Origin: Candidatus Latescibacterota bacterium
GTDB taxonomy: Bacteria > Latescibacterota > UBA2968 > GCA-2709665
Reading direction: 5' to 3'
NCBI GenBank assembly: GCA_965237675.1
Contig: OZ250150.1
Location: 2,464,001-2,528,000 of the forward strand
Length of the DNA: 64,000 nucleotides
In this document: positions 1 through 64,000 of the stretch, in pieces
Position numbering within the stretch: the first letter of the stretch is position 1
Layout: the number at the start of each line of letters is the position of its first letter
Position numbers and translations under genes: made by a program
Notes under the pieces: model-generated
Seen by the model: only the letters and a program-made list of their open reading frames with translations
The model's database searches: none
Told to the model about the DNA's origin: nothing

Positions 1-2313
1 ATCCACGCCTTTCTTCAGGTTTTTGCCGACGGTGAAGCCGGCGTAGATATTGTCGCTTCCCATGAGGTCTCCCCATGTGGCTTCGGCGCCCGCGCTGAGC
101 TGATCGAGGCCGAACCGATTGCCGATAAAGGTCGGTCCGAGCACGACAATGGGCACGACGCCGATGGAGGCCAGACGAGGGGCGTACCGGCCGGTATTGA
201 ACAGGTCGCCGATTTTTTTGCCTTTGTATATGCTGCTATAGTCCCGCGCCAGGGAATCGGCCGGCGCAGCCGCCACGGCGTCGGACTTGCGGATGCGGTA
301 GATGTTGAAATTTGCGGCGCGGTACCCGGAATACAGGATTTCGTCGCCACGGGGTGAAACCGAGGGCGAGAAGGCGCCGCCGATGACATTCGTGAGTTGC
401 TCCTGCCTGCCGGTAGCGAGGTCGAACGCGTAGACATTGAAGATTCCGGTCCGGTCGGACGCGAACAGGATACCGCCGCCGCCGGGAAGCCATACCGGGT
501 CCCGTTCATCGGCGGTGGTGTTGATGATCACCTCGAAGCCAGCGTTGTTGGCGAAGGCCAGGCTGTCGGGGAAGGCGACCATGCTGTCTCGCCGGGCGGC
601 TTCCGACAGGGCGAGGCTGTCGGCCTCCGCCTGGGCGCTGTCGACCTCGGTTTCGGCCTTCTTCCGGGCAGCGATGCGCTCTGCCAACACGACTTTTTCG
701 GTCTTCTTCTTATCGGTTTTCTTGGGGCGTGGCGTGGCGTCCGCATTGATGACGGCAATGTCCCGGTCTTCCCCGCGGAAGATGCTGAAAAGGAGTCTGC
801 TGCCGTCTTCCGACCACCGGGGCGTGTAATATTGCGTGCCGTTGTTGTTGTTGGTCAGATAGCGAACCTCTGTACCGTCGATGTTCAGGACACCCAGGTT
901 GGAGGTCCCGTCCCGATTGCCCACGAAGGCGATCTTTGTGCCGTCGGGAGACACCGCGGGGTCTCTTCCTCTCAGGCCGACGGTGAGGCGCCGTTCCTTT
1001 CGCGCGATGAGATCGTAGACAAAGATGTCCCAGTTTCCACTTACGGATTTGCTATATACCAGGCTGTTTCCGTCGGGTGTCCAGGAGAAGGGCAGGTTGA
1101 CGTATTTCCCGTATTTCCGGCTTCTGGCCACCTTTGTCATTCTCCGCGTGGTCAGATCCATCACCAGTATTTCCATGAACGCGTAGTCGCTGCCCTCGTT
1201 GCTGATGAAGGCCATTTTCGTGCCGTCGGGTGAATACGTGGGGAAATGTTCCACGTCGCCCCGGTCGGAAAGCAGTTCGCCCTCCCGCTCTCCCGAAGCT
1301 CGGATGGAATCGGCCAGGGCGCCATATTTGCGATCGAGATGCTCGGTCCATTCGTCGTACAGCCTGGAAGCGGAAATCCCCGTGCTTTTCTTGACGGCGG
1401 ACTTGAAGTTGATAATGGGCCGTTCACGGGACATGGCGCGCACCGAGTCCGGACCGTAGGTTTCCGCCAGATAGTTCAGGAAGGCATAGCCCTGGTTGTA
1501 GACCTGTTCCGACTTGAAGCCGTCTTTGCCGAACACGCCCATGTCCGTATAGGAAAGCAGGTCGTTTTCGAGCGTGGCCATCCGCAGGAGCATATCCCTG
1601 TGGGTATCCCAGCGGTCGTCTCCGTGCTTTCTGGCTTCAAACTGAGCGATGCCTTCGGTGAACCAGTTCGGCATCGCGGAGTGGTAAAGCGGCAGAAAGA
1701 AGCCGAAGTCCGGATTCCGGTTGGAACGGCTGCTGCCGATCAGGCCGAATGCAAAGGGCATGCTGTTGTGCGAGGACTTGAGGGTAATGTGGTGGGTAAG
1801 CTCGTGCGTGAAGACGTCGCGTACCCAATCGTGGGTGCCTCGCGAGTCCCAGTTCAGCGGCGAGGCCCCGAACGTGATGACATTGCCCAGATAGAAGGAG
1901 GATGCGTTACCCAGAATATCTATATCGGAAACGAGCACGTGAATCGGGGCATACCGTTCTATGGAGCCCGGGTAGTGGCTGGATATTCTCTCGAAGATGT
2001 CGTCCGCAATCTCCGCAATGCGACGGGCCGTATTCTCGGCTTCGGCGTAATAGATGGCGAAGTACCTGGTGCGGATTGCGCGGGCGCCGGGCACGCGAAG
2101 GCCGAGCAGGGCGGGAAAGAAATGCTGCTCGTGTCTATCCCAGGTGTAGTCGGGCATGGTGCGGTTCAACGGCACGTCGGCAATGTCCACCGTTGGGCCG
2201 TTCTTGAACCTTCTGGGAATTTGCTGGGCGTCGGAAGGGAAGGGAAGGGCAGACCAGAGGATGACCAGGATCGCACTTGGAAGGAGGATGGACAGGTTCG
2301 CTGATCGGCTCAC
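1..2313 (-). CDS. Secreted/outer-membrane protein: HExxH (peptidase MA-like) domain plus TolB/PD40 beta-propeller repeats; 3' end lies outside the window
   Basis: Absent from the ORF track; translated by hand. GTG at 2313 with GGGAGA RBS. Signal peptide MSRSANLSILLPSAILVILWSALPFPSDAQ, then VFTHELTHH, PNWFTEGIAQ and PD40-like repeats (FPTYSPDGTKMAFIS, PAVSPDGTKIAFVG, PRWSEDGSRLLFS). Open to position 1 (VGKNLKKGVD). Confidence 0.85.
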   Translation of the reverse strand, partial: MSRSANLSILLPSAILVILWSALPFPSDAQQIPRRFKNGPTVDIADVPLNRTMPDYTWDRHEQHFFPALLGLRVPGARAIRTRYFAIYYAEAENTARRIAEIADDIFERISSHYPGSIERYAPIHVLVSDIDILGNASSFYLGNVITFGASPLNWDSRGTHDWVRDVFTHELTHHITLKSSHNSMPFAFGLIGSSRSNRNPDFGFFLPLYHSAMPNWFTEGIAQFEARKHGDDRWDTHRDMLLRMATLENDLLSYTDMGVFGKDGFKSEQVYNQGYAFLNYLAETYGPDSVRAMSRERPIINFKSAVKKSTGISASRLYDEWTEHLDRKYGALADSIRASGEREGELLSDRGDVEHFPTYSPDGTKMAFISNEGSDYAFMEILVMDLTTRRMTKVARSRKYGKYVNLPFSWTPDGNSLVYSKSVSGNWDIFVYDLIARKERRLTVGLRGRDPAVSPDGTKIAFVGNRDGTSNLGVLNIDGTEVRYLTNNNNGTQYYTPRWSEDGSRLLFSIFRGEDRDIAVINADATPRPKKTDKKKTEKVVLAERIAARKKAETEVDSAQAEADSLALSEAARRDSMVAFPDSLAFANNAGFEVIINTTADERDPVWLPGGGGILFASDRTGIFNVYAFDLATGRQEQLTNVIGGAFSPSVSPRGDEILYSGYRAANFNIYRIRKSDAVAAAPADSLARDYSSIYKGKKIGDLFNTGRYAPRLASIGVVPIVVLGPTFIGNRFGLDQLSAGAEATWGDLMGSDNIYAGFTVGKNLKKGVD

Positions 2314-2453
2314 AGTTGCTTCTCCCGGACTTCGGTGGTTGGATTGGATGATGCGCCTGGGCGCCGGTCGACGACCTCGTCTGGCGTACGCCGGTCTCAG
2401 TTCGGGTATATAATATACAAATAGACGTCCAAAGACAACGAAAGGTTCCAAAA

Positions 2454-3443
2454 TCAGGCCGTGGGGAGGTGCTGCCGGGTCCGCAGAATACAGGCGACGC
2501 TGTGGTTTCCGCCGATTTCAAGCAGTTCCGGCACGATCCTTGTGCATGCGTCTTCACGCTCGGGGCAACGGGGATGGAAGGGACATCCTTGAGGCACATT
2601 GGAAGGGCTCGGCACGTCGCCGGTGAGTACGGTGCGTTGCTTTTTGACGCGCGGGTCCGGCTCGGGGACGGCCGAAAGCAGGGCGCGGGTATACGGATGT
2701 TCCGGTTCGTTGCAGAGGGTGCGGCTGTCTGCGATCTCCACGATACGCCCCAGGTACATCACGGCGATGCGGTTGGAGATATGTCTGACAACGCTCAGGT
2801 CGTGCGCGACAAAAAGGTAGGTGAGGCCGAACCGGGCCTGGAGATCCTGGAGAAGATTGATGATCTGCGCCTGTATCGAAACATCCAGCGCGGAAACGGG
2901 TTCGTCCGCAACGATGAATTCGGGATTCACGGCCAGGGCCCGAGAAATGCCGATTCGCTGGCGCTGGCCCCCGCTGAATTCGTGGGGATAGCGGCGGGCG
3001 TGGTCGGGACGGAGGCCCACCGTATCGAGGAGTTCGGTCACCCGTTCCCGCGTGTCGCTTCCATCGGTGAGTCTGTGGATTTTCAGCGCTTCGGCCAGCA
3101 TCCCGCCCACGGTCATTCGGGGGTTGAGCGAACTGTACGGATCCTGGAAGATGATCTGCATGCGGCGCCGTACGGCGCGAAGTTCCGAGCGGTTGAGGCC
3201 GAAAACGTCGATGCCGTTGAAGACCACACGGCCCGCGGTGGCCTCGATGAGCCGGAGGATCGCTCTTCCCGCGGTGGTTTTGCCGCATCCGGATTCTCCC
3301 ACGAGACCCAGGGTCTCGCCCCGGTTGACGGTGAACGAGACCCCGTCTACCGCCTTGACCTGGCCGACGGTGCGGGAGAAAAGGCCGCGCGTAATGGGGA
3401 AATGTTTTTTCAGGTCGTGGACTTCGAGCAGTGGTTTGGACAT
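2454..3443 (-). CDS. oppF: Oligopeptide/dipeptide ABC transporter ATP-binding subunit (OppF/DppF-like)
   Basis: Start [11 protein letters not shown]; Walker [17 protein letters not shown] signature, ADEP Walker B, HPYT and C-terminal CPFHPRC motif. Confidence 0.92.
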
Positions 3444-3444
3444 G

Positions 3445-4443
3445 TCAATCCGATCGCGTCGCGGGAGATGGGTATTCTTCGGCCATCCAGCAAGCCACGA
3501 GGCGGTTGCCGGCGGTCGGTTCCATGCGCGGCTCGTCCGTGTCACATATGTTCTCCGCCAGCGAACACCGGGGTGCGAATCGACATCCGGCGGGAAAACG
3601 AGTCGCATCGGGAACGCTGCCTGGAATGACGGATAGCCGGTTTTTCTCCTCGTTGAGTTTGGGTATCGATTCCAGCAATCCTCTTGTGTAGGGGTGCCGG
3701 GGGTCGGCGAAGATTTCATCCACCGTTCCGGTTTCAACGATTTTTCCGGCGTACATGACCGCCACGCGGTCCGCAACTTCCGCAATGACGCCAAGGTCGT
3801 GGGTAATCATCAGGACGGCCATCCCGAATTCTCTCTGAAGCCGATCCAGGAGTTCCAGAATCTGGGCCTGAATGGTCACGTCCAGCGCCGTGGTGGGCTC
3901 GTCGGCGATGAGCAACTCGGGATTGCAGGAGAGGGCCATGGCAATCATCACCCGCTGGCGCATGCCGCCGGAAAGCTGGTGAGGATACTCGTTTGCCCGC
4001 TGTGCGGGATCCGGAATTCCAACCAGATCGAGCATTTCGACCGTCTTGGCCCGTGCGGCGCCCTTGCCCAGACGCTGGTGGAGCCTGACGGCTTCGTCAA
4101 TCTGGTCCCCGCATGTGAAGACAGGGTTGAGGCTGGTCATCGGTTCCTGGAAAATCATCGCAATGTCGTTGCCTCGCACGCTCTGGACGGCGGTTTCGTC
4201 CAGACCAAGCAGATTCCGCCCGTTGAACCGGATCTGTCCCGAGACGATTTCGCCCGGTGGTTCGGGTATCAGACGCATAACGGACAGAGACGTGACGCTC
4301 TTGCCGCATCCGGACTCTCCCACCAGGCCCAGGGTTTCCCCCTTTTTCAGGGTGAAGGAAACCCCATCCACGGCTTTGGCGACGCCGCCGTCCGTATGAA
4401 AGTACGTCCTTAGATCTTCGACGGTCAAAAGAGGTTCCGACAT
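3445..4443 (-). CDS. oppD: Oligopeptide/dipeptide ABC transporter ATP-binding subunit (OppD/DppD-like)
   Basis: [45 protein letters not shown]. Confidence 0.93.
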
Positions 4444-4555
4444 AAAGCCGACCCTATTTTGAAAATGCGTTCATTTCGGATGCGCCGCGCACCCGGCCGA
4501 CGCGCGGGTTCGAACGGGACACCCCCGATGTTCGATCAACCAGTCCCCTGCCGGG

Positions 4556-5299
4556 TCAGAAAAGCGGCGGATTCAGATTCAGCCAATCTTTCAGGAGAAA
4601 ATCCACGCGGCCGATGAGCAGGGAGATGCGCGCCATAACGGTATAACCGAAAGAGGCGCCGAATGAAACCATGAGGAAATAGATGCCTACCCGGGAGACG
4701 CCGCCGACGATTCCCTTATGCTCGACCGAGAAATAGAAGTAAATCAGCACACTCAACACGCCGATCAGGATGATGGCCGGGTTCAGCACAGCCCAGCCGA
4801 AGTCCGCCGATGCCTGCGAAAACGGACGGATTGTGGGTCCGATCTGCTCGATGATGAAGGAGGCGACGCGCCGGGGGATGGCCAGGCCGGCGCCGAGACC
4901 CACGTAAAAGGCAAAGGAGATGCGGCTGAGCCAGACGGCCCTGCCGAAAAGTCGGGTCATCAGGAAGAGACCCAGGCCGGCCGGAACGATCACCCACCAT
5001 CTGACGCCCGTGCCCGGCACTGGACGAAAGAGGGGGTTGATGACGTCCAACAGGATGCTCTGATACCAGACCACGGCGAGTTCGTAGGCGGCAACAACGC
5101 CGACGTAGAGATGCTCGGCCAGTTTGAAGAGAGAATTGTCTCTGTACAGGAAGCTGTAAAGAGCGAGCGTGACGCCTGCGGCGAGGATAATCCCGAAACC
5201 CGACCAGCTTGCCTCCAGGTCGCCAGCAGCCAGCAGATACCCATTTGCGGCGGCAAAAAGCAGAATGAAGATCGGAAAGACGATGTGATCCCTGTCCAT
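4556..5299 (-). CDS. Uncharacterised polytopic membrane protein (GlmL-like cluster)
   Basis: About 7 hydrophobic segments; motifs YSFLYRDN..FKLAEHLYVG and FLMVSFGASFGYTVMARISLLIGR; tightly packed in the operon. Confidence 0.8.
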   Translation of the reverse strand: MDRDHIVFPIFILLFAAANGYLLAAGDLEASWSGFGIILAAGVTLALYSFLYRDNSLFKLAEHLYVGVVAAYELAVVWYQSILLDVINPLFRPVPGTGVRWWVIVPAGLGLFLMTRLFGRAVWLSRISFAFYVGLGAGLAIPRRVASFIIEQIGPTIRPFSQASADFGWAVLNPAIILIGVLSVLIYFYFSVEHKGIVGGVSRVGIYFLMVSFGASFGYTVMARISLLIGRVDFLLKDWLNLNPPLF

Positions 5300-5311
5300 G
5301 CCGGTGTCCTT

Positions 5312-6139
5312 TTACGTACGCGAGGCGCCGCGGTGCAGAAAGAAGACGACGTTGCCGAGCAGAATAAATCCGATGATGACTATGTGGGCGACGGACTGGG
5401 GGCGCATGCCGCTGACCGCCAGTCCTCTCTTACCCACCAGGGCTTCGTATTCGGCGGCTCCTGCGAGCCCGCCGATGAGGCCGTTGAGCTGCCGGGACTG
5501 GAGGAAGGGAAAGAAATCCGGCGCCATCACGGCGGTACACCCGGCTCCAAGGGCGAACCGGTATCGTTCTTGCCCGTACGCGATCCATTCGTCGACACCC
5601 GGAAACCCGGCGGCCAGGTCGATCACGTAATCGAAATCCTTCAGCGAGCGAAGATTTCGCGCAATGGGCATCTCCAGGGTGGAAACGCCCCGGATGTCTT
5701 CGGGAAACGTGCCGTGCAGATCCTGGCCCATGTTCAGGATGAGGATCGGACCGCCGGCCTTGAACCCCAGAAACGCATAGTCCGTACCGTTAACCCGGCC
5801 GTATTCCGCCGCCGCCGTCTCAAAAGCCTGCATCGCCAGCCCCACGGCTTCGGTGATGAGGGTCACGCCCACCACACGGATGTTTCGGCTGAAGCAGTGT
5901 CGCAGAATGGCCAGGGCCATGGGCTGGAGTTCGGGCTGGGAGCTGGGTCCATAGTCGAAGGAGATCAGCATGACAGCATCCGGCTTTTCGGCCAGGCTTT
6001 CCACGGTGTCGTAGACGGCGCGTACGTTGGGCGTGGGCTTTATTGGCAGTTCGAAGTCGATGAGCAGAGGGATACATACGGCCAGGAAGACGGCCACGTA
6101 GACGATGCGACGGTCGATATTCAGGAGGCGCTCGATCAT
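5312..6139 (-). CDS. Uncharacterised membrane-anchored protein (GlmL-like cluster)
   Basis: True start MIERLLNIDRR at 6139 overlaps the upstream stop (ATGA). N- and C-terminal TM helices flank a soluble alpha/beta domain (DYGPSSQPELQPM, GLAGAAEYE). Confidence 0.8.
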   Translation of the reverse strand: MIERLLNIDRRIVYVAVFLAVCIPLLIDFELPIKPTPNVRAVYDTVESLAEKPDAVMLISFDYGPSSQPELQPMALAILRHCFSRNIRVVGVTLITEAVGLAMQAFETAAAEYGRVNGTDYAFLGFKAGGPILILNMGQDLHGTFPEDIRGVSTLEMPIARNLRSLKDFDYVIDLAAGFPGVDEWIAYGQERYRFALGAGCTAVMAPDFFPFLQSRQLNGLIGGLAGAAEYEALVGKRGLAVSGMRPQSVAHIVIIGFILLGNVVFFLHRGASRT

Positions 6140-6792
6140 TTCCCCTCCTCTCCGAGATAGGAACGTTCGATGCCGAAGATGATGCGCAGGGCCGTGGCGA
6201 TGGCGCCCAGGCTCACGCCCAGGAGGATGCCGCGGCGGGCGGCCAGGTTGGGGGTGGCCATCAGCCATTGGGAGACGGCCGGCAGGTGTTCCGAAATCAA
6301 TGCGCCAATGGGTACCCGGCCCAGCATGACGAGTACGGCGGCAACAAGGAGAACGACGGCCTCGGCCGACCGGGCGCGAAAGGTGCGGTAGGCGGCGGAC
6401 GCGATGAAAAAGGCGAGGAGAGAGAACATGGTGGCCCCGCCGGCCACGTGGATGTGGGTATACATCCAGTTCAGATCCAGACCGTCGCCCTTCGCCATTG
6501 GCTGCAGGGGCCCTTGCCCGTTGTTGTAGACGGCCAGTAGGGTCGTGACGATAAACCCGATGTAAACAACGGCGCTGAAAGCCCACCCGGCCTGTTTGCG
6601 CTTGACGCGGTTCCAGTGCATAAGCAACAGACTGTGGATGCCCAGAAACAGGGCGAAGGCCGCAATGATCCGGACCCAGGTTGAGGTCGTGATTTCAACC
6701 GGCCGCGCGACGGGAATGTAGTAGGTGAATATGCCGATGATGCCGGCTACAAAGGCCACGAGCAGCGGCAGTGTGCGTTGCAGGAAATGCAT
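6136..6792 (-). CDS. Uncharacterised polytopic membrane protein (GlmL-like cluster)
   Basis: About 6 TM helices; ATMFSLLAFFIASAAYRTFRAR, VMLGRVPIG, RIIFGIERSYLG; GGAGA RBS. Confidence 0.82.
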   Translation of the reverse strand: MHFLQRTLPLLVAFVAGIIGIFTYYIPVARPVEITTSTWVRIIAAFALFLGIHSLLLMHWNRVKRKQAGWAFSAVVYIGFIVTTLLAVYNNGQGPLQPMAKGDGLDLNWMYTHIHVAGGATMFSLLAFFIASAAYRTFRARSAEAVVLLVAAVLVMLGRVPIGALISEHLPAVSQWLMATPNLAARRGILLGVSLGAIATALRIIFGIERSYLGEEGK

Positions 6793-6846
6793 TCGGGTTT
6801 CTCCGTACGAAATGGAGGCTTGAATGTGGGCGAATTGTCGACGACG

Positions 6847-8031
6847 TCAGCTCAGGACCGGCCAGAAGCCGATGCCGGCCAGTATCGAACCGAGCGCCAG
6901 AATAAGGATCAGGACTCCCTTCCCCAGGTCCTGGCCCTTCAGGCTCCCGAGAAGCTTGGGATCTCTGGAGAGATAGGCGCTGGCGGCGTAGAGTTCCTCC
7001 CCCATCAAGGTGTAGTCGCAGGTCGTGATAAAAAACGGAAGCTGCGTGTAGGCATCCGTTGCGGCAATCTGGATGGCGCCGGTCGTGGCGCCGGTTTCCG
7101 CAAGGAGCAGGGATTCGGCATAGAAATAGCCCATAAAAAGATTGGCTGCCGGCTTCTCCCGCACCATCATGCCGTCGAGCGCCGCCGCGTAACTGAATTG
7201 ATCTGCGGCCGCCAGAAAGACATCGTCCGGGTTGAATGCATCCGGACGGCCTGCTTCGATACAGGACTCTTTGACCACTTCCTGGCTCACGGACATGACG
7301 ATCGGATCCCGGTTGCCCACCCTGAGCTGGGTATCGTATTCGGCGGTTCGCCTGGCCACCTGGCCAAGAATATTCACGGCGGCGATGGTGGAAGGGCTGC
7401 CCATATCCTGCAGGCCGTGGATGAAAAACACCGGTTTTCCCATTTCCGTTGCCCGGCCGAGCGCCTCGTCCAGGGCATCCAGACCGGCCAGCCGGCGGAT
7501 GTACAGGGTCTTGTGGCGGGCAATTCGGATATAGACGAGGATCGTGATCGAAAAGAGCGCCGCCAGCACGAAGTTTTCGAATTTGGTCCAATTGAAATAG
7601 TTGCCGTGCGCCCGGGCGCGGACATCCGTATGTCCCGCGCCCGGGATTTCGACGCGTATGATGTACGGCGTGTTGTTCTCGAGCCGGATCCTGTCCTGTC
7701 TGTCCGGAACGCGGTAGGATTCAACATGGGCGAAATGGCGGTTGCGGTTCTCCTCGCTCCGTCCGAATGTAGCCGGTTCGTCGGACGTCAGGGGAGCGGT
7801 TTTCGCATCCAGTTCCGCGACGTCATAAAAGGGAGCGGTCTCCGATTCGGCGACGGAGATGCGATATCGTGCGTTGTCCGGTAGCATATCGGGCCGGCGC
7901 CAGGTGAGCGTGATGCTGTGTCCCTGGTCGTTGGGCGTATCGAAAGCGAGGACGTCGGCGGGTACCGGATCCGCGGCGAAGGCGGGCGCGGCAGCGATGA
8001 ACAGAGCAAGAAAGAGCACTAAATGCGCCAT
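6847..8031 (-). CDS. Membrane protein with signal peptide, FN3-like N-terminal domain and DUF6754-like C-terminal domain
   Basis: Start MAHLVLFLALFIAAAPAFA with AGGAG RBS; DTPNDQGHSITLTW beta-rich domain; TM; IRRLAGLDALDEALGRATEMGKP, FYAESLLLAETG, QLPFFITTCDYTLMGEELYAASAYLS. Confidence 0.75.
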   Translation of the reverse strand: MAHLVLFLALFIAAAPAFAADPVPADVLAFDTPNDQGHSITLTWRRPDMLPDNARYRISVAESETAPFYDVAELDAKTAPLTSDEPATFGRSEENRNRHFAHVESYRVPDRQDRIRLENNTPYIIRVEIPGAGHTDVRARAHGNYFNWTKFENFVLAALFSITILVYIRIARHKTLYIRRLAGLDALDEALGRATEMGKPVFFIHGLQDMGSPSTIAAVNILGQVARRTAEYDTQLRVGNRDPIVMSVSQEVVKESCIEAGRPDAFNPDDVFLAAADQFSYAAALDGMMVREKPAANLFMGYFYAESLLLAETGATTGAIQIAATDAYTQLPFFITTCDYTLMGEELYAASAYLSRDPKLLGSLKGQDLGKGVLILILALGSILAGIGFWPVLS

Positions 8032-8088
8032 TGCGGGTCTCCTGGCGGTCTTATACGGGCGCGCCGGCGGTCGGGCTCCGGACACACG

Positions 8089-9210
8089 TTACGCTTCGAT
8101 CCTTTCGGCGTTCGCGCGGGGTATCACGGCCTGTTGTCCATTCTCGAACCGAACTTTCAGGACGCGGACCCGGATTTCCGATTCGACGGCCGCCAGTTCG
8201 GAAGGCAGGGCGGTGACCACACCGGTTTTTCCGAAATAGGGCGCCCGGATCGTACGGATCGGATCTCCAATGGAGAGGCCTTCCCGGTCGGCGGATTCCC
8301 TGGCGGCGGTCGGACCTCCGAGGCTTGGAACGATGATTTCCGGACGAAGAACGCCGGCCCGGATCTGGGTTGCGCCCGAGATCGAAGCTTCGTCGCCGTT
8401 CCTTTCGTTCAGGATGTCAAAGGTCTTCCGGGCCATGGCGATGTCGCCGAAACCCTCTGTGACCACGACGGTGAGGCCGATTTCCTCGGTGCCGGTGATG
8501 GCCACGCCGAGGTCGTAGCCGAGCAGGTTCCGCAGATCGTGGTCGCGAATGCCTCCGCCGATAAGGCCCGCCGCCCCGATTTCCCGCGCTTTCCGAATGA
8601 GCTCGAGGGTGACGAGGCCGCCGGCGATGAGAATTTTTCCGGCGCACGCGGCGTCGATCCGTTCTTCCGAGAGGCGCTCGTCGGGGGTTGCGGCAAGCAC
8701 GTGGATCGCGCCCCAGCGCTCGCCGCCGATGCCGAAAATGCCCTGCAGAAAGGCGCCAACGGTTTCGATAACGACCCCTTCGCCGGGAATGGTTTCAACA
8801 ACGGCGCCGTCCACGTAGGCCATGACCTGCACGGGACGGGGCGGGCCCCGCAGGATGACCTGCCCGGTGACGGGCGATACGCTCTCCACGGTGCCGGAGA
8901 TGGGCGACGCCACCGTGGTTCTGAACCACTTGATAAACGGCCGGGTCTCGGCAAGGGGTTCCCCGGCCTCGACAGGCTCTCCCTCCTTCCTGAGCATGAA
9001 GGTCGGGAGTTCGTCGGGGGTGACCCCCAGCCTGTTTACCAGGTTCAGGGTGGTCACGTCGCCGGGCAGATCGGTCCGGGCCACGACCTGGTCGCGCTGT
9101 ACCGATTCGCCTGCTGAAGCCAGCACCTCACCGGTGAGTGGGAGCTGGCGTCTTTTCCGAATGGTCGCCCTGCGGGTGACGCGCAGGCCGGGGGTGTATG
9201 TATGCGCCAT
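8089..9210 (-). CDS. Conserved hypothetical protein with barrel-sandwich-hybrid-like repeats and a KOW-like C-terminus
   Basis: True start MAHTYTPGLRVT at 9210 (the track's 5' extension overlaps oppC). GEPVEAGEPLA...SPISGTVESV; ASISGATQIRAGVLRPEIIVP; IGDPIRTIRAPYFGKTGVV. Confidence 0.8.
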   Translation of the reverse strand: MAHTYTPGLRVTRRATIRKRRQLPLTGEVLASAGESVQRDQVVARTDLPGDVTTLNLVNRLGVTPDELPTFMLRKEGEPVEAGEPLAETRPFIKWFRTTVASPISGTVESVSPVTGQVILRGPPRPVQVMAYVDGAVVETIPGEGVVIETVGAFLQGIFGIGGERWGAIHVLAATPDERLSEERIDAACAGKILIAGGLVTLELIRKAREIGAAGLIGGGIRDHDLRNLLGYDLGVAITGTEEIGLTVVVTEGFGDIAMARKTFDILNERNGDEASISGATQIRAGVLRPEIIVPSLGGPTAARESADREGLSIGDPIRTIRAPYFGKTGVVTALPSELAAVESEIRVRVLKVRFENGQQAVIPRANAERIEA

Positions 9211-9284
9211 GGGTTCAGGGTTTCGCGGGTGGCATGCCGTCTCGTTGTCCCGCCAGCTCCGACAATTGGCGGGTGGCTCTCTTC

Positions 9285-10355
9285 TCAGACCTTCATCTTC
9301 GGATCCAGGGCGTCTCGAAGGCCATCGCCAAGCAGGTTGTAAAGGGTTACAGTGATAAAGATGGCGAAACCGGGTACGATGACCAGCCACCAGGCCGCGA
9401 AATTGCTCCGTGCGCCGGCAAGGATCGCGCCCCAAGTGATGGCCTCCGCGGGTACGCCGATGCCGAGAAAACTGAGGCCGGATTCCGCCAGAATGGCGCC
9501 CGCCACCCCGAAGGCCGCCGGGATCAGCACTGGCGCAATGGCGTTGGGCAAAATGTGGATGAACATGATCCGGCCGCTGGAATAACCCAGACTCTTGGCC
9601 GCCGAAACAAAGTCGTAGCTTCTCACCTGCAGGAATTGCGACCGCGTGAGCCGGGCGATGCCGACCCAACCTGTGAAGCCGAGAATGATCATCACGAAGA
9701 AGAGGCTGGGCGGGAAAAAAGCGGCTACCGTGATGATAAGAAAGAGGGCGGGGATGGCGGCCCAGAGTTCGAACAGACGGGAGAGAATCAGATCGGTCCA
9801 GCCCCCGAAATAGCCAGCCAGCGCGCCCAGGGAGACGCCGATGATCATCGAGATCGCTACCGAGACCAGGCCGATGGTCAGCGCGTATCGGGATCCGTGA
9901 ATCAATCCGGAAAGTACGTCGCGGCCCAGCCGATCCGTACCCAGAAAATGCGTCGTGCCGGGCGGCTGGTACTTTTCGCCGAGATTGACGTCGCTGGGAC
10001 CATAGGGGACGGGCGGAAAAATGGCGTATTCGGACCTGAGGCGTTTGAAGTTTCTTTTTCTCCTGAGTGGCGCCGGCCAATCGGCCAGTCCGAGATAGAC
10101 GGCGTACTGGCGAAAGGCCGGGAAATAAGTCTTTCCCCGGTATTTCATATAGTAGGGTTTGTTGCCCGCGAGGCAATCCGCGAACACCGCCGTCAGCGCG
10201 AGAACGCAGATCGCCGCCAGGCTGAAGAGGGCCGGGCGATTTTTTTTGAACTGCCGCCAGACCAGCTTCGAATAGGTCTGGCTCTCCTGGACAGCGTCGG
10301 GTTCGGGCGTTCCAGGGTCCGCTTCGGGGTGATCGCGCGTGGGACCGTCGGCCAT
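9285..10355 (-). CDS. oppC: Peptide ABC transporter permease (OppC/DppC-like)
   Basis: VWRQFKKNR, HFLGTDRLGRD, EAA-like loop FVSAAKSLG, HILPNA, ESGLSFLG, NLLGDGLRDALDP. Confidence 0.92.
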   Translation of the reverse strand: MADGPTRDHPEADPGTPEPDAVQESQTYSKLVWRQFKKNRPALFSLAAICVLALTAVFADCLAGNKPYYMKYRGKTYFPAFRQYAVYLGLADWPAPLRRKRNFKRLRSEYAIFPPVPYGPSDVNLGEKYQPPGTTHFLGTDRLGRDVLSGLIHGSRYALTIGLVSVAISMIIGVSLGALAGYFGGWTDLILSRLFELWAAIPALFLIITVAAFFPPSLFFVMIILGFTGWVGIARLTRSQFLQVRSYDFVSAAKSLGYSSGRIMFIHILPNAIAPVLIPAAFGVAGAILAESGLSFLGIGVPAEAITWGAILAGARSNFAAWWLVIVPGFAIFITVTLYNLLGDGLRDALDPKMKV

Positions 10356-10359
10356 AGAT

Positions 10360-11661
10360 TTATCCCTGCGAACGAGAAAACTCGATGCGCGGATCCACGA
10401 CTTTCAGGAGGATGTCCGCAAGCAGAATGCCCAGCAACGAGAGGACCGAACCGATGGTCAGAATGGCCATTACCATGGGATAGTCTCGGACGAGCACGGA
10501 TTGAACGCCCAGAAAGCCCAGACCCGGAATGGTGAAGATGGTCTCGATGAAGACCGAGCCGGCAATGATGGCCGGAAGCAGATTCGCCAGGATGGTCACG
10601 ATGGGGATCAGGGAGTTGCGAAAGACGTGCCTGAGAATCACGATCTTCTCAGGCAGGCCCTTCGCCCGGGCGGTGCGCACGTAGTCCAGCCTGAGATTTT
10701 CCAGCATGCTGGTTCGCATGAAACGGGAGAGGCCCGCGAAGCTGGCATAGCTGGAGGCCAGTACCGGCATGGCCATGTGATGGGCGTGGTCGGTTAACAG
10801 CCGCCAGAAGCCCCAGTCGGAGGAGGCGTCCAGGGATTGGATGCCCGAGGCCGGAAACCAGTAGAGGAATTCCCTGTTGCAGAAAAACACGATGAGCAGC
10901 ATGCCAACCCAGAACGAAGGCATGGACCACAGGATGAAGGTTCCGGTGGTAAGTGTGCGATCGGTCCGCGTGTCCTGTTTGACAGCCAGCCAGATACCGA
11001 GCGGGAGTCCGATGAGATAGGCGATGATCAGGCTGATGATGTTGATTTCAATGGTGATGGGAACCCGGGCCAGGATATGTGAGATAACCGGTTGCTGATC
11101 TTTGAAAGAACGACCGAAATTGAGCGTGACAAAGCGCCGGTCGAAGAGATGGAAGAGCAGCAGGCCGGCGCCGGTATACTCGTAGTTGTTCTCGAGCTTG
11201 ACGGTTTTGCTCTCCCAGAAAGACGAAAGGACGAGCATCTGCGCCTCGTCCGGGTGATATTTCTCGAAACTGCGAAGGAACCGCGCTTTCCGCGCCTCGT
11301 TTTCCAGTGCGGCCAACGCACTTCGTTCCTCCGGGCCCAGTTCCGCGAGAAAGAAGTCGACTCGCCTGCCCGTGCGTTCGTAGTTGTTCAGTGGCTCCAC
11401 GTGAAGAACCAGGCTCGATAACCAGTTCAGGTACTGGATGTGCAGCGGCCTGTCCAGGCCGAGTTGGTGGCGCAGTTCCTGCCGCGTTTTTTCGAAATCG
11501 GACTTCCGGTCCGTCGAGATGCCCTCCTCTCCCGCCATGCCTCCGAGAAAAAAGTCCACCGGGTCTCCCGGCGCGAGGTGCATAACAAGGAAAGAGATGA
11601 GGGTGATGCCGATCATCGTCGGGATCATCAGCAGGCTGCGCTGCACCATATATCGAATCAT
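10360..11661 (-). CDS. oppB: Peptide ABC transporter permease (OppB/DppB-like) with an enlarged external loop
   Basis: APGDP, LGLDRPLHIQY, DYVRTARAKGL, RHVFRNSLIP, IETIFTIPGLG, RDYP, DPRI. Confidence 0.92.
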   Translation of the reverse strand: MIRYMVQRSLLMIPTMIGITLISFLVMHLAPGDPVDFFLGGMAGEEGISTDRKSDFEKTRQELRHQLGLDRPLHIQYLNWLSSLVLHVEPLNNYERTGRRVDFFLAELGPEERSALAALENEARKARFLRSFEKYHPDEAQMLVLSSFWESKTVKLENNYEYTGAGLLLFHLFDRRFVTLNFGRSFKDQQPVISHILARVPITIEINIISLIIAYLIGLPLGIWLAVKQDTRTDRTLTTGTFILWSMPSFWVGMLLIVFFCNREFLYWFPASGIQSLDASSDWGFWRLLTDHAHHMAMPVLASSYASFAGLSRFMRTSMLENLRLDYVRTARAKGLPEKIVILRHVFRNSLIPIVTILANLLPAIIAGSVFIETIFTIPGLGFLGVQSVLVRDYPMVMAILTIGSVLSLLGILLADILLKVVDPRIEFSRSQG

Positions 11662-11740
11662 GTCGTTTCAGACCTCACCGTCCGGACGTCGGTGCATCGG
11701 GAATCGAGAAAAGATGCGGTTCTACCCGGCGGCCCCCGGG

Positions 11741-13582
11741 TTATTGATACAGCCGGTTGCCCGCGCCCACCCACCATTCCTGGGTGTCCGCGCCAATGGC
11801 ATACCAGCTGTCGCCTGTGAAACGCCTGCTGTAGGATATGGCGTTGCGGGACTTCCAGAGGAACGTATAGGGTTGTTCGTCGTACAGGATTTCCTGAAAT
11901 CGCCTGTACAGTTGAATGCGTCTATCCACATCGAATTCCTTGCGGTAGGCTTCCAGGATGCCGTCGACTTCGTCGTTCTTGAAACCGATGTAATTCGAAC
12001 CCTGGCCCTCTGCCTGCGAGGAGTGCCAGATCTGGTAGGAATCCGGCGGCAGGTGCAGGCTGCCGGTCCACCCCAGGGTACAGGCGGCGAAATCCTTTTT
12101 GCGAACGACCCGGTCCAGAAATATGGTCCAATCGAGTTCGCGCACGTCGCAGACGATTCCGATGTCCTGAAGTTCATACTGCAGAGCCAGGGCGATGTCT
12201 TTCCGAAGCTGGTTGCCGGAATTGACCAGGAATTCAAATTTGAAGGGTCTTTTCTCGCCGTCGATGGTCTTATCCAGGACGCCGTCGTTGTCGGTATCGG
12301 CCCAGCCGGCCTCCTCCAGCACGGCGAGCGCTCTGTCGGGGTCGTAGGCGTGGGGTTCGAGGCTGTGGTTGTATTCGGGCCGGAATTTGTGAATGGGCCC
12401 CTCAACGGTTTCCGCCAGGCCGAACATGAGGTTCAGTACCATGCTTTCTCGGTCGGTGAGGTACGTCATGGCTTTGCGTACGCGCTTGTCGCGAAAGATG
12501 GGGTGCGCGTTGTTCCAGCCGATGTACACGTACCCCGAAGAATAAACCACGCTCTTTTTAAATCGGTCTATAAAGTCCGGAGACCAGCTCTTGTCTTTGA
12601 ATTGCAGGGGACTGAGCCCGAAGTAGTCGATGTTCCCGTTCGTGAGTTCGATAAACGCGGCCTCCTGGTCGTTCACGATCTTGAAGACGATTTTCTCCAC
12701 GTATCCCTTGTGCATCAGATCAGCGCGGTCCCTTCCCCAGTAGTTGGGGTTGCGGGTCAGTATAACCTTCTGCCCCGTGACCACGTCGTCTTCCCAGGTT
12801 TCCACGAGATAGGGCCCGGAGCCCAGCATGCTTCGGTGGTATCCGGTGTTGAATTTCTCGGCAAACTGCTGCACACGCTCGGCGTGCGGGCCGCTTTCCC
12901 AGGAGCCGTCGATCAGGCTTTGTATGTCGACAGGGTCCAGCAGGCCGTCGGGGTCGTAGAAGTGTCTGGGAAGAATCTGCATGCTGCCCAGGGAGATGTT
13001 GTTCCGGAAGTAGGGTTCCCGGCAGACGAAGCTGATTCTGTATTTGCCCTCCCGCTCGACGTCGCTGATGACCGCGTAATAATTGCGGAGCGAGGCGGCC
13101 AGAACTTTCGGGTTCTTGATGACCTTGATGCTGAAGAGGACGTCGTCCGCCGAAAGCGGCTTGCCGTCGGCGAAATGGACGTCCTCCCTCAGGTCGAAGG
13201 TGTAGGTGAGCTTGTCTTCGGATACCGTGGGAGGCCCTTTTGCAACCAACCCTCTGAGTTTATAGGGTAATTTGTTCTCGATGTCGAGGAGCGATTCGAA
13301 GACGTACTGATGAACCGCGGAGGCGCCGGAGTCGTTCGAGACGTAGGGGTTGAAATTCTCCGGATCCGACAGGAAATGGCGAACCATCCAGTCGCCGAAT
13401 TCCGGTTCGGCGTCGCCGGCGTACATGGCGGGCACTCTTTCCGTTCCCTCCAGAACGATCGCTGCGTCTTCCCGTGTTTCCATCAGCGTGCGCTGAACCT
13501 TCTGCCAGGGGTTTTCCCCCTTGCATGCGACCGGGAGGAAGTACAACAACCCGAGGATTGCCAATCCGCGCCCATTAGCCAT
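11741..13582 (-). CDS. oppA: Peptide ABC transporter substrate-binding lipoprotein (family 5)
   Basis: ATG at 13582 with AGGAGG RBS; lipobox LPVA-C; YTFDLREDVHFADGKPLSADDVLFS, GSGPY, FRDKRVRKAM. Confidence 0.9.
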   Translation of the reverse strand: MANGRGLAILGLLYFLPVACKGENPWQKVQRTLMETREDAAIVLEGTERVPAMYAGDAEPEFGDWMVRHFLSDPENFNPYVSNDSGASAVHQYVFESLLDIENKLPYKLRGLVAKGPPTVSEDKLTYTFDLREDVHFADGKPLSADDVLFSIKVIKNPKVLAASLRNYYAVISDVEREGKYRISFVCREPYFRNNISLGSMQILPRHFYDPDGLLDPVDIQSLIDGSWESGPHAERVQQFAEKFNTGYHRSMLGSGPYLVETWEDDVVTGQKVILTRNPNYWGRDRADLMHKGYVEKIVFKIVNDQEAAFIELTNGNIDYFGLSPLQFKDKSWSPDFIDRFKKSVVYSSGYVYIGWNNAHPIFRDKRVRKAMTYLTDRESMVLNLMFGLAETVEGPIHKFRPEYNHSLEPHAYDPDRALAVLEEAGWADTDNDGVLDKTIDGEKRPFKFEFLVNSGNQLRKDIALALQYELQDIGIVCDVRELDWTIFLDRVVRKKDFAACTLGWTGSLHLPPDSYQIWHSSQAEGQGSNYIGFKNDEVDGILEAYRKEFDVDRRIQLYRRFQEILYDEQPYTFLWKSRNAISYSRRFTGDSWYAIGADTQEWWVGAGNRLYQ

Positions 13583-13606
13583 CGTTTGCCTCCTTGTGAT
13601 GCCTAA

Positions 13607-13878
13607 CAGCCCGTTGAAAAAGTCCATCCGGTCTGCGGCCGGCTCTTGTGGCCGAATTACTGCGTTGCGCTCCCTCCCCGAATCCCCCGATTCGGCTCGG
13701 TCATGCGCCTTGTCTTCGGTCACAATGGCAAGTGTTCTGTCCCGGAAATAGATTGCCGAAATTCGGCCGCCGAGCGATGGAAACGCAGCGAGACGGGATG
13801 AATCGGCGGATGAATGGTGACATATTTCTGGGACGGGACACTATACCTCGCCTGCAGAGCAACTTTTTCAACGGACTG
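13607..13878. mobile_element. 272-bp non-autonomous MITE-like element with IS5/IS1182-type ends
   Basis: Terminal inverted repeats CAGCCCGTTGAAAAAGT / ACTTTTTCAACGGACTG (16 of 17 match), flanked by CTAA direct repeats at 13603-13606 and 13879-13882; no transposase. Confidence 0.8.
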
Positions 13879-15663
13879 CTAATGATGAGGATAAAGGCCC
13901 AATGCCCTGTTCCAGCCGGCAATCCGCCCGGCTCGATCCGCGTCCGAAAATGGAATCGGCCGGCCACGTCCGTCCAGAATCAGGCCGGCCACGCCGCCCT
14001 TCACGGCCTGGCGAATTGTCTGGCCCGGACCCGCCCCGCCATCCCAGCCCGACTCGGGATGCAGGGTGACCGCGGCCTCGTGGCCGGGGGCCACGTGGAA
14101 CATGCGCAACGCCCCGACTTTCAGTTCGCCGGACTCTGTGCGGTCGGAAAGGTCAATTTCGTACGCCGCGCAGACTTCGCCCGGCTTTCCCTGGCCGGCG
14201 GGGGCAACGCAGGTTCCCAGATCGACCAGGCAGTCCCGTTCAAATACCTCTGCGGCCGCCTGTTCATTGACGCTTGTGAGGACGCCCAGGTGGGGCATCA
14301 TGAAGATGCTGTCAACGGCCAGTCGGGTAAATCCCCGGGGCTGGAAGGCGTCGATGAGCATAGCCGCCGACTGCGCGCGGCGGGGCGCGTGAGAAAGAAC
14401 ACCGCCGCTGCCCACCAGGAGATCCAGGTCCGGCATGTGAATCAGACTCTCGCCAGCGCCGGTTTGGTCGAACGCGTCGGAGAGGGTGCGTTCCGTCTGC
14501 ACGCCCTTGAGGCCAACGGCCAGGGCGCGGTGCTGTTCGAACGCCAGGCGCAATGCCTCGCGGGCGATGGCCTGCTCGAGTTGTAATTCCTCGAGCGTCT
14601 GGGGCACGGTCGTCGGACGGATCATCTTGTTCTTGACCCGGTCCCGGAGGTCGGCTTCTTCGATTTCGAACGGCACCCAGCGCATCACCTTCGCCAGGCC
14701 GGCCTCGGCCAGCACGTTGGAGATACTGTATGACATGCCCAGGTTGGCGCTTACGGTACGGTTGAATCGATCGCCGAAGACACTGAAAACATCGGTGGTC
14801 GCTCCACCAATGTCCACGCCAATGACGTTGATGTTCCGGCGCCGTGCCACGGCCTGAATGAGCAGGCCGACCGCGCCCGGAGTGGGCATGATGGGCGCGC
14901 CCGTCCATTCCATCAGTTTGCGGTACCCGGGCGCCTGCGCCATCACGTGTTCCAGGAAGAGGTCGTGGATAACCTGGCGCGCCGGCCCAAGATTCTCGCG
15001 TTCGAGTTGCGGCCGGATATTGTCCGTGATTTTCAGTGCGGTTTTTTCGCCCAGGACCTGTTGAACGTCCTCCCGGGCGTCTTTGTTTCCGGCATAGATC
15101 ACCGGAAGCCGGAAGCCGGCGCCGAACCTGGGTTTTGGGTCGGCCGCGGCGATGAACTCGGCGAGTTCCACAACGTGGCTCACGGTGCCGCCGTCCGTTC
15201 CGCCGGAAAGGAGCACCATATCGGGCCGTAATTGGCGGATGCGTTCAATTTTCTGGTGGGGTAGGCGGCCGTCGTTGGATGCAAGGACGTCCATGACGAT
15301 GGCCCCCGCGCCAAGGGCCGCTCGCTGGGCGCTTTCGCCTGTCATTGCCTGGACAACGCCGCCTACCATCATCTGGAGGCCGCCTCCGGCGCTGCTGGTC
15401 GACACATAGATGTCAACGCCGCGGCTGCCCTCGGCTGGCGTGATGATGCGTTCCCCGTCCAGGATGGCGCGCCCGGAGAGTTCTTCGATTTCCTGGATGG
15501 CGTTGAGTACGCCCCGGGTGACGTCTTCAAACGGAGCTTCGACCGTAGTGGGCGCCTCGCCGCGACATGTCTGCCGGTAGCACTCCCCTTCTTTCTCTAT
15601 GAGGATGGCCTTGGTGGTGGTGCTGCCGCAGTCTGTGGCGATGATGACGTCCGGTCTATCCAT
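13879..15663 (-). CDS. GlmL/MutL-like (glutamate mutase reactivase family) ASKHA-fold ATPase
   Basis: Two phosphate loops TDCGSTTTK and VDIGGATTDVFS; SSAGGGLQM, LLSGGTDGG, IMPTPGAV, RTVSANLGMSYS, GSGGVLSHAP. Confidence 0.85.
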   Translation of the reverse strand: MDRPDVIIATDCGSTTTKAILIEKEGECYRQTCRGEAPTTVEAPFEDVTRGVLNAIQEIEELSGRAILDGERIITPAEGSRGVDIYVSTSSAGGGLQMMVGGVVQAMTGESAQRAALGAGAIVMDVLASNDGRLPHQKIERIRQLRPDMVLLSGGTDGGTVSHVVELAEFIAAADPKPRFGAGFRLPVIYAGNKDAREDVQQVLGEKTALKITDNIRPQLERENLGPARQVIHDLFLEHVMAQAPGYRKLMEWTGAPIMPTPGAVGLLIQAVARRRNINVIGVDIGGATTDVFSVFGDRFNRTVSANLGMSYSISNVLAEAGLAKVMRWVPFEIEEADLRDRVKNKMIRPTTVPQTLEELQLEQAIAREALRLAFEQHRALAVGLKGVQTERTLSDAFDQTGAGESLIHMPDLDLLVGSGGVLSHAPRRAQSAAMLIDAFQPRGFTRLAVDSIFMMPHLGVLTSVNEQAAAEVFERDCLVDLGTCVAPAGQGKPGEVCAAYEIDLSDRTESGELKVGALRMFHVAPGHEAAVTLHPESGWDGGAGPGQTIRQAVKGGVAGLILDGRGRPIPFSDADRAGRIAGWNRALGLYPHH

Positions 15664-16003
15664 TCAGTCGGTTTTCCGTCTCCACGAGAGAATCGATCAG
15701 CGTCTGCACACTCTGCCGCTTTTCCAGAAAACGCACGAATCGATCATATTCCACGTTTGAGAAGATAAGGGTGACAAAGGGTGAAAGAAAAGTCAAAAAC
15801 TGACTGCCTATAAAGTTGAACGGCCGGCTGGCTTCCAGCACCATCAACGCGGGTGTGGTCATTTGGCGCCGAACCACAAAATTTGCAACTTTCGACGCCA
15901 GATCCCGGTCTTCTCGCGCAATGCGATCTTCCGGCGGATTGACGGCGAAAGCGTATTCGCACCAGGCCCTAAGGCGCCGAATCCGTGAGGCGGGTTTGCA
16001 CAT
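15656..16003 (-). CDS. Small conserved hypothetical protein
   Basis: KVANFVVRRQMTTPALMVLEASRPFNFIGSQFLTFLSPF...FLEKRQSV; overlaps the GlmL-like start. Start codon uncertain. Confidence 0.65.
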   Translation of the reverse strand: MCKPASRIRRLRAWCEYAFAVNPPEDRIAREDRDLASKVANFVVRRQMTTPALMVLEASRPFNFIGSQFLTFLSPFVTLIFSNVEYDRFVRFLEKRQSVQTLIDSLVETENRLNG

Positions 16004-16409
16004 AGTCGATGACCTCGTCCCGATTTGCGCGAAGACGCAGAAAACAGCCTCGAAACGGGTCGAGCCGGTGGGGGCTGGCGAATGGGCTGAGAAAGACACC
16101 GTCGGGTAAGACGGAATGACGGCGAATCCGGCTCCAGGGAATTGTGCGCCGCGTGCCCAGGTGGGCAATCAGGACGGTATTCTCCTGCAGCGCGTATCGC
16201 GTGGGCAGAAAGTAGCGGGACATCGAGGCCGTGAGCAGCACGGCCGACAGGAATCCGTATGCGGGCGTGTTGAAGGCAATGCCAACGAGAATCGAGAGCC
16301 CCAGGATGATGAGGATGAGCAGGATCGTCTTCACCGGCGGTTCGTCCCGGAGGGGATGGACGGTCCAGCGGAGTTCGGAGGCCGTTGGAGGGGGGTTGGG
16401 TTTGTCCAT
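15969..16409 (-). CDS. Small two-TM membrane protein with a PH-like C-terminal domain
   Basis: LRWTVHP, two TM helices, YFLPTRY...IPWSRIRR...GVFLSPF...LDPFRG. Confidence 0.65.
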   Translation of the reverse strand: MDKPNPPPTASELRWTVHPLRDEPPVKTILLILIILGLSILVGIAFNTPAYGFLSAVLLTASMSRYFLPTRYALQENTVLIAHLGTRRTIPWSRIRRHSVLPDGVFLSPFASPHRLDPFRGCFLRLRANRDEVIDYVQTRLTDSAP

Positions 16410-16502
16410 GCTTTCGGAACAATCGAACGCGCGGGACGATCGGGATGGCTTGCGGCGTATCCGCTCGCCGGCGGGAAATGAAACCACAACCGGAACCGGT
16501 TT

Positions 16503-17378
16503 TCAGATGATGCGTCGGACGATCCGGGGTTCCTCAGCCCGGTCTCCGAAGTTCCAGGCGTCCGTTCCGTACTTTGTCTCGATGAGATGTTCGGCGTCTG
16601 ACTTTTCTTCCGAAGTCAACGACGAATCAACCAGGGCGATGTCGAGGGTTTTCTCAAAGCCGTCCCGCAGGGCCCTCGCGACGGTGTTGAAGTCTGCGGG
16701 TTGACCGGCTTCCGTCAGGGAAATGGTATGGCGGTCCAGTTGCCGTCGAAAGCGTTCTTTCAGGACCTTCCCGCGGTCCGGCATGAGGTCGATCAGGCGC
16801 TTGTGTTCCGGGCCCAGAAGCAGCGATCCGTGTTGAAGCAGCATGTCGCCAAGACGTCGCTGGGCGCTGCCAATGATTTTCTTCCCCTTAAGCGTTACCT
16901 CGTACTGCGTGGTGCTTGAAAAACAGGGTGACGTCAGAACCTTTCCGCGCGGCGATGAAACGGGATTGCGGCGTGGCTCGAATTCCGCGGCGACGCCGAG
17001 GCGTCGCAGGCCCGCAACCAGGCAGGTGCTGATGTTTCGGTAGGAATCCTGAATGGTGCCGCCCAGAAGGGGGTCGTCCGCCCGGCACAGGACGCTGTAG
17101 GTGAGTTCGTTCCAGTGGAGAACGGCACGTCCGCCGCTTGGACGGCGGACGAGGTGGATGCCCCGCTCCCGGCATCGTTCCGGGTCGACTTCACGACCGA
17201 TGCGCTGGGCGTAGCCGAAAGAGACGGCGGGCGGCGTCCAGCCGAATGTCCGGACCGTGGGCGGTGCGGTTCCGCTCTCGACGCGCCGCACAATGGCTTC
17301 GTCGACCGCCATATTGAAAAAGGCGTCAGCAGACCGGGTGTTCAGGAAACGCCATTGATGGGATCCGGGCTCCTGCAT
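16503..17378 (-). CDS. Lipoate-protein ligase A family protein (LipM/LplA-like octanoyltransferase)
   Basis: NMAVDEAI, VSFGYAQ, VRRPSGGRAVLH, ELTYS, KKIIGSAQRR, LQHGSL. Confidence 0.9.
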   Translation of the reverse strand: MQEPGSHQWRFLNTRSADAFFNMAVDEAIVRRVESGTAPPTVRTFGWTPPAVSFGYAQRIGREVDPERCRERGIHLVRRPSGGRAVLHWNELTYSVLCRADDPLLGGTIQDSYRNISTCLVAGLRRLGVAAEFEPRRNPVSSPRGKVLTSPCFSSTTQYEVTLKGKKIIGSAQRRLGDMLLQHGSLLLGPEHKRLIDLMPDRGKVLKERFRRQLDRHTISLTEAGQPADFNTVARALRDGFEKTLDIALVDSSLTSEEKSDAEHLIETKYGTDAWNFGDRAEEPRIVRRII

Positions 17379-17381
17379 GGT

Positions 17382-18140
17382 TCAAGAAATCCCCAGCTTC
17401 CCCAACGCCTCTCTCGCCGCCATCTGCTGTGCTTCTTTCTTGCTGCGGCCCTTTCCGAAACCCAGGCGTTCACCGCCGATCAGCACCTCCACACTGAACA
17501 TTTTGTGGTGGTCCGGCCCCTCTTCCGAACTCACCAGGTACCGGGGGTGCCCCCGGCCCTCGCCCTGTGTATGTTCCAGGAGGGCGCTTTTGAAATTGAG
17601 GTAGCTGTTGTTGGCGACAATCGCATCGATGTTGGAAAGGAGATGGCGCTGCACGAACGCGGCCGCTGCCTTTAAGCCGCCGTCAAGGTAGATCGCGCCG
17701 AGAATGGCCTCGAAGGCGTCGCCGATAATGGAGGTTCGGTCTCGTCCGCCCGCCTGGTCTTCTTCTTTGCTGAGCAGGAGGTGGTGTCCGAGTCCAATGG
17801 CCCGCCCCCGCTGGGCGAGAATGACTTTGCTGACGAGTAACGACTTGATCTGGGTGAGGTCGCCTTCGCGTTTGTTTTGAAACTTTCGATAAAGATTTTC
17901 GGTGACCAGCAGATCGAGTACGGCGTCGCCCAGGAATTCCAGCCGTTCGTTTGAGGCAATGCTCCCTTCGTCTATCGAGTAAACGTAGGAACGGTGTTTG
18001 ATTGCCTGAATCAGCAGGCCGGGATCCGAAAACCGATAGCCGAGTTTTTCCTGGAGTCTTTCCGGGGAATGCGCGTCCCGATCGCCCGCGAGCCACCGTG
18101 TGACCACATGTCGTAATCTGACAAGTCCGATAAACTTCAC
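17382..18140 (-). CDS. rnc: Ribonuclease III
   Basis: SNERLEFLGDAVL signature, EGDLT, DAFEAILGAIYLDGG, C-terminal dsRBD (GPDHHKMF, GRSKKEAQQMAA). Start approximate. Confidence 0.95.
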   Translation of the reverse strand: MKFIGLVRLRHVVTRWLAGDRDAHSPERLQEKLGYRFSDPGLLIQAIKHRSYVYSIDEGSIASNERLEFLGDAVLDLLVTENLYRKFQNKREGDLTQIKSLLVSKVILAQRGRAIGLGHHLLLSKEEDQAGGRDRTSIIGDAFEAILGAIYLDGGLKAAAAFVQRHLLSNIDAIVANNSYLNFKSALLEHTQGEGRGHPRYLVSSEEGPDHHKMFSVEVLIGGERLGFGKGRSKKEAQQMAAREALGKLGIS

Positions 18141-18281
18141 CCTCCCGGGTTGCCGCCAGTTCCGGATCACGGACAAGCGTACAAAGAACTCGACCAGGGT
18201 TCCGTGCCGGCATTGCGCCGGATTCCGCGTGGCCACCATTTCAACCCGGTGACGACCTCCCCGAGCTCTGGCCGTTGTGTT

Positions 18282-19535
18282 TTACCGACCGTCGAACTTG
18301 CGCATGGCGAGGACCGCATTGTGCCCGCCGAATCCGAAGGAGTTGTTCATGGCCACCCGAACCGGCACTTCACGGGCCGCGTTGGGCACGTAGTCGAGGT
18401 CGCACTCCGGATCCGGATGTTCGTAGTTGATGGTGGGCGGCACCCGGCCGTGATGGATGGACAGAAGGCAGGCGATGCTTTCTATTGCGCCAGAGGCACC
18501 CAGCAGGTGGCCCGTCATGGATTTGGTGGAACTGACCGCGACATGAGCCGCATGCTCACCCAGAACGGATTTGATGGCCGCGGTTTCGGTGCGGTCGCCA
18601 ATCGGGGTCGAGGTACCGTGGGCATTGATATAGTCCACGTCCTCCGGGTTCAGGCCGGCCTGATTCAGGGCGATTTTCATAGCCCGTGCGCCGCCCTCTC
18701 CGCCAGGGGCCATGTCGGTGACGTGATACGCGTCGGCCGTGAATCCCACGCCTGCGATCTCGCCGTAAATCCGGGCGCCCCGGCGGCGCGCGTGTTCCAG
18801 TTCTTCCAATATAAGCGCGCCGGATCCCTCGCCGAGCACGAATCCATCGCGTTCCATGTCGAAAGGACGACTGGCCCGCTGCGGATCCTCGTTGCGCGTG
18901 GACAGCGCCTTCATGGAGGCGAAGCCCCCAAGCGCCATGGCGCTTACGGCGGCTTCGGCGCCGCCGGTAACCATGACGTCGGCTTCGTTGTGCCGGATTT
19001 CCCGAAAGGCGCTTCCGATGGCGTGCGTGGCCGAGGAGCAGGCGGACACCGTGGTATAGTTCGGCCCCCTGGCGTCGAGCAGGATGGAAACCTGCCCCGA
19101 CGTCATGTCCGGAATCATCATGGGGATGAAGAAAGGGCTGATCCGCCGGGCACCCTTCTGCATGAGGACGGTATGCTGCTCTTCAAAGGTCCAGATGCCG
19201 CCGATGCCCGAGCCGAAAACCACGCCCATGCGGTCGGGGTTCCCGGCGCCCGCGTCCAGACCCGCGTCTGCCACGGCCATTTGCGCGCAACAGATGGCAT
19301 ACTGGGTGCACAGGTCGTTGCGGCGCGCCAGTTTGCGGTCGAGGCCGAACCGTTCCGGGACGAAATCATTCAATTCGGCTCCGAATGTGACCCGGAACCC
19401 CGCCGGATCGAATCGTCTGATGCGATCGACGCCGCTTTCGCCGTTGAGCAGCGCGTTCCAGTACGCGTCGGTGTTCATTCCGTTCGGCGCGAGTACGCCG
19501 AGACCCGTCACCACAACCCTTCGGTTTCCGTTCAC
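18282..19535 (-). CDS. fabF: 3-oxoacyl-ACP synthase II
   Basis: RRVVVTGLG, TVSACSS (catalytic Cys), YINAHGTST, KSMTGHLLGA, NSFGFGGHN. Confidence 0.96.
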   Translation of the reverse strand: MNGNRRVVVTGLGVLAPNGMNTDAYWNALLNGESGVDRIRRFDPAGFRVTFGAELNDFVPERFGLDRKLARRNDLCTQYAICCAQMAVADAGLDAGAGNPDRMGVVFGSGIGGIWTFEEQHTVLMQKGARRISPFFIPMMIPDMTSGQVSILLDARGPNYTTVSACSSATHAIGSAFREIRHNEADVMVTGGAEAAVSAMALGGFASMKALSTRNEDPQRASRPFDMERDGFVLGEGSGALILEELEHARRRGARIYGEIAGVGFTADAYHVTDMAPGGEGGARAMKIALNQAGLNPEDVDYINAHGTSTPIGDRTETAAIKSVLGEHAAHVAVSSTKSMTGHLLGASGAIESIACLLSIHHGRVPPTINYEHPDPECDLDYVPNAAREVPVRVAMNNSFGFGGHNAVLAMRKFDGR

Positions 19536-19732
19536 GGGTACCTTCCACCGGGTTTATTGTTCGCAGCGGCGCGGTATTGCGTGCATAGACCATGCTTCGA
19601 CGCCCGCCGAAAAGACCCACGACGGGCGCAGGCCTCGCGTTCGGCCCCGAAGGTCGAGGCGTCGCTCGGAGGTCCGGCCCCCGAATCCGGATCGCCGCCT
19701 CAATGCGACGGTGGGGTTATCAAAGCTGCGGG

Positions 19733-19975
19733 TTATTCATTCAGACGTTCTTTGAGATAATTCGTGACGTCGCTGACGGTCTCGAGCTTTTCGGCGTCTT
19801 CATCGGGAACTTCGAGGTCGAATTCCTCTTCGAATGCCATCACCAGTTCGACAGTGTCCAGCGAATCCGCGCCCAGATCATCGATGAAATGGGCCTCCGG
19901 AGTGACGCTGTCCGCATCCACGCCCAACTGGTCTACGATGAGATCGACGACTTTTTGCTGAATGTTTTCAGCCAT
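19733..19975 (-). CDS. acpP: Acyl carrier protein
   Basis: [20 protein letters not shown] phosphopantetheine motif. Confidence 0.97.
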
Positions 19976-20073
19976 GGCAACTATCTCCCTTTTTAATGGC
20001 GAACGCCGGGCCCCGACGTGCGAATGGGCGCGACCCTCCGTTCGCGTCTGTCGCCAGACGGTACACGTTTGTC

Positions 20074-20820
20074 TTACATCACCATACCGCCGTCCACCAC
20101 CAGAACCTGCCCGGTGATATAGGCAGCATCGCTCGAGGCCAGAAACGCGACCGCTGCAGCGATATCGTCGGGTTTCCCCGGTGCGCCCAGCGGAACCTGT
20201 TCAAGGATTTTCCGTTTGAGATCTTCCGGGAGTTTTTCCGTCATTTCGGTGGGGATATATCCCGGCGCCACCACGTTGGCGGTGATTCCCCTGCTGGCCA
20301 GTTCTTTCGCGGCGGTCTTTGTAAGGCCGATAAGTCCGGATTTTGCGGCCGTGTACGCGGCCTGGCCCGGGTTTCCCATCAGACCCGTTACGGAGGAGAT
20401 ATTGATGATCCGCCCGGAACGGGCCCTCATCATCGGCCGCACTGCCGCCTGCATACACAGAAATGCGCCTTTCAGATTGACGTCCAGAACGGCGTCCCAA
20501 TCTCCAGGCTTCAGTCGCATCAGCAGCCCGTCGCGGGTAATGCCGGCGTTGTTTACCAGAACGTCCAGCCCGCCCCAGCGATCCAGGACGGTCTTGAATA
20601 GGCCGGTGACGTCGGCCGGGTTCGAAACGTCCGTCTGCAGGGCCAGCGCGCCGCCGCCCCGGCTTTGGATGCCTTCCGCGACCAACTGTGCGCGGTCGAG
20701 GCTCCGGCTGGCGCATACCGCCACCCTGGCGCCTTCATCCGCCAGGCGGTTGGCAATTGCCTCGCCGATGCCGCGGGACCCGCCCGTGACGATTGCGATT
20801 TTGTCCTCAAGGCGATTCAT
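20074..20820 (-). CDS. fabG: 3-oxoacyl-ACP reductase
   Basis: [28 protein letters not shown], between fabD and acpP. Confidence 0.95.
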
Positions 20821-21737
20821 AACGTCAGACTCTCCAGGTCGTCGAGGGTTCCGACCGACGAGACGGCGACGCGCCTCTCGATGCGCCGCATCAGGGCTTT
20901 CAACGTCGTTCCCGGACCGGCTTCAATCGCTCGGTCCACGCCTTCCGAAACGAGCCGCGCCATCGAATCGGTCCATCGAACGGGCGAAACAACCTGTCTG
21001 ATAAGAAGGTCTTTGAGTACATCGGGATCGGTTGTGGGTTCGGCCGTCGTGTTCGGCACCACCGGGATGCGCGCCGGCGAGAACGGCACGTTCGCGAGGG
21101 CGCCCGCCAGCGTGCCCAGCGCGGATTGCATGAGCCCCGAGTGAAAGGCGCCGCTGACCTGAAGCTCGACGACCCTCCTGGCGCCTTCTTCCGATGCCTC
21201 GCGCATTGCCCGTTTCACGGCATTCGGCTCACCCGAAATAACGACCTGGCCGGGGCAGTTGAAGTTGGCGGGCACGACCACGCCGTTGTGACCGAGTGAT
21301 TCGCAAAGGTTCACAACCGCGTTGTCGCTCAGGCCAATAATGGCCGCCATGGTGCCCGGGTGCATCTTTCCCGCGACATGCATGGCCCGCCCCCGGATCC
21401 CAACAATCCGGACGCCGTCTTCCAGAGACAAGACCCCGGCGGCGACCAGCGCCGCCAGTTCGCCCACGCTGTGTCCGGCCACGAAATCGGGGTGGATGCC
21501 CCTGTCTTTCAGGATTTCAAACACCGAGATGCTGTGCGCGAAGATGGCCGGCTGCGTGATGGCCGTCTGTTTCAGCGATTCTTCCGGGCCGTCGAAACAG
21601 AATGTCTTCAGGCCGGTCTCGGAGATCCGGTCGGTCAGATTGAACACGTACTGGGCGATGGGGGAGGCATTGTAGAGATCGCTGGCCATTCCCACGTACT
21701 GCGCGCCCTGGCCGGGGAATAAGAAGGCTAAGGTCAT
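20817..21737 (-). CDS. fabD: Malonyl-CoA:ACP transacylase
   Basis: FLFPGQGAQ, TQPAI, GHSVGE, VSGAFHS, PVRW. Confidence 0.95.
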   Translation of the reverse strand: MTLAFLFPGQGAQYVGMASDLYNASPIAQYVFNLTDRISETGLKTFCFDGPEESLKQTAITQPAIFAHSISVFEILKDRGIHPDFVAGHSVGELAALVAAGVLSLEDGVRIVGIRGRAMHVAGKMHPGTMAAIIGLSDNAVVNLCESLGHNGVVVPANFNCPGQVVISGEPNAVKRAMREASEEGARRVVELQVSGAFHSGLMQSALGTLAGALANVPFSPARIPVVPNTTAEPTTDPDVLKDLLIRQVVSPVRWTDSMARLVSEGVDRAIEAGPGTTLKALMRRIERRVAVSSVGTLDDLESLTL

Positions 21738-21795
21738 ATTGTTCAGGATACGGGATTGCTTGTGGATTCCGGCCACCGGCTCCCGGATGTCGGCT

Positions 21796-22791
21796 TCAGT
21801 ACGCCCATTTCAGAAGGGCGCTTCCCCAGGTGTAGCCGGCCCCCGCGCTGGCCAATACGATGTAGTCGTCCCTTTTGACGCGGTTCTGTTCGACTGCTTC
21901 GGAAAGGGCGATTGGGATTGTGCCGCTCGTGGTGTTTGCGTATCGGTCGATGTTGATAAACACCCGTTCCGGCGCCAGCTTCATACGGCGGGCCGTGGCG
22001 TCGATGATGCGTTTATTTGCCTGGTGCGGCACCAGCAGGGTGATATCGTCGCCGCTGAGCCCGTTTCGTTTCAGCAGGTCCGCTGACACGGCGGCCATGC
22101 TGCTGCTGGCGAACTTGAGCACCCGGGGTCCGTCCTGGTGAACGTAGTGCATCTTCTTGTCTACGGTCTCGTGGCTGGCCGGATGCAGGCTGCCGCCGGC
22201 GGGCTGGCAGAGGTACTGGCCGCCCGATCCGTCCACGTTCAGGATAAAGTCCCGGATGCCCGCCCCGGTATCGTCGGGTTCCAGAAGGACGGCTCCCGCG
22301 CCGTCTCCGAAGAGGACGCAGGTTTCACGGTTGGTGTAGTCGACGACGGAGCTCATTTTGTCGGAGCCGATGACCACCACCTTCTTGTGGGCTCCGCTTT
22401 CAACAAACTGGCTGCCTACGATCAGGGCGTACAGGAACCCGCAGCAGGCGGCGGAAAGGTCGAATCCCCACGCATTTTCGGCCCCCACGCTGTGCTGTAC
22501 CAGGCAGGCCGTGGCGGGGTACATCATGTCCGGCGTCACGGTTGCGACAATGATCAGATCGATTTCGCCGGCATCCAGGCCCTTTTGTTCGAGCAGGGAT
22601 TCCATCGCCCGGGCGGCCATGTGGGAGGCGCCCTGGCCGTCTTCGAGGATGCGGCGTTCTATAATGCCCGTTCGTGTTCGAATCCATTCATCCGTGGTAT
22701 CCACCATCTGTTCCAGGTCGGCATTCGTCAGCCGGCGTTCGGGGAGAAAGCGGGAGACGCCGGTGACGGAAGCATTGACTTTTTTGTTCAT
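21796..22791 (-). CDS. fabH: 3-oxoacyl-ACP synthase III
   Basis: DEWIRTRTGI, DLSAACCGF, FGDGAGA, PHQANKRII, YANT, GAGYTWG. Confidence 0.95.
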   Translation of the reverse strand: MNKKVNASVTGVSRFLPERRLTNADLEQMVDTTDEWIRTRTGIIERRILEDGQGASHMAARAMESLLEQKGLDAGEIDLIIVATVTPDMMYPATACLVQHSVGAENAWGFDLSAACCGFLYALIVGSQFVESGAHKKVVVIGSDKMSSVVDYTNRETCVLFGDGAGAVLLEPDDTGAGIRDFILNVDGSGGQYLCQPAGGSLHPASHETVDKKMHYVHQDGPRVLKFASSSMAAVSADLLKRNGLSGDDITLLVPHQANKRIIDATARRMKLAPERVFINIDRYANTTSGTIPIALSEAVEQNRVKRDDYIVLASAGAGYTWGSALLKWAY

Positions 22792-22847
22792 AGGCAGGGG
22801 TAACGATTAGGGGAATAGCGAACGGATTGCGCCGTCGGGTCCGGGAA

Positions 22848-23030
22848 TCAGATGTTCTCGCCTTCGACCACCTTGCGGCCGTTGTACTGCCCGCAGTTGC
22901 CGCAGACCCGGTGAGGCCTGCGCGGCTGGCCGCAGTTGGGACAGTCGGAAAATGCAGGCTTTGTGAGTTTCCAGTGGGTCCGCCGTTTTCCGGTTCTGGA
23001 ATTGGAACTCCTGCGTTTCGGGTGTGCCAT
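22848..23030 (-). CDS. rpmF: 50S ribosomal protein L32 (Zn-ribbon form)
   Basis: [19 protein letters not shown]...[11 protein letters not shown]. Confidence 0.96.
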
Positions 23031-23043
23031 TTTGACTGCTCCT

Positions 23044-23556
23044 TCAGGATTGGTCTTTCAGAGCCCTCAGGGCCTCCCAACGGGGGTCGAGGTGGGTTGT
23101 CGCACAGTTGCACTTCGCCAGGTTGAGGTTCTCCCCGCACGTTGGACAAATACCCTCGCAGGATGCTTTGCACAGGGGGTTCAACGGGATTTCAAGCAGG
23201 ATATAGTCCTTGATTTCCTCTCCGAGATCCACCTTGTCTCCGGATCTGTCCAACCAGATGAGCGTTTCGTCTTCATCATCCTTCATGGATTCCGGCCGTT
23301 TTTTCTGGAATACGAACTTGAAGTCGGACGAAATGGAGAACGAAACGGGTTTAAGGCACCGCACGCACTCTTGCCGCAGGTTCGCACGCGTCTCTCCGCT
23401 TGCCGAAATGGATAAGCCTACCTTGACGAACTCGATGCGCGTTCTGATGGGACCCACGAATTGCAGATCCTCATCCTGAATATGCAACTCTTCGGGGGTC
23501 TCTTCCCAGTCGAGGCTGACCTTGCCTCCGTCGAGTTCGTTGAGTTTGACAATCAT
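23044..23556 (-). CDS. yceD: DUF177/YceD family protein
   Basis: [31 protein letters not shown]; directly upstream of rpmF. Confidence 0.92.
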
Positions 23557-23589
23557 CTGACGATATCCGCTTGACTGTGAGCGTCCGGG

Positions 23590-24000
23590 CTACACGAGTT
23601 CCCCGAAGAAAAAGGCGATTTCCGCGCTGGCGGCTTCGGGTGAGTCGGACGCGTGGACGGCGTTGCACTGTATGTTTGTCCCGAAATCTCTGCGAATGGT
23701 GCCACCGGCGGCTTCGGCCGAATCGGTCACGCCCACGACCTCTCGCAGGAACGAAACCGCGTTTTCCCGCTCCAGCGCGAGCGGTACCACCGGGCCGGAG
23801 GTCATGAAATCGATCAACCCGTCAAAAAACGGCCTTCCAAGGTGTACCGCGTAAAACCGGGTGGCCTCCTCGCGCGTGAGTCGCGTCATTTTCAGGTGCC
23901 GGATCTTGAACCCTCTGTCTTCCACGCGTTTGAGAATGGCGCCGATGGCATTCCGGGAAACCGCGTCCGGTTTGATAATCAACAATGTGGTTTCCGGCAT
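23590..24000 (-). CDS. ndk: Nucleoside diphosphate kinase
   Basis: TLLIIKPDAV, FMTSGP, GTIRRDFG, NAVHASDS. Confidence 0.96.
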   Translation of the reverse strand: MPETTLLIIKPDAVSRNAIGAILKRVEDRGFKIRHLKMTRLTREEATRFYAVHLGRPFFDGLIDFMTSGPVVPLALERENAVSFLREVVGVTDSAEAAGGTIRRDFGTNIQCNAVHASDSPEAASAEIAFFFGELV

Positions 24001-24063
24001 CGGCGTCCGCGCTTTGCATCCGGGTTCGAGTGGTCAAGATTGCGTATCACGCTGAAGATGAAG

Positions 24064-24092
24064 AAGATAGATTTTCTCAGGGGATTTGTCAA
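24064..24092 (-). promoter_or_regulatory. Sigma70-type promoter for the ndk-yceD-rpmF-fab run
   Basis: Minus strand reads TTGACA, a 17-nt spacer, then TATCTT, about 64 bp upstream of the ndk ATG. Confidence 0.7.
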
Positions 24093-24116
24093 TATCAAAC
24101 TTCGTTTATGAGGAGG

Positions 24117-24148
24117 CAGCTATCAGCGGTCAGCTTACAGCAAACAGC
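24117..24148. repeat. Heptamer tandem repeat (AGCnnTC family)
   Basis: cagctatc agcggtc agcttac agcaaac agc. Confidence 0.7.
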
Positions 24149-24252
24149 GTAAAGGCGGCGATATCAATTTATCGATGTCCGCGCGGATGGTGCAGTTGTA
24201 TGGGCGACCGACGGGTCGTCCGGTTTCGAAGCTTCACATGCGATACCCGGCG

Positions 24253-24597
24253 TCAGGATTTCTTCAGCAGCGATCTCAGATGGAATCCCGCCACCGCGGC
24301 GAGTCCGGCGACAAGGCCGCCGATCAACGCCGTGAGGCCGATCAAAACGGACGGAGGCGAAACACCTGCGATTCCTGCGATCTTTACGGTGAGAATGCCT
24401 CCGGACGACAGATGGATATAGCCCGCAGCGGCCAGCCACAGGAGTCCCGCCCCGGCAAAGCCGCCTCCCAGCGCCTTCCACGCGGAGGGAGCCTTCCAGA
24501 ACCCCGCCACAAGCCCTGCCAGGCCGATTCCCCACCAGGGAAGCGTCTCGCCGGCAATCAGGCCGAATACGACGACGTATATCGCGGTTGTGATCAT
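24253..24597 (-). CDS. Small membrane protein downstream of the penicillin acylase gene
   Basis: Hydrophobic ~114 aa, LPWWGI...GGFAGAGLLW...LTALIGGLVAGL. The track's MLTADSF extension is translated repeat. Confidence 0.7.
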   Translation of the reverse strand: MITTAIYVVVFGLIAGETLPWWGIGLAGLVAGFWKAPSAWKALGGGFAGAGLLWLAAAGYIHLSSGGILTVKIAGIAGVSPPSVLIGLTALIGGLVAGLAAVAGFHLRSLLKKS

Positions 24598-24605
24598 ATA
24601 AAGAA

Positions 24606-24651
24606 AGCTGTCAGCGGTCAGCAATCAGCGGTCAGCTATCAGCCGTCAGCA
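24606..24651. repeat. Heptamer tandem repeat, 6+ units
   Basis: agctgtc agcggtc agcaatc agcggtc agctatc agccgtc agc. Confidence 0.85.
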
Positions 24652-24820
24652 AAAAGGGCGGTACGACGCCAAACCACGTGGCTGTCCTTGCCTGTCGACA
24701 CTTCGACCGCACGGAGGCGGCGTTGGGGGTTTTTCCGAGTTTATCCGTCCACTACTTAAGGTACTGGTATATCTGACGAACTCGAAGGACACCCAATTTC
24801 CATTTCTGCCCCCAACGGGA

Positions 24821-24975
24821 TTCACGGAAAAACCGGCTCCGCGCCGAGCGGCGCGGTTCTTTTTGGTCCTTTTTCTTGGGCGTACAAGAAAAAGGACGTA
24901 AGAAATTAATAATAAGAGAATTATGCGAATGACCCCGCGAGCCCGGAGCGAGACCCCTCGTTCGCCTTTTCCCTT
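24821..24975. repeat. Dispersed ~155-bp repeat core, copy 1 (others at 28184-28336 and, inverted, 46318-46470)
   Basis: GGAAAAACCGGCTCCGCGCCGAGCGGCG, then the hairpin CTTTTTCTTG-GGCGTA-CAAGAAAAAG, an AT-rich ATTAATAATAA block and TTCGCCTTTTCCC. Confidence 0.85.
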
Positions 24976-25014
24976 TGTTTGCCATGCCGCCGGCGAAATC
25001 CCGAACGCTTTCTC

Positions 25015-27447
25015 TCAGTTGTCGCCAGACTGATCGTTGACCAGCATCAACGTTTCCTCAATACGCCCTCCACCGTCCTCCGGCGTTCGCATAAAAAGCA
25101 GTTCTTCAAGTTCGCCGCGTTCCCAGGCGTCGACAAACGTGTCGTAGTGGCGGCTTCCGGGGTTGCCGGACTGCCCGCCGGGATAGATTCCCCATGCCCG
25201 CACGTCGGGCCCCAGCGCGACGACCATGCGCCAGCAGGGGCCATGGCGCCGGCGGGTTGCATTGACGATGTCGCGGCCCCCGCCAACGAACAGGTTCATA
25301 CGCGAGAATTCCCGGATCTTCAACAAGTGCATGACTTCCGCACCCTTGTAGCGTCCCCACTGCCAGGCGTCGCCCATCGGTCCCAGCCTGCCCGTTAACT
25401 CAACACATGTCGCCTCAAAGGTGCTGCGGGCCAGATCGGACAGCGTTTCGACCGGTTCTGTTCGCGTGTTGTCGTACCACCTGGCGCGGGGCTCATCGAG
25501 AATCATCGTTACCGTTCGATCGCGGGAAGGGAACTGGAGACTGGGCCCCGGTCCGCTGAATTCATCGTTCCAGATTGCCCGGTAGAGTTTCACCCACCAC
25601 ATTTCGAATATGGTGGGGGCGATCTTGTCGGCATCCGCGAAATAATCCCAGTTCTGAAGTATCTCGTAGACGGCCGCTTCGTCGCGGCTGAAGGACTGGG
25701 GTACGATAAACGGAAGAAGGACGGGCAGTACGGACTGAGCCCGCAGATCCTTCGTGTCGAGCTGCAAGGGCCGGAAGTCGTCGGGTGTGATATCCTTCAT
25801 TTCGGCCAGGCGTTCGTTGATTCGCCGCACGCGCGTCGGGGAGGAATAGCCTTCGGTCAGCCAATATGGATAGGACGGATCTGTGGGACGCTGGTTGGCG
25901 GAACTCACAAAGCCGCGCTCCGGATTTTTAACGTGGGGCTTGTGGGCGTGGGGAATCCAGTCCTGCCAGTCGTGGAGGGGGTCGGAGCCATCGGCGATGA
26001 ATACGCCCTGACCTTCCCATCGGACCGGGAATCGGCCGTTGTGCCAGATCGCGATATTTCCATCAACGTCGGCGTAGGCGAAGTTCTGCGCGGGAGCGTT
26101 GAGGTGGGAAAGCGCCTTGACGAAATCGTCGTAGTCGCGCGCGCTGTTGAGAAGTTGGCAGGTCAGCAATTCGTTGCTCCCGTCGTGGCCCACCCACCTG
26201 AACGCATGTTTTTCGGGCACCCGCGAGTCAGAGGGGGTGTAGTGTGAATCCCTTACAACCGGACCGTGGTGGGTGTAGCGCACGGTGTCTCGAAACGTCT
26301 CGCCGCCCCGCACCATGATCTCTTCGACCACCGTTTCCACGGGGCGCCATGCGTCGCCGTGACGGTATTCCTGAAGTGTATCGTCCCTGAACGCAATCTC
26401 GTACCAGTCCGAAACATCCGTTCCCGCATTCGTGAGTCCCCACGCGATATCCCGGTTGAATCCGATGACCACGCCCGGTCCTCCCGGAAGCGATACGCCG
26501 TAGACGTTGCGCGAGGGGTTGACGAGTTGAATCTCGTACCACAGAGACGGCAGCGCGAGGCCCATGTGCGGGTCGTTCGCCAGGATGGGATACCCGCTGG
26601 CGGTCCTCGCGCCGGAGACCGCCCAGTTGTTGCTTCCGATTCCGGCGCTGGTTTCCGCGCCGTACGGCCCTCGCTTGAACGGCGTATCGGGCCGGATGAC
26701 CTGACGGGGCTCAAAATTCCAGGGCGTTTCCCCAGGAATCACCGTATCGTCGCCAACGGATCCGGTCGAGAACAGGTCCCTCACAACCCCCTCGCCGAAT
26801 CGGTCGAGCGTGTTGTTCATCCTGAGGTCCGAGTTCCGCCCGCTTAGAATCCAGGCCATGGACTTCATTAGAATTGCACACTTCAACGGGGTCCATGACT
26901 CGGGTTCGTAATCCAGAAGTTTGTACTCGATCGGGTAATCTTCCGAGCGCAGACTGCCGATGTATGTATTGACGCCGTCGGTGTACGCGGATACGGACAC
27001 GCGGGTTTCCGGGGCGGCCATGATTACTTTGAGCGCGTTCCGGGCACCGTACACCAACCCGACGCGCCTCTGATACCGGTCGCGCTCCAGGGCCCCGGGT
27101 CCCAGGATTTCCGCGAGACGCCCGGCCGCGGCAGCGGTCTGGAACTCCATCTGCCAAAGGCGGTCTCTCGCCGTGATGTATCCCTGGGCGAAAAACAGGT
27201 CCCGGTCGTTCTTTGCGAAGATATGCGGCACGCGGCGGTGGTCATACACGACCGTTACCGGCTCGAGCAGTCCCGTGAGCCGCAATTTGCCGTCTGCAGG
27301 CGGGTCTCCCGAGTCGGCATTCTGCCAGAACCCGTGAAAGGGACTCAGGAATTTCCCTGCGGCTGGAAGTCCGCCCATTCGGGTATCCAGAACAAGAACG
27401 ACGATCACAGTAATGGCAGCCGAAGCGATGAACTTGATCAAGGGCAT
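25015..27447 (-). CDS. Penicillin acylase / Ntn-hydrolase (peptidase S45) family protein
   Basis: N-terminal TM; VPHIFA..FFAQGYITARDRLWQME; autocleavage site G|SNNWAVSG; ILANDPHM; QNFAYAD; PGGQSGNPGSRHY. Confidence 0.93.
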   Translation of the reverse strand: MPLIKFIASAAITVIVVLVLDTRMGGLPAAGKFLSPFHGFWQNADSGDPPADGKLRLTGLLEPVTVVYDHRRVPHIFAKNDRDLFFAQGYITARDRLWQMEFQTAAAAGRLAEILGPGALERDRYQRRVGLVYGARNALKVIMAAPETRVSVSAYTDGVNTYIGSLRSEDYPIEYKLLDYEPESWTPLKCAILMKSMAWILSGRNSDLRMNNTLDRFGEGVVRDLFSTGSVGDDTVIPGETPWNFEPRQVIRPDTPFKRGPYGAETSAGIGSNNWAVSGARTASGYPILANDPHMGLALPSLWYEIQLVNPSRNVYGVSLPGGPGVVIGFNRDIAWGLTNAGTDVSDWYEIAFRDDTLQEYRHGDAWRPVETVVEEIMVRGGETFRDTVRYTHHGPVVRDSHYTPSDSRVPEKHAFRWVGHDGSNELLTCQLLNSARDYDDFVKALSHLNAPAQNFAYADVDGNIAIWHNGRFPVRWEGQGVFIADGSDPLHDWQDWIPHAHKPHVKNPERGFVSSANQRPTDPSYPYWLTEGYSSPTRVRRINERLAEMKDITPDDFRPLQLDTKDLRAQSVLPVLLPFIVPQSFSRDEAAVYEILQNWDYFADADKIAPTIFEMWWVKLYRAIWNDEFSGPGPSLQFPSRDRTVTMILDEPRARWYDNTRTEPVETLSDLARSTFEATCVELTGRLGPMGDAWQWGRYKGAEVMHLLKIREFSRMNLFVGGGRDIVNATRRRHGPCWRMVVALGPDVRAWGIYPGGQSGNPGSRHYDTFVDAWERGELEELLFMRTPEDGGGRIEETLMLVNDQSGDN

Positions 27448-27449
27448 AA

Positions 27450-27500
27450 AGCTATCAGCAGTCAGCAAAAACAGCTATCAGTTGTCAGCTATCAGCAAAA
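27450..27500. repeat. Heptamer tandem repeat abutting the acylase start codon (related copy at ~27843-27915)
   Basis: agctatc agcagtc agcaaaaac agctatc agttgtc agctatc agc. Confidence 0.8.
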
Positions 27501-27539
27501 AGCCAATCGATTGACATCAGCGCCTGGTATTATGTTTGT

Positions 27540-27564
27540 GTAGGGGCAACCCTTGTGGTTGCCC
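27540..27564 (+). repeat. GTAG-type REP-like palindrome
   Basis: GTAG-GGGCAACC-CTTGT-GGTTGCCC. Confidence 0.75.
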
Positions 27565-27634
27565 GCCTATCAGCTCACACGAAGGCACAAAGACACAGAG
27601 GGAAAAACTGCAATCAGCGATCAGCAGTCAGCCA

Positions 27635-27726
27635 AAACCGGTCAGCGTTACGGCCTGGCGATTCCAATTTACCGATGTCCGGATTTTTGTAGGGGCGGTT
27701 CGCGAACCGCCCGCCTTGTGGCCCCT
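27635..27726 (+). repeat. ~90-bp dispersed repeat containing a GTAG-REP (second copy 56970-57060)
   Basis: AAACCGGTCAGCGTTACGGCCTGGCGAT...GTAGGGGCGGTTCGCGAACCGCCCGCCTTGTGGCCC, nearly identical at both loci. Confidence 0.85.
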
Positions 27727-27917
27727 CACGATCTATAACCAGGCCATCCGGTGGAAGTGAGGGGGTTGTTGTTCGCGGCATAAGACGTGCCGCTCATCAT
27801 CAACCTCGAACGCCAGAACCAGGCGTTCCCTGTTGTCGTGAACATCAGCAAAAACAGCTTTCAGCTCTCAGCCATCAGCTTGAATCAAAAACCCGATCAG
27901 TTGACGTCAGTGCCGTG

Positions 27918-27957
27918 ACCTCTCCCCCCAGCCCCCTCTCCTAAAGGAAAGGGGGAG
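27918..27957. repeat. CCCTCTCC-type palindromic repeat
   Basis: ACCTCTCCCCCCAGCCCCCTCTCCTAAAGGAAAGGGGGAG hairpin. Confidence 0.6.
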
Positions 27958-28183
27958 ACAAGCGTTAATCTGTCCGGTATGATTTCGATACGTTACCACC
28001 TATAGATTTGGATATGGACTGGCGGCAAGACCGAAAACACGTTCAAAACGCCTTCGCGGGATACCTCATGGCCATCCGGTCGTGGTGCAGGGGGTTTTTT
28101 CGCGTCATTCCGTTCAGCAACGTCTTTCTGGATCGCTCGCAAAGGCCGCAGAGCAACGACGCTGGTTATTTCCCTGGAGGCAA

Positions 28184-28336
28184 TTCGCGGAAAAACCGGC
28201 TCCGCGCCGAGCGGCGCCGTTCTTTTTGGCCCTTTTTCGTTGGCGAAAAAGAAAAGGGGTGTAAAATATTAATAATAATGAAGGTAGGGAAATGACCATT
28301 TGGAACCGGAGCGCGACCCGTCATTCGCCTTTCCCT
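28184..28336. repeat. Dispersed ~155-bp repeat core, copy 2
   Basis: Same blocks as 24821-24975: GGAAAAACCGGCTCCGCGCCGAGCGGCG, T/A hairpin, ATTAATAATAA, TTCGCCTTTCCC. Confidence 0.85.
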
Positions 28337-28370
28337 ACCATTTTTTTGTGCCGCTGACGGGTTCCTTAGA

Positions 28371-28826
28371 TCACGTCGACCTGCCGTCCTTGACGCCAAT
28401 CCCCTTATCCTCCGCGAATGCCGTGACCGCCGCGACAATCTCGGGTTTGATGATCTGGTTGACGCTATAACTCAATCCGCTGAAGTTAATCTCCACGTTT
28501 TTCCCATTGTCGAGGCTTAATTCGACCTTCATCGAATGGAGGTGAATCTCCAAGATTGAAGCCCAGGGGATTCTCCGGTGTCTGAGCAAGCCTATTTCAA
28601 TCTCCAACCTCGCATCTGAAAATGTAACAATGTACCTGTTTAAGCGCTGCAGGGGTCCGCTGAAACCCAGGAAGCCCAGACCCAGCACGATTTGCACGGC
28701 GCCAAGGATTGTGTTTCCCGCCACATTCACGAAACCGCAAATAATCCAGCCTACACCCGCAATGTTCCATATCACGCGAAATGGCCGGGTTACCGGTACG
28801 GTAAGATCAAAGGTCCTCTCTTCCAT
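28371..28826 (-). CDS. Two-TM membrane protein with a PH-like domain (paralog of 30437-30871)
   Basis: MEERTFDL, two TM helices, NRYIVTFSD, IPWASILEIHL, NQIIKPEIVAA. Confidence 0.75.
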   Translation of the reverse strand: MEERTFDLTVPVTRPFRVIWNIAGVGWIICGFVNVAGNTILGAVQIVLGLGFLGFSGPLQRLNRYIVTFSDARLEIEIGLLRHRRIPWASILEIHLHSMKVELSLDNGKNVEINFSGLSYSVNQIIKPEIVAAVTAFAEDKGIGVKDGRST

Positions 28827-29183
28827 GGCACTGACCCCCTACAAGATGGAACAGTGGGAATATGCGCTGCGCGGAGTGTCCGATACTAAGCCCATCCTCG
28901 GGCAAACCAAGACAGGCGATGGTTCAGCCCGGGACCGACAAATACGGTCTTTTGACCAATATACGTCCGTAGTCGACAAAGTGAGAACCAAAGATGTAAC
29001 GGCTGCCGTCCCGAACGAACCGCTACACACGAGTTGTCTTTCTCTATACACCCTCCGTGCCTATATTGATGAGAGACATCTCACTATCTCAGAAACACGT
29101 GGCTTAAGAGGCGCTGCGGACGCTGTTAACTGCGTCGAAAAGGAAGCAGCCTCCGAAGCCATTTCTGATTCTGAAAAACACCC

Positions 29184-29310
29184 ATGAAATATCGATTCTA
29201 CATCCTCGATGTCTTCACCCGCACGGCCTTCGGGGGAAATCAACTGGCGGTCTTACCGGATGCGAGGGGCCTCAGCACGGATGGCATGCAGAAGGTCGCT
29301 CGCAACCAAC
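29184..29310 (+). pseudogene. N-terminal fragment of a PhzF-family isomerase
   Basis: [40 protein letters not shown] is the typical PhzF N-terminus, but similarity stops before the expected E.NLSET motif and runs into repeats. Confidence 0.8.
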
Positions 29311-29325
29311 GACAGTGGGCCTGCA

Positions 29326-29423
29326 CCCTGAGCTTGTCGAAGGGTGTGAAGGTTAGCGAAACGCGGGCATTTCGACAAGCTCAATGACCACGTTTCGACG
29401 AGCTCGTTTCGACAAGCTCAGCG
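29326..29423. repeat. Cluster of TTCGACAAGCTCA-type REP-like inverted repeats
   Basis: CCCTGAGCTTGTCGAAGGGT followed by inverted TTCGACAAGCTCAATG, TTCGACGAGCTC and TTCGACAAGCTCAGCG. Confidence 0.75.
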
Positions 29424-29530
29424 CAAGCAACGCAGGCAACGAACGCAACGCAGCGAGACGGGATGAACCGGCGGAAGAATGGTGGCATATTTCTGGGACA
29501 GGACACTGGAACTCTGGAGGTGACGAGGCG

Positions 29531-30289
29531 ATGCGGTTCTTGATCGTCGATGGCTGGACAAGGGAAGGGAACCTGTCCCATGCGGTTGCCGGGTGCGAGG
29601 AGCAGGCGGGTGTTTTCGAGTCACTCGTTCGGGAATTCTTGCCTGAAGCGGAGATTCGGATCGTCGACACGCACAGCGACGCCGGACCGGCAGACCTGGA
29701 CTTCAGTCAGTACGATGCTGCCATTTGGACCGGCGGGGGTGGCAATATCTACGAAAACGACGCGTTCAATCGGCGCCAACTCGAGTTGGGCGAGCGCGTG
29801 CTTGCGGAAGTACCGCACGTCTGGGGGAGTTGCTGGGGGTTTCAGGTCATCGTGACCGTCTGTGGCGGAGAGGTGGCGCCTGCGCGCCGGCCGGAAATCG
29901 GCATCGCAACGGGCATAACGGCCCGATCAGCAGATTTCGCTGAGACCATTTATCGTGGCAAACCGCCCATATTCGATGCGCCCGCGCATCATTTCGACGA
30001 GACCGCACGACTGCCAGGCGGGTTTGACGTTATCGCCGAAAACGCCATTACGCTGCAGGCCGTCGCATCAAGGGACCGTCGCGTCTTTTGCACGCAATAT
30101 CACCCCGAACTGCCGTACGACTACATCGGAAAGCTGCTTGTCCACTGGGCGTCGAACTACGCGTCGGTTTTCACTGAAGATGCGTTTCAGAATCTGTTGG
30201 CGAGCCTGAAGAAAAAGGAGAAGGAAGAAAAAAGCCTGAGGAAAATAGAATTCAGAAATTGGCTGGAATTGGTCCGGCAGGGTACATAG
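29531..30289 (+). CDS. Class I glutamine amidotransferase-like protein
   Basis: Start MRFLIVDG with GAGG RBS; WTGGGG, nucleophile elbow WGSCWGFQ, TQYHPE triad. Confidence 0.85.
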   Translation: MRFLIVDGWTREGNLSHAVAGCEEQAGVFESLVREFLPEAEIRIVDTHSDAGPADLDFSQYDAAIWTGGGGNIYENDAFNRRQLELGERVLAEVPHVWGSCWGFQVIVTVCGGEVAPARRPEIGIATGITARSADFAETIYRGKPPIFDAPAHHFDETARLPGGFDVIAENAITLQAVASRDRRVFCTQYHPELPYDYIGKLLVHWASNYASVFTEDAFQNLLASLKKKEKEEKSLRKIEFRNWLELVRQGT

Positions 30290-30436
30290 GCCTGGGCGAT
30301 GCAACCGGCGGCGAGAACTGGCGCCGAATGGCGCCTATCGAAGGCCCTGACCGCGCCGTAGAGCGAATGAGCGCGGTAAGCGGAGCGGCAGATGGACATC
30401 CTGGAGGGTGTCACGTTACACGACTGTCCGTTACAG

Positions 30437-30871
30437 TTATCCCTTCGCTTCCGCGAACTCAGTCAGCGCCGCGATGATTTGTGGTTTTATAATCTGGTTG
30501 TCAGTAAAGCTCATATTGAAGTTCCACTTCACGCGTTTCCCGCTGTCGAGCTCAATTTCCACTCTCATCAGTTGTATATGAATTTCAGAGATCGATGCCC
30601 AGGAGATCGTCAGCTCCCTGGACAGACTCCGGTCAATCTTCAGATTCGCATCGTCAAACGTGATGACATATCTGTTTTCACGTGGCGTAAGACCAACGAA
30701 CAGCAGGAACATCAAACCGAAGGCCAACTGCACGACGCCGAAAATACCGCCGCCCGTCTTGATACTGAGGAAACGACCGGCAATCTCGATTACACCAGAA
30801 AGGATACAACCTACTATAAATATACGGGATAAAGGGAAAGAAAGATTGAAGGTTCGTTCTTTCATGGCCAT
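30437..30871 (-). CDS. Two-TM membrane protein, paralog of 28371-28826; last 9 codons lost by a 1-bp deletion
   Basis: MKERTFNL, NRYVITFDD, ISWASISEIHI, NQIIKPQIIAA...FAEAKG*. Confidence 0.75.
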   Translation of the reverse strand: MAMKERTFNLSFPLSRIFIVGCILSGVIEIAGRFLSIKTGGGIFGVVQLAFGLMFLLFVGLTPRENRYVITFDDANLKIDRSLSRELTISWASISEIHIQLMRVEIELDSGKRVKWNFNMSFTDNQIIKPQIIAALTEFAEAKG

Positions 30872-31473
30872 GATGTCCTACTGTGGGCGATGAAGTGGCC
30901 AGAATCGGCAACGGCAACTTTGTACCGCAGGGAGAGAAAAGCGGCTGGAAGATAGGGTGCAGGCGTTTTGGCATAAGCGATGTTTGTGTTATGTGGATTA
31001 ATAGTGTTACGCGGAATCGATCAGGTCGCATCGGGCACACAGGCTAGTGCATCAGAGGATGTGAAGGTAAACGTTACTGCTTAACGCCAGCGAGGTGGCG
31101 CATCTCGAACAGCAACCCTTCACAATACCTTTTGTGCGATAGCGGCGCATCATAATCTATAAGCATGACGTCCGGAAGCTAACCGACACATACGCGATTT
31201 AAGACTCTGGCAAATCTGAATCAATCGCACCGGTAACCCACAATAAACCTCAGAGCCTCGATGTGGGATGTCTCAACGAGAATCGTCAAATTCGGAGATT
31301 GGCTTGACCGTCCAAATTACGGGCAACGAATACCAAATTGACGGCCATTGAAACGCCGATAGTTACATTGGATTGGTCCCAAAATCGCCAACGCAACGCA
31401 CACCAACACCTGATGGGTGTACTTACATTGTCAAACCAACTGGGGAACTCATCGTTGCTTATCATGGCGATAC

Positions 31474-33195
31474 TCATTTAGAAAGCCATTTGTCGAACTC
31501 AATTTCAATTCTCCAACTCTTTGAAAACGTGCGTAACACCTCTTCCTGACGACGTTGTAGAGTAGTCGCGGTCCATTCGGATGTTTCGAGCACCTGTTGG
31601 GTTAGCAAGAACGGGCAGGCGTCGTCTCTCACAAAGTAGGCTTTCTTCTTGCGATCTAGATCCCAGTTACTCGCGCTGGAATTTTTCCTGTGGGTCAAAA
31701 GAACTAGATTGGCCGCTCGGTGAAGCCATTCGGTGTGCAACTCCCGGTCACTAAACCAGTCGTCCCATTGGCTACCTATCTCTATGGTTTGGGGACAGAC
31801 ATGCTCCACAGAGATAGTCGGATAATCATAGACTGCCGTACCGTCGGAAAGAGCTAAGTCCAGTCTAAGTAGCAGCGGCTTTACTACGCGGCTCTTTTGA
31901 TATATTGGGCCGTTTAGAGCCTCGAAATAATGGCGAATTTCGTCGTCACTAAGGTCTAGGCAGGTTGATCGTGGGGGGCGCCCTTTGCGTGGATCGATCT
32001 GGTCGAGCACATCGGCATAACGTGCCATTCGAACATTGACGTCCGACCGGGAGACGAACAGGTAGTACGCCAGACGTTCCAGCTTCCAGACAAAATCGGT
32101 CACATCTATGACCTTATTTTCAGCGTAATTCTTTAAGCACAGTAACAACGGCGGTACCCAGTCTTTGTTGTCCAGCCGATTTAAGGAGCGAAGCAACGAA
32201 GCTGTTTGTGCATCGAACATGTCCTCTAACTTGGCAAGGTTTTCAGCAAGTTGGAATGCATCGGCGAATGGCTCTAGCGTACTGGTGATGAATTCTTCGG
32301 GGTCGCCTGCGAAGGGTCGAACGACTTCGGGAAATCCGACGTCAAGGGCCGAACGCGGTTTTTCACGTTCAAAGATCATTCGGATATGGGTGAAAAGATC
32401 GCTGAACAGTTCTCTATCGAGTGCAAGTTCAATGTCTTCCCAACGGGTCGACAGTTCAATCTCTCGGTTTTCCCCGGCCCTTTCGAGAAGGTCGGCTTTT
32501 AATACGTCTGTAGCTATCAAGTCTAGTCCACGAGTGTTGAGTACCGTGAAAATGCGACGTGCTGCCGAGTCGGTTGGCACTTCGACCACGACGAGGTAGC
32601 AGTTATTCAAGATAAAACTCATCAACTTGCCACGCTCGGTATCAGTCATTTTCAACATTAAATCCCGGTAGAGCGTGGCGTTCTCAACTATCCGCGCCTG
32701 ACTTCCTTCCAGTCCCTCAAGCCGCGGTAGGCTTGCAGTCTTGTCGCGGTCTTGCACATTAGTCTTGAAGAATGCCTGATCACGCGGGCGTAAAAGTAGC
32801 CGCAATCTTTCGGGCAGTCGGAGATCAGTATCGGCAGCCTGTTTTATATATTTTTCTCGACGGATTTTGAGCTCAGGTTCATCGGTTAGGTCACGCAATA
32901 CGCTGAACAGAATTGTCAACGTCGTCAATCGTTGTTGACCGTCCACCACCTTCGCGTCAGATTTTTCCGGCTCCTTTACAAGAACAATGCTACCGAGGAA
33001 ATAAAGTCCTCCTGCACGTCCTTCTGGATCCATTGCATCCCGTAAATCGTAGAATAGTTCGCTGGCTTGTTGGATTTCCCATGCATAGGGTCGTTGGTAT
33101 GGAGGCACGGAGAACGCGTACTTGTCGGAGAATACATCTGCGATCTTCTTTTCCCCAGCCTCAATTCGTCTCAATACACCATTTGTACTTGCCAT
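31474..33195 (-). CDS. GmrSD/SspE-like DUF262-DUF1524 protein (modification-dependent restriction)
   Basis: VPPYQRPYAW, YFLGSIV, VVDGQQRLTT, IFTVLNTRGLDL; C-terminal HNH-like SVEHVCPQ...ANLVLL...NSSASN. Confidence 0.9.
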   Translation of the reverse strand: MASTNGVLRRIEAGEKKIADVFSDKYAFSVPPYQRPYAWEIQQASELFYDLRDAMDPEGRAGGLYFLGSIVLVKEPEKSDAKVVDGQQRLTTLTILFSVLRDLTDEPELKIRREKYIKQAADTDLRLPERLRLLLRPRDQAFFKTNVQDRDKTASLPRLEGLEGSQARIVENATLYRDLMLKMTDTERGKLMSFILNNCYLVVVEVPTDSAARRIFTVLNTRGLDLIATDVLKADLLERAGENREIELSTRWEDIELALDRELFSDLFTHIRMIFEREKPRSALDVGFPEVVRPFAGDPEEFITSTLEPFADAFQLAENLAKLEDMFDAQTASLLRSLNRLDNKDWVPPLLLCLKNYAENKVIDVTDFVWKLERLAYYLFVSRSDVNVRMARYADVLDQIDPRKGRPPRSTCLDLSDDEIRHYFEALNGPIYQKSRVVKPLLLRLDLALSDGTAVYDYPTISVEHVCPQTIEIGSQWDDWFSDRELHTEWLHRAANLVLLTHRKNSSASNWDLDRKKKAYFVRDDACPFLLTQQVLETSEWTATTLQRRQEEVLRTFSKSWRIEIEFDKWLSK

Positions 33196-33309
33196 GTACC
33201 CCTCCCTGTTTTTTCCCCATCGACTTGATCGACTCCTCCATCATACCGCCACTGCCTCCAACGGAGGAAAGAGCCATCGCTTCCCACTTCGCCCACGCGC
33301 CGGACAAGA

Positions 33310-34395
33310 CTACAGTGAGATTACCAGATCCTTGCCAAACTTAACATTGGCGACGTCGCAGGCCAGTTCGGCATATTTCTGAAAAGCTGCCCTGCCGTAA
33401 TGGGTTCCCATCCACCAACCTTGTACCAATTCGACCGAGTTATGTGCTAAGTCCGGTCGCCCCGGATAAAGATCAATGGCAGACCTTGCAATGAATCGCC
33501 TCTTGCTTCCGTGTTTCATTGCGCCAAACCTTTCCAGAAAGTCCGTATCCTGTTGGGCGAACGTCATCAGAATCTCCCTGATGACCTGCCAAGCGAATTT
33601 AGCAGGGTAAAATTCCCCGAGATAAGAGAAGCCCCGTTCTGTAGGTGGTCCCGTCGAGGGCGGTGTCGGTGGCGGATCCGACACAGGGTTCTCAGTTGGC
33701 GGAATGTGATTCCCATCCTCCGAACCGGGCTGTGAATCCGCTTTTGTTTGAATGAATTGCGAGCAAGCGTCCGGCTCGGGCTTATATCCGCAAATGTCCT
33801 CGACCTTGTCAGCAAGCAATTCGACGAGTATTTCGTCCGGCCCCGACAGAAGTTGATGCCACGCCTTCGGAATAGCGGCGGCTATATGTCTACCGCGTGT
33901 GACATCCTTATAATCGTCACGAGCGGTTGACAGAGCCTCGCCGGAAATTACTCGCTGGTATTCCAGATACCGGTGGAGACGTTCAGTTGATTCGGCGGGC
34001 GACCGTTCCAGGAGATCGAGTTTGTACACACGCCGCTCTTGGTACTGTCCTTCTTCTCCCGGTAGATAGAAGCTCCATTCATGACCGTCCGTAAGGACTG
34101 CCATCGGAACTCCTTGATGGAAAGCGTACTCAAACAACTGCCTGTCCCCGGTATTCGTCTGGCCAAGCCTCTTTACCTCTAAGAAAATTTTTGGACGCCC
34201 CGTTGTTTCACGAAGAGCGTAGTCGACCCGTCCGGACTCAACGGAATATTCGGGGGTTACGACGGATGTATCGAATACAGGCCAATCGAGTGCCTGCAAT
34301 ACAGGTAGCACAACCCCCTGAGAAACCGAAGCCTCGCTGGTATATTGCCCCGATTTGAGCGAAGTGCGAATTCGATCAACAGTTTCTCGTATCAT
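33310..34395 (-). CDS. HsdR-N-type PD-(D/E)XK nuclease fused to a SeqA-C-like domain
   Basis: SEASV..VLPVLQALDW, VTPEY..GRVDYAL..FLEVKR..QLFEYAF..VLTDGHEW; Pro-rich linker; C-domain KHGSKRRFIAR...GWWMGTHY. Confidence 0.75.
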   Translation of the reverse strand: MIRETVDRIRTSLKSGQYTSEASVSQGVVLPVLQALDWPVFDTSVVTPEYSVESGRVDYALRETTGRPKIFLEVKRLGQTNTGDRQLFEYAFHQGVPMAVLTDGHEWSFYLPGEEGQYQERRVYKLDLLERSPAESTERLHRYLEYQRVISGEALSTARDDYKDVTRGRHIAAAIPKAWHQLLSGPDEILVELLADKVEDICGYKPEPDACSQFIQTKADSQPGSEDGNHIPPTENPVSDPPPTPPSTGPPTERGFSYLGEFYPAKFAWQVIREILMTFAQQDTDFLERFGAMKHGSKRRFIARSAIDLYPGRPDLAHNSVELVQGWWMGTHYGRAAFQKYAELACDVANVKFGKDLVISL

Positions 34396-35052
34396 AAATG
34401 TCTCCCCAGATTTCCAGCACGCCCGGCGTTATTCTCGCAGACCTGCAAGTGCCCACGTAAGTTTGCGAACGCGCAAAGCGCATTTGCGCGGGCTAAAGCT
34501 GGCCTGCTTTCTCAACCAATATTTCGCAGATAGCTGACATGGGATGCCCCCCGCTATTATGGGTAAACGGAAACCAATATAGTTCATTGCGGCGACCAAT
34601 ACAAGATTCGTGACCGTCATTTGCCTGCGCTGGATCGGCGTGAGGAACAGGGGGTTATACGCGTAATTTGCCCGAATTTTCGCATCGAGCTTGCGCCGTC
34701 CTCGTTTGGATTCCGGTCCGCTTGGTCCTAGACGGGTCACGCAGCTCAGAGTGGCGTCCACATTGAGCGTCCAGTCTAAGCTTCCTGCCATTTTCCGAGT
34801 ATTCGCCCCGACTATACGGTTGTAAGATGCGCTGGGTTCGCTGAATCGACCATGTGTCGTTTATCGCGATGCAACGAGCTTTGAGACTTACCGGCGTCTC
34901 AAGTTGCGCTTGTCGCAATTTGCGCCTATCCCTATAATACCGAATACGTGGCTTGTTTTCGCGCCATTCGACTGATTCTTGGGTAGGAACTGCATCCGTT
35001 TGGCACCTGAGTAAATGCGCAAACCGTTGCATTAGGTGGGGCAAGAACGCAA

Positions 35053-38000
35053 ATGATTACCTCAATTTACGCGGCTTTACAAGGCTTCGCGGCGTCAGTA
35101 ACAGCCAAAATGACACAGATCACGGCTGGTGAGCCCGAAGAGCAACTTCGCGGTCCGTTTGAGAACTTCATGAAGGATGCCGCTCAGGCACTCGGATGGA
35201 AAATCGTCTGCACAGGGGAAACACCCCTGCCCGATCGCATCGGTAAGCCCGATTACGCCGTTCATCTCAACCAGCTTCTTGCAGGATACGTCGAGCTAAA
35301 GGCTCCGGGAGTCGGCGCAACGCACGATCGCTTCAAAGGTCACAATCGCGACCAATTCAAGAGGTTTTCGGCAATTCCTAATATTCTGTACACTGACGGC
35401 AATGAGTGGGCGCTATATCGGGACGGCAATCTGGTCGGTAGTGTCGTTCGCTTGGCCGGCGATGTCGCCACAGATGGCAGGAAGGCTGCCAAATTGAGCG
35501 ATGTCCACTCTGTTGAACGCGTGTTGCGCGATTTTCTATCGTGGGAACCGTCCATCCCCGTGGACCGAGACGGCAAGATTGACCTTAAGGGTTTCGCTTC
35601 GTTGTTGGCTCCGCTATGCCGGATGTTGCGCGATGACGTGAAGGATGCGCTTGCAAATCCGAATTCGTCCCTCGTCCGAATTGCGGAAGACTGGCGTAAG
35701 CTGCTGTTCCCTGATGCTTCGGACGAACAGTTCGCCGACGCGTACACCCAGACCGTGGCCTTCGCTCTGCTGTTGGGTCGGAGTGAGGGAGCGAATCCTC
35801 TCACGCTCAACTCTGCGCGGGACTCGCTTGCCGATCAACATGTCCTGCTGTCGGAGACACTATACCTGTTGGCTCGCAAAAAACCCGATAAAGAGATTGC
35901 CGCTTCACTCAAATTGCTGTTGCGTGTTATTGGCGTGGTTCCACCCGCCACGTTGTCAGGTGGCGAGGATCCCTGGCTCTATTTCTACGAAGATTTCCTC
36001 GCCGTATACGACCCCGCACTTCGTAAAGACGTGGGAGTCTTTTATACACCGGTGGAGGTAGTTCGAGCGCAGGTCCGGCTGATTGACGAACTGCTCGTCA
36101 GTCGTGTCGGAAAACCTTTCGGTTTCGCTGACCCCGGCGTGGTGACGCTTGATCCCGCCGTTGGAACCGGAACATACCTTCTTGGTGTAATTGAACACAG
36201 TCTTCGGCGCGTAAGGGCGGAACAGGGGCCGGGCGCGGTCGCCAGCCAAGCCACATCGCTAGGTCAGAACCTCTATGGTTTCGAATTGCTAGTTGGTCCC
36301 TACGCAGTGAGCGAACTTCGCGTTAGCCGTGCCCTTTGTAGTTACGGAGCAACGCTGCCCCGCGACGGTACGCATATCTACTTGACCAATACCCTCGAGA
36401 GTCCGAACGAAGAGCCCCCCTGGATGCCTTTTGTCGTAGAAGCCATTGCCGAACAGCATAAAAAGGCACTCGCGATAAAGAAATCGGTCCCGGTTATTGT
36501 CTGCTTGGGGAATCCACCCTATGACCGGCACGATGCAGTTGATACGAAAAGTGAGGACAATCTTTCCCTGTATGGAGGGTGGGTCCGCTTCGGGGACCCG
36601 TTGCCCGGCAATCTAGTTAAGGATAAAAGGGGCAGGGAACGAGAGCTAAAGACTGCCAAGTCCAGGCTCGCGAAAAGACAGGATCTTGCTATTCTTAAGG
36701 ATTTCATCGCTCCCGCACGTTCGTCCGGGCATGGTGTCCGTCTCAAGAACCTCTACAACCTTTACGTCTATTTCTGGCGTTGGGCATTGTGGAAAGTCTT
36801 CGAGCATGACACTGCCAAGGGTCCTGGCATTATAAGTTTCATCAGCGCGTCGAGCTATCTCGACGGAGACGCCTACTGCGGAATGCGCGAACACATGCGT
36901 CGAGTTTGCGACGAGATCTGGATACTCGACTTGGGTGGCGAAGGGCGGGGCACACGGCAGACAGAGAATGTATTTGCAATTCTTACACCGGTGGCCATCG
37001 CCGTAGCATTCCGTTCGAAAAAAGCTGCAACCGACAAGCCAGCGAAAGTGTGTTACGCCCAAGTTGAAGGAACACGTCAGGAGAAGCTCGCTTTGCTCGA
37101 CAAAATTGAGAGCTTTGCACACTCTATGTTGAAATGGCACGATTGTCCGGACGAATGGCAGGCTCCATTTCGGCCCGCTGGAACAGGCGATTACTTCGCA
37201 TGGCCGCCACTAACTGACATGATGCCTTGGCAACAATCCGGCGTCAAGGCGGGGCGAACCTGGGTGATTGCGCCTGAAACGGGAATGCTAGACGCACGCT
37301 GGGCCGCTTTACTTCGGGTCGAAAAGGACGACCGGCATGAGCTTTTTAAAGATTCTTCCACGGGACGAAAGGTTCACGAATCCGCTACTCAATTGCCGCC
37401 CTCCAAGGTCATGCTAGAACCCATTACCGAACTTGCAAGAGAGGAGCCACCTCCCAAGACAGTTCGTTTCGCATATAGGTCATTCGACCGCCAATTTATA
37501 TGTGCAGACGCCCGTTTGTTGGATAGGCCAGGTCCTGTGCTTTGGCGCGTTCACAGTGAGCAACAGGTTTTCTTGACGAGCTTGCTTAACCATCCGATTA
37601 GCGAAGGTCCTGCGGTAACGGCATGCTCGTATATTCCCGATCTTCACCATTTCCGTGGGTCGTTCGGTGCAAAGGAGATCTTCCCGCTCTTTCGTGCGTC
37701 CGATGGTTCGCGTACGAACATTTCACCTGGCCTACTCGAGATTCTGTGCAGATCATATCAGCGTAACGTCACACCAGAAGATTTCATTGCCTATGTCTAC
37801 TGCACGCTGGCGCATCCAAACTTCACGGCGCGGTTCAAAAACGAACTGGCCACCCGCGAACTTCGCGTACCACTCACGAAGGACATAGAACTGTTCGAAA
37901 AAGCCCGTGCGTTAGGTGCTCGGTTGCTCTGGTTTCACACTTACGGTGAACGATTCATCCCTGACGATCAGCCACGTGGTCACGTTCCCCGTGGTGCAGC

Positions 38001-38442
38001 CAAGTGTGCCAAGGGCGTTCCCCGGGACCCGGAGAGTTACCCAGACACGTTTACATACAGCGACGTGACGCAAATTCTCCGCGTCGGCGAGGGTGAGTTT
38101 AAGCCGGTTCCGCCCGAGGTATTCGAGTTTGAGGTTTCGGGCCTCAAGGTCGTACAGTCTTGGCTCAAGTATCGGATGAAGAGAGGAGCGGGTCGGAAAT
38201 CCTCACCCCTGGACGAAATTCGCCCAGAACGGTGGACCAGCCAATTTACCACTGAACTACTCCACTTGCTTTGGGTTCTGGAGGCGACGGTGGAAAATTA
38301 TCCCGATCAGGCGCGGCTACTTGAAGCCATTGTCGAAAGCGACTGCTTCAGTGCCGACGAATTACCTAGCGTTCCAGACGAAATGCGCAAACCGCCAAAG
38401 GCCATTAAGGGCGATCTGTTTTACGGGCAGAGCGGAGATTGA
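35053..38442 (+). CDS. Single-chain REase-N6-adenine MTase (type IIG/IIL; type ISP-like C-terminal TRD, no helicase)
   Basis: N-terminal KPDYA..YVELK nuclease; YEDFLAVYDP..GVFYTPVEVV, motif I LDPAVGTG, motif IV GNPPY, LYVYFWRWA; TRD YRSFDRQ, FEVSGLKVVQSWLKYR. Confidence 0.88.
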   Translation: MITSIYAALQGFAASVTAKMTQITAGEPEEQLRGPFENFMKDAAQALGWKIVCTGETPLPDRIGKPDYAVHLNQLLAGYVELKAPGVGATHDRFKGHNRDQFKRFSAIPNILYTDGNEWALYRDGNLVGSVVRLAGDVATDGRKAAKLSDVHSVERVLRDFLSWEPSIPVDRDGKIDLKGFASLLAPLCRMLRDDVKDALANPNSSLVRIAEDWRKLLFPDASDEQFADAYTQTVAFALLLGRSEGANPLTLNSARDSLADQHVLLSETLYLLARKKPDKEIAASLKLLLRVIGVVPPATLSGGEDPWLYFYEDFLAVYDPALRKDVGVFYTPVEVVRAQVRLIDELLVSRVGKPFGFADPGVVTLDPAVGTGTYLLGVIEHSLRRVRAEQGPGAVASQATSLGQNLYGFELLVGPYAVSELRVSRALCSYGATLPRDGTHIYLTNTLESPNEEPPWMPFVVEAIAEQHKKALAIKKSVPVIVCLGNPPYDRHDAVDTKSEDNLSLYGGWVRFGDPLPGNLVKDKRGRERELKTAKSRLAKRQDLAILKDFIAPARSSGHGVRLKNLYNLYVYFWRWALWKVFEHDTAKGPGIISFISASSYLDGDAYCGMREHMRRVCDEIWILDLGGEGRGTRQTENVFAILTPVAIAVAFRSKKAATDKPAKVCYAQVEGTRQEKLALLDKIESFAHSMLKWHDCPDEWQAPFRPAGTGDYFAWPPLTDMMPWQQSGVKAGRTWVIAPETGMLDARWAALLRVEKDDRHELFKDSSTGRKVHESATQLPPSKVMLEPITELAREEPPPKTVRFAYRSFDRQFICADARLLDRPGPVLWRVHSEQQVFLTSLLNHPISEGPAVTACSYIPDLHHFRGSFGAKEIFPLFRASDGSRTNISPGLLEILCRSYQRNVTPEDFIAYVYCTLAHPNFTARFKNELATRELRVPLTKDIELFEKARALGARLLWFHTYGERFIPDDQPRGHVPRGAAKCAKGVPRDPESYPDTFTYSDVTQILRVGEGEFKPVPPEVFEFEVSGLKVVQSWLKYRMKRGAGRKSSPLDEIRPERWTSQFTTELLHLLWVLEATVENYPDQARLLEAIVESDCFSADELPSVPDEMRKPPKAIKGDLFYGQSGD

Positions 38443-38585
38443 GGCGGCCACGTGCTTTTTGTTCCGATAACTTGCTAACGATCGAAATCGGCTTGGGAGG
38501 GGTGGTTACAAGCAAGCGATTTTTTTGAATTCTTTTTTTCGATCAGGCCTTATTGACTGCGGATATCAAGAGAGGGTCAAACGAA

Positions 38586-39638
38586 ATGGATGACTCGACC
38601 GAGAAAGACCAGAATAACGGCGAATCTCTGACCGAGCGAGAAATGCGAGGCTTGGAGACGACCTTGAGGAGTTCGAGGGCATTTGAAGCGTTTCAACGCT
38701 GTGCGCGTGAGCTTCAACGTATTTCGCACACCAAGGATTTCGGAAAGAACCAACGACGCTTGTCCGACGTCGAAGCCGAAGCGAAAGTGTGGCTCGATTC
38801 TGTCGGATGTGCCGAAGCAGCCGGAGTTTTAAACCCGAGTTATCGCTTTTTGCTTACGTTGTACCCGATTGAACGTGTTCACGATGAACGTTGGCTCGGC
38901 GGTTTGTACGAATCCGACCTCTGCGACATCAAGGCGGGCATTGAGGCCATACGTGAGCGCGAGGGCCTAGATGATGACGAGTACTGGCCCATCGGGGAGG
39001 GACCGGAGGATTGGGAGGAATTGGAACAGCGATATTCAGGGGTCTTGGATAGGAAGTTTGAAGAGACGCTTCGGGAATTCGGCATTCACGAAATCGCTGA
39101 TCTATACCAAATGGACCGAGAAGCATTCGACGCGCAACGTGAGCAGGGGCGTCGGCTCGCCTTTGAGGAAATTTCCGAGACGGAACAGGTCTATGCCGCC
39201 CAGAAACTGCTTGAAGTAGAGGCCGAAAAATGTGCCAAGGGAGGGGCATATTATGCCGCAAACGTCATGATCGGGTCCGCAATGGAGGCTGCTCTCTTGA
39301 CTGCATGTCTGAAGCACCTTGACGAAGCTCTTTCTGCCAAGGATCGATTGCCGAAATCTGAGCAGCCCGAACGAGAGAATCCGAAGCGCTGGCGATTCGC
39401 GGAACTGGCACGCATAGCAACTGAGGCGGGATGGCTGCCGGATTTTGTAGTAGGGGATCGTAGGGTGTGCTCCCAATCGCTCGTGGAAACGTTGCGATGC
39501 GTGCGAAACTTGGCACATCCTGCTAAACACCTATCTGACCCATTATCCCTTGATGTAGAAAGTGAATATACCAAAGCGCGAGCCGCGTACAATCTACTTG
39601 AGCGGTATTTGGCTGGGCCTGCCAACGAGTCCCCGTAG
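38586..39638 (+). CDS. Hypothetical protein with a C-terminal HEPN/DUF4145-like domain
   Basis: AYYAANVMIGSAMEAALL...LARIATEAGWL...LRCVRNLAHP; acidic helical N-terminal half. Confidence 0.6.
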   Translation: MDDSTEKDQNNGESLTEREMRGLETTLRSSRAFEAFQRCARELQRISHTKDFGKNQRRLSDVEAEAKVWLDSVGCAEAAGVLNPSYRFLLTLYPIERVHDERWLGGLYESDLCDIKAGIEAIREREGLDDDEYWPIGEGPEDWEELEQRYSGVLDRKFEETLREFGIHEIADLYQMDREAFDAQREQGRRLAFEEISETEQVYAAQKLLEVEAEKCAKGGAYYAANVMIGSAMEAALLTACLKHLDEALSAKDRLPKSEQPERENPKRWRFAELARIATEAGWLPDFVVGDRRVCSQSLVETLRCVRNLAHPAKHLSDPLSLDVESEYTKARAAYNLLERYLAGPANESP

Positions 39639-39739
39639 CTGCGACGTTTTACGAATCGATTCACAGTAAGATAATTTGGAAAGGGAAGCCCAACGTATCA
39701 ACAAAAGGTGAAATATCTTTCCCTCCGAGTTTGGCTTAG

Positions 39740-39958
39740 AATGGACATGGCGTCGAGGAGCATGAAGTCGAAGACGTATTGAGATCGCCGGGTGAAGACA
39801 GACCCGGACGGGAAGGATGGCGTGTTGCAATCGGACGGACTCGCGGCGGTCGTTATTTCCGCGTGATCTATGTGCCCGATACCGAGCCGGACTATGTTTT
39901 CGCCATCACTGCATACGAGCTGACCGGAAAACCCCTAATCGCATATCGTAGGCGATAA
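39740..39958 (+). pseudogene. 5'-truncated BrnT/RelE-like toxin remnant
   Basis: Hand translation: HGVEEHEVEDVLRSPGEDRPGREGWRVAIGRTRGGRYFRVIYVPD..VFAITAYELTGKPLIAYRRR*. In-frame TAG at 39737 and no recognisable full N-terminus. Confidence 0.65.
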
Positions 39959-39969
39959 AGGAGAGAAAG

Positions 39970-40170
39970 ATGAAGAACGCGACGAGGTTTCCGAAAGGTT
40001 GGGACAAAGAACGTGCCAATCGTCTCCTGCAACATTACGAATCACAGACGGAGGACGAGGCGGTGGCGGAAGATGAGGCCGTCTTGGAGGATAAAACGCA
40101 AACGGTGATGGAAATCCCCAACGCGTTGGTACCCTCAGTCAGAGCGCTATTATCGCAACACGTCGAGTAA
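39970..40170 (+). CDS. Small acidic protein, probable antitoxin partner
   Basis: AGGAG RBS; FPKGWDKER...HYESQTEDEAVAEDEA...MEIPNALVPSVRALL; directly follows the toxin remnant. Confidence 0.7.
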   Translation: MKNATRFPKGWDKERANRLLQHYESQTEDEAVAEDEAVLEDKTQTVMEIPNALVPSVRALLSQHVE

Positions 40171-40666
40171 ACCGCACGTGTTTCTCCCGATCCCGTAGTA
40201 TCCCACCAATCAATTCCCCGCACCGTCGGAGTATCTTTGCCTGTATTTGATTAGATCCTCGTAAATCACTGCATCCGATGGCACCAGTTGATACGGCTTC
40301 CGCCACCACCAGTCCGAATTACAGATCGCTCATGCGATGCACCGGTGCGTTCGTAAGGTACAGACGACCATTACGGCGGGCAGGGTTCGCAGTCACCCGC
40401 TCGCCACAGAGGGTTGGAGAACAGCGCATCGAACAGATTTCCCTTGACTCGAAGCGGTTCTTGAAGTTCCTTCCTTATCTGGCGAATGAACTCCGTTTGT
40501 GCAGTTTGCGGTTGGCATTGTGCATTGTGATTTCGCGAAATTGAGTCGTCCCGTTCACTCCACTTCCAGGCGCGAGGAAGGAAGAGCAAAGTCGGATGTT
40601 CTTCAGTATTCCGGCGTCTGTACTTCGAGGGCGAGGAAACGGGTTTTTTGTTTACCTCGGGATTTT

Positions 40667-42301
40667 ATGCAGTCCATATCAGAGTTTCTAAGCGGAAAGA
40701 CGCTGTTTGTCACCGGTGCGACGGGGTTTCTGGCGAAGGGATTCGTGGAGAAGATCCTGTTTTCCGCGCCGGAGGTGGCGCGGATCTATCTCCTGATCCG
40801 GCCGCGGTCGCGTTCCAAGGGCCAACGGGTTTCCGAAACGGAACGGCTGGAGTCGGAAGTCCTTCAGTCGCGCGCGTTCGCAAGGTTGAGGACGAGGTGG
40901 GGCGCGGCGTTTCCTTCGGTCATGGCGGACAAGGTCATCGCGGTCGCCGGCGATCTGACCGAAGACGGACTGGGGATTTCCTCCGCGCAGCGCGAGCGTC
41001 TGGTCGAAGAAGCGGATTTCGTTGTCAACTACGCCGGCACCGTGGTTTTCGACGAACCCATCGACAGTGCGCTCGAACAGAATACAATGGGCGCCGCCCG
41101 GGTCGTGGCCTTCGCAAAAACCTGCCGGAAAGCCGCGCTCGTTCACGTGTCAACCGCGTACGTGAGCGGACAGCGGACCGGCCGGATTTCCGAGGCTCCG
41201 TTCCCCACTGACCGAAGCGTGGCGGATCTCATCAACGGAAGCGCGGCCGGGTTCGACCTGCAGGGAGAGATCGATGCCATTCGCGCCTTTGCCGACGAGG
41301 TGCGGGCGTCTTCCCGGCGGCCGGAACTGGAGGCGGCGTTCCTGAAACAACTCAGGCGTCAGGACCGGGGCAAACGCGTGACCGACTACCGGAAAGCGCA
41401 CCAGGTCGAGGCCCTTCGCCAGCGCTGGATCCGGAAGCAGTTGGTGGACGAAGGGATGCGCCGGGCGCGGCGGCTGGGTTGGAACGACAGTTACACGCTC
41501 ACCAAGGCGATGGGTGAGCAGTTGATCGTGAAGTCGCGGGGAGAACTTCCAACGGCCATCGTCCGGCCGGCGATCGTGGAAAGCAGCCTCGAGGATCCTG
41601 AGCCGGGCTGGGTGGAGGATCTGAAAGTGGCCGATCCCCTGATCGTCCACTACGGCAAAGGCCGGCTGTCGAATTTCCCCATCGATCCGGGGATCGTGCT
41701 GGATATTATACCCGTGGACGTGTTGAACAACGCCGTCACGGCGGTTCTTCCGCAGATACGCCGATCTGGGGAGATCAAGGTCTACCAGGTGGCCTCGGGT
41801 TCGCAGAATCCGGTGCGGGCGGGTGAAATTGTCGAACTGGTTTACGGGTACTTCAAAACCTCGCCCATGCAGGACCGGGACGGGCGGCCTATTGAAGTCC
41901 GGCCCTGGCAGTTCATCAGCAGGAGACGATTCTTCTGGATCGTTGTCTGGAAATACAAGCTTCCGCTGAGCCTTTTGAAGGCGGCCGTGGATTATTTGCC
42001 CGCCCGATGGTTTTCCCGTTACCGGCGGCGGGTTTCCGGCATGGAGACCATGCTGGAAAGGCTCGAGTCCCTGGTCGATATATATTGCGGGTACACCCAT
42101 CTCGACTGCGAATTCGAAACGGAGAATACCCGCCGGCTGTTCCAGGCGCTGAATCCAGAGGACCAGAAGGTTTTCAACTTCGACGTGACGCGCATTAACT
42201 GGCGGAAATATATCCAGGAGATTCACATTCCGGGATTAAAACACCACGTATTGAAAGAGGGGGACGGAGCGGTTTCCGTGTTAACCGCCGAAGCCGATTG
42301 A
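40667..42301 (+). CDS. Alcohol-forming fatty acyl-CoA reductase (NAD_binding_4 plus male-sterility domain)
   Basis: TLFVTGATGFLAK, IYLLIR, HVSTAYV, catalytic YTLTKAMGE, IVRPAIVES..EPGW, DIIPVD, C-terminal FNFDVTRINWRKYIQEIHIPGL. Confidence 0.9.
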   Translation: MQSISEFLSGKTLFVTGATGFLAKGFVEKILFSAPEVARIYLLIRPRSRSKGQRVSETERLESEVLQSRAFARLRTRWGAAFPSVMADKVIAVAGDLTEDGLGISSAQRERLVEEADFVVNYAGTVVFDEPIDSALEQNTMGAARVVAFAKTCRKAALVHVSTAYVSGQRTGRISEAPFPTDRSVADLINGSAAGFDLQGEIDAIRAFADEVRASSRRPELEAAFLKQLRRQDRGKRVTDYRKAHQVEALRQRWIRKQLVDEGMRRARRLGWNDSYTLTKAMGEQLIVKSRGELPTAIVRPAIVESSLEDPEPGWVEDLKVADPLIVHYGKGRLSNFPIDPGIVLDIIPVDVLNNAVTAVLPQIRRSGEIKVYQVASGSQNPVRAGEIVELVYGYFKTSPMQDRDGRPIEVRPWQFISRRRFFWIVVWKYKLPLSLLKAAVDYLPARWFSRYRRRVSGMETMLERLESLVDIYCGYTHLDCEFETENTRRLFQALNPEDQKVFNFDVTRINWRKYIQEIHIPGLKHHVLKEGDGAVSVLTAEAD

Positions 42302-42428
42302 CCGGCCTGTGGGCGTTGGAGGTTCAAGGTCGTCAACGGTCGTAGATTCCCGTGATCGGGACGCGTCCGGGGCGTTTCGGAACCGGGGGCGGGCGGGCTT
42401 CCGGCTCTTTTTTTGGGACTGTGGACGT

Positions 42429-44369
42429 ATGGATCGAAATCAATCGGTTCCCGTGCACAAGATGCTGGTGCAGGATCCGGCACGGCTGTGTATCGCATAC
42501 GACCAAGCCGCCGCGGAACTGATCGCGGCCGTGACGCCCGAGGGCTATTTCGAAGGGTGGGCGCCCGAGGATCTGACGTGGCCGGCCGGCGGCCCCGAAG
42601 AGATCGGACTTGAAGGACTGGAAAAGCGGGCGCGGATCGTGAACGCGATTCACCAGGGCGTTCCGGCGCTGCGAGACAGGCGTTTGAAGGAGGCCCACGC
42701 CAATTTCGACGAACTGACACCCGCGTACCACGAAGGCAGCAGAATCTACCTGCGGCTGCAGGATCAGTTCGTGTCCACGGGCGCGGGCACGGCACGGGAT
42801 TTTCTCAAGCGCTACCAATCTCTGTACGTGGAGGCGCTGGCGAAGGGGGACGATTTTTCGCCTGACATGGGCGAGACGTCCCTCGCGGAAGCCCGGATCT
42901 CCCGGGTGCCGTTGTCCCACGCCAGGGCCGTGGCGGAAGCGCTTTCCCGCGTGGCGATGGACGACGATCCTCTTTGGGAGGCCGAATACGTCTGTACGGT
43001 GGATGGAACAACGTGGAAGGGATCCCTTCGGAAACTCCTGGAAGACGTGGCTGCGCGGACGTTGCACTACATTGCCGCCGGAGAGCTTCTCGCCACGCGC
43101 TACAATACGTACAACAACCTGGGATGGTTCGGCAGTTCGGTGTGGAAGGTGGTCGCGGAAGCCGATGTCCTGCTGTGCCGGATGGAAGAAATTGATCCCG
43201 CTCGCTTGGCGGCCCTTAAGGCGGACGTGGCCCTGGGCCAGAGCATGCTGGTGGAGTTTCTGGCGGCCCACCGGGAAGATCCCTCCCGGCTCAGGCCGGA
43301 GAATTACTGGTACGGGCAGCCGTACAGTTATCTGACGCGGGATATGGTCGACCTGAGCGCCCGAATCGTAGATGGCGTGAATACGGTGGTACGAGAACGG
43401 GACGGGTTGACGGATATGGCGCTCCCTCCCCTGCTGGCCGGCACCCGGACCGGTCGGTTTCTGGACTACGCTCACGTGGGAAAAACGGAGGAACTGACGT
43501 CCTTTCGGCGCAAGCTCCGGATGTTGCGGTGGGCAAGGTGCTGCTGGCGGGTGGGGAAACGCAGGCGACGGATCGCGGAGGAGGATCTCGCGCCGTCTCT
43601 CAGGCACCAGCGTGCGTGGGACGTCTGGCTGGCGTGGTCCCGGGATACGATGGATGCGTTCGGCATCCGCCTGGATGTGACCGTGGCCCCCATGTTTCGC
43701 ACGCTCGTTCGGGAAATGGACCTTTCCGGTGGCGGTCAGAAGATTCTGTTCCTGCCCTCGCACCAGAGCATGCTGGAGCATTTCGTGGTGTTTTCGGTGT
43801 TCAACGATCCGGTGTTTCTGGATGCCATGGGATGGGATCGTTCCCGCCCGGTGGTACAGTTGGCCCGCACGGGTCTGGCGAAGTCGACGTCGGTGAAGAT
43901 CGGATCCCGCGAGATCAGTATCTTCGGTATGTCTCCCGACAAGTTCGACCGGATGTTCGAGACCGTCGACGGCTTCATCACTCGAGACAGCGTGGATATC
44001 TCATCCCATACGATTCCGCGCATGCTGCAGGAGATGGAACACCGCCCGGGTCTGATCTATCCGATGGGCACAACGGCTTCCTTCGACGTGCAGTTGTTTC
44101 CGCTGCAACACGCTTTGTTTGCGAAACTGCCCCAGGACGTCGTGATGATTCCCATCGCCTTTCGCGGCAGCCATTCGCTCTGGCCAAAGTGTCCGGCGCG
44201 TAATCTGAATATCAATCCAGGTGTGATCGAGGCGGTGATCTTACCACCTATGCCAGGCGAGACCACGTTGCTGCCTCGCCGCCGGTCCCTGCGAATCCAG
44301 CTGGAGGCCGCCAATCTGCTTCAGGCGGTCCATATATCGAATTTGCTGAATCCGGAACCGTCGCAATGA
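42429..44369 (+). CDS. Atypical glycerolipid acyltransferase (C-terminal PlsC/GNPAT-like domain, long unknown N-terminal region)
   Basis: KILFLPSHQSMLEH (Hx4E variant of Hx4D), LIYPMGTT (variant of FPEGT), MIPIAFRGSHSLWPK, PGVIEAVILPP. Confidence 0.7.
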   Translation: MDRNQSVPVHKMLVQDPARLCIAYDQAAAELIAAVTPEGYFEGWAPEDLTWPAGGPEEIGLEGLEKRARIVNAIHQGVPALRDRRLKEAHANFDELTPAYHEGSRIYLRLQDQFVSTGAGTARDFLKRYQSLYVEALAKGDDFSPDMGETSLAEARISRVPLSHARAVAEALSRVAMDDDPLWEAEYVCTVDGTTWKGSLRKLLEDVAARTLHYIAAGELLATRYNTYNNLGWFGSSVWKVVAEADVLLCRMEEIDPARLAALKADVALGQSMLVEFLAAHREDPSRLRPENYWYGQPYSYLTRDMVDLSARIVDGVNTVVRERDGLTDMALPPLLAGTRTGRFLDYAHVGKTEELTSFRRKLRMLRWARCCWRVGKRRRRIAEEDLAPSLRHQRAWDVWLAWSRDTMDAFGIRLDVTVAPMFRTLVREMDLSGGGQKILFLPSHQSMLEHFVVFSVFNDPVFLDAMGWDRSRPVVQLARTGLAKSTSVKIGSREISIFGMSPDKFDRMFETVDGFITRDSVDISSHTIPRMLQEMEHRPGLIYPMGTTASFDVQLFPLQHALFAKLPQDVVMIPIAFRGSHSLWPKCPARNLNINPGVIEAVILPPMPGETTLLPRRRSLRIQLEAANLLQAVHISNLLNPEPSQ

Positions 44370-44459
44370 GAATCCGCGCCGGGACGTCCGGGGTTATCCC
44401 TAAGGTTTGGTCGGCCGCGTTCGCCGGGCTCGGCCGGTTTCGGTAATCGGGAGTGCGTT

Positions 44460-46307
44460 ATGACTGACTGGGGAATTGCAGCGGTTGCCGTAGCGGTTGT
44501 TCTCGCGGTAGCGCTTCTGGCGAAACGGAGGCGATCCGAAAGCGAACCGGACGCTTTTTTCGATCATTCCGAAGCGGAACGATTCCCCCACAAGTGGGGA
44601 TATACGGATACGAGGTTCGAGTTCGTAGACGACCGGACAGTGAGGGTAACCGGGAGCCGGTACCCGATTTCGGGATACCGGATGCCGTTTCTGGTCGCCT
44701 TTGTGGAGGACGTGCTGGGCATTGCGATCCGAAGGGAAGACTCGTACGAAGAGCGTGAGGATACCGGAACGCCGGAGCCGAACGTGGAAGCAGCTTTCGG
44801 TAACGCGGTGAAAGAACGGTTCAGAGAAGGGCAGGTTTCGTTCGATCCCAAAGCCAGGCTGGTGCACAGCCACGGACAGCTGAGTGTTGAGGAAGTGTAT
44901 CGCGTGATGTATGGAGATTCACTTCCGCGTCTGGTCGATCTGGTGTTCTATCCGGAGGATGAGGCCGACGTCAAGGCCATGATCGAATTGGCCAACGAGC
45001 ACAATGTCTGCCTGGTGCCGTACGGTGGGGGGACCAATGTGAGCGGGGCGCTGGCGTGTCCGCCAGACGAGCGGCGCACGATCGTTTCCGTGGATATGCG
45101 TCGGATGAACCGGGTGCTGTGGATTGACGAGGCGAATCTGCAGGCCTGCGTCGAGGCGGGTATTTCGGGAAAGGAACTCGAGCACGTGCTCGGTGAGCGG
45201 GATTACACGTCGGGGCACGACCCGGATAGCGTGGAACTGTCCACGATGGGCGGGTGGATTTCGACCAATGCCAGCGGGATGAAGAAGAACCGGTATGGCA
45301 ATATAGAAGACATCGTGCTCGAGGCGACGCTGGTGACGCCCACCGGCGAAATCGCGACCCGCCGGGTGACGCCCAGAAACTCGACGGGTGTCCAGCCCAG
45401 GGTGTTTTTGTTCGGCAGCGAGGGCAATTTCGGCATTATCACCTCGGCGGTGATCAAGATTCATCCGATCCCCGAGGCGCGTAAGTACGGGGCGCTTGTT
45501 TTTCCGGCCTTCGAGAAGGGCGTGGAATATTTGAAGGCGCTTCGGCAGACCGGAATGCTGCCGGCGAGCATCCGCCTGGTCAACAACAACGAATTCAGGT
45601 TCGGGCAGGCACTGAAACCGGAGCCGACATTTTTAAAGGGCGTCAAAGACCGGATCCAGAAGTTCGTTCTGATAAAGGTCCTGGGTTTCGATCCGGAGAA
45701 GATGGCGGCATGTACCATCGTGATGGAAGGCACGCACGATGAAGTGCGCCAGCAGGAACGCACGATCTTCAGCCTGGCGAAAAAATACGGCGCCAAGAGC
45801 GCGGGCGCGAGCAACGGCAAGCGGGGATACTCGCTCACGTTCGGGATCGCCTATATTCGAGACTTCCTGAATCAGTACGGCATTCTTGGCGAGACATTTG
45901 AGACGTCTGTCCCATGGGATCGGGTTCATCAGGTGTGCGATGCGGTATCCGGCGAACTGGTTACGCAGGCCGGCAGCTACGGCGTCCCCGGAAATCCCTA
46001 TCTCTCGTACAGGGTGACGCAGACCTATCATACCGGAGTCTGCATCTATTTTACGATGGGCATTTACGGCAAGGGCCTTGATCGGCCCGGCCGGGTGTTC
46101 CACGCGATCGAACACCGGCTGCGTCAGGTGATTCTGGACAACGGAGGCTCCTTGTCGCACCATCACGGCGTTGGCAAGGTGAGGCGGGAATTCCTGCCTC
46201 AGATTCAGACCGATAACAGCATCCAGGTCATGCGCCAGGCGAAGAACGCGATGGATCCGAAGAACATCTTTGGGATACGCAACGGCGTTTTTGGGGGAAC
46301 TGACTGA
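44460..46307 (+). CDS. agpS: Alkyl-dihydroxyacetonephosphate synthase (FAD-linked, animal AGPS-like)
   Basis: KWGY.D, TGSRYP, VPYGGGTNV, GHDPDSVELSTMGGWISTNASGMKKNRYGNIED, GSEGNFGIIT, PASIRL, RVTQTY..G.CIYF, GSLSHHHGVGK. Confidence 0.9.
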   Translation: MTDWGIAAVAVAVVLAVALLAKRRRSESEPDAFFDHSEAERFPHKWGYTDTRFEFVDDRTVRVTGSRYPISGYRMPFLVAFVEDVLGIAIRREDSYEEREDTGTPEPNVEAAFGNAVKERFREGQVSFDPKARLVHSHGQLSVEEVYRVMYGDSLPRLVDLVFYPEDEADVKAMIELANEHNVCLVPYGGGTNVSGALACPPDERRTIVSVDMRRMNRVLWIDEANLQACVEAGISGKELEHVLGERDYTSGHDPDSVELSTMGGWISTNASGMKKNRYGNIEDIVLEATLVTPTGEIATRRVTPRNSTGVQPRVFLFGSEGNFGIITSAVIKIHPIPEARKYGALVFPAFEKGVEYLKALRQTGMLPASIRLVNNNEFRFGQALKPEPTFLKGVKDRIQKFVLIKVLGFDPEKMAACTIVMEGTHDEVRQQERTIFSLAKKYGAKSAGASNGKRGYSLTFGIAYIRDFLNQYGILGETFETSVPWDRVHQVCDAVSGELVTQAGSYGVPGNPYLSYRVTQTYHTGVCIYFTMGIYGKGLDRPGRVFHAIEHRLRQVILDNGGSLSHHHGVGKVRREFLPQIQTDNSIQVMRQAKNAMDPKNIFGIRNGVFGGTD

Positions 46308-46317
46308 CGGAGAAATT

Positions 46318-46470
46318 GGGGAAAGGCGACGGATGGGTCGTGCTCCGAGCCCGCAAAGTCTTTCTCTTATCTCTTTTAATATTAATTTTTTACGCCCTTT
46401 TTCTTTCTCGCCAAAGAAAAAGGGCCAAAAAGAACGGCGCCGCTCGGCGCGGGGCCGTTCTTTCCGTGAA
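46318..46470. repeat. Dispersed ~155-bp repeat core, copy 3 (inverted relative to copies 1 and 2)
   Basis: GGGAAAGGCGA...TAATATTAAT...CTTTTTCTTT-CTCGCC-AAAGAAAAAG...GAACGGCGCCGCTCGGCGCGG...TTTCCGTGAA. Confidence 0.85.
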
Positions 46471-46479
46471 CCACCTTAG

Positions 46480-46520
46480 CAGCCCGTTGAAAAAGTCCAT
46501 CCGGGCTGCGTCCGGCCCTC
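46480..46520 (+). mobile_element. Solo left end of the 13607-13878 MITE
   Basis: TTAG|CAGCCCGTTGAAAAAGTCCATCCGGGCTGCGTCCGGC matches 13607-13645; TTAG is the reverse complement of the CTAA target. Confidence 0.75.
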
Positions 46521-46684
46521 CGTTTCGCTAAACGGTATGTGGCGGTATGGTCTTCTTCCGTCTACCCTCTAGCACGGAAAAACCCCCCACGTGTTTTCGG
46601 TCTTGCCGCCAGGTTCACCTCTACCGACTTTAGCTGACGGCTGTCTACTGACCGCCGATAGCTGACTTTAAATGGTTTTTTTTT

Positions 46685-47491
46685 ATGTTCGACGGAAAGA
46701 TCGTTGCGATAACCGGAGCGTCGTCGGGTCTGGGCGCCACGCTGGCGCTGGCGTTCGCGGAATATGGAGCCGATCTGGCACTGTTCGCGCTGGACGAGGG
46801 TGTACAGGACACGGCGGCGCGTTGCCGGGAGCGGGGCGGCCGCGTGATTACGGCCACGGGCGACGTTGGAAAACCCGAGGACTGCGAGGCGTGGATCGGC
46901 GCGGCCGTTGCCGAGTTCGGGGCCGTGGATTATCTGATCGCGTGCGCCGGGATCAGCATGTGGGCCAGGTTCGACGAGGTGGAGGACCTGGGGATTTTCC
47001 GCAGGTTGATGGACACGAACTATCTGGGTATCGTGCATTGCGTGTATTACGCGCTGCCCCATCTGAAAGCGCGCGACGGGATGGTGGTGGCGATATCGTC
47101 CATTCAGGGCAAGATCGGCGTGCCCATGCACACGGGATACGTGGCCTCCAAGCATGCCGTGCAGGGGTTCTTCGAGTCGTTGCGGACGGAGTTGCTCGAC
47201 ACCGGCGTGGACGTGCTTACGGTGCTGCCACACTGGCTGCGCGGGACCAATTTGCGCAAGGCGGCCTTCGGAAAGGACGGCGGCTCCCTGGGCCCGTCCA
47301 GCCGAAAGCACAGCAGGGAGTCGATTTCGCTGGACGACGCCTGCAAAGCCATCATCGAGGCCATGAAAAAGAGGAAGCGGGAACTGATTATTCCGTTCAA
47401 GCTCCGTTTTCTGCCCTGGCTGCACCTGATCCATCCGAAGATCGTCGAATACCTGGTAACGCGAGGCGTGGCGAAACAGGAGAAGGGTTAA
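46685..47491 (+). CDS. Classical SDR of the DHRS7/DHRS7B (11beta-HSD1-like) group; candidate acyl/alkyl-DHAP reductase
   Basis: ITGASSGLG, ACAGISM, LMDTNYLG, ISSIQGK, YVASKHAVQGFFESLRTEL. Confidence 0.85.
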   Translation: MFDGKIVAITGASSGLGATLALAFAEYGADLALFALDEGVQDTAARCRERGGRVITATGDVGKPEDCEAWIGAAVAEFGAVDYLIACAGISMWARFDEVEDLGIFRRLMDTNYLGIVHCVYYALPHLKARDGMVVAISSIQGKIGVPMHTGYVASKHAVQGFFESLRTELLDTGVDVLTVLPHWLRGTNLRKAAFGKDGGSLGPSSRKHSRESISLDDACKAIIEAMKKRKRELIIPFKLRFLPWLHLIHPKIVEYLVTRGVAKQEKG

Positions 47492-47537
47492 TGTCGGGTT
47501 GGGCCGGCGGGTTGCAGTTGGAAGCGCGGGACAGGAT

Positions 47538-48233
47538 TCAGGAAAAGAGTCCATCCACGTCCAGGTGTTGTTCAATCAATTCGGGCATGCATCCAAGGTC
47601 GCCGGCGTCCACGTCCACGCCGGAATCGTAGGGCAGGATGCCGAGGGACGGAATTCCGGAGACGCGGAAGATCACGTCCGGGCTGGTGCGGGCGGCGCGC
47701 GGATCGCCGTCCCGGGTGGTATTGTAGACGACGCCTCTGACCTCCAGGTTGCGCTTTTCAGCGGCTTCGAGCGTCAGCAGGGTGTGATTGATCGTGCCTA
47801 ATTCGGCGCGGGCGACCACCAGCAGGGGCAGGCCCAGCCGGCCCGCGAGGTCCGCGACCATGACATCATCCCGAATCGGAACCAGCAGGCCGCCCACGCC
47901 CTCCACGAGAACGGTTTCGTGAAGGGTTGCCAGGCGACGATAGGCATTGACGATGGGTTCCAGGTGGACGTGGCGACCTTCCAGTTCGGCTGCCACGTTG
48001 GGCGACAGCGGCGCGGCGAGGCGCACGGGGTTGATCAATTCGAGGGAATCGGAGACGCCCGCGGCATTCTTGAGGAATCGCGCGTCGGTTGTGCCGCCGG
48101 ATGAGACCGGCTTGAACACGCCAACGTCAACCCCGCGGCCGCGAAGGACGGCGGCGAGACCGGCGGTCACGGCGGTTTTGCCCGCACCCGTGTCGGTGGC
48201 GGTGACGAAGAATCCCCTGGGTCGCATTTTCAA
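47538..48233 (-). CDS. bioD: Dethiobiotin synthase
   Basis: FVTATDTGAGKT, FKPVSSG, VEGVGGLLVP, LGTINHTLLT. Confidence 0.95.
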   Translation of the reverse strand: MKMRPRGFFVTATDTGAGKTAVTAGLAAVLRGRGVDVGVFKPVSSGGTTDARFLKNAAGVSDSLELINPVRLAAPLSPNVAAELEGRHVHLEPIVNAYRRLATLHETVLVEGVGGLLVPIRDDVMVADLAGRLGLPLLVVARAELGTINHTLLTLEAAEKRNLEVRGVVYNTTRDGDPRAARTSPDVIFRVSGIPSLGILPYDSGVDVDAGDLGCMPELIEQHLDVDGLFS

Positions 48234-48310
48234 TGTGTCTCCGGAAGCGGGGCGAACCCGTGCAGTCGCGCCCGGGGGTCTCTTTCAGGCCGCCGACAGG
48301 CGGCTTCTGA

Positions 48311-49678
48311 TCAGGCGGGGCCGGTTACGGCTCGAATGGATTCGCAGGCGATATCCATCAGTTTTTCGAGATCGCCGCTGGAGATAGCAAGGGGTGGCAT
48401 GAGCACGATGGTATCGCCGAGCGGGCGGATGAGGAGGCCCCGTTTTCGGGCTTCGCCGCAGACACGGACGCCGACCCGGTCCCCCGGAGGATAGGGACGG
48501 CGGCAGGATTTATCGGCAACCAGTTCGATCCCGGCAATAAAGCCGCACTGCCGCACGTCGCCCGCGTGGGCGAGGGGCTCGAAACGGGCGAGTCGGCGCG
48601 CGAGGAGATCGATCTTGGGCCGCAGGGACGCGAGCACGTTCTGGCTTTCAAAGCGCTCGATGGCGGCCAGGGCCGCGGCGCAGCCGAGGGGATTGCCCGT
48701 GTACGTGTGGCCGTGGAAAAACGTCCTGCCTTCGGTGTCGTCGCCCAGAAAGGCATCGAAGATGTCACTGGTGGCCAGTGTGACGGCCACGGGAAGGTAT
48801 CCGCCGGTGATGCCCTTGCCCAGGCAGAGGATGTCCGGCGCCACGTCTTCTTTCTCGCAGGCGAACATGGCCCCGGTGCGGCCGAAACCGGTGGCGATTT
48901 CGTCGGCGATAAGCAGGACGTCGTGCGCCCTGCAGAGGTCGGCGATCCCCTTCAGATAGCCTTCCGGATGAACCAGCATACCACCCGCGCCCTGGATGAG
49001 CGGTTCGACAATGAAGGCGGCGATGCGGTGCGCGTCCCGCCTGAGGATGTCTTCCGCCGCCCGGAGGCAGCCCTGGCTGCAGCCGGCGTCTCTGTTGCAG
49101 AACCCGCATCGGTAGGGGTGAGGCGCGGGCGCGTTCAGCGAAGGGAAGAGGAGGGGGCCGTAGGTCTCGTGGAAGAGATCGATGTTGCCGACGCTCATCG
49201 CGCCGATGGTGTCGCCGTGATAGCTCCGGGCGAGGCTGAGGAAGGTTGTTTTTTCGGGTCGCGGATCCGGCTTCTGTCGCCAGTACTGGAAGGCGATCTT
49301 GAGGGCGATTTCCACGGCGCAGGCGCCGGTGTCCGAGTAGAACACGTGGCTGAGCCCGGCCGGGGTGATTTCCACGAGTTTTTCGGCCAGCCTGATCGCG
49401 GGTATGTTGGAAAGACCGAGGAGCGTGCTGTGGGCGACCTGGTCCAGCTGCCTGCGTATGGCGGCGTCGATTTCCCCGACACGGTGGCCATGGACGTTGC
49501 ACCACATGGACGAATAGCCGTCGAGGTACCGGTTACCGTCGATGTCCTCCAGGTAGACGCCGTCCCCGCGCGCGATGACAATGGGGTCCTCGCGTGCGTA
49601 CGTGCGCATCTGGGTGAACGGGTGCCAGACGATGCGGCGGTCCAGGTCTTTGAGGCGGGCCTTGTCTTCGGGGGACAT
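48311..49678 (-). CDS. bioA: 7,8-diaminononanoate (DAPA) aminotransferase
   Basis: VWHPFTQM, YLDGYSSMWCNVHGH, YHGDTIG, EPLIQGAGGM, DEIATGFGRTG, LGKGITGG, HGHTYTGNP; adjacent to bioD. Confidence 0.95.
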   Translation of the reverse strand: MSPEDKARLKDLDRRIVWHPFTQMRTYAREDPIVIARGDGVYLEDIDGNRYLDGYSSMWCNVHGHRVGEIDAAIRRQLDQVAHSTLLGLSNIPAIRLAEKLVEITPAGLSHVFYSDTGACAVEIALKIAFQYWRQKPDPRPEKTTFLSLARSYHGDTIGAMSVGNIDLFHETYGPLLFPSLNAPAPHPYRCGFCNRDAGCSQGCLRAAEDILRRDAHRIAAFIVEPLIQGAGGMLVHPEGYLKGIADLCRAHDVLLIADEIATGFGRTGAMFACEKEDVAPDILCLGKGITGGYLPVAVTLATSDIFDAFLGDDTEGRTFFHGHTYTGNPLGCAAALAAIERFESQNVLASLRPKIDLLARRLARFEPLAHAGDVRQCGFIAGIELVADKSCRRPYPPGDRVGVRVCGEARKRGLLIRPLGDTIVLMPPLAISSGDLEKLMDIACESIRAVTGPA

Positions 49679-49776
49679 GATCGCGTGAACGGGGATTCGG
49701 GGATAGGCAGCCGCGCATTGGCACGGCCTCCAGGGCTGACGCAGCGGCGGATTCCGGGGGAATTGGGCTATTGCCT

Positions 49777-50700
49777 CTACGCGCCGATGCTCTCCAGAGT
49801 TTTTCGTGACATCTTGCAGACCATCGTGTACGCGGGATCGTAGACGTTGCCCACGTCGTATTCCACGGCCTGGCCCATGAGGATGTGAATGGATCGGGCA
49901 TCCAGGCCGTAGTCGTCCCGGAGGAAGCGGATCAGTTCGGTGGTGGCGTGTTGGGTTGCCTGGTCGAGCGGGCGCGCGTTTCCGACGGCCATTACGTGGG
50001 TTTCGTTGATCGCCCGCGGCCAGTGGATGGTTTTGCCCTTGAAGAGGCGCAGGGTGAAGGTGACATCGAAGGAGATTTCGATCCCGGTGCCGACGATTTC
50101 GCCGTCGCCCTGCACGGCGTGGCCGTCGCCGATGTGGAACAGGCCTCCGTCGACGAAAACGGGAAAGTACACGGTAACGCCCTGGACAAATTCCTTATAG
50201 TCCATGTTGCCGCCGTGGGTGTCGGACGTGGCGGTGGAAATGGCCTGGCCTCGCGGCGGTGCCACACCGAAGCAGCCCACCATCGGTCGGAGCGGGATTC
50301 GGAGCCTTCCTATGGGAAGGTCTTCAAATCCGATGGGGGTGGCGGTGTTGTCTTCGAAGTCGATTTCCCACTCGAGGCGGTTCCGGTCGTCGTCGAATTC
50401 GGGCCTGTAACCGAGGTCCAGCACGTTGGCGGCGATAACGCCCGACGTGAAGCCGATTTTCCGATTGGGCGCCAGTTTGTCGAAGGTAACGGCCAGCGTG
50501 TCGCCGGGTTCGGCGCTTTCCACGTAGAAGGGGCCCGTCTGGGGATTGCCGCCGGGAGTGACCGGTTGGCCCGTGGCGTCACTTCCGCCTGCGTCCACGG
50601 TGGTGGTTGTGATGGTGTCGCCGCTGGCGACGTGCAGCACCGGGTCGTGCGCGCCGATGGCCGTGTGGTAGGTTTCCGGGACGAAGCGATGGTGAGCCAT
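49777..50700 (-). CDS. Acetamidase/formamidase family protein
   Basis: NPQTGPFYVESAEPGD, PMVGCFGVAP, HGGNMD, GDGHAVQGDGEIVGTGIE. Confidence 0.9.
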   Translation of the reverse strand: MAHHRFVPETYHTAIGAHDPVLHVASGDTITTTTVDAGGSDATGQPVTPGGNPQTGPFYVESAEPGDTLAVTFDKLAPNRKIGFTSGVIAANVLDLGYRPEFDDDRNRLEWEIDFEDNTATPIGFEDLPIGRLRIPLRPMVGCFGVAPPRGQAISTATSDTHGGNMDYKEFVQGVTVYFPVFVDGGLFHIGDGHAVQGDGEIVGTGIEISFDVTFTLRLFKGKTIHWPRAINETHVMAVGNARPLDQATQHATTELIRFLRDDYGLDARSIHILMGQAVEYDVGNVYDPAYTMVCKMSRKTLESIGA

Positions 50701-50795
50701 GGATACCCCTCTAAAGAAAGTGCGAGTGAGGTGGCGGGGCGATCGGCGGAAAAAGCCGGGACGTTCCGGCGGGACGCCCGGTTTCAGCGAAATCG

Positions 50796-51719
50796 CTAAT
50801 GTTGCACTGCAATCATCCGGAGTTCCGAGGGCGCATTCCATGCGGATGTCCAGGTGAGGCCACGATCCTGGCTACCATAAAGGGTGGCGTCCACGACCGA
50901 CCAGGCGTGGCCGTCGGGGGTGAAGGCAATCTGGAAGGTGTCGATGTTTCCCGTCGTGGTTTCGGGGAATCCGTCTGTGACGTGTGACCAGGCGCGGCCG
51001 GCGTTATCGGTCCGGTAGAGTTGCCCCTGGGCGTCCCCGTGGGGCCCGGTGCTGACCGTGGCAAGAATGCAATCCGGTTCTTCCGGGTGCACGGCAATGG
51101 CCCTGCCGTAGAAATAGGGAAAGCCCTCGGGGCGGTGTTGCCAGGATCTCCCGCGGTCGTGGCTGAGATACACGGCCCGGGCCGTGTTCGCGTAAACCCG
51201 GTCGTCTTCCCGGGGCGAGGTGGCGACCTGATGAACGTCCTGGTGCAGGTCCGGGGTGACGGGTTCCCAGGTTCCGCCCTGGTCCGGAGACCGCATGATG
51301 CTGCCCACGTGAATGTCGGCATAGACCCAGCCGTCTCCCGTGCAGGCCATGCTTCGGACGGCCGCCGGGCCACCCCAGGGGGTGTACCACTCCGGGCGAC
51401 ACTCGAGCCTGTCAAAGGACGCCAGGCGTTCGGCTCTGTCGTCCGTCACGGCGTGGATATGCGGACCTTCCACGCCCACGAGAAAACGCACCGGTTCTTC
51501 TTCCAGGATGAGCAGACACTCGATCGGGTCCTGGATGCCGGTGGTGAGGGTTCGCGAGCCGTTCCGCGTGAGTACGGCGACCTCCCCGTCTTTCAACGCC
51601 GCAAGGCCAATGGTTTGTCCTTGCGCAATCGCCTGGACGTCGCCGTTTTCCAGAACGGGTTGCGGTACGGCGCGATCTCCATTCAGCGAATACACGGTTT
51701 CCCGGGTGGCGATCAGCAT
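50796..51719 (-). CDS. BNR/Asp-box repeat beta-propeller protein
   Basis: Asp-boxes RSPDQGGTW, LSHDRGRSW, RTDNAGRAW, GSQDRGLTW; WYTPWGGPAAVRS; GAGGAG RBS. Confidence 0.8.
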   Translation of the reverse strand: MLIATRETVYSLNGDRAVPQPVLENGDVQAIAQGQTIGLAALKDGEVAVLTRNGSRTLTTGIQDPIECLLILEEEPVRFLVGVEGPHIHAVTDDRAERLASFDRLECRPEWYTPWGGPAAVRSMACTGDGWVYADIHVGSIMRSPDQGGTWEPVTPDLHQDVHQVATSPREDDRVYANTARAVYLSHDRGRSWQHRPEGFPYFYGRAIAVHPEEPDCILATVSTGPHGDAQGQLYRTDNAGRAWSHVTDGFPETTTGNIDTFQIAFTPDGHAWSVVDATLYGSQDRGLTWTSAWNAPSELRMIAVQH

Positions 51720-51801
51720 ATCGACTCCTCTCGCGCAGCGTGTTGTCCGGCCGGATTCGGTCCCCGCCGGAATCCATTGAAGCAATAACGAGGCAGGGGC
51801 C

Positions 51802-52866
51802 TCAAAAGTAGCGGATATCCCGGCCGCCGTCCGGTAACGGCAGGTCGACCGCGCGGTGTTCCGCCGCGGCGCGATTCCACGCCAGGCACAGTTCCAGCAC
51901 GTTTCGTGCGTGCTCGGGCGTTACCTCCAGCGGATGGTCGTCGAGAGCGGTGCGGGCGAAGCGCTCGACGGCGTCGTCGATGGTATCGTTCTGCGCTCGG
52001 TAGAAAACACGGGGAGCGCCGCTGTCGTCTTTGTGCCAGATAATGCCTTCCATGGCATCCAGGTGCGCGCGGGCAATGCCGTTGGCGCCCACAACTTCCA
52101 TTTCCCAGGCCGGTGCACCGCAATTGACGTTGAAGATAATGTCCATCGAGCCCATACGGCCGTCTTCGAAACGGACGGTGCCTTTGCCCGTATCCATCCA
52201 GATGCTGTGCGGCGTGGCCAGGTTGTCGTATTCGGCATAGGCGCGGGCCGCCGGTGAATCGATGAGCCAGAGCAGCATGTCCGCGGCGTAGAAGCCCAGT
52301 GAAAGCCCGATGCCGCCCTGTCCGGGTCCGAATTCGCCGCTGCCGTCAAAGACCGTTCCGGGGCCGAAACAACCGTGTTGAATCCAGGCCCGTGTGGTGA
52401 TGACGCGCCCGACGGCCCCTTCCTGCACCCGTGTTCCCATCGCGCGGATGGCGCCGTCTTCCCGTCCGGGCATCAGGGCTGAGAGCAGGACGTTGTTGCG
52501 ACCGGCCGCGTCGATCATGGCGTCGGCGCCGGCAAGGGTCATACACATCGGTTTGCTGATGAAGACGTGGGCGCCCGCGTCCATCGCGTACACGGCCTGC
52601 TGAGGTTTCAGGTCGTCCTGGCACGTCATAAAAACCAGGTCGAGGGATTCGGCGTGAACCATCTCCGACACCGCGGAATACGCCCGGATGCCGTATTGGG
52701 CGCCAAACGCCTCCCTGGACTTCATCCCGAGCCTGCGCAATGTCTCGTCGTTCTGATCCAGATGCGCGTACGCCGCCAGTTCGATATCGCGGTTCCGTAT
52801 CGCGGATCGTGCAAACGCGTTCGAGTAGAAGGATCCGACGCCGCACACGCCCGCTTTCAGTGACAT
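51802..52866 (-). CDS. Gfo/Idh/MocA family oxidoreductase
   Basis: KAGVCGVG Rossmann motif, GAHVFISKPM, typical C-terminal domain. Confidence 0.85.
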   Translation of the reverse strand: MSLKAGVCGVGSFYSNAFARSAIRNRDIELAAYAHLDQNDETLRRLGMKSREAFGAQYGIRAYSAVSEMVHAESLDLVFMTCQDDLKPQQAVYAMDAGAHVFISKPMCMTLAGADAMIDAAGRNNVLLSALMPGREDGAIRAMGTRVQEGAVGRVITTRAWIQHGCFGPGTVFDGSGEFGPGQGGIGLSLGFYAADMLLWLIDSPAARAYAEYDNLATPHSIWMDTGKGTVRFEDGRMGSMDIIFNVNCGAPAWEMEVVGANGIARAHLDAMEGIIWHKDDSGAPRVFYRAQNDTIDDAVERFARTALDDHPLEVTPEHARNVLELCLAWNRAAAEHRAVDLPLPDGGRDIRYF

Positions 52867-53143
52867 AGTTTCCGGTTTCCTGTCAATTTCGTCCTGGAGA
52901 TGAATGGCGTCGATTCTCGGGATGGATACCCTGCGAATCCTATCTTGCGCCACGTGCCTGCGCTGGGGCTTACGCGTGGGTATTCATGGCAAAAACCGGG
53001 GCATTGTCAAGCGCAATCGTCGACGGTACAGTCAGGTTATCCGAACAACCGCCCGCCGGCGTTGCCTCGGCGGGCAGCGGATCGCAGGGATGTGGCCGGG
53101 ACTGCAGGGGATTTGCTGGAATCAAATACGAATGGGAGGCGGA

Positions 53144-54586
53144 ATGAGCCCCGGTGAAACCGGAATTCGGTTGGAAATAGGGGATGGGCCCCGGTCTCGG
53201 ACCGTCCATCCGTGGGCGATTCGGGATCTCGATAATCGCCTGTGCGAGATCCAGAAGCTGTTCTCGCGGGAACAGTCGCTCTCGCCGGAAGTCCTCGCGA
53301 CGTACAATCGCGCCTGGACGCGCAGCCATCTGCAGGATGGGGATCTCAGACAGGTGGTCGGCCTCGCGGATCGCGCGCGGGAGGAATTCGCCGCGCTGGT
53401 CACGATCGGCATTGGCGGGTCCGACCTGAGCGCCCGGGTCTTTCACGACGTGCTCAACCCCGCCTATCACAATCTCCTGTCCGCGGATGAACGAGGCGGG
53501 GCGCCGGAAGTCTACTTCGCGGGGGATACGTTCGATCCGCGACGGCTGCGGGCTCTGTTGCACATGCTGACCCGGCGCGGGATAATGGACCGCACCCTGT
53601 TCAACGTGATCAGCAAATCCGGGCGCACGGGCGAGACCATCAGTGCGTTGATGGTCGTACGGGACTGGCTGTCGCGGCACCCGCCACCGGGCGGGAATGA
53701 CTGGTGTAGCTACGTTATAGCTACAACCGGATCGGACGCCCGTAGCGCTTTGTTTGAACTGCACGGGCAACAGCGCTTCTACGGCGACGCGCTGTTGCCC
53801 GTGCCGGAGGGTGTCGGAGGCAGGTTTTCGGCGTTTTCACCGGTGGGGACGTTCTTTCTGGCGATGACAGCCGGAACGGGGACATCCCCGGGAACTCGGG
53901 TACGGGAGTTGATGGACGGGGCACGTTGGGCGGACGCGCACTGGGGCCTGCCCTGGCAGGACGAGCGAAACATCGCCTATCGCCTCGCCCGGTGGCTGCA
54001 TCTCCAGGAGCGGTGCGGTGGGAAGCAGGCGCTGGTCTTCTACAATTACGCGGACAATCACCGCCCGGGAGACTGGTTCCAGCAGCTGTACGACGAGTCG
54101 CTTCAGGAGCGCGGAGGCGGCCTCCACGTCGTTCCTGCAATCGGACCCGCGGGCAACCATTCCGTCCTGAACGGGATTGTTGGCGGTCGTTCGGACCGAG
54201 CCGTTCTGTTCGTGCACTGGCAGAACCTGGGAGCCGAGGTGGGCATTCCCGAAGGAACGGGTATCGGTGGCGAGATGGAGGCGTTCGGCGGGCTCCGGAT
54301 GAGCCAGGCGCAGTCCGCGTCGTACTTCGGCACGGCGCTGGACTTTTCCGCTCGCGGGATTCCGAACGCGACGCTGCACGTGACCCGACGGGACGAGAGG
54401 CACCTGGGCGCTCTGATGCGCGTCCTGATGGATACGGTTGCGGTGAAGGGGCGGCTGCAGGGCCTGCACGTCAACGATGCCGGGGAAGTCGATCCCGCAG
54501 GCGACCTGACGTATTCGCAGGACGGGGTGGAAGGATATAAGCGGCGAACGCGCGAACAGGCGCTTCATGTCAAATCCCAACGCTGA
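53144..54586 (+). CDS. pgi: Divergent glucose-6-phosphate isomerase family protein
   Basis: IGIGGS, VISKSGRTGET, VPEGVGGRFSAFSPVG, QQLYDES, GNHS, QDGVEGYK; GGAGG RBS. Confidence 0.75.
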   Translation: MSPGETGIRLEIGDGPRSRTVHPWAIRDLDNRLCEIQKLFSREQSLSPEVLATYNRAWTRSHLQDGDLRQVVGLADRAREEFAALVTIGIGGSDLSARVFHDVLNPAYHNLLSADERGGAPEVYFAGDTFDPRRLRALLHMLTRRGIMDRTLFNVISKSGRTGETISALMVVRDWLSRHPPPGGNDWCSYVIATTGSDARSALFELHGQQRFYGDALLPVPEGVGGRFSAFSPVGTFFLAMTAGTGTSPGTRVRELMDGARWADAHWGLPWQDERNIAYRLARWLHLQERCGGKQALVFYNYADNHRPGDWFQQLYDESLQERGGGLHVVPAIGPAGNHSVLNGIVGGRSDRAVLFVHWQNLGAEVGIPEGTGIGGEMEAFGGLRMSQAQSASYFGTALDFSARGIPNATLHVTRRDERHLGALMRVLMDTVAVKGRLQGLHVNDAGEVDPAGDLTYSQDGVEGYKRRTREQALHVKSQR

Positions 54587-54715
54587 GCCGGCGGCGCGGA
54601 AAGGAAGAAGCCTTGCCGAAATGCCGGGGCCGGGCTTCTTGTTGTGTCGCCCTTTCGATCTGATTATCTTGACGGCACACACGGGGTTTATCAAAAGGAA
54701 AAAAGGAGCGGAACA

Positions 54716-56896
54716 ATGGTGGTTGAGATCGGCGGCTTGAGGGTCGAAGAGATCCTGTACAATCTGGTCAGAGATGAGATTGCGCCGGGTACGGAAGTGG
54801 ATCCCGATACTTTCTGGACGTCGCTGGGAGAGATCGTGCGGGACCTGGGCGCCACGAATCGGGAGTTACTGAAACGGCGGGACGTTCTTCAGGAGAAGAT
54901 GGACGCCTGGTACCGGGCGCGGAAGGGCCGTCCGGCAGACCCGGAAGAGTACCGGGCGTTTTTGACGGAAATCGGCTATCTGGTACCGGAGGGGGACCAT
55001 TTTGAATTGACCACGGCCCATGTGGATCCGGAAATCGCAAGCGTGGCCGGACCTCAACTCGTGGTGCCGGTGGATAACGCCCGGTATGCGCTGAATGCGG
55101 CCAACGCGCGGTGGGGAAGCCTGTACGACGCCCTATATGGGACGGACGTGATTCCCGAGGGTCCCGGCGCCGGGAAGGGCGAAAGCTACAATCCGGCCCG
55201 GGGGGAACGGGTGATTGCCTCGGCCGAGGCGTTTCTGGACAAGGCTGCGGGTCTGGCTTCGGGTCGGTTCTCGGAGGCCACGGGTTTTGACCTGGAGGAC
55301 GTGGACGGTGTCAAGCGACTCGTTGTGACGTTGGGAGGGGGCCGCCAGACTGGCCTGGCGAATCCCGGACAGTTCCGCGGATATCGGCTGGACGACGGCG
55401 AACTGGCAGGTGTGTTGCTTGAGAACAACGGGCTGCATATCGAGATTCAGATCGACCGGAGCCATCCCGTGGGCGCCGCGCATCCGGCTGGTGTCAAGGA
55501 CGTGGTGATGGAGGCTGCGGTGACAACCATCCAGGATTGCGAGGATTCCGTTTCGGCCGTGGACGCGGAGGATAAGGCGCGTGTGTACGGGAATTGGAAC
55601 GGCATCATGCGGGGGACGCTGGAGGCGATCTTCGAGAAGGGCGGACGGGAGATGACGCGGCGGCTGAACCCGGACCGGACGTTCACGTCGCCCGATGGAG
55701 AGACCCTGACCCTGGCCGGACGCAGCCTCCTTCTGGTGCGAAACGTTGGCATTCATATGTACACCGATTCTGTGACCACCAGCGATGGGGAGGAGATTCC
55801 CGAGGGGTTTCTGGACGCGATGGTGACGGCGCTTGCGGCCAAACACGATCTGGGGCGACAGGGCGAATTCGTCAACAGCCGTGCGGCAAGCATCTATATT
55901 GTGAAGCCGAAACTGCACGGCCCGGAGGAGGTGTCGGCAACTGTCGCCCTGTTCCAGCGCGTGGAATCCGCCCTGGGACTCGAGCGAAATACAATCAAGA
56001 TCGGCATCATGGACGAAGAGCGAAGAACCACGGTGAATCTGAAGGCGGCGATCGGAGAGGCAAGAGAGCGGGTGGTGTTTATCAATACCGGCTTTCTCGA
56101 CCGCACCGGGGACGAGATCCATACGGGCATGGAAGCCGGCGCAATGTTTCCCAAGGCGGAAATCAGGGCGCAGCCCTGGCTTGCGGCGTACGAGGATTGG
56201 AACGTGGACGTGGGGGTGGAAACCGGGTTCAGCGGCCGCGGCCAGATCGGGAAGGGGATGTGGACGATGCCGGATGAGATGCGTGACATGGTGGCGACAA
56301 AGATCGGGCATCCGGAAGCGGGGGCGAGTACGGCGTGGGTGCCATCCCCCACGGCGGCGGTTCTGCACGCGATGCACTACCATCGCGTGGACGTGGCGGC
56401 GAGGCAGGCGGAACTGGCCCGGCGGGAGCGGGCGAGTCTGGAGGCGATTCTGACGCCGCCGCTGCTGGACAGGGCGTTGACGGCCGATGAGATTCAGCGC
56501 GAACTGGACAACAACGTCCAGGGGATACTGGGTTACGTGGTGCGGTGGGTCGACCAGGGTGTGGGTTGCTCGAAGGTGCCGGATATCAACGACGTGGGAC
56601 TGATGGAGGACCGGGCGACGCTGCGCATTTCCAGCCAGCATATCGCCAACTGGCTGCATCACGGGATCGTGAGCGAAGCGCAGGTGCGGGCGGCGTTCGA
56701 GAGAATGGCCGGAATGGTGGACGAGCAGAACAGCGGGGATCCGGACTATCGGAACATGGCGCCCGACTTCGAGCGAAGCGTCGCATTTCAGGCCGCGCTG
56801 GACCTGGTTTTCGAAGGCAGGGCGGAGCCGAACGGCTATACCGAACGCGTGTTGCACCTGCGGCGCAGCGAGGTCAAAAAAAGCGGTGAGAGGTAA
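54716..56896 (+). CDS. glcB: Malate synthase G
   Basis: [87 protein letters not shown]. Confidence 0.97.
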
Positions 56897-57290
56897 GAGG
56901 TGAGAGGAAAGAAGAAAAAAAGCGGTTAGTGATCAGCAACAACAGCTATCAGCGGTCAGCAATCGGCTGAAACCGGTTAGCGTTACGGCCTGGCGATATC
57001 AATTCGCGGATGCCCGGATTTTGTAGGGGCGGTTCGCGAACCGCCCGCCTTGTGGCCCTTCAAGTTTGTCCTCGGGCCCCGCGGCGTATGAGCGGCGCCG
57101 TTCTTCAAAAACCGTTAGAGGCGAGACGTGAGAAGTAAGAGGTCCACACCGCACCCCCAAACCTTATGACATCCTTTTTGTTCCCCAGCCGAATCGTTTC
57201 TCGATTCCCGTAAGCGGGAATCCGAATGTGGGAGTGTCATCCGACATAGTTACCAACCCCTTCTCACGTCTTCCCTCTTGCCTCTCACGG
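56886..57290. repeat. Composite intergenic repeat region
   Basis: Purine-rich heptamers (GTGAGAG/GTAAGAG at 56886-56915 and 57113-57142, inverted at 57260-57290), AGCnnTC heptamers (~56925-56968), the 90-bp repeat with GTAG-REP (56970-57060) and the hairpin GATTCCCG-TAAG-CGGGAATC (~57203-57222). Confidence 0.75.
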
Positions 57291-57356
57291 CTTAATGTTA
57301 GTCCATTGACTTTTCCTCAACTAATATTAACTTTGGAACGGGTCGTTTTGACACAG

Positions 57357-57371
57357 TGTCGCAGTGCGACA
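57357..57371. promoter_or_regulatory. Perfect palindrome upstream of the Mo-hydroxylase operon, possible operator
   Basis: TGTCGCA-G-TGCGACA about 24 bp before the ATG, just upstream of the AAGGAGG RBS. Confidence 0.35.
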
Positions 57372-57394
57372 ATCGAAAATAAGGAGGGCAGGAT

Positions 57395-59581
57395 ATGCAA
57401 GCCCCAGGCGAGTTGAAATCCGTAGGGAAACGCGTGGCCAGGCTGAACGGGCCGGATATCGTGACGGGGCGGATTCAGTATGCCGACGATATCCAGCTTC
57501 CTGGCATGTTATACGGCCGCATCCTGCGCAGCCCGCACGGTCACGCACGCATTCGGAAGATCGATACATCCGGAGCCAGGGCGCTGCCCGGGGTGGTGGA
57601 CGTGGTGTGCGGCCGAGACGTGCCGGAACTATCGATTTTCGAATCTGAAGAAGTCTGCTACCAGGGCCAGAAGGTGGCGGCGGTGGCCGCCGTGGATCCG
57701 GACATCGCCGAGGACGCTATTGCCTTGATCGAGGTGGACTACGAGGTATTGCCCGCCGTGGTGGATCCCGTGGACGCCATGGACCCGGACGCTCCGGAGG
57801 CCGTCCTGGGGGCGCCCACAAAGGATGTGCGAGATTCGGACGGGCGCAGATTGCGGAATGTGACAGCCTGCAATGTGTTGGAAGAGGGGGACGTCGACCG
57901 TGGTTTCGCGGACGCGGACGCGATCGTCGAGGCGGAGTATCAGGTACCCTTTTTCAATCAGACCTACATGGAGCCGAATGCCGCGACGGCGCGCGTGGAA
58001 GCTGACGGACGGCTTACCGTGTGGGCGGCCGGGCAGGGCACCTTCACAAAGAGGGAAGGCCTCGCGGAGGCGTTGAACCTGCCTGAGGGGCGGGTGCGGG
58101 TGATCATGACGGAAACCGGCGGCAGCTTCGGCGGGAAGAATCGGCTGAACATAGAAGCGCACGCGGCCCTGCTGGCCATGCGCACGGGCCGGCCGGTGAA
58201 GGTGACGATCAACCGCGGGGAGGATTTTCGCGACAGCCGGCCGGGGCCCGGATGCTGGGTGCGGTTGAAGACGGGGGCCCGCAAAGATGGGACGCTGACG
58301 GCCGTCGAAGGGCGGATCGTTTGGGACGGCGGGATCCTGGGCAGCGGCGGGGCGCCTAACCGGCTGCTGGGACCCTACAAGATTCCGAATGTCCGGTTGG
58401 AGGGAATGGCCGTGCGCACCAACAAACCGGGGCCGGGGGCGTACCGGGCTCCGGGAGGGCCGCAGACTGCGCTGGCCCGCGAGTCCAACCTGGATACGCT
58501 GGCACATAAGCTGGGGATCGACCCGGTAGAGATCCGGTTGAAGAACGGGTTGGGCAAGGGCGACCAGCCGCTGATACAGCACGACTGGCTGAAAGACACC
58601 GTCCGCAGAGCCGCCGAACGCGCGGGGTGGGGCCGGCGCGAACTGAAACCCAACCAGGGCATGGGAATCGCGGTGGGGGATTGGCACAACGCTTCCGGCC
58701 CGACCAACGCGTTCGTGACAATGGCCGCGGACGGATCCGTGGCCCTGGTGACCGGCCAGGTGGACATTACGGGCCTGCATACGGTGATGGCGCAGGTAGT
58801 GGCCGAGGAACTGGGTGTGCCGGTCGACAAGGTGACGGTAAGGCTGGGCGATACCGATACGGTGCCCTACGCATCCTTGAGCGCGGGAAGCAAGGCGGCC
58901 TATTCGGCGGGCACGGCCGCGCGGGAGGCGGCCCGCGAGGCCAGGGAGCAGTTGTTGCGTTTGGCCGCGGAGAAACTGGAAGCCGCCGTAGACGATCTGG
59001 TCATCGCCGATGAAAGGGTGCAGATCGTCGGTTCGCCGGAACATGCCGTCGGACTCGGCGAGTTGGCCGGCTACGCGATCGAAACCAGTGGCGCCGTAAA
59101 CGGCCGGTGCGTGCTGAGCCACGTTCCCACCTATCCCTCGTATTCGGTGAACGTCGCCACCGTGGAGGTGGATCCGGGCACGGGCCATGTGCGGCTGATC
59201 GATCTGGTGGCCGCTCAGGACGTGGGCAGGGCGCTCAACCCCATGCTGGTGGAGGGCCAGATGCAGGGCGGCGCCGTCCAGTCCATCGGTTTCGGACTGA
59301 TGGAGGGTTACCGGTATGACGAGAAGGGCCGGATGTTGAATCCCAACCTGCTGGATTACGCGATTCCGACGGCGCTGGACGTGCCGAACATCAAAACGGT
59401 GATGGTCGAAGATCCCTGCGAGCATGGGCCCTACGGGGGCAAGGGCGTGGGGGAGCCACCCATCATTCCCGGGGGCGCGGCGGTTGCCAATGCGATTTAC
59501 GATGCGGTTGGCGCCCGGGTCAGGGAACTGCCCATGACCCCGGAGCGGGTGGTGGCGGCACTATCGGCAATGGACAATTGA
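57395..59581 (+). CDS. Xanthine dehydrogenase/CoxL-family molybdopterin-binding large subunit
   Basis: VTGRIQYADD, LRSPHGHARI, YMEP, GGSFGGK, active-site loop GAYRAPG, GQMQGG, KGVGEP. Confidence 0.92.
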   Translation: MQAPGELKSVGKRVARLNGPDIVTGRIQYADDIQLPGMLYGRILRSPHGHARIRKIDTSGARALPGVVDVVCGRDVPELSIFESEEVCYQGQKVAAVAAVDPDIAEDAIALIEVDYEVLPAVVDPVDAMDPDAPEAVLGAPTKDVRDSDGRRLRNVTACNVLEEGDVDRGFADADAIVEAEYQVPFFNQTYMEPNAATARVEADGRLTVWAAGQGTFTKREGLAEALNLPEGRVRVIMTETGGSFGGKNRLNIEAHAALLAMRTGRPVKVTINRGEDFRDSRPGPGCWVRLKTGARKDGTLTAVEGRIVWDGGILGSGGAPNRLLGPYKIPNVRLEGMAVRTNKPGPGAYRAPGGPQTALARESNLDTLAHKLGIDPVEIRLKNGLGKGDQPLIQHDWLKDTVRRAAERAGWGRRELKPNQGMGIAVGDWHNASGPTNAFVTMAADGSVALVTGQVDITGLHTVMAQVVAEELGVPVDKVTVRLGDTDTVPYASLSAGSKAAYSAGTAAREAAREAREQLLRLAAEKLEAAVDDLVIADERVQIVGSPEHAVGLGELAGYAIETSGAVNGRCVLSHVPTYPSYSVNVATVEVDPGTGHVRLIDLVAAQDVGRALNPMLVEGQMQGGAVQSIGFGLMEGYRYDEKGRMLNPNLLDYAIPTALDVPNIKTVMVEDPCEHGPYGGKGVGEPPIIPGGAAVANAIYDAVGARVRELPMTPERVVAALSAMDN

Positions 59582-59602
59582 TTGGCAAGGGAGGCCGCGG
59601 CT

Positions 59603-60499
59603 GTGAACAATTTCGAATATTTCGCGCCTCAGACCGTCCGGGAGGCGGTGGAGGTGCTCCAGGCACATCCGGATGCGAAGTTATTGGCCGGAGGTACCGA
59701 CCTGCTCGTTCAGATGAAGGAACGGGTGCGGACTCCCGGCGCACTTGTGGATATCAGACGGATTCCGGGTGTGAATGAACTTGGTTTTGAGAAGAAAACC
59801 GGTCTCACGGTCGGGGCGGCCGTAACGATGCGGCAGGTGGAACTGCTGCCTGCCGCGCAGGTGCATTACGCGGGTCTTGCCGAGGGCGCCCGGGTGGTGG
59901 GTTCGTTCCAGATCCGAAACCTGGCTACCATTGTGGGCAATATCTGCAACGCGGCGCCTTCAGCGGATACGGCGCCCGGTCTGATCGTCCATCGCGCGAA
60001 AGTCAGCATTGCCGGTCCGAACGGGCAGCGGGAGATGCTTGTGGAGAATTTCATGGTCGGCCCCGGTCGGACCACGCTCAAAACGGGCGACTTCGTGATA
60101 GGTATTCAGGTGCCGGTACCGCCCCCGCGGACCGGGTCGGCCTATGTCCGGCATACGCCCCGGGGCGCGATGGATATCGCGATGGTGGGGGTGGGCGCGG
60201 CCGTCACGCTGGCGCCGCGCACCCGGGTATGTCAGGAAGCCCGCATCGTACTGGGGGCCGTGGCGCCGACGCCCCTTCGCGCGAGGGCCGCCGAGAGGAT
60301 GCTTAAGGGACAGCGCCTGACCGACGGGTTGATCGCGGAGGCTGCAGAGGTGGCAGCGGCCGAGGCAAGGCCGATCAGCGACGTTCGCGGCTCGGCGGAG
60401 TTCAGACGGGAGATGGTGCGGGTGCTGGCCGGGCGGATGGTGGCGGCGGCGTTCGGGAATGCGCAGCACCGGTCGGGATCGAAACGGAGGGCGGCATGA
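59603..60499 (+). CDS. Mo-hydroxylase FAD-binding medium subunit (CoxM-like)
   Basis: FEYFAP, LAGGTDL, QIRNLATIVGNICNAAPSAD, PISDVRGSAEFR. Confidence 0.92.
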   Translation: MNNFEYFAPQTVREAVEVLQAHPDAKLLAGGTDLLVQMKERVRTPGALVDIRRIPGVNELGFEKKTGLTVGAAVTMRQVELLPAAQVHYAGLAEGARVVGSFQIRNLATIVGNICNAAPSADTAPGLIVHRAKVSIAGPNGQREMLVENFMVGPGRTTLKTGDFVIGIQVPVPPPRTGSAYVRHTPRGAMDIAMVGVGAAVTLAPRTRVCQEARIVLGAVAPTPLRARAAERMLKGQRLTDGLIAEAAEVAAAEARPISDVRGSAEFRREMVRVLAGRMVAAAFGNAQHRSGSKRRAA

Positions 60500-61014
60500 A
60501 TCACGAGATCGGGTTGAACGTAAACGGAACGTTGTATGAGTTGTCCTTGGAGCCGCGCAAGACGCTGCTGGCCGTGCTTAGGGATCGCCTGGGGTTGATC
60601 GGCACCAAGGAGGGATGTTCGACCGGCGACTGCGGCGCATGTACGGTACTGCTCGACGGTGAGCCGGTGACGTCCTGCCTGGTGCTGGCGGTTGCGGCCG
60701 ATGGACGGGAGATCACAACGGTGGAGGGCATCGCTGACGCGGGCGTCCTGCATCCGGTTCAGGAGGCCATGGTGGGCTTGGGCGGGCTGCAGTGCGGTTT
60801 CTGCACGCCGGGTTTCATCGTCTCGTCCTATGCCCTTCTGCAGAAGAACCCCTCGCCTTCGGAGGAGGAGATCCGGCGGGCGCTGGCCGGCAATCTCTGC
60901 CGGTGCACGGGGTATACGAAAATCGTGGAGGCGGTGCATGAGGCCGCGAAGCGAATGGCTGGAAAAATGGCAGGAAACGGGCTGCCGCATAGATGGACGG
61001 ATTGTCCCAGATGA
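60496..61014 (+). CDS. Mo-hydroxylase 2Fe-2S small subunit (CoxS-like)
   Basis: GTKEGCSTGDCGACTV, QCGFCTPG, GNLCRCTGY. Confidence 0.93.
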   Translation: MNHEIGLNVNGTLYELSLEPRKTLLAVLRDRLGLIGTKEGCSTGDCGACTVLLDGEPVTSCLVLAVAADGREITTVEGIADAGVLHPVQEAMVGLGGLQCGFCTPGFIVSSYALLQKNPSPSEEEIRRALAGNLCRCTGYTKIVEAVHEAAKRMAGKMAGNGLPHRWTDCPR

Positions 61015-61176
61015 GTTCAGTATCGCCGAGCACGCCGTGTCGAATGACGCGGCGTTGTTCGATATCGGAAGTGAAACTGAGAGTGAATCGTTGCGGGGAA
61101 AAGCAACATCACGATTTGCTGAAGAACCTGGATCGGATTCCGTTGGTTGAATCGGAACAGGAAGGCTGCAGGGTCT

Positions 61177-62196
61177 ATGGCGAGGTTCAAGGCGGGCATC
61201 ATCGGATGTGGAGGGCGGGGACGCGCGCATGCGCAGGGTTATGCCGCATCGGCCGACGTGGAGGTCGTGGCGTGCGCGGATCCCGTTGAGGGGGCCGGGC
61301 GGAATCTGGCGGAGCAGTTCGACGTCGGGCGGACATACGCAGACTACCGGGAGATGCTGGCACGCGAAGATCTGGATTTCGTCAGCGTGTGTACCTGGAT
61401 CGGAATGCATCGGGAAATGGTCGTGGCCGCGGCAAAGCGCGGTGTGCAGGCCATCCATGCGGAAAAACCGATGGCCCCGACGTGGGGGGATGCGAAAGCG
61501 CTCTACCGGGCATGTGTGGACCACGACGTCACGATTACGTTCTGCCACCAGCGCCGCTTCGAAGCGCCTTTCATAAAGGCTAAAGCCCTTGTGGACGAAG
61601 GGGCGATCGGGAAGCTTGTACGGGTGGAGGGGGCGTGTCCAAATCTGCTGGACTGGGGCACGCACTGGTTCGACATGTTTTTCTTTTACAATAACGACGA
61701 ACCCGCGGAGTGGGTGCTCGGGCAGATCGACGCGTCGGAAAAACGGGAAATATTCGGCGTGGAAGTGGAGGCAGGCGGGGTGTCCTGGATTCGCTGGCGG
61801 AACGGATTGGAGGGATTACTGACAACCGGCGACGCCGAGCTTCAGGGCGTGTCGAACCGGCTGAACGGTACGGAGGGGATGATCGAAATGGGGGGCGGGC
61901 GTGACAAACCCCCGATCCGGATCATGCGCTCCGGCTCGGGCTGGGAGGATCCGGATCTGGGAGGCCCCCAGGTGAATCCAACCGTGCTCTCGGTCCTGGA
62001 TCTGGTGGATTGCGTCAAGACGGGGCGCGAACCGGTGTTGAGCGGCCGAAATGCCTTACAGGCGACGGAACTGATCTTTGCAACCTACGAATCCAGCCGC
62101 CGCCGCGGGAGGGTGGACCTGCCGCTCGACGTGGAAGATTCGGCCCTGTTGACAATGCTGGAAGACGGGACGATCGGGACGGAGAGAAGCAAGTGA
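61177..62196 (+). CDS. Gfo/Idh/MocA family oxidoreductase
   Basis: GIIGCGG, AEKPMA, HQRRF, DWGTHWFD. Confidence 0.9.
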   Translation: MARFKAGIIGCGGRGRAHAQGYAASADVEVVACADPVEGAGRNLAEQFDVGRTYADYREMLAREDLDFVSVCTWIGMHREMVVAAAKRGVQAIHAEKPMAPTWGDAKALYRACVDHDVTITFCHQRRFEAPFIKAKALVDEGAIGKLVRVEGACPNLLDWGTHWFDMFFFYNNDEPAEWVLGQIDASEKREIFGVEVEAGGVSWIRWRNGLEGLLTTGDAELQGVSNRLNGTEGMIEMGGGRDKPPIRIMRSGSGWEDPDLGGPQVNPTVLSVLDLVDCVKTGREPVLSGRNALQATELIFATYESSRRRGRVDLPLDVEDSALLTMLEDGTIGTERSK

Positions 62197-62267
62197 CTTG
62201 ACGCGAATTCGGTCGGTTGGCGGGTCCTGATGATATGCAACCGACGCCACCAGACTGGAAGGCAACC

Positions 62268-62555
62268 ATGCTACCGGAGAACCGGATTCCGACGCATCCA
62301 GGGGAGGTCCTCCTGGAAGAATTCCTGAAACCCATGGGTATGACCCAGGTGGCGTTCGCCAGGCACATCGAAGTACCGCTTCAGAGAGTTAACGAGATCG
62401 TGAACGGAAAGCGCGGGGTAACCCCCGAGACTGCGTGGCTGTTTTCCCAAGCGCTGGGCACAGCGCCGGAGTTATGGTTAAACCTCCAGCGAAATCATGA
62501 CTTGGCCAAGAACCGACCCGACAAGGAAATCCGAAAGCTTCGAGCGGTGGGATAG
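62268..62555 (+). CDS. higA: HigA-family antitoxin (orphan)
   Basis: PTHPGEVLLEEFLKP, HTH, NEIVNGKRGVTPETA, WLNLQ. Confidence 0.9.
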   Translation: MLPENRIPTHPGEVLLEEFLKPMGMTQVAFARHIEVPLQRVNEIVNGKRGVTPETAWLFSQALGTAPELWLNLQRNHDLAKNRPDKEIRKLRAVG

Positions 62556-62579
62556 ACCCGGGTCAACAAGGAGGATCCT

Positions 62580-63209
62580 GTGAGTTTTCAGGTGTATGAT
62601 TATCGGACGGATGTGTGCAACATGCTCGTCACGCCCCAGATCCGGTCGCGTTTCGTGCGGATGGAGCCGGGCGAATCCGCGTCGTTGCACAGCCACGACC
62701 TGGGCCATGAGATCTTTCTCGTGCTGGCCGGCCGCGCGGAATTCAGGATCGACGGCGGAATTCGGGAGGTGGGCCCCGGGCAGTTGTGCGTGGCCCTTGC
62801 GGATGAGATCCACTCGGTGCGGACCGTGGGGGATGAGCCGATGACGATGTACCTGTCGGTCACGCCGCACATCCAGCCCACGCATACCGGGAGGACTACG
62901 GACGGCGTGCGGATGCCGACCCGCTTCGCGCCTTCAGGTTCGTACGACGTGGAGCCGGACGACGCGGTGCCGATGGGGGAAGTGGTCAATCGCAGTCTGG
63001 AAGCGGCTCGGGCCCTGGCGAAAGATGCGGCGGCCCTTGCGCAGGTGCAGGAGGAGACGGCGGGTCGCCTTCACGGAGACAGGAAGGAGGCCGTCGAAGC
63101 CCGCGAGGCGGTATGGGAGGCGCTGTACAGGGTGTTCAGACAGGCGTACGATCTGGCGGATGGATGGAACGCGCTGGCGGATCGGGTCGAACGGATGCAG
63201 GGCGGTTAG
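62580..63209 (+). CDS. Cupin-domain protein with a helical C-terminus
   Basis: LHSHDLGHEIFLVLAG and GQLCVALADEIHSV cupin motifs; AGGAGG RBS. Confidence 0.85.
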   Translation: MSFQVYDYRTDVCNMLVTPQIRSRFVRMEPGESASLHSHDLGHEIFLVLAGRAEFRIDGGIREVGPGQLCVALADEIHSVRTVGDEPMTMYLSVTPHIQPTHTGRTTDGVRMPTRFAPSGSYDVEPDDAVPMGEVVNRSLEAARALAKDAAALAQVQEETAGRLHGDRKEAVEAREAVWEALYRVFRQAYDLADGWNALADRVERMQGG

Positions 63210-63281
63210 GCACCGGTGAATTGGATCCGGCGCGATCTTTTTCGAGCTCCCGATCCGGAACACATAGACAGGGGAAATTCG

Positions 63282-64000
63282 ATGGCTCCCGTCAAGCTGG
63301 GCGTGGTGGGTTGCGGCGCAATCGCGCAGGTGCAGCATCTGCCGAATCTGGCGGGGTTGAGACAGGAGTTTGAGGTCACGACCGTATGCGATCTGTCGCC
63401 CGGATTGGCTGACTGGGCCGCGAAGACATTCCATGTGCCCGCGGCGGTGACGGATTTTCGCAGGCTTGTCAGGTCGGACGACGTGGAGGCGGTGCTCCTG
63501 TGCCATTCAGACCCGAAGACCGAAGCGGCCGTGGCGGCGCTGGAGGCGGGGAAACATGTGCTCATTGAAAAGCCCGTCTGCTTTTCGCTCCGGGAGGCGG
63601 ATGCGATCGCTCGGGCGGCCGATGGGGCCTGCGTTGTGGCGCAGGCGGGGTACATGAAGGTGTACGATCCGGCGTTCGAGACCGCGAAAGCCGAGGTGGA
63701 CGGGATGGCGGATATTCGATTCGTTCAGGTGAATCATCTGCACCCGGACAACCGGCTCCATCTGCGCCAGTACAGGCTTAAGCGGTTTGACGATTTGCCG
63801 GCGGCACAGGTCGCGAAGACGCAGGCAGACAGACAGGCGGCGGTACTTGAGGCGATCGGTGAGGCGTCCGAAGACGCGCTTCGCGCTTTTTTCACGCTTT
63901 CGGGAAGCATGATTCATGATTTGTACTGTCTTCGTGTGATGTTGGGGATGCCGGAGTCGGTGATCAGCACGGAGGTGTGGAACGAAGGGCGGGCGATTTC
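63282..64000 (+). CDS. Gfo/Idh/MocA family oxidoreductase (3' end outside the window)
   Basis: Absent from the ORF track; hand translation MAPVKLGVVGCGAIAQVQHLPNL...GKHVLIEKP...GYMKVYDP...GSMIHD. Confidence 0.88.
   Translation, partial: MAPVKLGVVGCGAIAQVQHLPNLAGLRQEFEVTTVCDLSPGLADWAAKTFHVPAAVTDFRRLVRSDDVEAVLLCHSDPKTEAAVAALEAGKHVLIEKPVCFSLREADAIARAADGACVVAQAGYMKVYDPAFETAKAEVDGMADIRFVQVNHLHPDNRLHLRQYRLKRFDDLPAAQVAKTQADRQAAVLEAIGEASEDALRAFFTLSGSMIHDLYCLRVMLGMPESVISTEVWNEGRAI

What the first reader, a model, noticed from the sequence alone, without database searches (positions are those of the whole stretch)
40667..47491. Four-gene bacterial cluster reconstituting the eukaryotic (peroxisomal) ether-lipid pathway: FAR, acyltransferase, AGPS, SDR
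Seen: four consecutive co-oriented genes encoding an alcohol-forming fatty acyl-CoA reductase, a glycerolipid acyltransferase-domain protein, an alkyl-DHAP synthase and a DHRS7B-like SDR. Established: animals make ether lipids with FAR1 (fatty alcohol), GNPAT (acyl-DHAP), AGPS (acyl-to-alkyl exchange) and acyl/alkyl-DHAP reductase (PexRAP/DHRS7B). The bacterial routes I know differ: PlsA/PlsR and Ger reductases, the myxobacterial ElbD multidomain enzyme, and separately reported agps homologues. Inference: this is a compact, complete alkyl-DHAP route to 1-O-alkyl-glycerol-3-phosphate, with genes in pathway order. I know of no characterised operon like it. It could be a source of environmental alkyl glycerol ether lipids of unknown origin.
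Basis: partly seen in the sequence, partly recalled or inferred. Interest (0 to 1): 0.93.

Follow-up and report, generated by a model that had tools for sequence, protein, structure and literature searches.

The report
Ether-lipid cluster with new acyltransferase
Four neighbouring genes in an uncultured Latescibacterota bacterium look like a complete route to ether-linked membrane lipids, built around an undescribed acyltransferase, in an organism that lacks the usual bacterial enzymes for starting membrane-lipid synthesis.

Summary
Four co-oriented genes lie at 40667-47491: a FAR1-type fatty acyl reductase, a 646-aa protein, a clear alkyl-DHAP synthase (AGPS; E 2.5e-152 to the solved mammalian enzyme) and a classical SDR. 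The order FAR-AT-AGPS-SDR recurs in 32 of 66 related loci with enough flank.

A similar operon is already known: Myxococcus xanthus MXAN_1676-1674 (AGPS, FAR-GNPAT fusion, NAD reductase). AGPS hits in Latescibacterota are also published.

Gene 2 is not GNPAT-like by sequence. It belongs to a small, sharply bounded new family: a helical N-domain plus a PlsC-like acyltransferase fold (Z 13.7), with HX4D in most members and HX4E here.

The unexpected result concerns the window's whole class, 131 other genomes. None has PlsY or GpsA, and one has PlsX. The window's own fab operon has an empty plsX slot. This acyltransferase is present in 129 of the 131. In the rest of the phylum PlsY is in 29 of 36 genomes and the new acyltransferase in 2.

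So the cluster may be the main entry to glycerolipids through acyl-DHAP, not an accessory pathway. Substrates and products are inferred, not shown. I rate it a new variant of a known kind, interest 0.75.

The parts
40667..42301 (+). Alcohol-forming fatty acyl reductase (FAR1-type: NAD_binding_4 + Sterile domains), 544 aa
   Evidence: Pfam 9.4e-63 and 2e-16. PDB 7eoz fatty acyl-CoA reductase 4e-87. The start at ATG 40667 and the motifs TGATGFLAKG and YTLTK are seen. It lies directly upstream of the acyltransferase in 36 of 66 loci with room.
42429..43493 (+). N-terminal all-helical domain (about 355 aa) of the new acyltransferase family; function unknown, many invariant polar and aromatic residues (e.g. 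YWYGQxYSYLTRD)
   Evidence: Alignments A1 and A2. AF2 model pLDDT 85.8. The search of 48,161 chains gives only generic helical bundles, best Z 8.9 to a designed helical barrel.
43494..44369 (+). PlsC-like glycerolipid acyltransferase domain of the same protein; inferred DHAP (possibly DHAP/G3P) sn-1 acyltransferase
   Evidence: VIA-align Z 13.7, rmsd 4.0, 230 of 241 residues of T. maritima PlsC 5kym. GPAT1 and plastid GPATs score Z 7.3-7.6. Foldseek's top hits are the same proteins. 11 of 26 family members hit PF01553.
43761..43778 (+). Catalytic-dyad motif HQSMLE (HX4E). 21 of 26 aligned homologues have HX4D and 5 (the window and its near kin) have HX4E
   Evidence: Alignment A1. A Glu as catalytic residue in the same superfamily is named in the title of PDB 5knk (LpxM E127A), listed.
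44460..46307 (+). Alkyl-dihydroxyacetone-phosphate synthase (AGPS), 615 aa
   Evidence: 2.5e-152 to 4bby over residues 44-608. The alignment shows the SHHHGVGK loop, PASIRL and TQTY conserved. Single copy in the genome.
46685..47491 (+). Classical SDR, 268 aa; inferred acyl/alkyl-DHAP reductase
   Evidence: adh_short 2.2e-43, PRK06181 1.5e-85. TGxxxGxG and YxxxK are present. The orthologue follows AGPS in the cluster loci and also sits beside AGPS where FAR and AT are elsewhere. It is absent from AGPS-less genomes.
42383..42404 (+). Terminator-like hairpin plus T-run in the FAR-AT gap (possible attenuation; not above chance)
   Evidence: 6 terminator-like sites found against 8.8 expected from shuffles.
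22792..22847 (-). Empty plsX slot: only 56 bp between rpmF (22848-23030) and fabH (21796-22791) in the yceD-rpmF-fabH-fabD-fabG-acpP-fabF cluster
   Evidence: Pfam on the ORFs. In the phylum relative G010, plsX sits directly upstream of the fabH orthologue.

Best explanation
The four genes form a conserved alkyl-DHAP ether-lipid module in an uncultured Candidatus Latescibacterota bacterium.

Proposed steps:
- FAR reduces fatty acyl thioesters to fatty alcohol.
- The 646-aa protein belongs to a new family with a helical N-domain and a PlsC-like HX4(D/E) acyltransferase domain. It acylates dihydroxyacetone phosphate at C1.
- AGPS exchanges that acyl group for the fatty alcohol.
- The genome's single canonical PlsC-like enzyme and CdsA then carry on.

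No PEDS1/CarF was found, so the product is expected to be saturated 1-O-alkyl (plasmanyl) lipid, not plasmalogen.

The genome has no PlsX, PlsY, GpsA or PlsB-type enzyme. The acyltransferase, with the SDR, is therefore probably also the organism's main entry into glycerolipid synthesis.

Shown: the identity of FAR, AGPS and SDR by homology; the fold of the acyltransferase; conserved gene order; co-occurrence; absence of the canonical first steps.

Inferred: the acceptor and acyl donor of the acyltransferase, the substrate of the SDR, co-transcription, and the lipid made.
For: AGPS is unambiguous. By established AGPS chemistry it needs 1-acyl-DHAP and a fatty alcohol. FAR1-type architecture is shown.

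The acyltransferase fold matches PlsC at Z 13.7 over 230 of 241 residues, and the family carries the HX4D motif.

Gene order FAR-AT-AGPS-SDR is kept in 32 of 66 loci with room, down to 45% AT identity.

Counts in the window's class (families f1-f4, 131 genomes besides G000):
- AT 129, FAR 127, AGPS 123, SDR orthologue 118.
- PlsY 0 and GpsA C-domain 0. PlsX over the cut-off in 1.

Counts in the other 36 genomes of the phylum: PlsY 29, PlsX 33, GpsA 29, AT 2 (same calls).

G000 is 99.93% complete. It has one canonical PF01553 protein (272-aa frame), no GPAT_C, only weak PF01210 hits, and CdsA is present.

tblastn with PlsX, PlsY and GpsA ORFs of relative G010 finds nothing in G000 at E<=1e-3. 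The neighbouring fabH does hit, at 65% identity. The rpmF-fabH junction in the window lacks plsX.

38 of 53 genomes of the order have exactly one canonical PF01553 protein.

G008, from another family of the phylum (99% complete), repeats the pattern: a FAR-AT pair, one PlsC-like protein, and no PlsX, PlsY or GpsA.

The SDR orthologue tracks AGPS. It lies 9-1135 bp from AGPS on the same strand in 15 of the 18 f4 genomes whose coordinates I compared by eye. It is absent from the AGPS-less genomes.

Precedent: the M. xanthus AGPS / FAR-GNPAT / NAD-reductase operon (PMC9131029).
Against: The acceptor of the acyltransferase is not known.
- The window protein has no Pfam hit.
- The family profile finds no solved relative.
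- Its best fold match is an LPA (sn-2) acyltransferase, not a GPAT or DHAPAT.
- hhalign to an ElbD-type acyltransferase domain gives only 4.5% probability.
- The dyad Asp is Glu in the window protein.

FAR-AT pairs exist in genomes that truly lack AGPS. G008, G037, G039, G149 and G153 have only GlcD-like hits, about 1e-22. These genomes also lack the SDR orthologue and GpsA, so their reduction step is unexplained and the acyltransferase is not dedicated to AGPS.

Two genomes hold both PlsY and the cluster: G034, and G169, which holds L047.

G000 has four FGGY kinases, so G3P from glycerol is not excluded.

The complementary pattern rests on few independent lineages: essentially one class plus G008.

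The gaps of 127 and 377 bp and a hairpin after FAR leave co-transcription open.

G000 is rated 8% contaminated.

The PEDS1 search had no positive control.

I found no lipid data for any member of this phylum.
Confidence: 0.6

Rival explanations
1. The acyltransferase is an sn-2 enzyme: a PlsC-like 1-alkyl-G3P acyltransferase that finishes the pathway. Acyl-DHAP would then come from an unidentified enzyme, or from the canonical PlsC-like protein.
For: The best structural match is T. maritima PlsC, Z 13.7, against 7.3-7.6 for GPATs. One database source names a homologue '1-acyl-sn-glycerol-3-phosphate acyltransferase'.
Against: G000 already has a canonical PlsC-like gene and no other candidate for sn-1. 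The family appears where PlsY is missing, which fits replacement of the sn-1 step. FAR-AT adjacency mirrors the FAR-GNPAT fusions (PMC13012113). A fold match does not fix the acceptor.
Confidence: 0.12
2. The acyltransferase is simply the housekeeping G3P acyltransferase of a lineage that lost PlsX/PlsY. G3P would be made by an unrecognised dehydrogenase or from glycerol. Its position beside AGPS reflects a shared lipid theme, and AGPS gets acyl-DHAP only through a side activity.
For: AT is the most widely kept of the four genes (129 of 131). It persists in AGPS-less and SDR-less genomes. FGGY kinases are present.
Against: GpsA is missing from all 131 genomes of the class. AGPS, present in 123 of them, has an absolute need for acyl-DHAP. 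AGPS always travels with a ketoreductase-type SDR. The two readings merge if the enzyme takes both acceptors, as I recall for E. coli PlsB and yeast Gat1/Gat2.
Confidence: 0.13
3. FAR and AT act as a split ElbD-type, AGPS-independent ether-lipid system, like the M. xanthus elb pathway whose chemistry is unknown. AGPS-SDR would be a second, separable module that happens to be fused to it in this lineage.
For: Acyl-CoA synthetase-FAR-AT-HAD(-Zn-ADH-LarN) clusters without AGPS occur in L021, L050 and L083. f4 genomes carry a 1406-aa FAR-AMP-binding-acyltransferase fusion, with AT and AGPS dispersed. AGPS-SDR stay paired on their own.
Against: In G000 there is no HAD, acyl-CoA synthetase or ElbD-like gene in the cluster, and only one FAR in the genome. 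With AGPS present, the known alkyl-DHAP chemistry explains all four genes without an unknown reaction.
Confidence: 0.08
4. FAR plus AT make wax esters or other neutral esters, with AT acting as an alcohol acyltransferase. The ether-lipid reading of the pair would be wrong.
For: FAR-AT pairs occur without AGPS. No WS/DGAT was found in G000, though the control for that search was silent.
Against: The fold and motifs are those of glycerol-phosphate acyltransferases. The family's distribution mirrors the loss of PlsY and GpsA, not storage-lipid genes. AGPS in the same cluster consumes the alcohol.
Confidence: 0.04

Closest known systems
Myxococcus xanthus operon MXAN_1676 (AGPS) - MXAN_1675 (FAR-GNPAT fusion, 'FARAT') - MXAN_1674 (NAD-dependent epimerase/dehydratase)
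   Same: A bacterial cluster that combines AGPS, a FAR module, a glycerolipid acyltransferase module and an NAD(P) Rossmann reductase. It is read as the eukaryote-like alkyl-DHAP route (PMC9131029 passages; PMC13012113 abstract, Fig. 1 legend, section 11 and one passage of the Discoba section).
   Different: Here FAR and the acyltransferase are separate genes, and the order is FAR-AT-AGPS-SDR. The acyltransferase is not GNPAT-like by sequence: it is a new family with a 355-aa helical N-domain. The reductase is a classical SDR. The host phylum differs. In M. xanthus the route is minor and runs beside ElbD and normal phospholipid synthesis, whereas here the canonical PlsX/PlsY/GpsA route is absent.
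Animal peroxisomal ether-lipid pathway: FAR1, GNPAT, AGPS, acyl/alkyl-DHAP reductase (PexRAP/DHRS7B)
   Same: The same four chemical steps in the same logical order. AGPS is a close homologue (2.5e-152). FAR has the FAR1 domain pair.
   Different: There is no detectable sequence homology between gene 2 and GNPAT. Orthology of the SDR to DHRS7B was not tested. No PEDS1 was found, so there is no plasmalogen step.
Myxobacterial elbA-E cluster / ElbD multidomain enzyme
   Same: It couples a FAR module to a glycerolipid acyltransferase module for ether lipids. Relatives of the window's genome (family f4) carry an ElbD-like 1406-aa protein, and split forms with HAD occur.
   Different: G000 has no ElbD-like fusion, no adenylation or carrier domains and no HAD in the cluster. 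The ElbD acyltransferase domain is an ordinary PF01553 domain (1.8e-19), unlike gene 2.
Yeast acyl-DHAP pathway (dual G3P/DHAP acyltransferases Gat1/Gat2 with the 1-acyl-DHAP reductase Ayr1; recalled, not looked up)
   Same: Acylation of DHAP followed by an SDR-type reduction as a way into lysophosphatidate.
   Different: In yeast this runs beside G3P acylation. Here it would be the only recognisable route. No homology was tested.
Thermotoga maritima PlsC (PDB 5kym)
   Same: The closest solved fold of the C-terminal 290 residues, including the N-terminal two-helix element (Z 13.7).
   Different: 10% identity. PlsC is a 240-aa sn-2 enzyme without the helical N-domain.

Membership tests
AGPS (alkylglycerone-phosphate synthase, EC 2.5.1.26) | FAD_binding_4 + FAD-oxidase_C architecture with full-length similarity to solved AGPS, including the AGPS-specific N-terminal part | tested here: met
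   Pfam 2.5e-39 and 5e-36. Residues 44-608 align to 94-656 of 4bby at 2.5e-152, while generic GlcD/LDH relatives score only about 1e-25.
AGPS (alkylglycerone-phosphate synthase, EC 2.5.1.26) | Active-site HHH loop, Arg and Tyr (the roles of these residues are recalled from the guinea-pig structure papers) | tested here: met
   SHHHGVGK, PASIRL and TQTY are conserved in the printed alignment.
AGPS (alkylglycerone-phosphate synthase, EC 2.5.1.26) | Acyl/alkyl exchange activity on acyl-DHAP | not testable with these tools
   Needs an enzyme assay.
FAR1-type alcohol-forming fatty acyl reductase | NAD_binding_4 Rossmann domain followed by the 'Sterile' C-terminal domain; GxxGxxG and YxxxK | tested here: met
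   (9.4e-63, 2e-16). TGATGFLAKG and YTLTK are in the translation. PDB FAR 7eoz at 4e-87.
Glycerolipid acyltransferases (Pfam PF01553: PlsB/PlsC/GPAT/GNPAT) | Significant match to the PF01553 profile | tested here: not met
   The window protein has no hit even at E<=10. Of 26 family members, 11 hit at E<=1, best 8.9e-8.
Glycerolipid acyltransferases (Pfam PF01553: PlsB/PlsC/GPAT/GNPAT) | HX4D catalytic motif | tested here: inconclusive
   The window has HX4E (HQSMLE). 21 of 26 homologues have HX4D. Glu serves in LpxM, according to the title of PDB 5knk.
Glycerolipid acyltransferases (Pfam PF01553: PlsB/PlsC/GPAT/GNPAT) | PlsC/GPAT alpha-beta fold | tested here: met
   Z 13.7 to 5kym. Z 7.3-7.6 to 8e4y, 8ia1, 1k30 and 1iuq. 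Foldseek probability 1.00.
GNPAT (DHAP acyltransferase) orthologues | Sequence similarity to GNPAT/GPAT1-type enzymes and DHAP as acceptor | tested here: inconclusive
   No sequence-level link was found. No GNPAT sequence was at hand for a direct comparison. The acceptor cannot be tested here.
Acyl/alkyl-DHAP reductase (DHRS7B/PexRAP, Ayr1) | Classical SDR with TGxxxGxG and YxxxK | tested here: met
Acyl/alkyl-DHAP reductase (DHRS7B/PexRAP, Ayr1) | Orthology to DHRS7B or Ayr1; activity on alkyl-DHAP | not tested
   No DHRS7B or Ayr1 sequence was available. The assignment rests on linkage to AGPS.
M. xanthus-type AGPS operon | AGPS, FAR module, acyltransferase module and NAD(P) reductase in one co-oriented cluster | tested here: met
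   set against the description in PMC9131029. The fusion state, acyltransferase type and reductase type differ.
elb cluster / ElbD | Multidomain FAR - adenylation - carrier - acyltransferase protein with an ElbB-type HAD | tested here: not met
   G000 has a single 544-aa FAR and no such fusion. ElbD-like fusions occur only in relatives.

The most novel reading that the evidence does not exclude
A whole class of Latescibacterota has given up the universal bacterial start of phospholipid synthesis (GpsA, PlsX/PlsY or PlsB). It builds its glycerolipids from DHAP instead, as peroxisomes do, using a previously unrecognised acyltransferase family plus an acyl/alkyl-DHAP reductase. With FAR and AGPS in nearly every genome, 1-O-alkyl ether lipids would be major, possibly dominant, membrane lipids of these widespread sediment and sponge bacteria. 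They would be a sizeable source of the 'orphan' monoalkyl glycerol ethers found in the environment.
Probability: 0.4. Interest if true: 0.9.

Novelty: new variant of a known kind. Interest (0 to 1): 0.75.

Why it matters
If the reading holds, three things follow.

(1) It adds a fourth kind of enzyme for the first acylation step in bacteria, beside PlsB, PlsX/PlsY and the ElbD type. It also gives a first bacterial case where the acyl-DHAP route is the main road rather than a side road.

(2) It gives a concrete, testable gene set for bacterial 1-O-alkyl glycerol ethers. These are used as environmental biomarkers, yet their producers are largely unknown. AGPS chemistry needs no oxygen, so the route would work in anoxic sediments and sponge tissue.

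(3) It bears on the debate about the bacterial origin of the eukaryotic ether-lipid pathway. It shows a second bacterial lineage with all four steps in one cluster. It also shows that the DHAP-acyltransferase step has been filled at least twice by unrelated-looking acyltransferases.

If it fails, the cluster is still a well-conserved variant of the myxobacterial AGPS operon, with an orphan acyltransferase worth characterising.

Tried and rejected
Sequence searches for relatives of gene 2.
- phmmer and a 26-sequence profile against all PDB chains gave only chance hits, E 0.12 or worse.
- An exhaustive profile search of 1.84 billion representatives gave 66 hits. Seven were full length (607-665 aa) and the rest fragments. 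There were no fusions and no canonical acyltransferases.
- So the family is bounded, and I could not tie it to GNPAT, PlsB or ElbD by sequence. hhalign against an ElbD-type domain gave 4.5% probability.

N-terminal domain. Folded alone and searched without Foldseek, it returned only generic helical bundles. I write 'function unknown', not 'new fold'.

DHRS7B likeness. The ESM Atlas search of the SDR returned only bacterial SDR clusters, which is uninformative.

Eukaryote affinity of AGPS. The 120 best of 4086 relatives were all bacterial or unnamed, so no tree was built.

Fifth gene. The co-oriented 361-aa ORF at 38553-39638 travels with the Type ISP restriction gene, not with the cluster, so I rejected it as a member.

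Conserved neighbours of the stand-alone acyltransferase in f4-type loci: none beyond close kin.

Expression. No RNA holder was listed among 21 runs.

Archaeal-type route. G000 has a PcrB/GGGPS-family gene, but it sits among recA-recX-alaS and ptsI-metK with no lipid neighbours. I did not pursue it further.

Searches without a working control. The WS/DGAT and PEDS1 searches found nothing, but their controls rang nowhere, so they count for little.

Promoter and terminator scan: counts were at chance level.

Literature. Six searches turned up no description of this four-gene cluster, of the acyltransferase family, or of missing PlsX/PlsY/GpsA in Latescibacterota. Supplementary tables were closed. 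These include Table S8/S14 of PMC11868695, supplementary table 2 of the sponge preprint, and Datasets S9/S10 of PMC13012113. They may list these genes.

Full report
WHAT IS THERE. Between 40667 and 47491 the + strand carries four ORFs.

Gene 1 (40667-42301, 544 aa from the ATG seen) has the FAR1-type domain pair: NAD_binding_4 (9.4e-63) and Sterile (2e-16). It matches a solved fatty acyl-CoA reductase at 4e-87.

Gene 3 (44460-46307, 615 aa) is an alkyl-DHAP synthase. Residues 44-608 align to 94-656 of guinea-pig AGPS at 2.5e-152, and to Dictyostelium AGPS at 3e-87. Ordinary FAD-linked oxidases reach only about 1e-25. The SHHHGVGK loop is conserved.

Gene 4 (46685-47491, 268 aa) is a classical SDR (adh_short 2.2e-43, PRK06181 1.5e-85) with TGASSGLG and YVASK.

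Gene 2 (ORF from 42309, real start most likely the Met at 42429, 646 aa) has no Pfam, NCBIfam or PDB sequence match of its own.

The cluster is bounded upstream by a lower-GC stretch (0.50-0.54 against about 0.60) that holds restriction and defence genes. Downstream it is bounded by convergent bioD and bioA.

GENE 2 IS A NEW ACYLTRANSFERASE FAMILY. A word-indexed search found 61 homologues of about 646 aa. The few that are named come from Latescibacteria, Handelsmanbacteria and Gemmatimonadetes MAGs.

In the alignment of 26 of them, a C-terminal block carries P-x-H-Q-S-x-x-D-H. That is the HX4D motif of glycerolipid acyltransferases, and it is followed by blocks resembling motifs II-IV. The window protein and four near relatives have Glu in place of Asp.

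Scanned one by one, 11 of the 26 hit PF01553 at E<=1, best 8.9e-8.

An AlphaFold model (pLDDT 80.7) has its last 290 residues on T. maritima PlsC: Z 13.7, rmsd 4.0, 230 of 241 residues. GPAT1 and the plastid GPATs follow at Z 7.3-7.6.

The first 355 residues form a long-helix bundle with many invariant polar residues. Folded alone (pLDDT 85.8) it matches only generic helical bundles.

An exhaustive profile search of 1.84 billion representatives returns just 66 proteins. Seven are full length, none is longer than 665 aa, and none is a canonical acyltransferase. The family is therefore small, sharply bounded and never fused.

CONSERVED ORDER AND TWO MODULES. Scanning one genome per species found 129 loci with this protein, and 80 were fetched.

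tblastn with the four window proteins gave, among the 66 loci with enough flank:
- FAR-AT-AGPS-SDR, co-oriented and in order: 32
- FAR-AT only: 4
- the acyltransferase alone: 30

Over all 80 loci the counts are 35 with all four, 5 with FAR-AT-AGPS, 7 with FAR-AT and 33 with AT alone. Of these, 8 stop at contig ends: 3 of the FAR-AT loci (L010, L016, L039) and all 5 FAR-AT-AGPS loci.

Whole-genome searches across the 168 genomes of the phylum explain the split. In family f4 the FAR match lies inside a protein of about 1400 aa. In one case (L081) this protein is FAR + AMP-binding + PF01553, an ElbD-like fusion. There the new acyltransferase and AGPS are scattered.

The SDR orthologue stays next to AGPS. 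It lies 9-1135 bp away on the same strand in 15 of 18 f4 genomes whose coordinates I compared by eye. The exceptions are G102, G103 and G104.

The unit seen in the window is thus a fusion of a FAR-AT pair with an AGPS-SDR pair.

In genomes that truly lack AGPS (G008, G037, G039, G149 and G153, which have only GlcD-like hits) the SDR orthologue is also missing. In those genomes FAR-AT can be flanked by an acyl-CoA synthetase and followed by a HAD hydrolase, a Zn-dehydrogenase and a LarA-like gene (L021, L050, L083). That arrangement looks like an unfused elb cluster.

THE UNEXPECTED CONTEXT. G000, the window's genome, is 5.6 Mb in 3 contigs and 99.93% complete. I asked where its other glycerolipid acyltransferases are.
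- It has one canonical PF01553 protein, in a 272-aa frame.
- It has no PlsY and no PlsB-type GPAT_C domain.
- It has only weak PF01210 hits.
- CdsA is present.

Across the phylum the pattern is complementary. Counts in the window's class (f1-f4, 131 genomes besides G000):

- PlsY: 0
- GpsA C-domain: 0
- PlsX over the cut-off: 1 (G145)
- New acyltransferase: 129
- FAR: 127
- AGPS: 123
- SDR orthologue: 118

Counts in the other 36 genomes of the phylum:

- PlsY: 29
- PlsX: 33
- GpsA: 29
- New acyltransferase: 2
- AGPS: 1

A second method agrees. The PlsX, PlsY and GpsA ORFs of relative G010 find nothing in G000 by tblastn at E<=1e-3. The fabH next to G010's plsX finds its orthologue inside this very window at 65% identity.

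The window's minus strand reads yceD-rpmF-fabH-fabD-fabG-acpP-fabF-rnc, with 56 bp where plsX normally sits.

In the order f1+f2, 38 of 53 genomes have exactly one canonical PF01553 protein. That includes 14 of 15 in the window's genus and 21 of 21 in genus g11.

G008, from another family of the phylum (99% complete), repeats the pattern.

The pattern is not absolute. G034, and the genome G169 that holds L047, have both PlsY and the cluster. G031 has neither PlsY nor the new acyltransferase, but does have an ElbD-like fusion.

MECHANISM. AGPS needs 1-acyl-DHAP and a fatty alcohol; this is established chemistry of the family. FAR supplies the alcohol.

The only acyltransferase-fold protein in the cluster is gene 2. 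Besides one PlsC-like protein, it is also the only one in the genome. It is therefore the candidate for making acyl-DHAP.

The SDR always travels with AGPS, so it is the candidate for reducing the keto group of the product.

Without GpsA and PlsX/PlsY, acylating DHAP first and reducing afterwards would also explain how these cells make any lysophosphatidate at all. The enzyme may accept both DHAP and G3P, as I recall for E. coli PlsB and yeast Gat1/Gat2.

No PEDS1/CarF domain was found (no positive control). The expected product is therefore a saturated 1-O-alkyl lipid.

All of this is inference from homology, fold, linkage and gap-filling. No substrate, product or transcript was observed, and no RNA run was listed.

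WEAK POINTS.
- The best fold match of gene 2 is an sn-2 enzyme.
- The dyad Asp is Glu in the window protein. A Glu does serve in LpxM, according to the title of PDB 5knk.
- The AGPS-less genomes keep FAR-AT but lack GpsA and this SDR, so their reduction step is unaccounted for.
- Four FGGY kinases could give G3P from glycerol.
- The complementary pattern reflects few independent events.
- Co-transcription is open: the gaps are 127, 90 and 377 bp, and there is a hairpin after FAR.

WHAT IS KNOWN. The myxobacterial operon MXAN_1676-1675-1674 (AGPS, FAR-GNPAT fusion, NAD-dependent epimerase/dehydratase) is the nearest described system. Its AGPS knock-out lowers ether lipids slightly (PMC9131029, passages; PMC13012113, abstract, Fig. 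1 legend, section 11 and one passage of the Discoba section).

AGPS homologues were counted in 67 of 92 Black Sea Latescibacterota MAGs, and elbD homologues in 50 of 92 (PMC11868695, passages). Both kinds of hit are also reported in sponge Latescibacterota MAGs (bioRxiv 10.64898/2026.06.23.733905, outline, section 15 and passages).

AGPS of this type is common in environmental bacteria: 4086 proteins at E<=1e-100, with names from Poribacteria, Marinimicrobia and Gemmatimonadota.

In what I could read, none of these papers describes the four-gene cluster, the acyltransferase family or the missing canonical genes. Supplements were closed.

VERDICT. The cluster is a new variant of a known bacterial AGPS operon, not a first of its kind. 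It contains an undescribed acyltransferase family, and it sits in a lineage that lacks the canonical first steps of bacterial phospholipid synthesis. That is the part most worth an experiment.

Noticed in passing
window 17382-23556 (- strand): A conserved fatty-acid synthesis cluster, yceD-rpmF-fabH-fabD-fabG-acpP-fabF-rnc, with no plsX. Only 56 bp separate rpmF and fabH. Relative G010 has plsX in that slot.
   Followed up: yes
window 31474-39638: A lower-GC stretch (0.50-0.54) looks like a defence island. It holds GmrSD (31474-33195, -), an HSDR_N protein (33310-34395, -), a 1129-aa Type ISP restriction-modification enzyme (35053-38442, +) and a 361-aa ORF with no family (38553-39638, +). The last ORF travels with the Type ISP gene in L001, L003 and L006.
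   Followed up: partly
L081 784-5004 (-), genome G136: Relatives in family f4 encode a 1406-aa ElbD-like fusion: NAD_binding_4 + Sterile + AMP-binding + PF01553 acyltransferase. In those genomes the new acyltransferase and AGPS-SDR are dispersed.
   Followed up: partly
L083 2603-11717 (-), L021 6623-16250, L050 8256-12740: AGPS-less relatives carry acyl-CoA synthetase-FAR-AT-HAD hydrolase. In L083 a Zn-dehydrogenase and a LarA-like gene follow. This looks like an unfused elb cluster built around the same new acyltransferase.
   Followed up: partly
G000:C1:4358843-4359499 (L084 5805-6551, -): A PcrB/GGGPS-family gene (1.1e-41) sits between alaS and ptsI, with no G1P dehydrogenase or UbiA-type neighbour. 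A published survey reports such genes in all 12 FCB phyla it covered (PMC6431249, passages).
   Followed up: partly
window 47538-49678 (-) and 54644-56896 (+): bioD (AAA_26) and bioA (Aminotran_3) converge on the SDR gene and keep that position in 14 related loci. A malate synthase G lies further downstream.
   Followed up: no
protein P0144: One 1060-aa database protein joins aminotransferase domains (PF00155, PF01212, PF01053) to an AGPS that is 69% identical to the window's. It could be a real fusion or a gene-calling artefact on a 5.8-kb contig.
   Followed up: no
G145:C8:68072-69016: This is the only strong PlsX hit (1.9e-108) among the 131 genomes of the class. It lies on a separate contig of a genome rated 7% contaminated, so it may be foreign DNA.
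   Followed up: no
L047 (record titled Trueperaceae), L052 (Gemmatimonadetes RS821), L046 (Gammaproteobacteria), L050 (Eisenbacteria): Records with non-Latescibacterota titles also carry the acyltransferase. L047 and L052 have all four genes; L046 and L050 have FAR-AT only. The genome holding L047 also has two PlsY genes. The record titles may be unreliable.
   Followed up: partly
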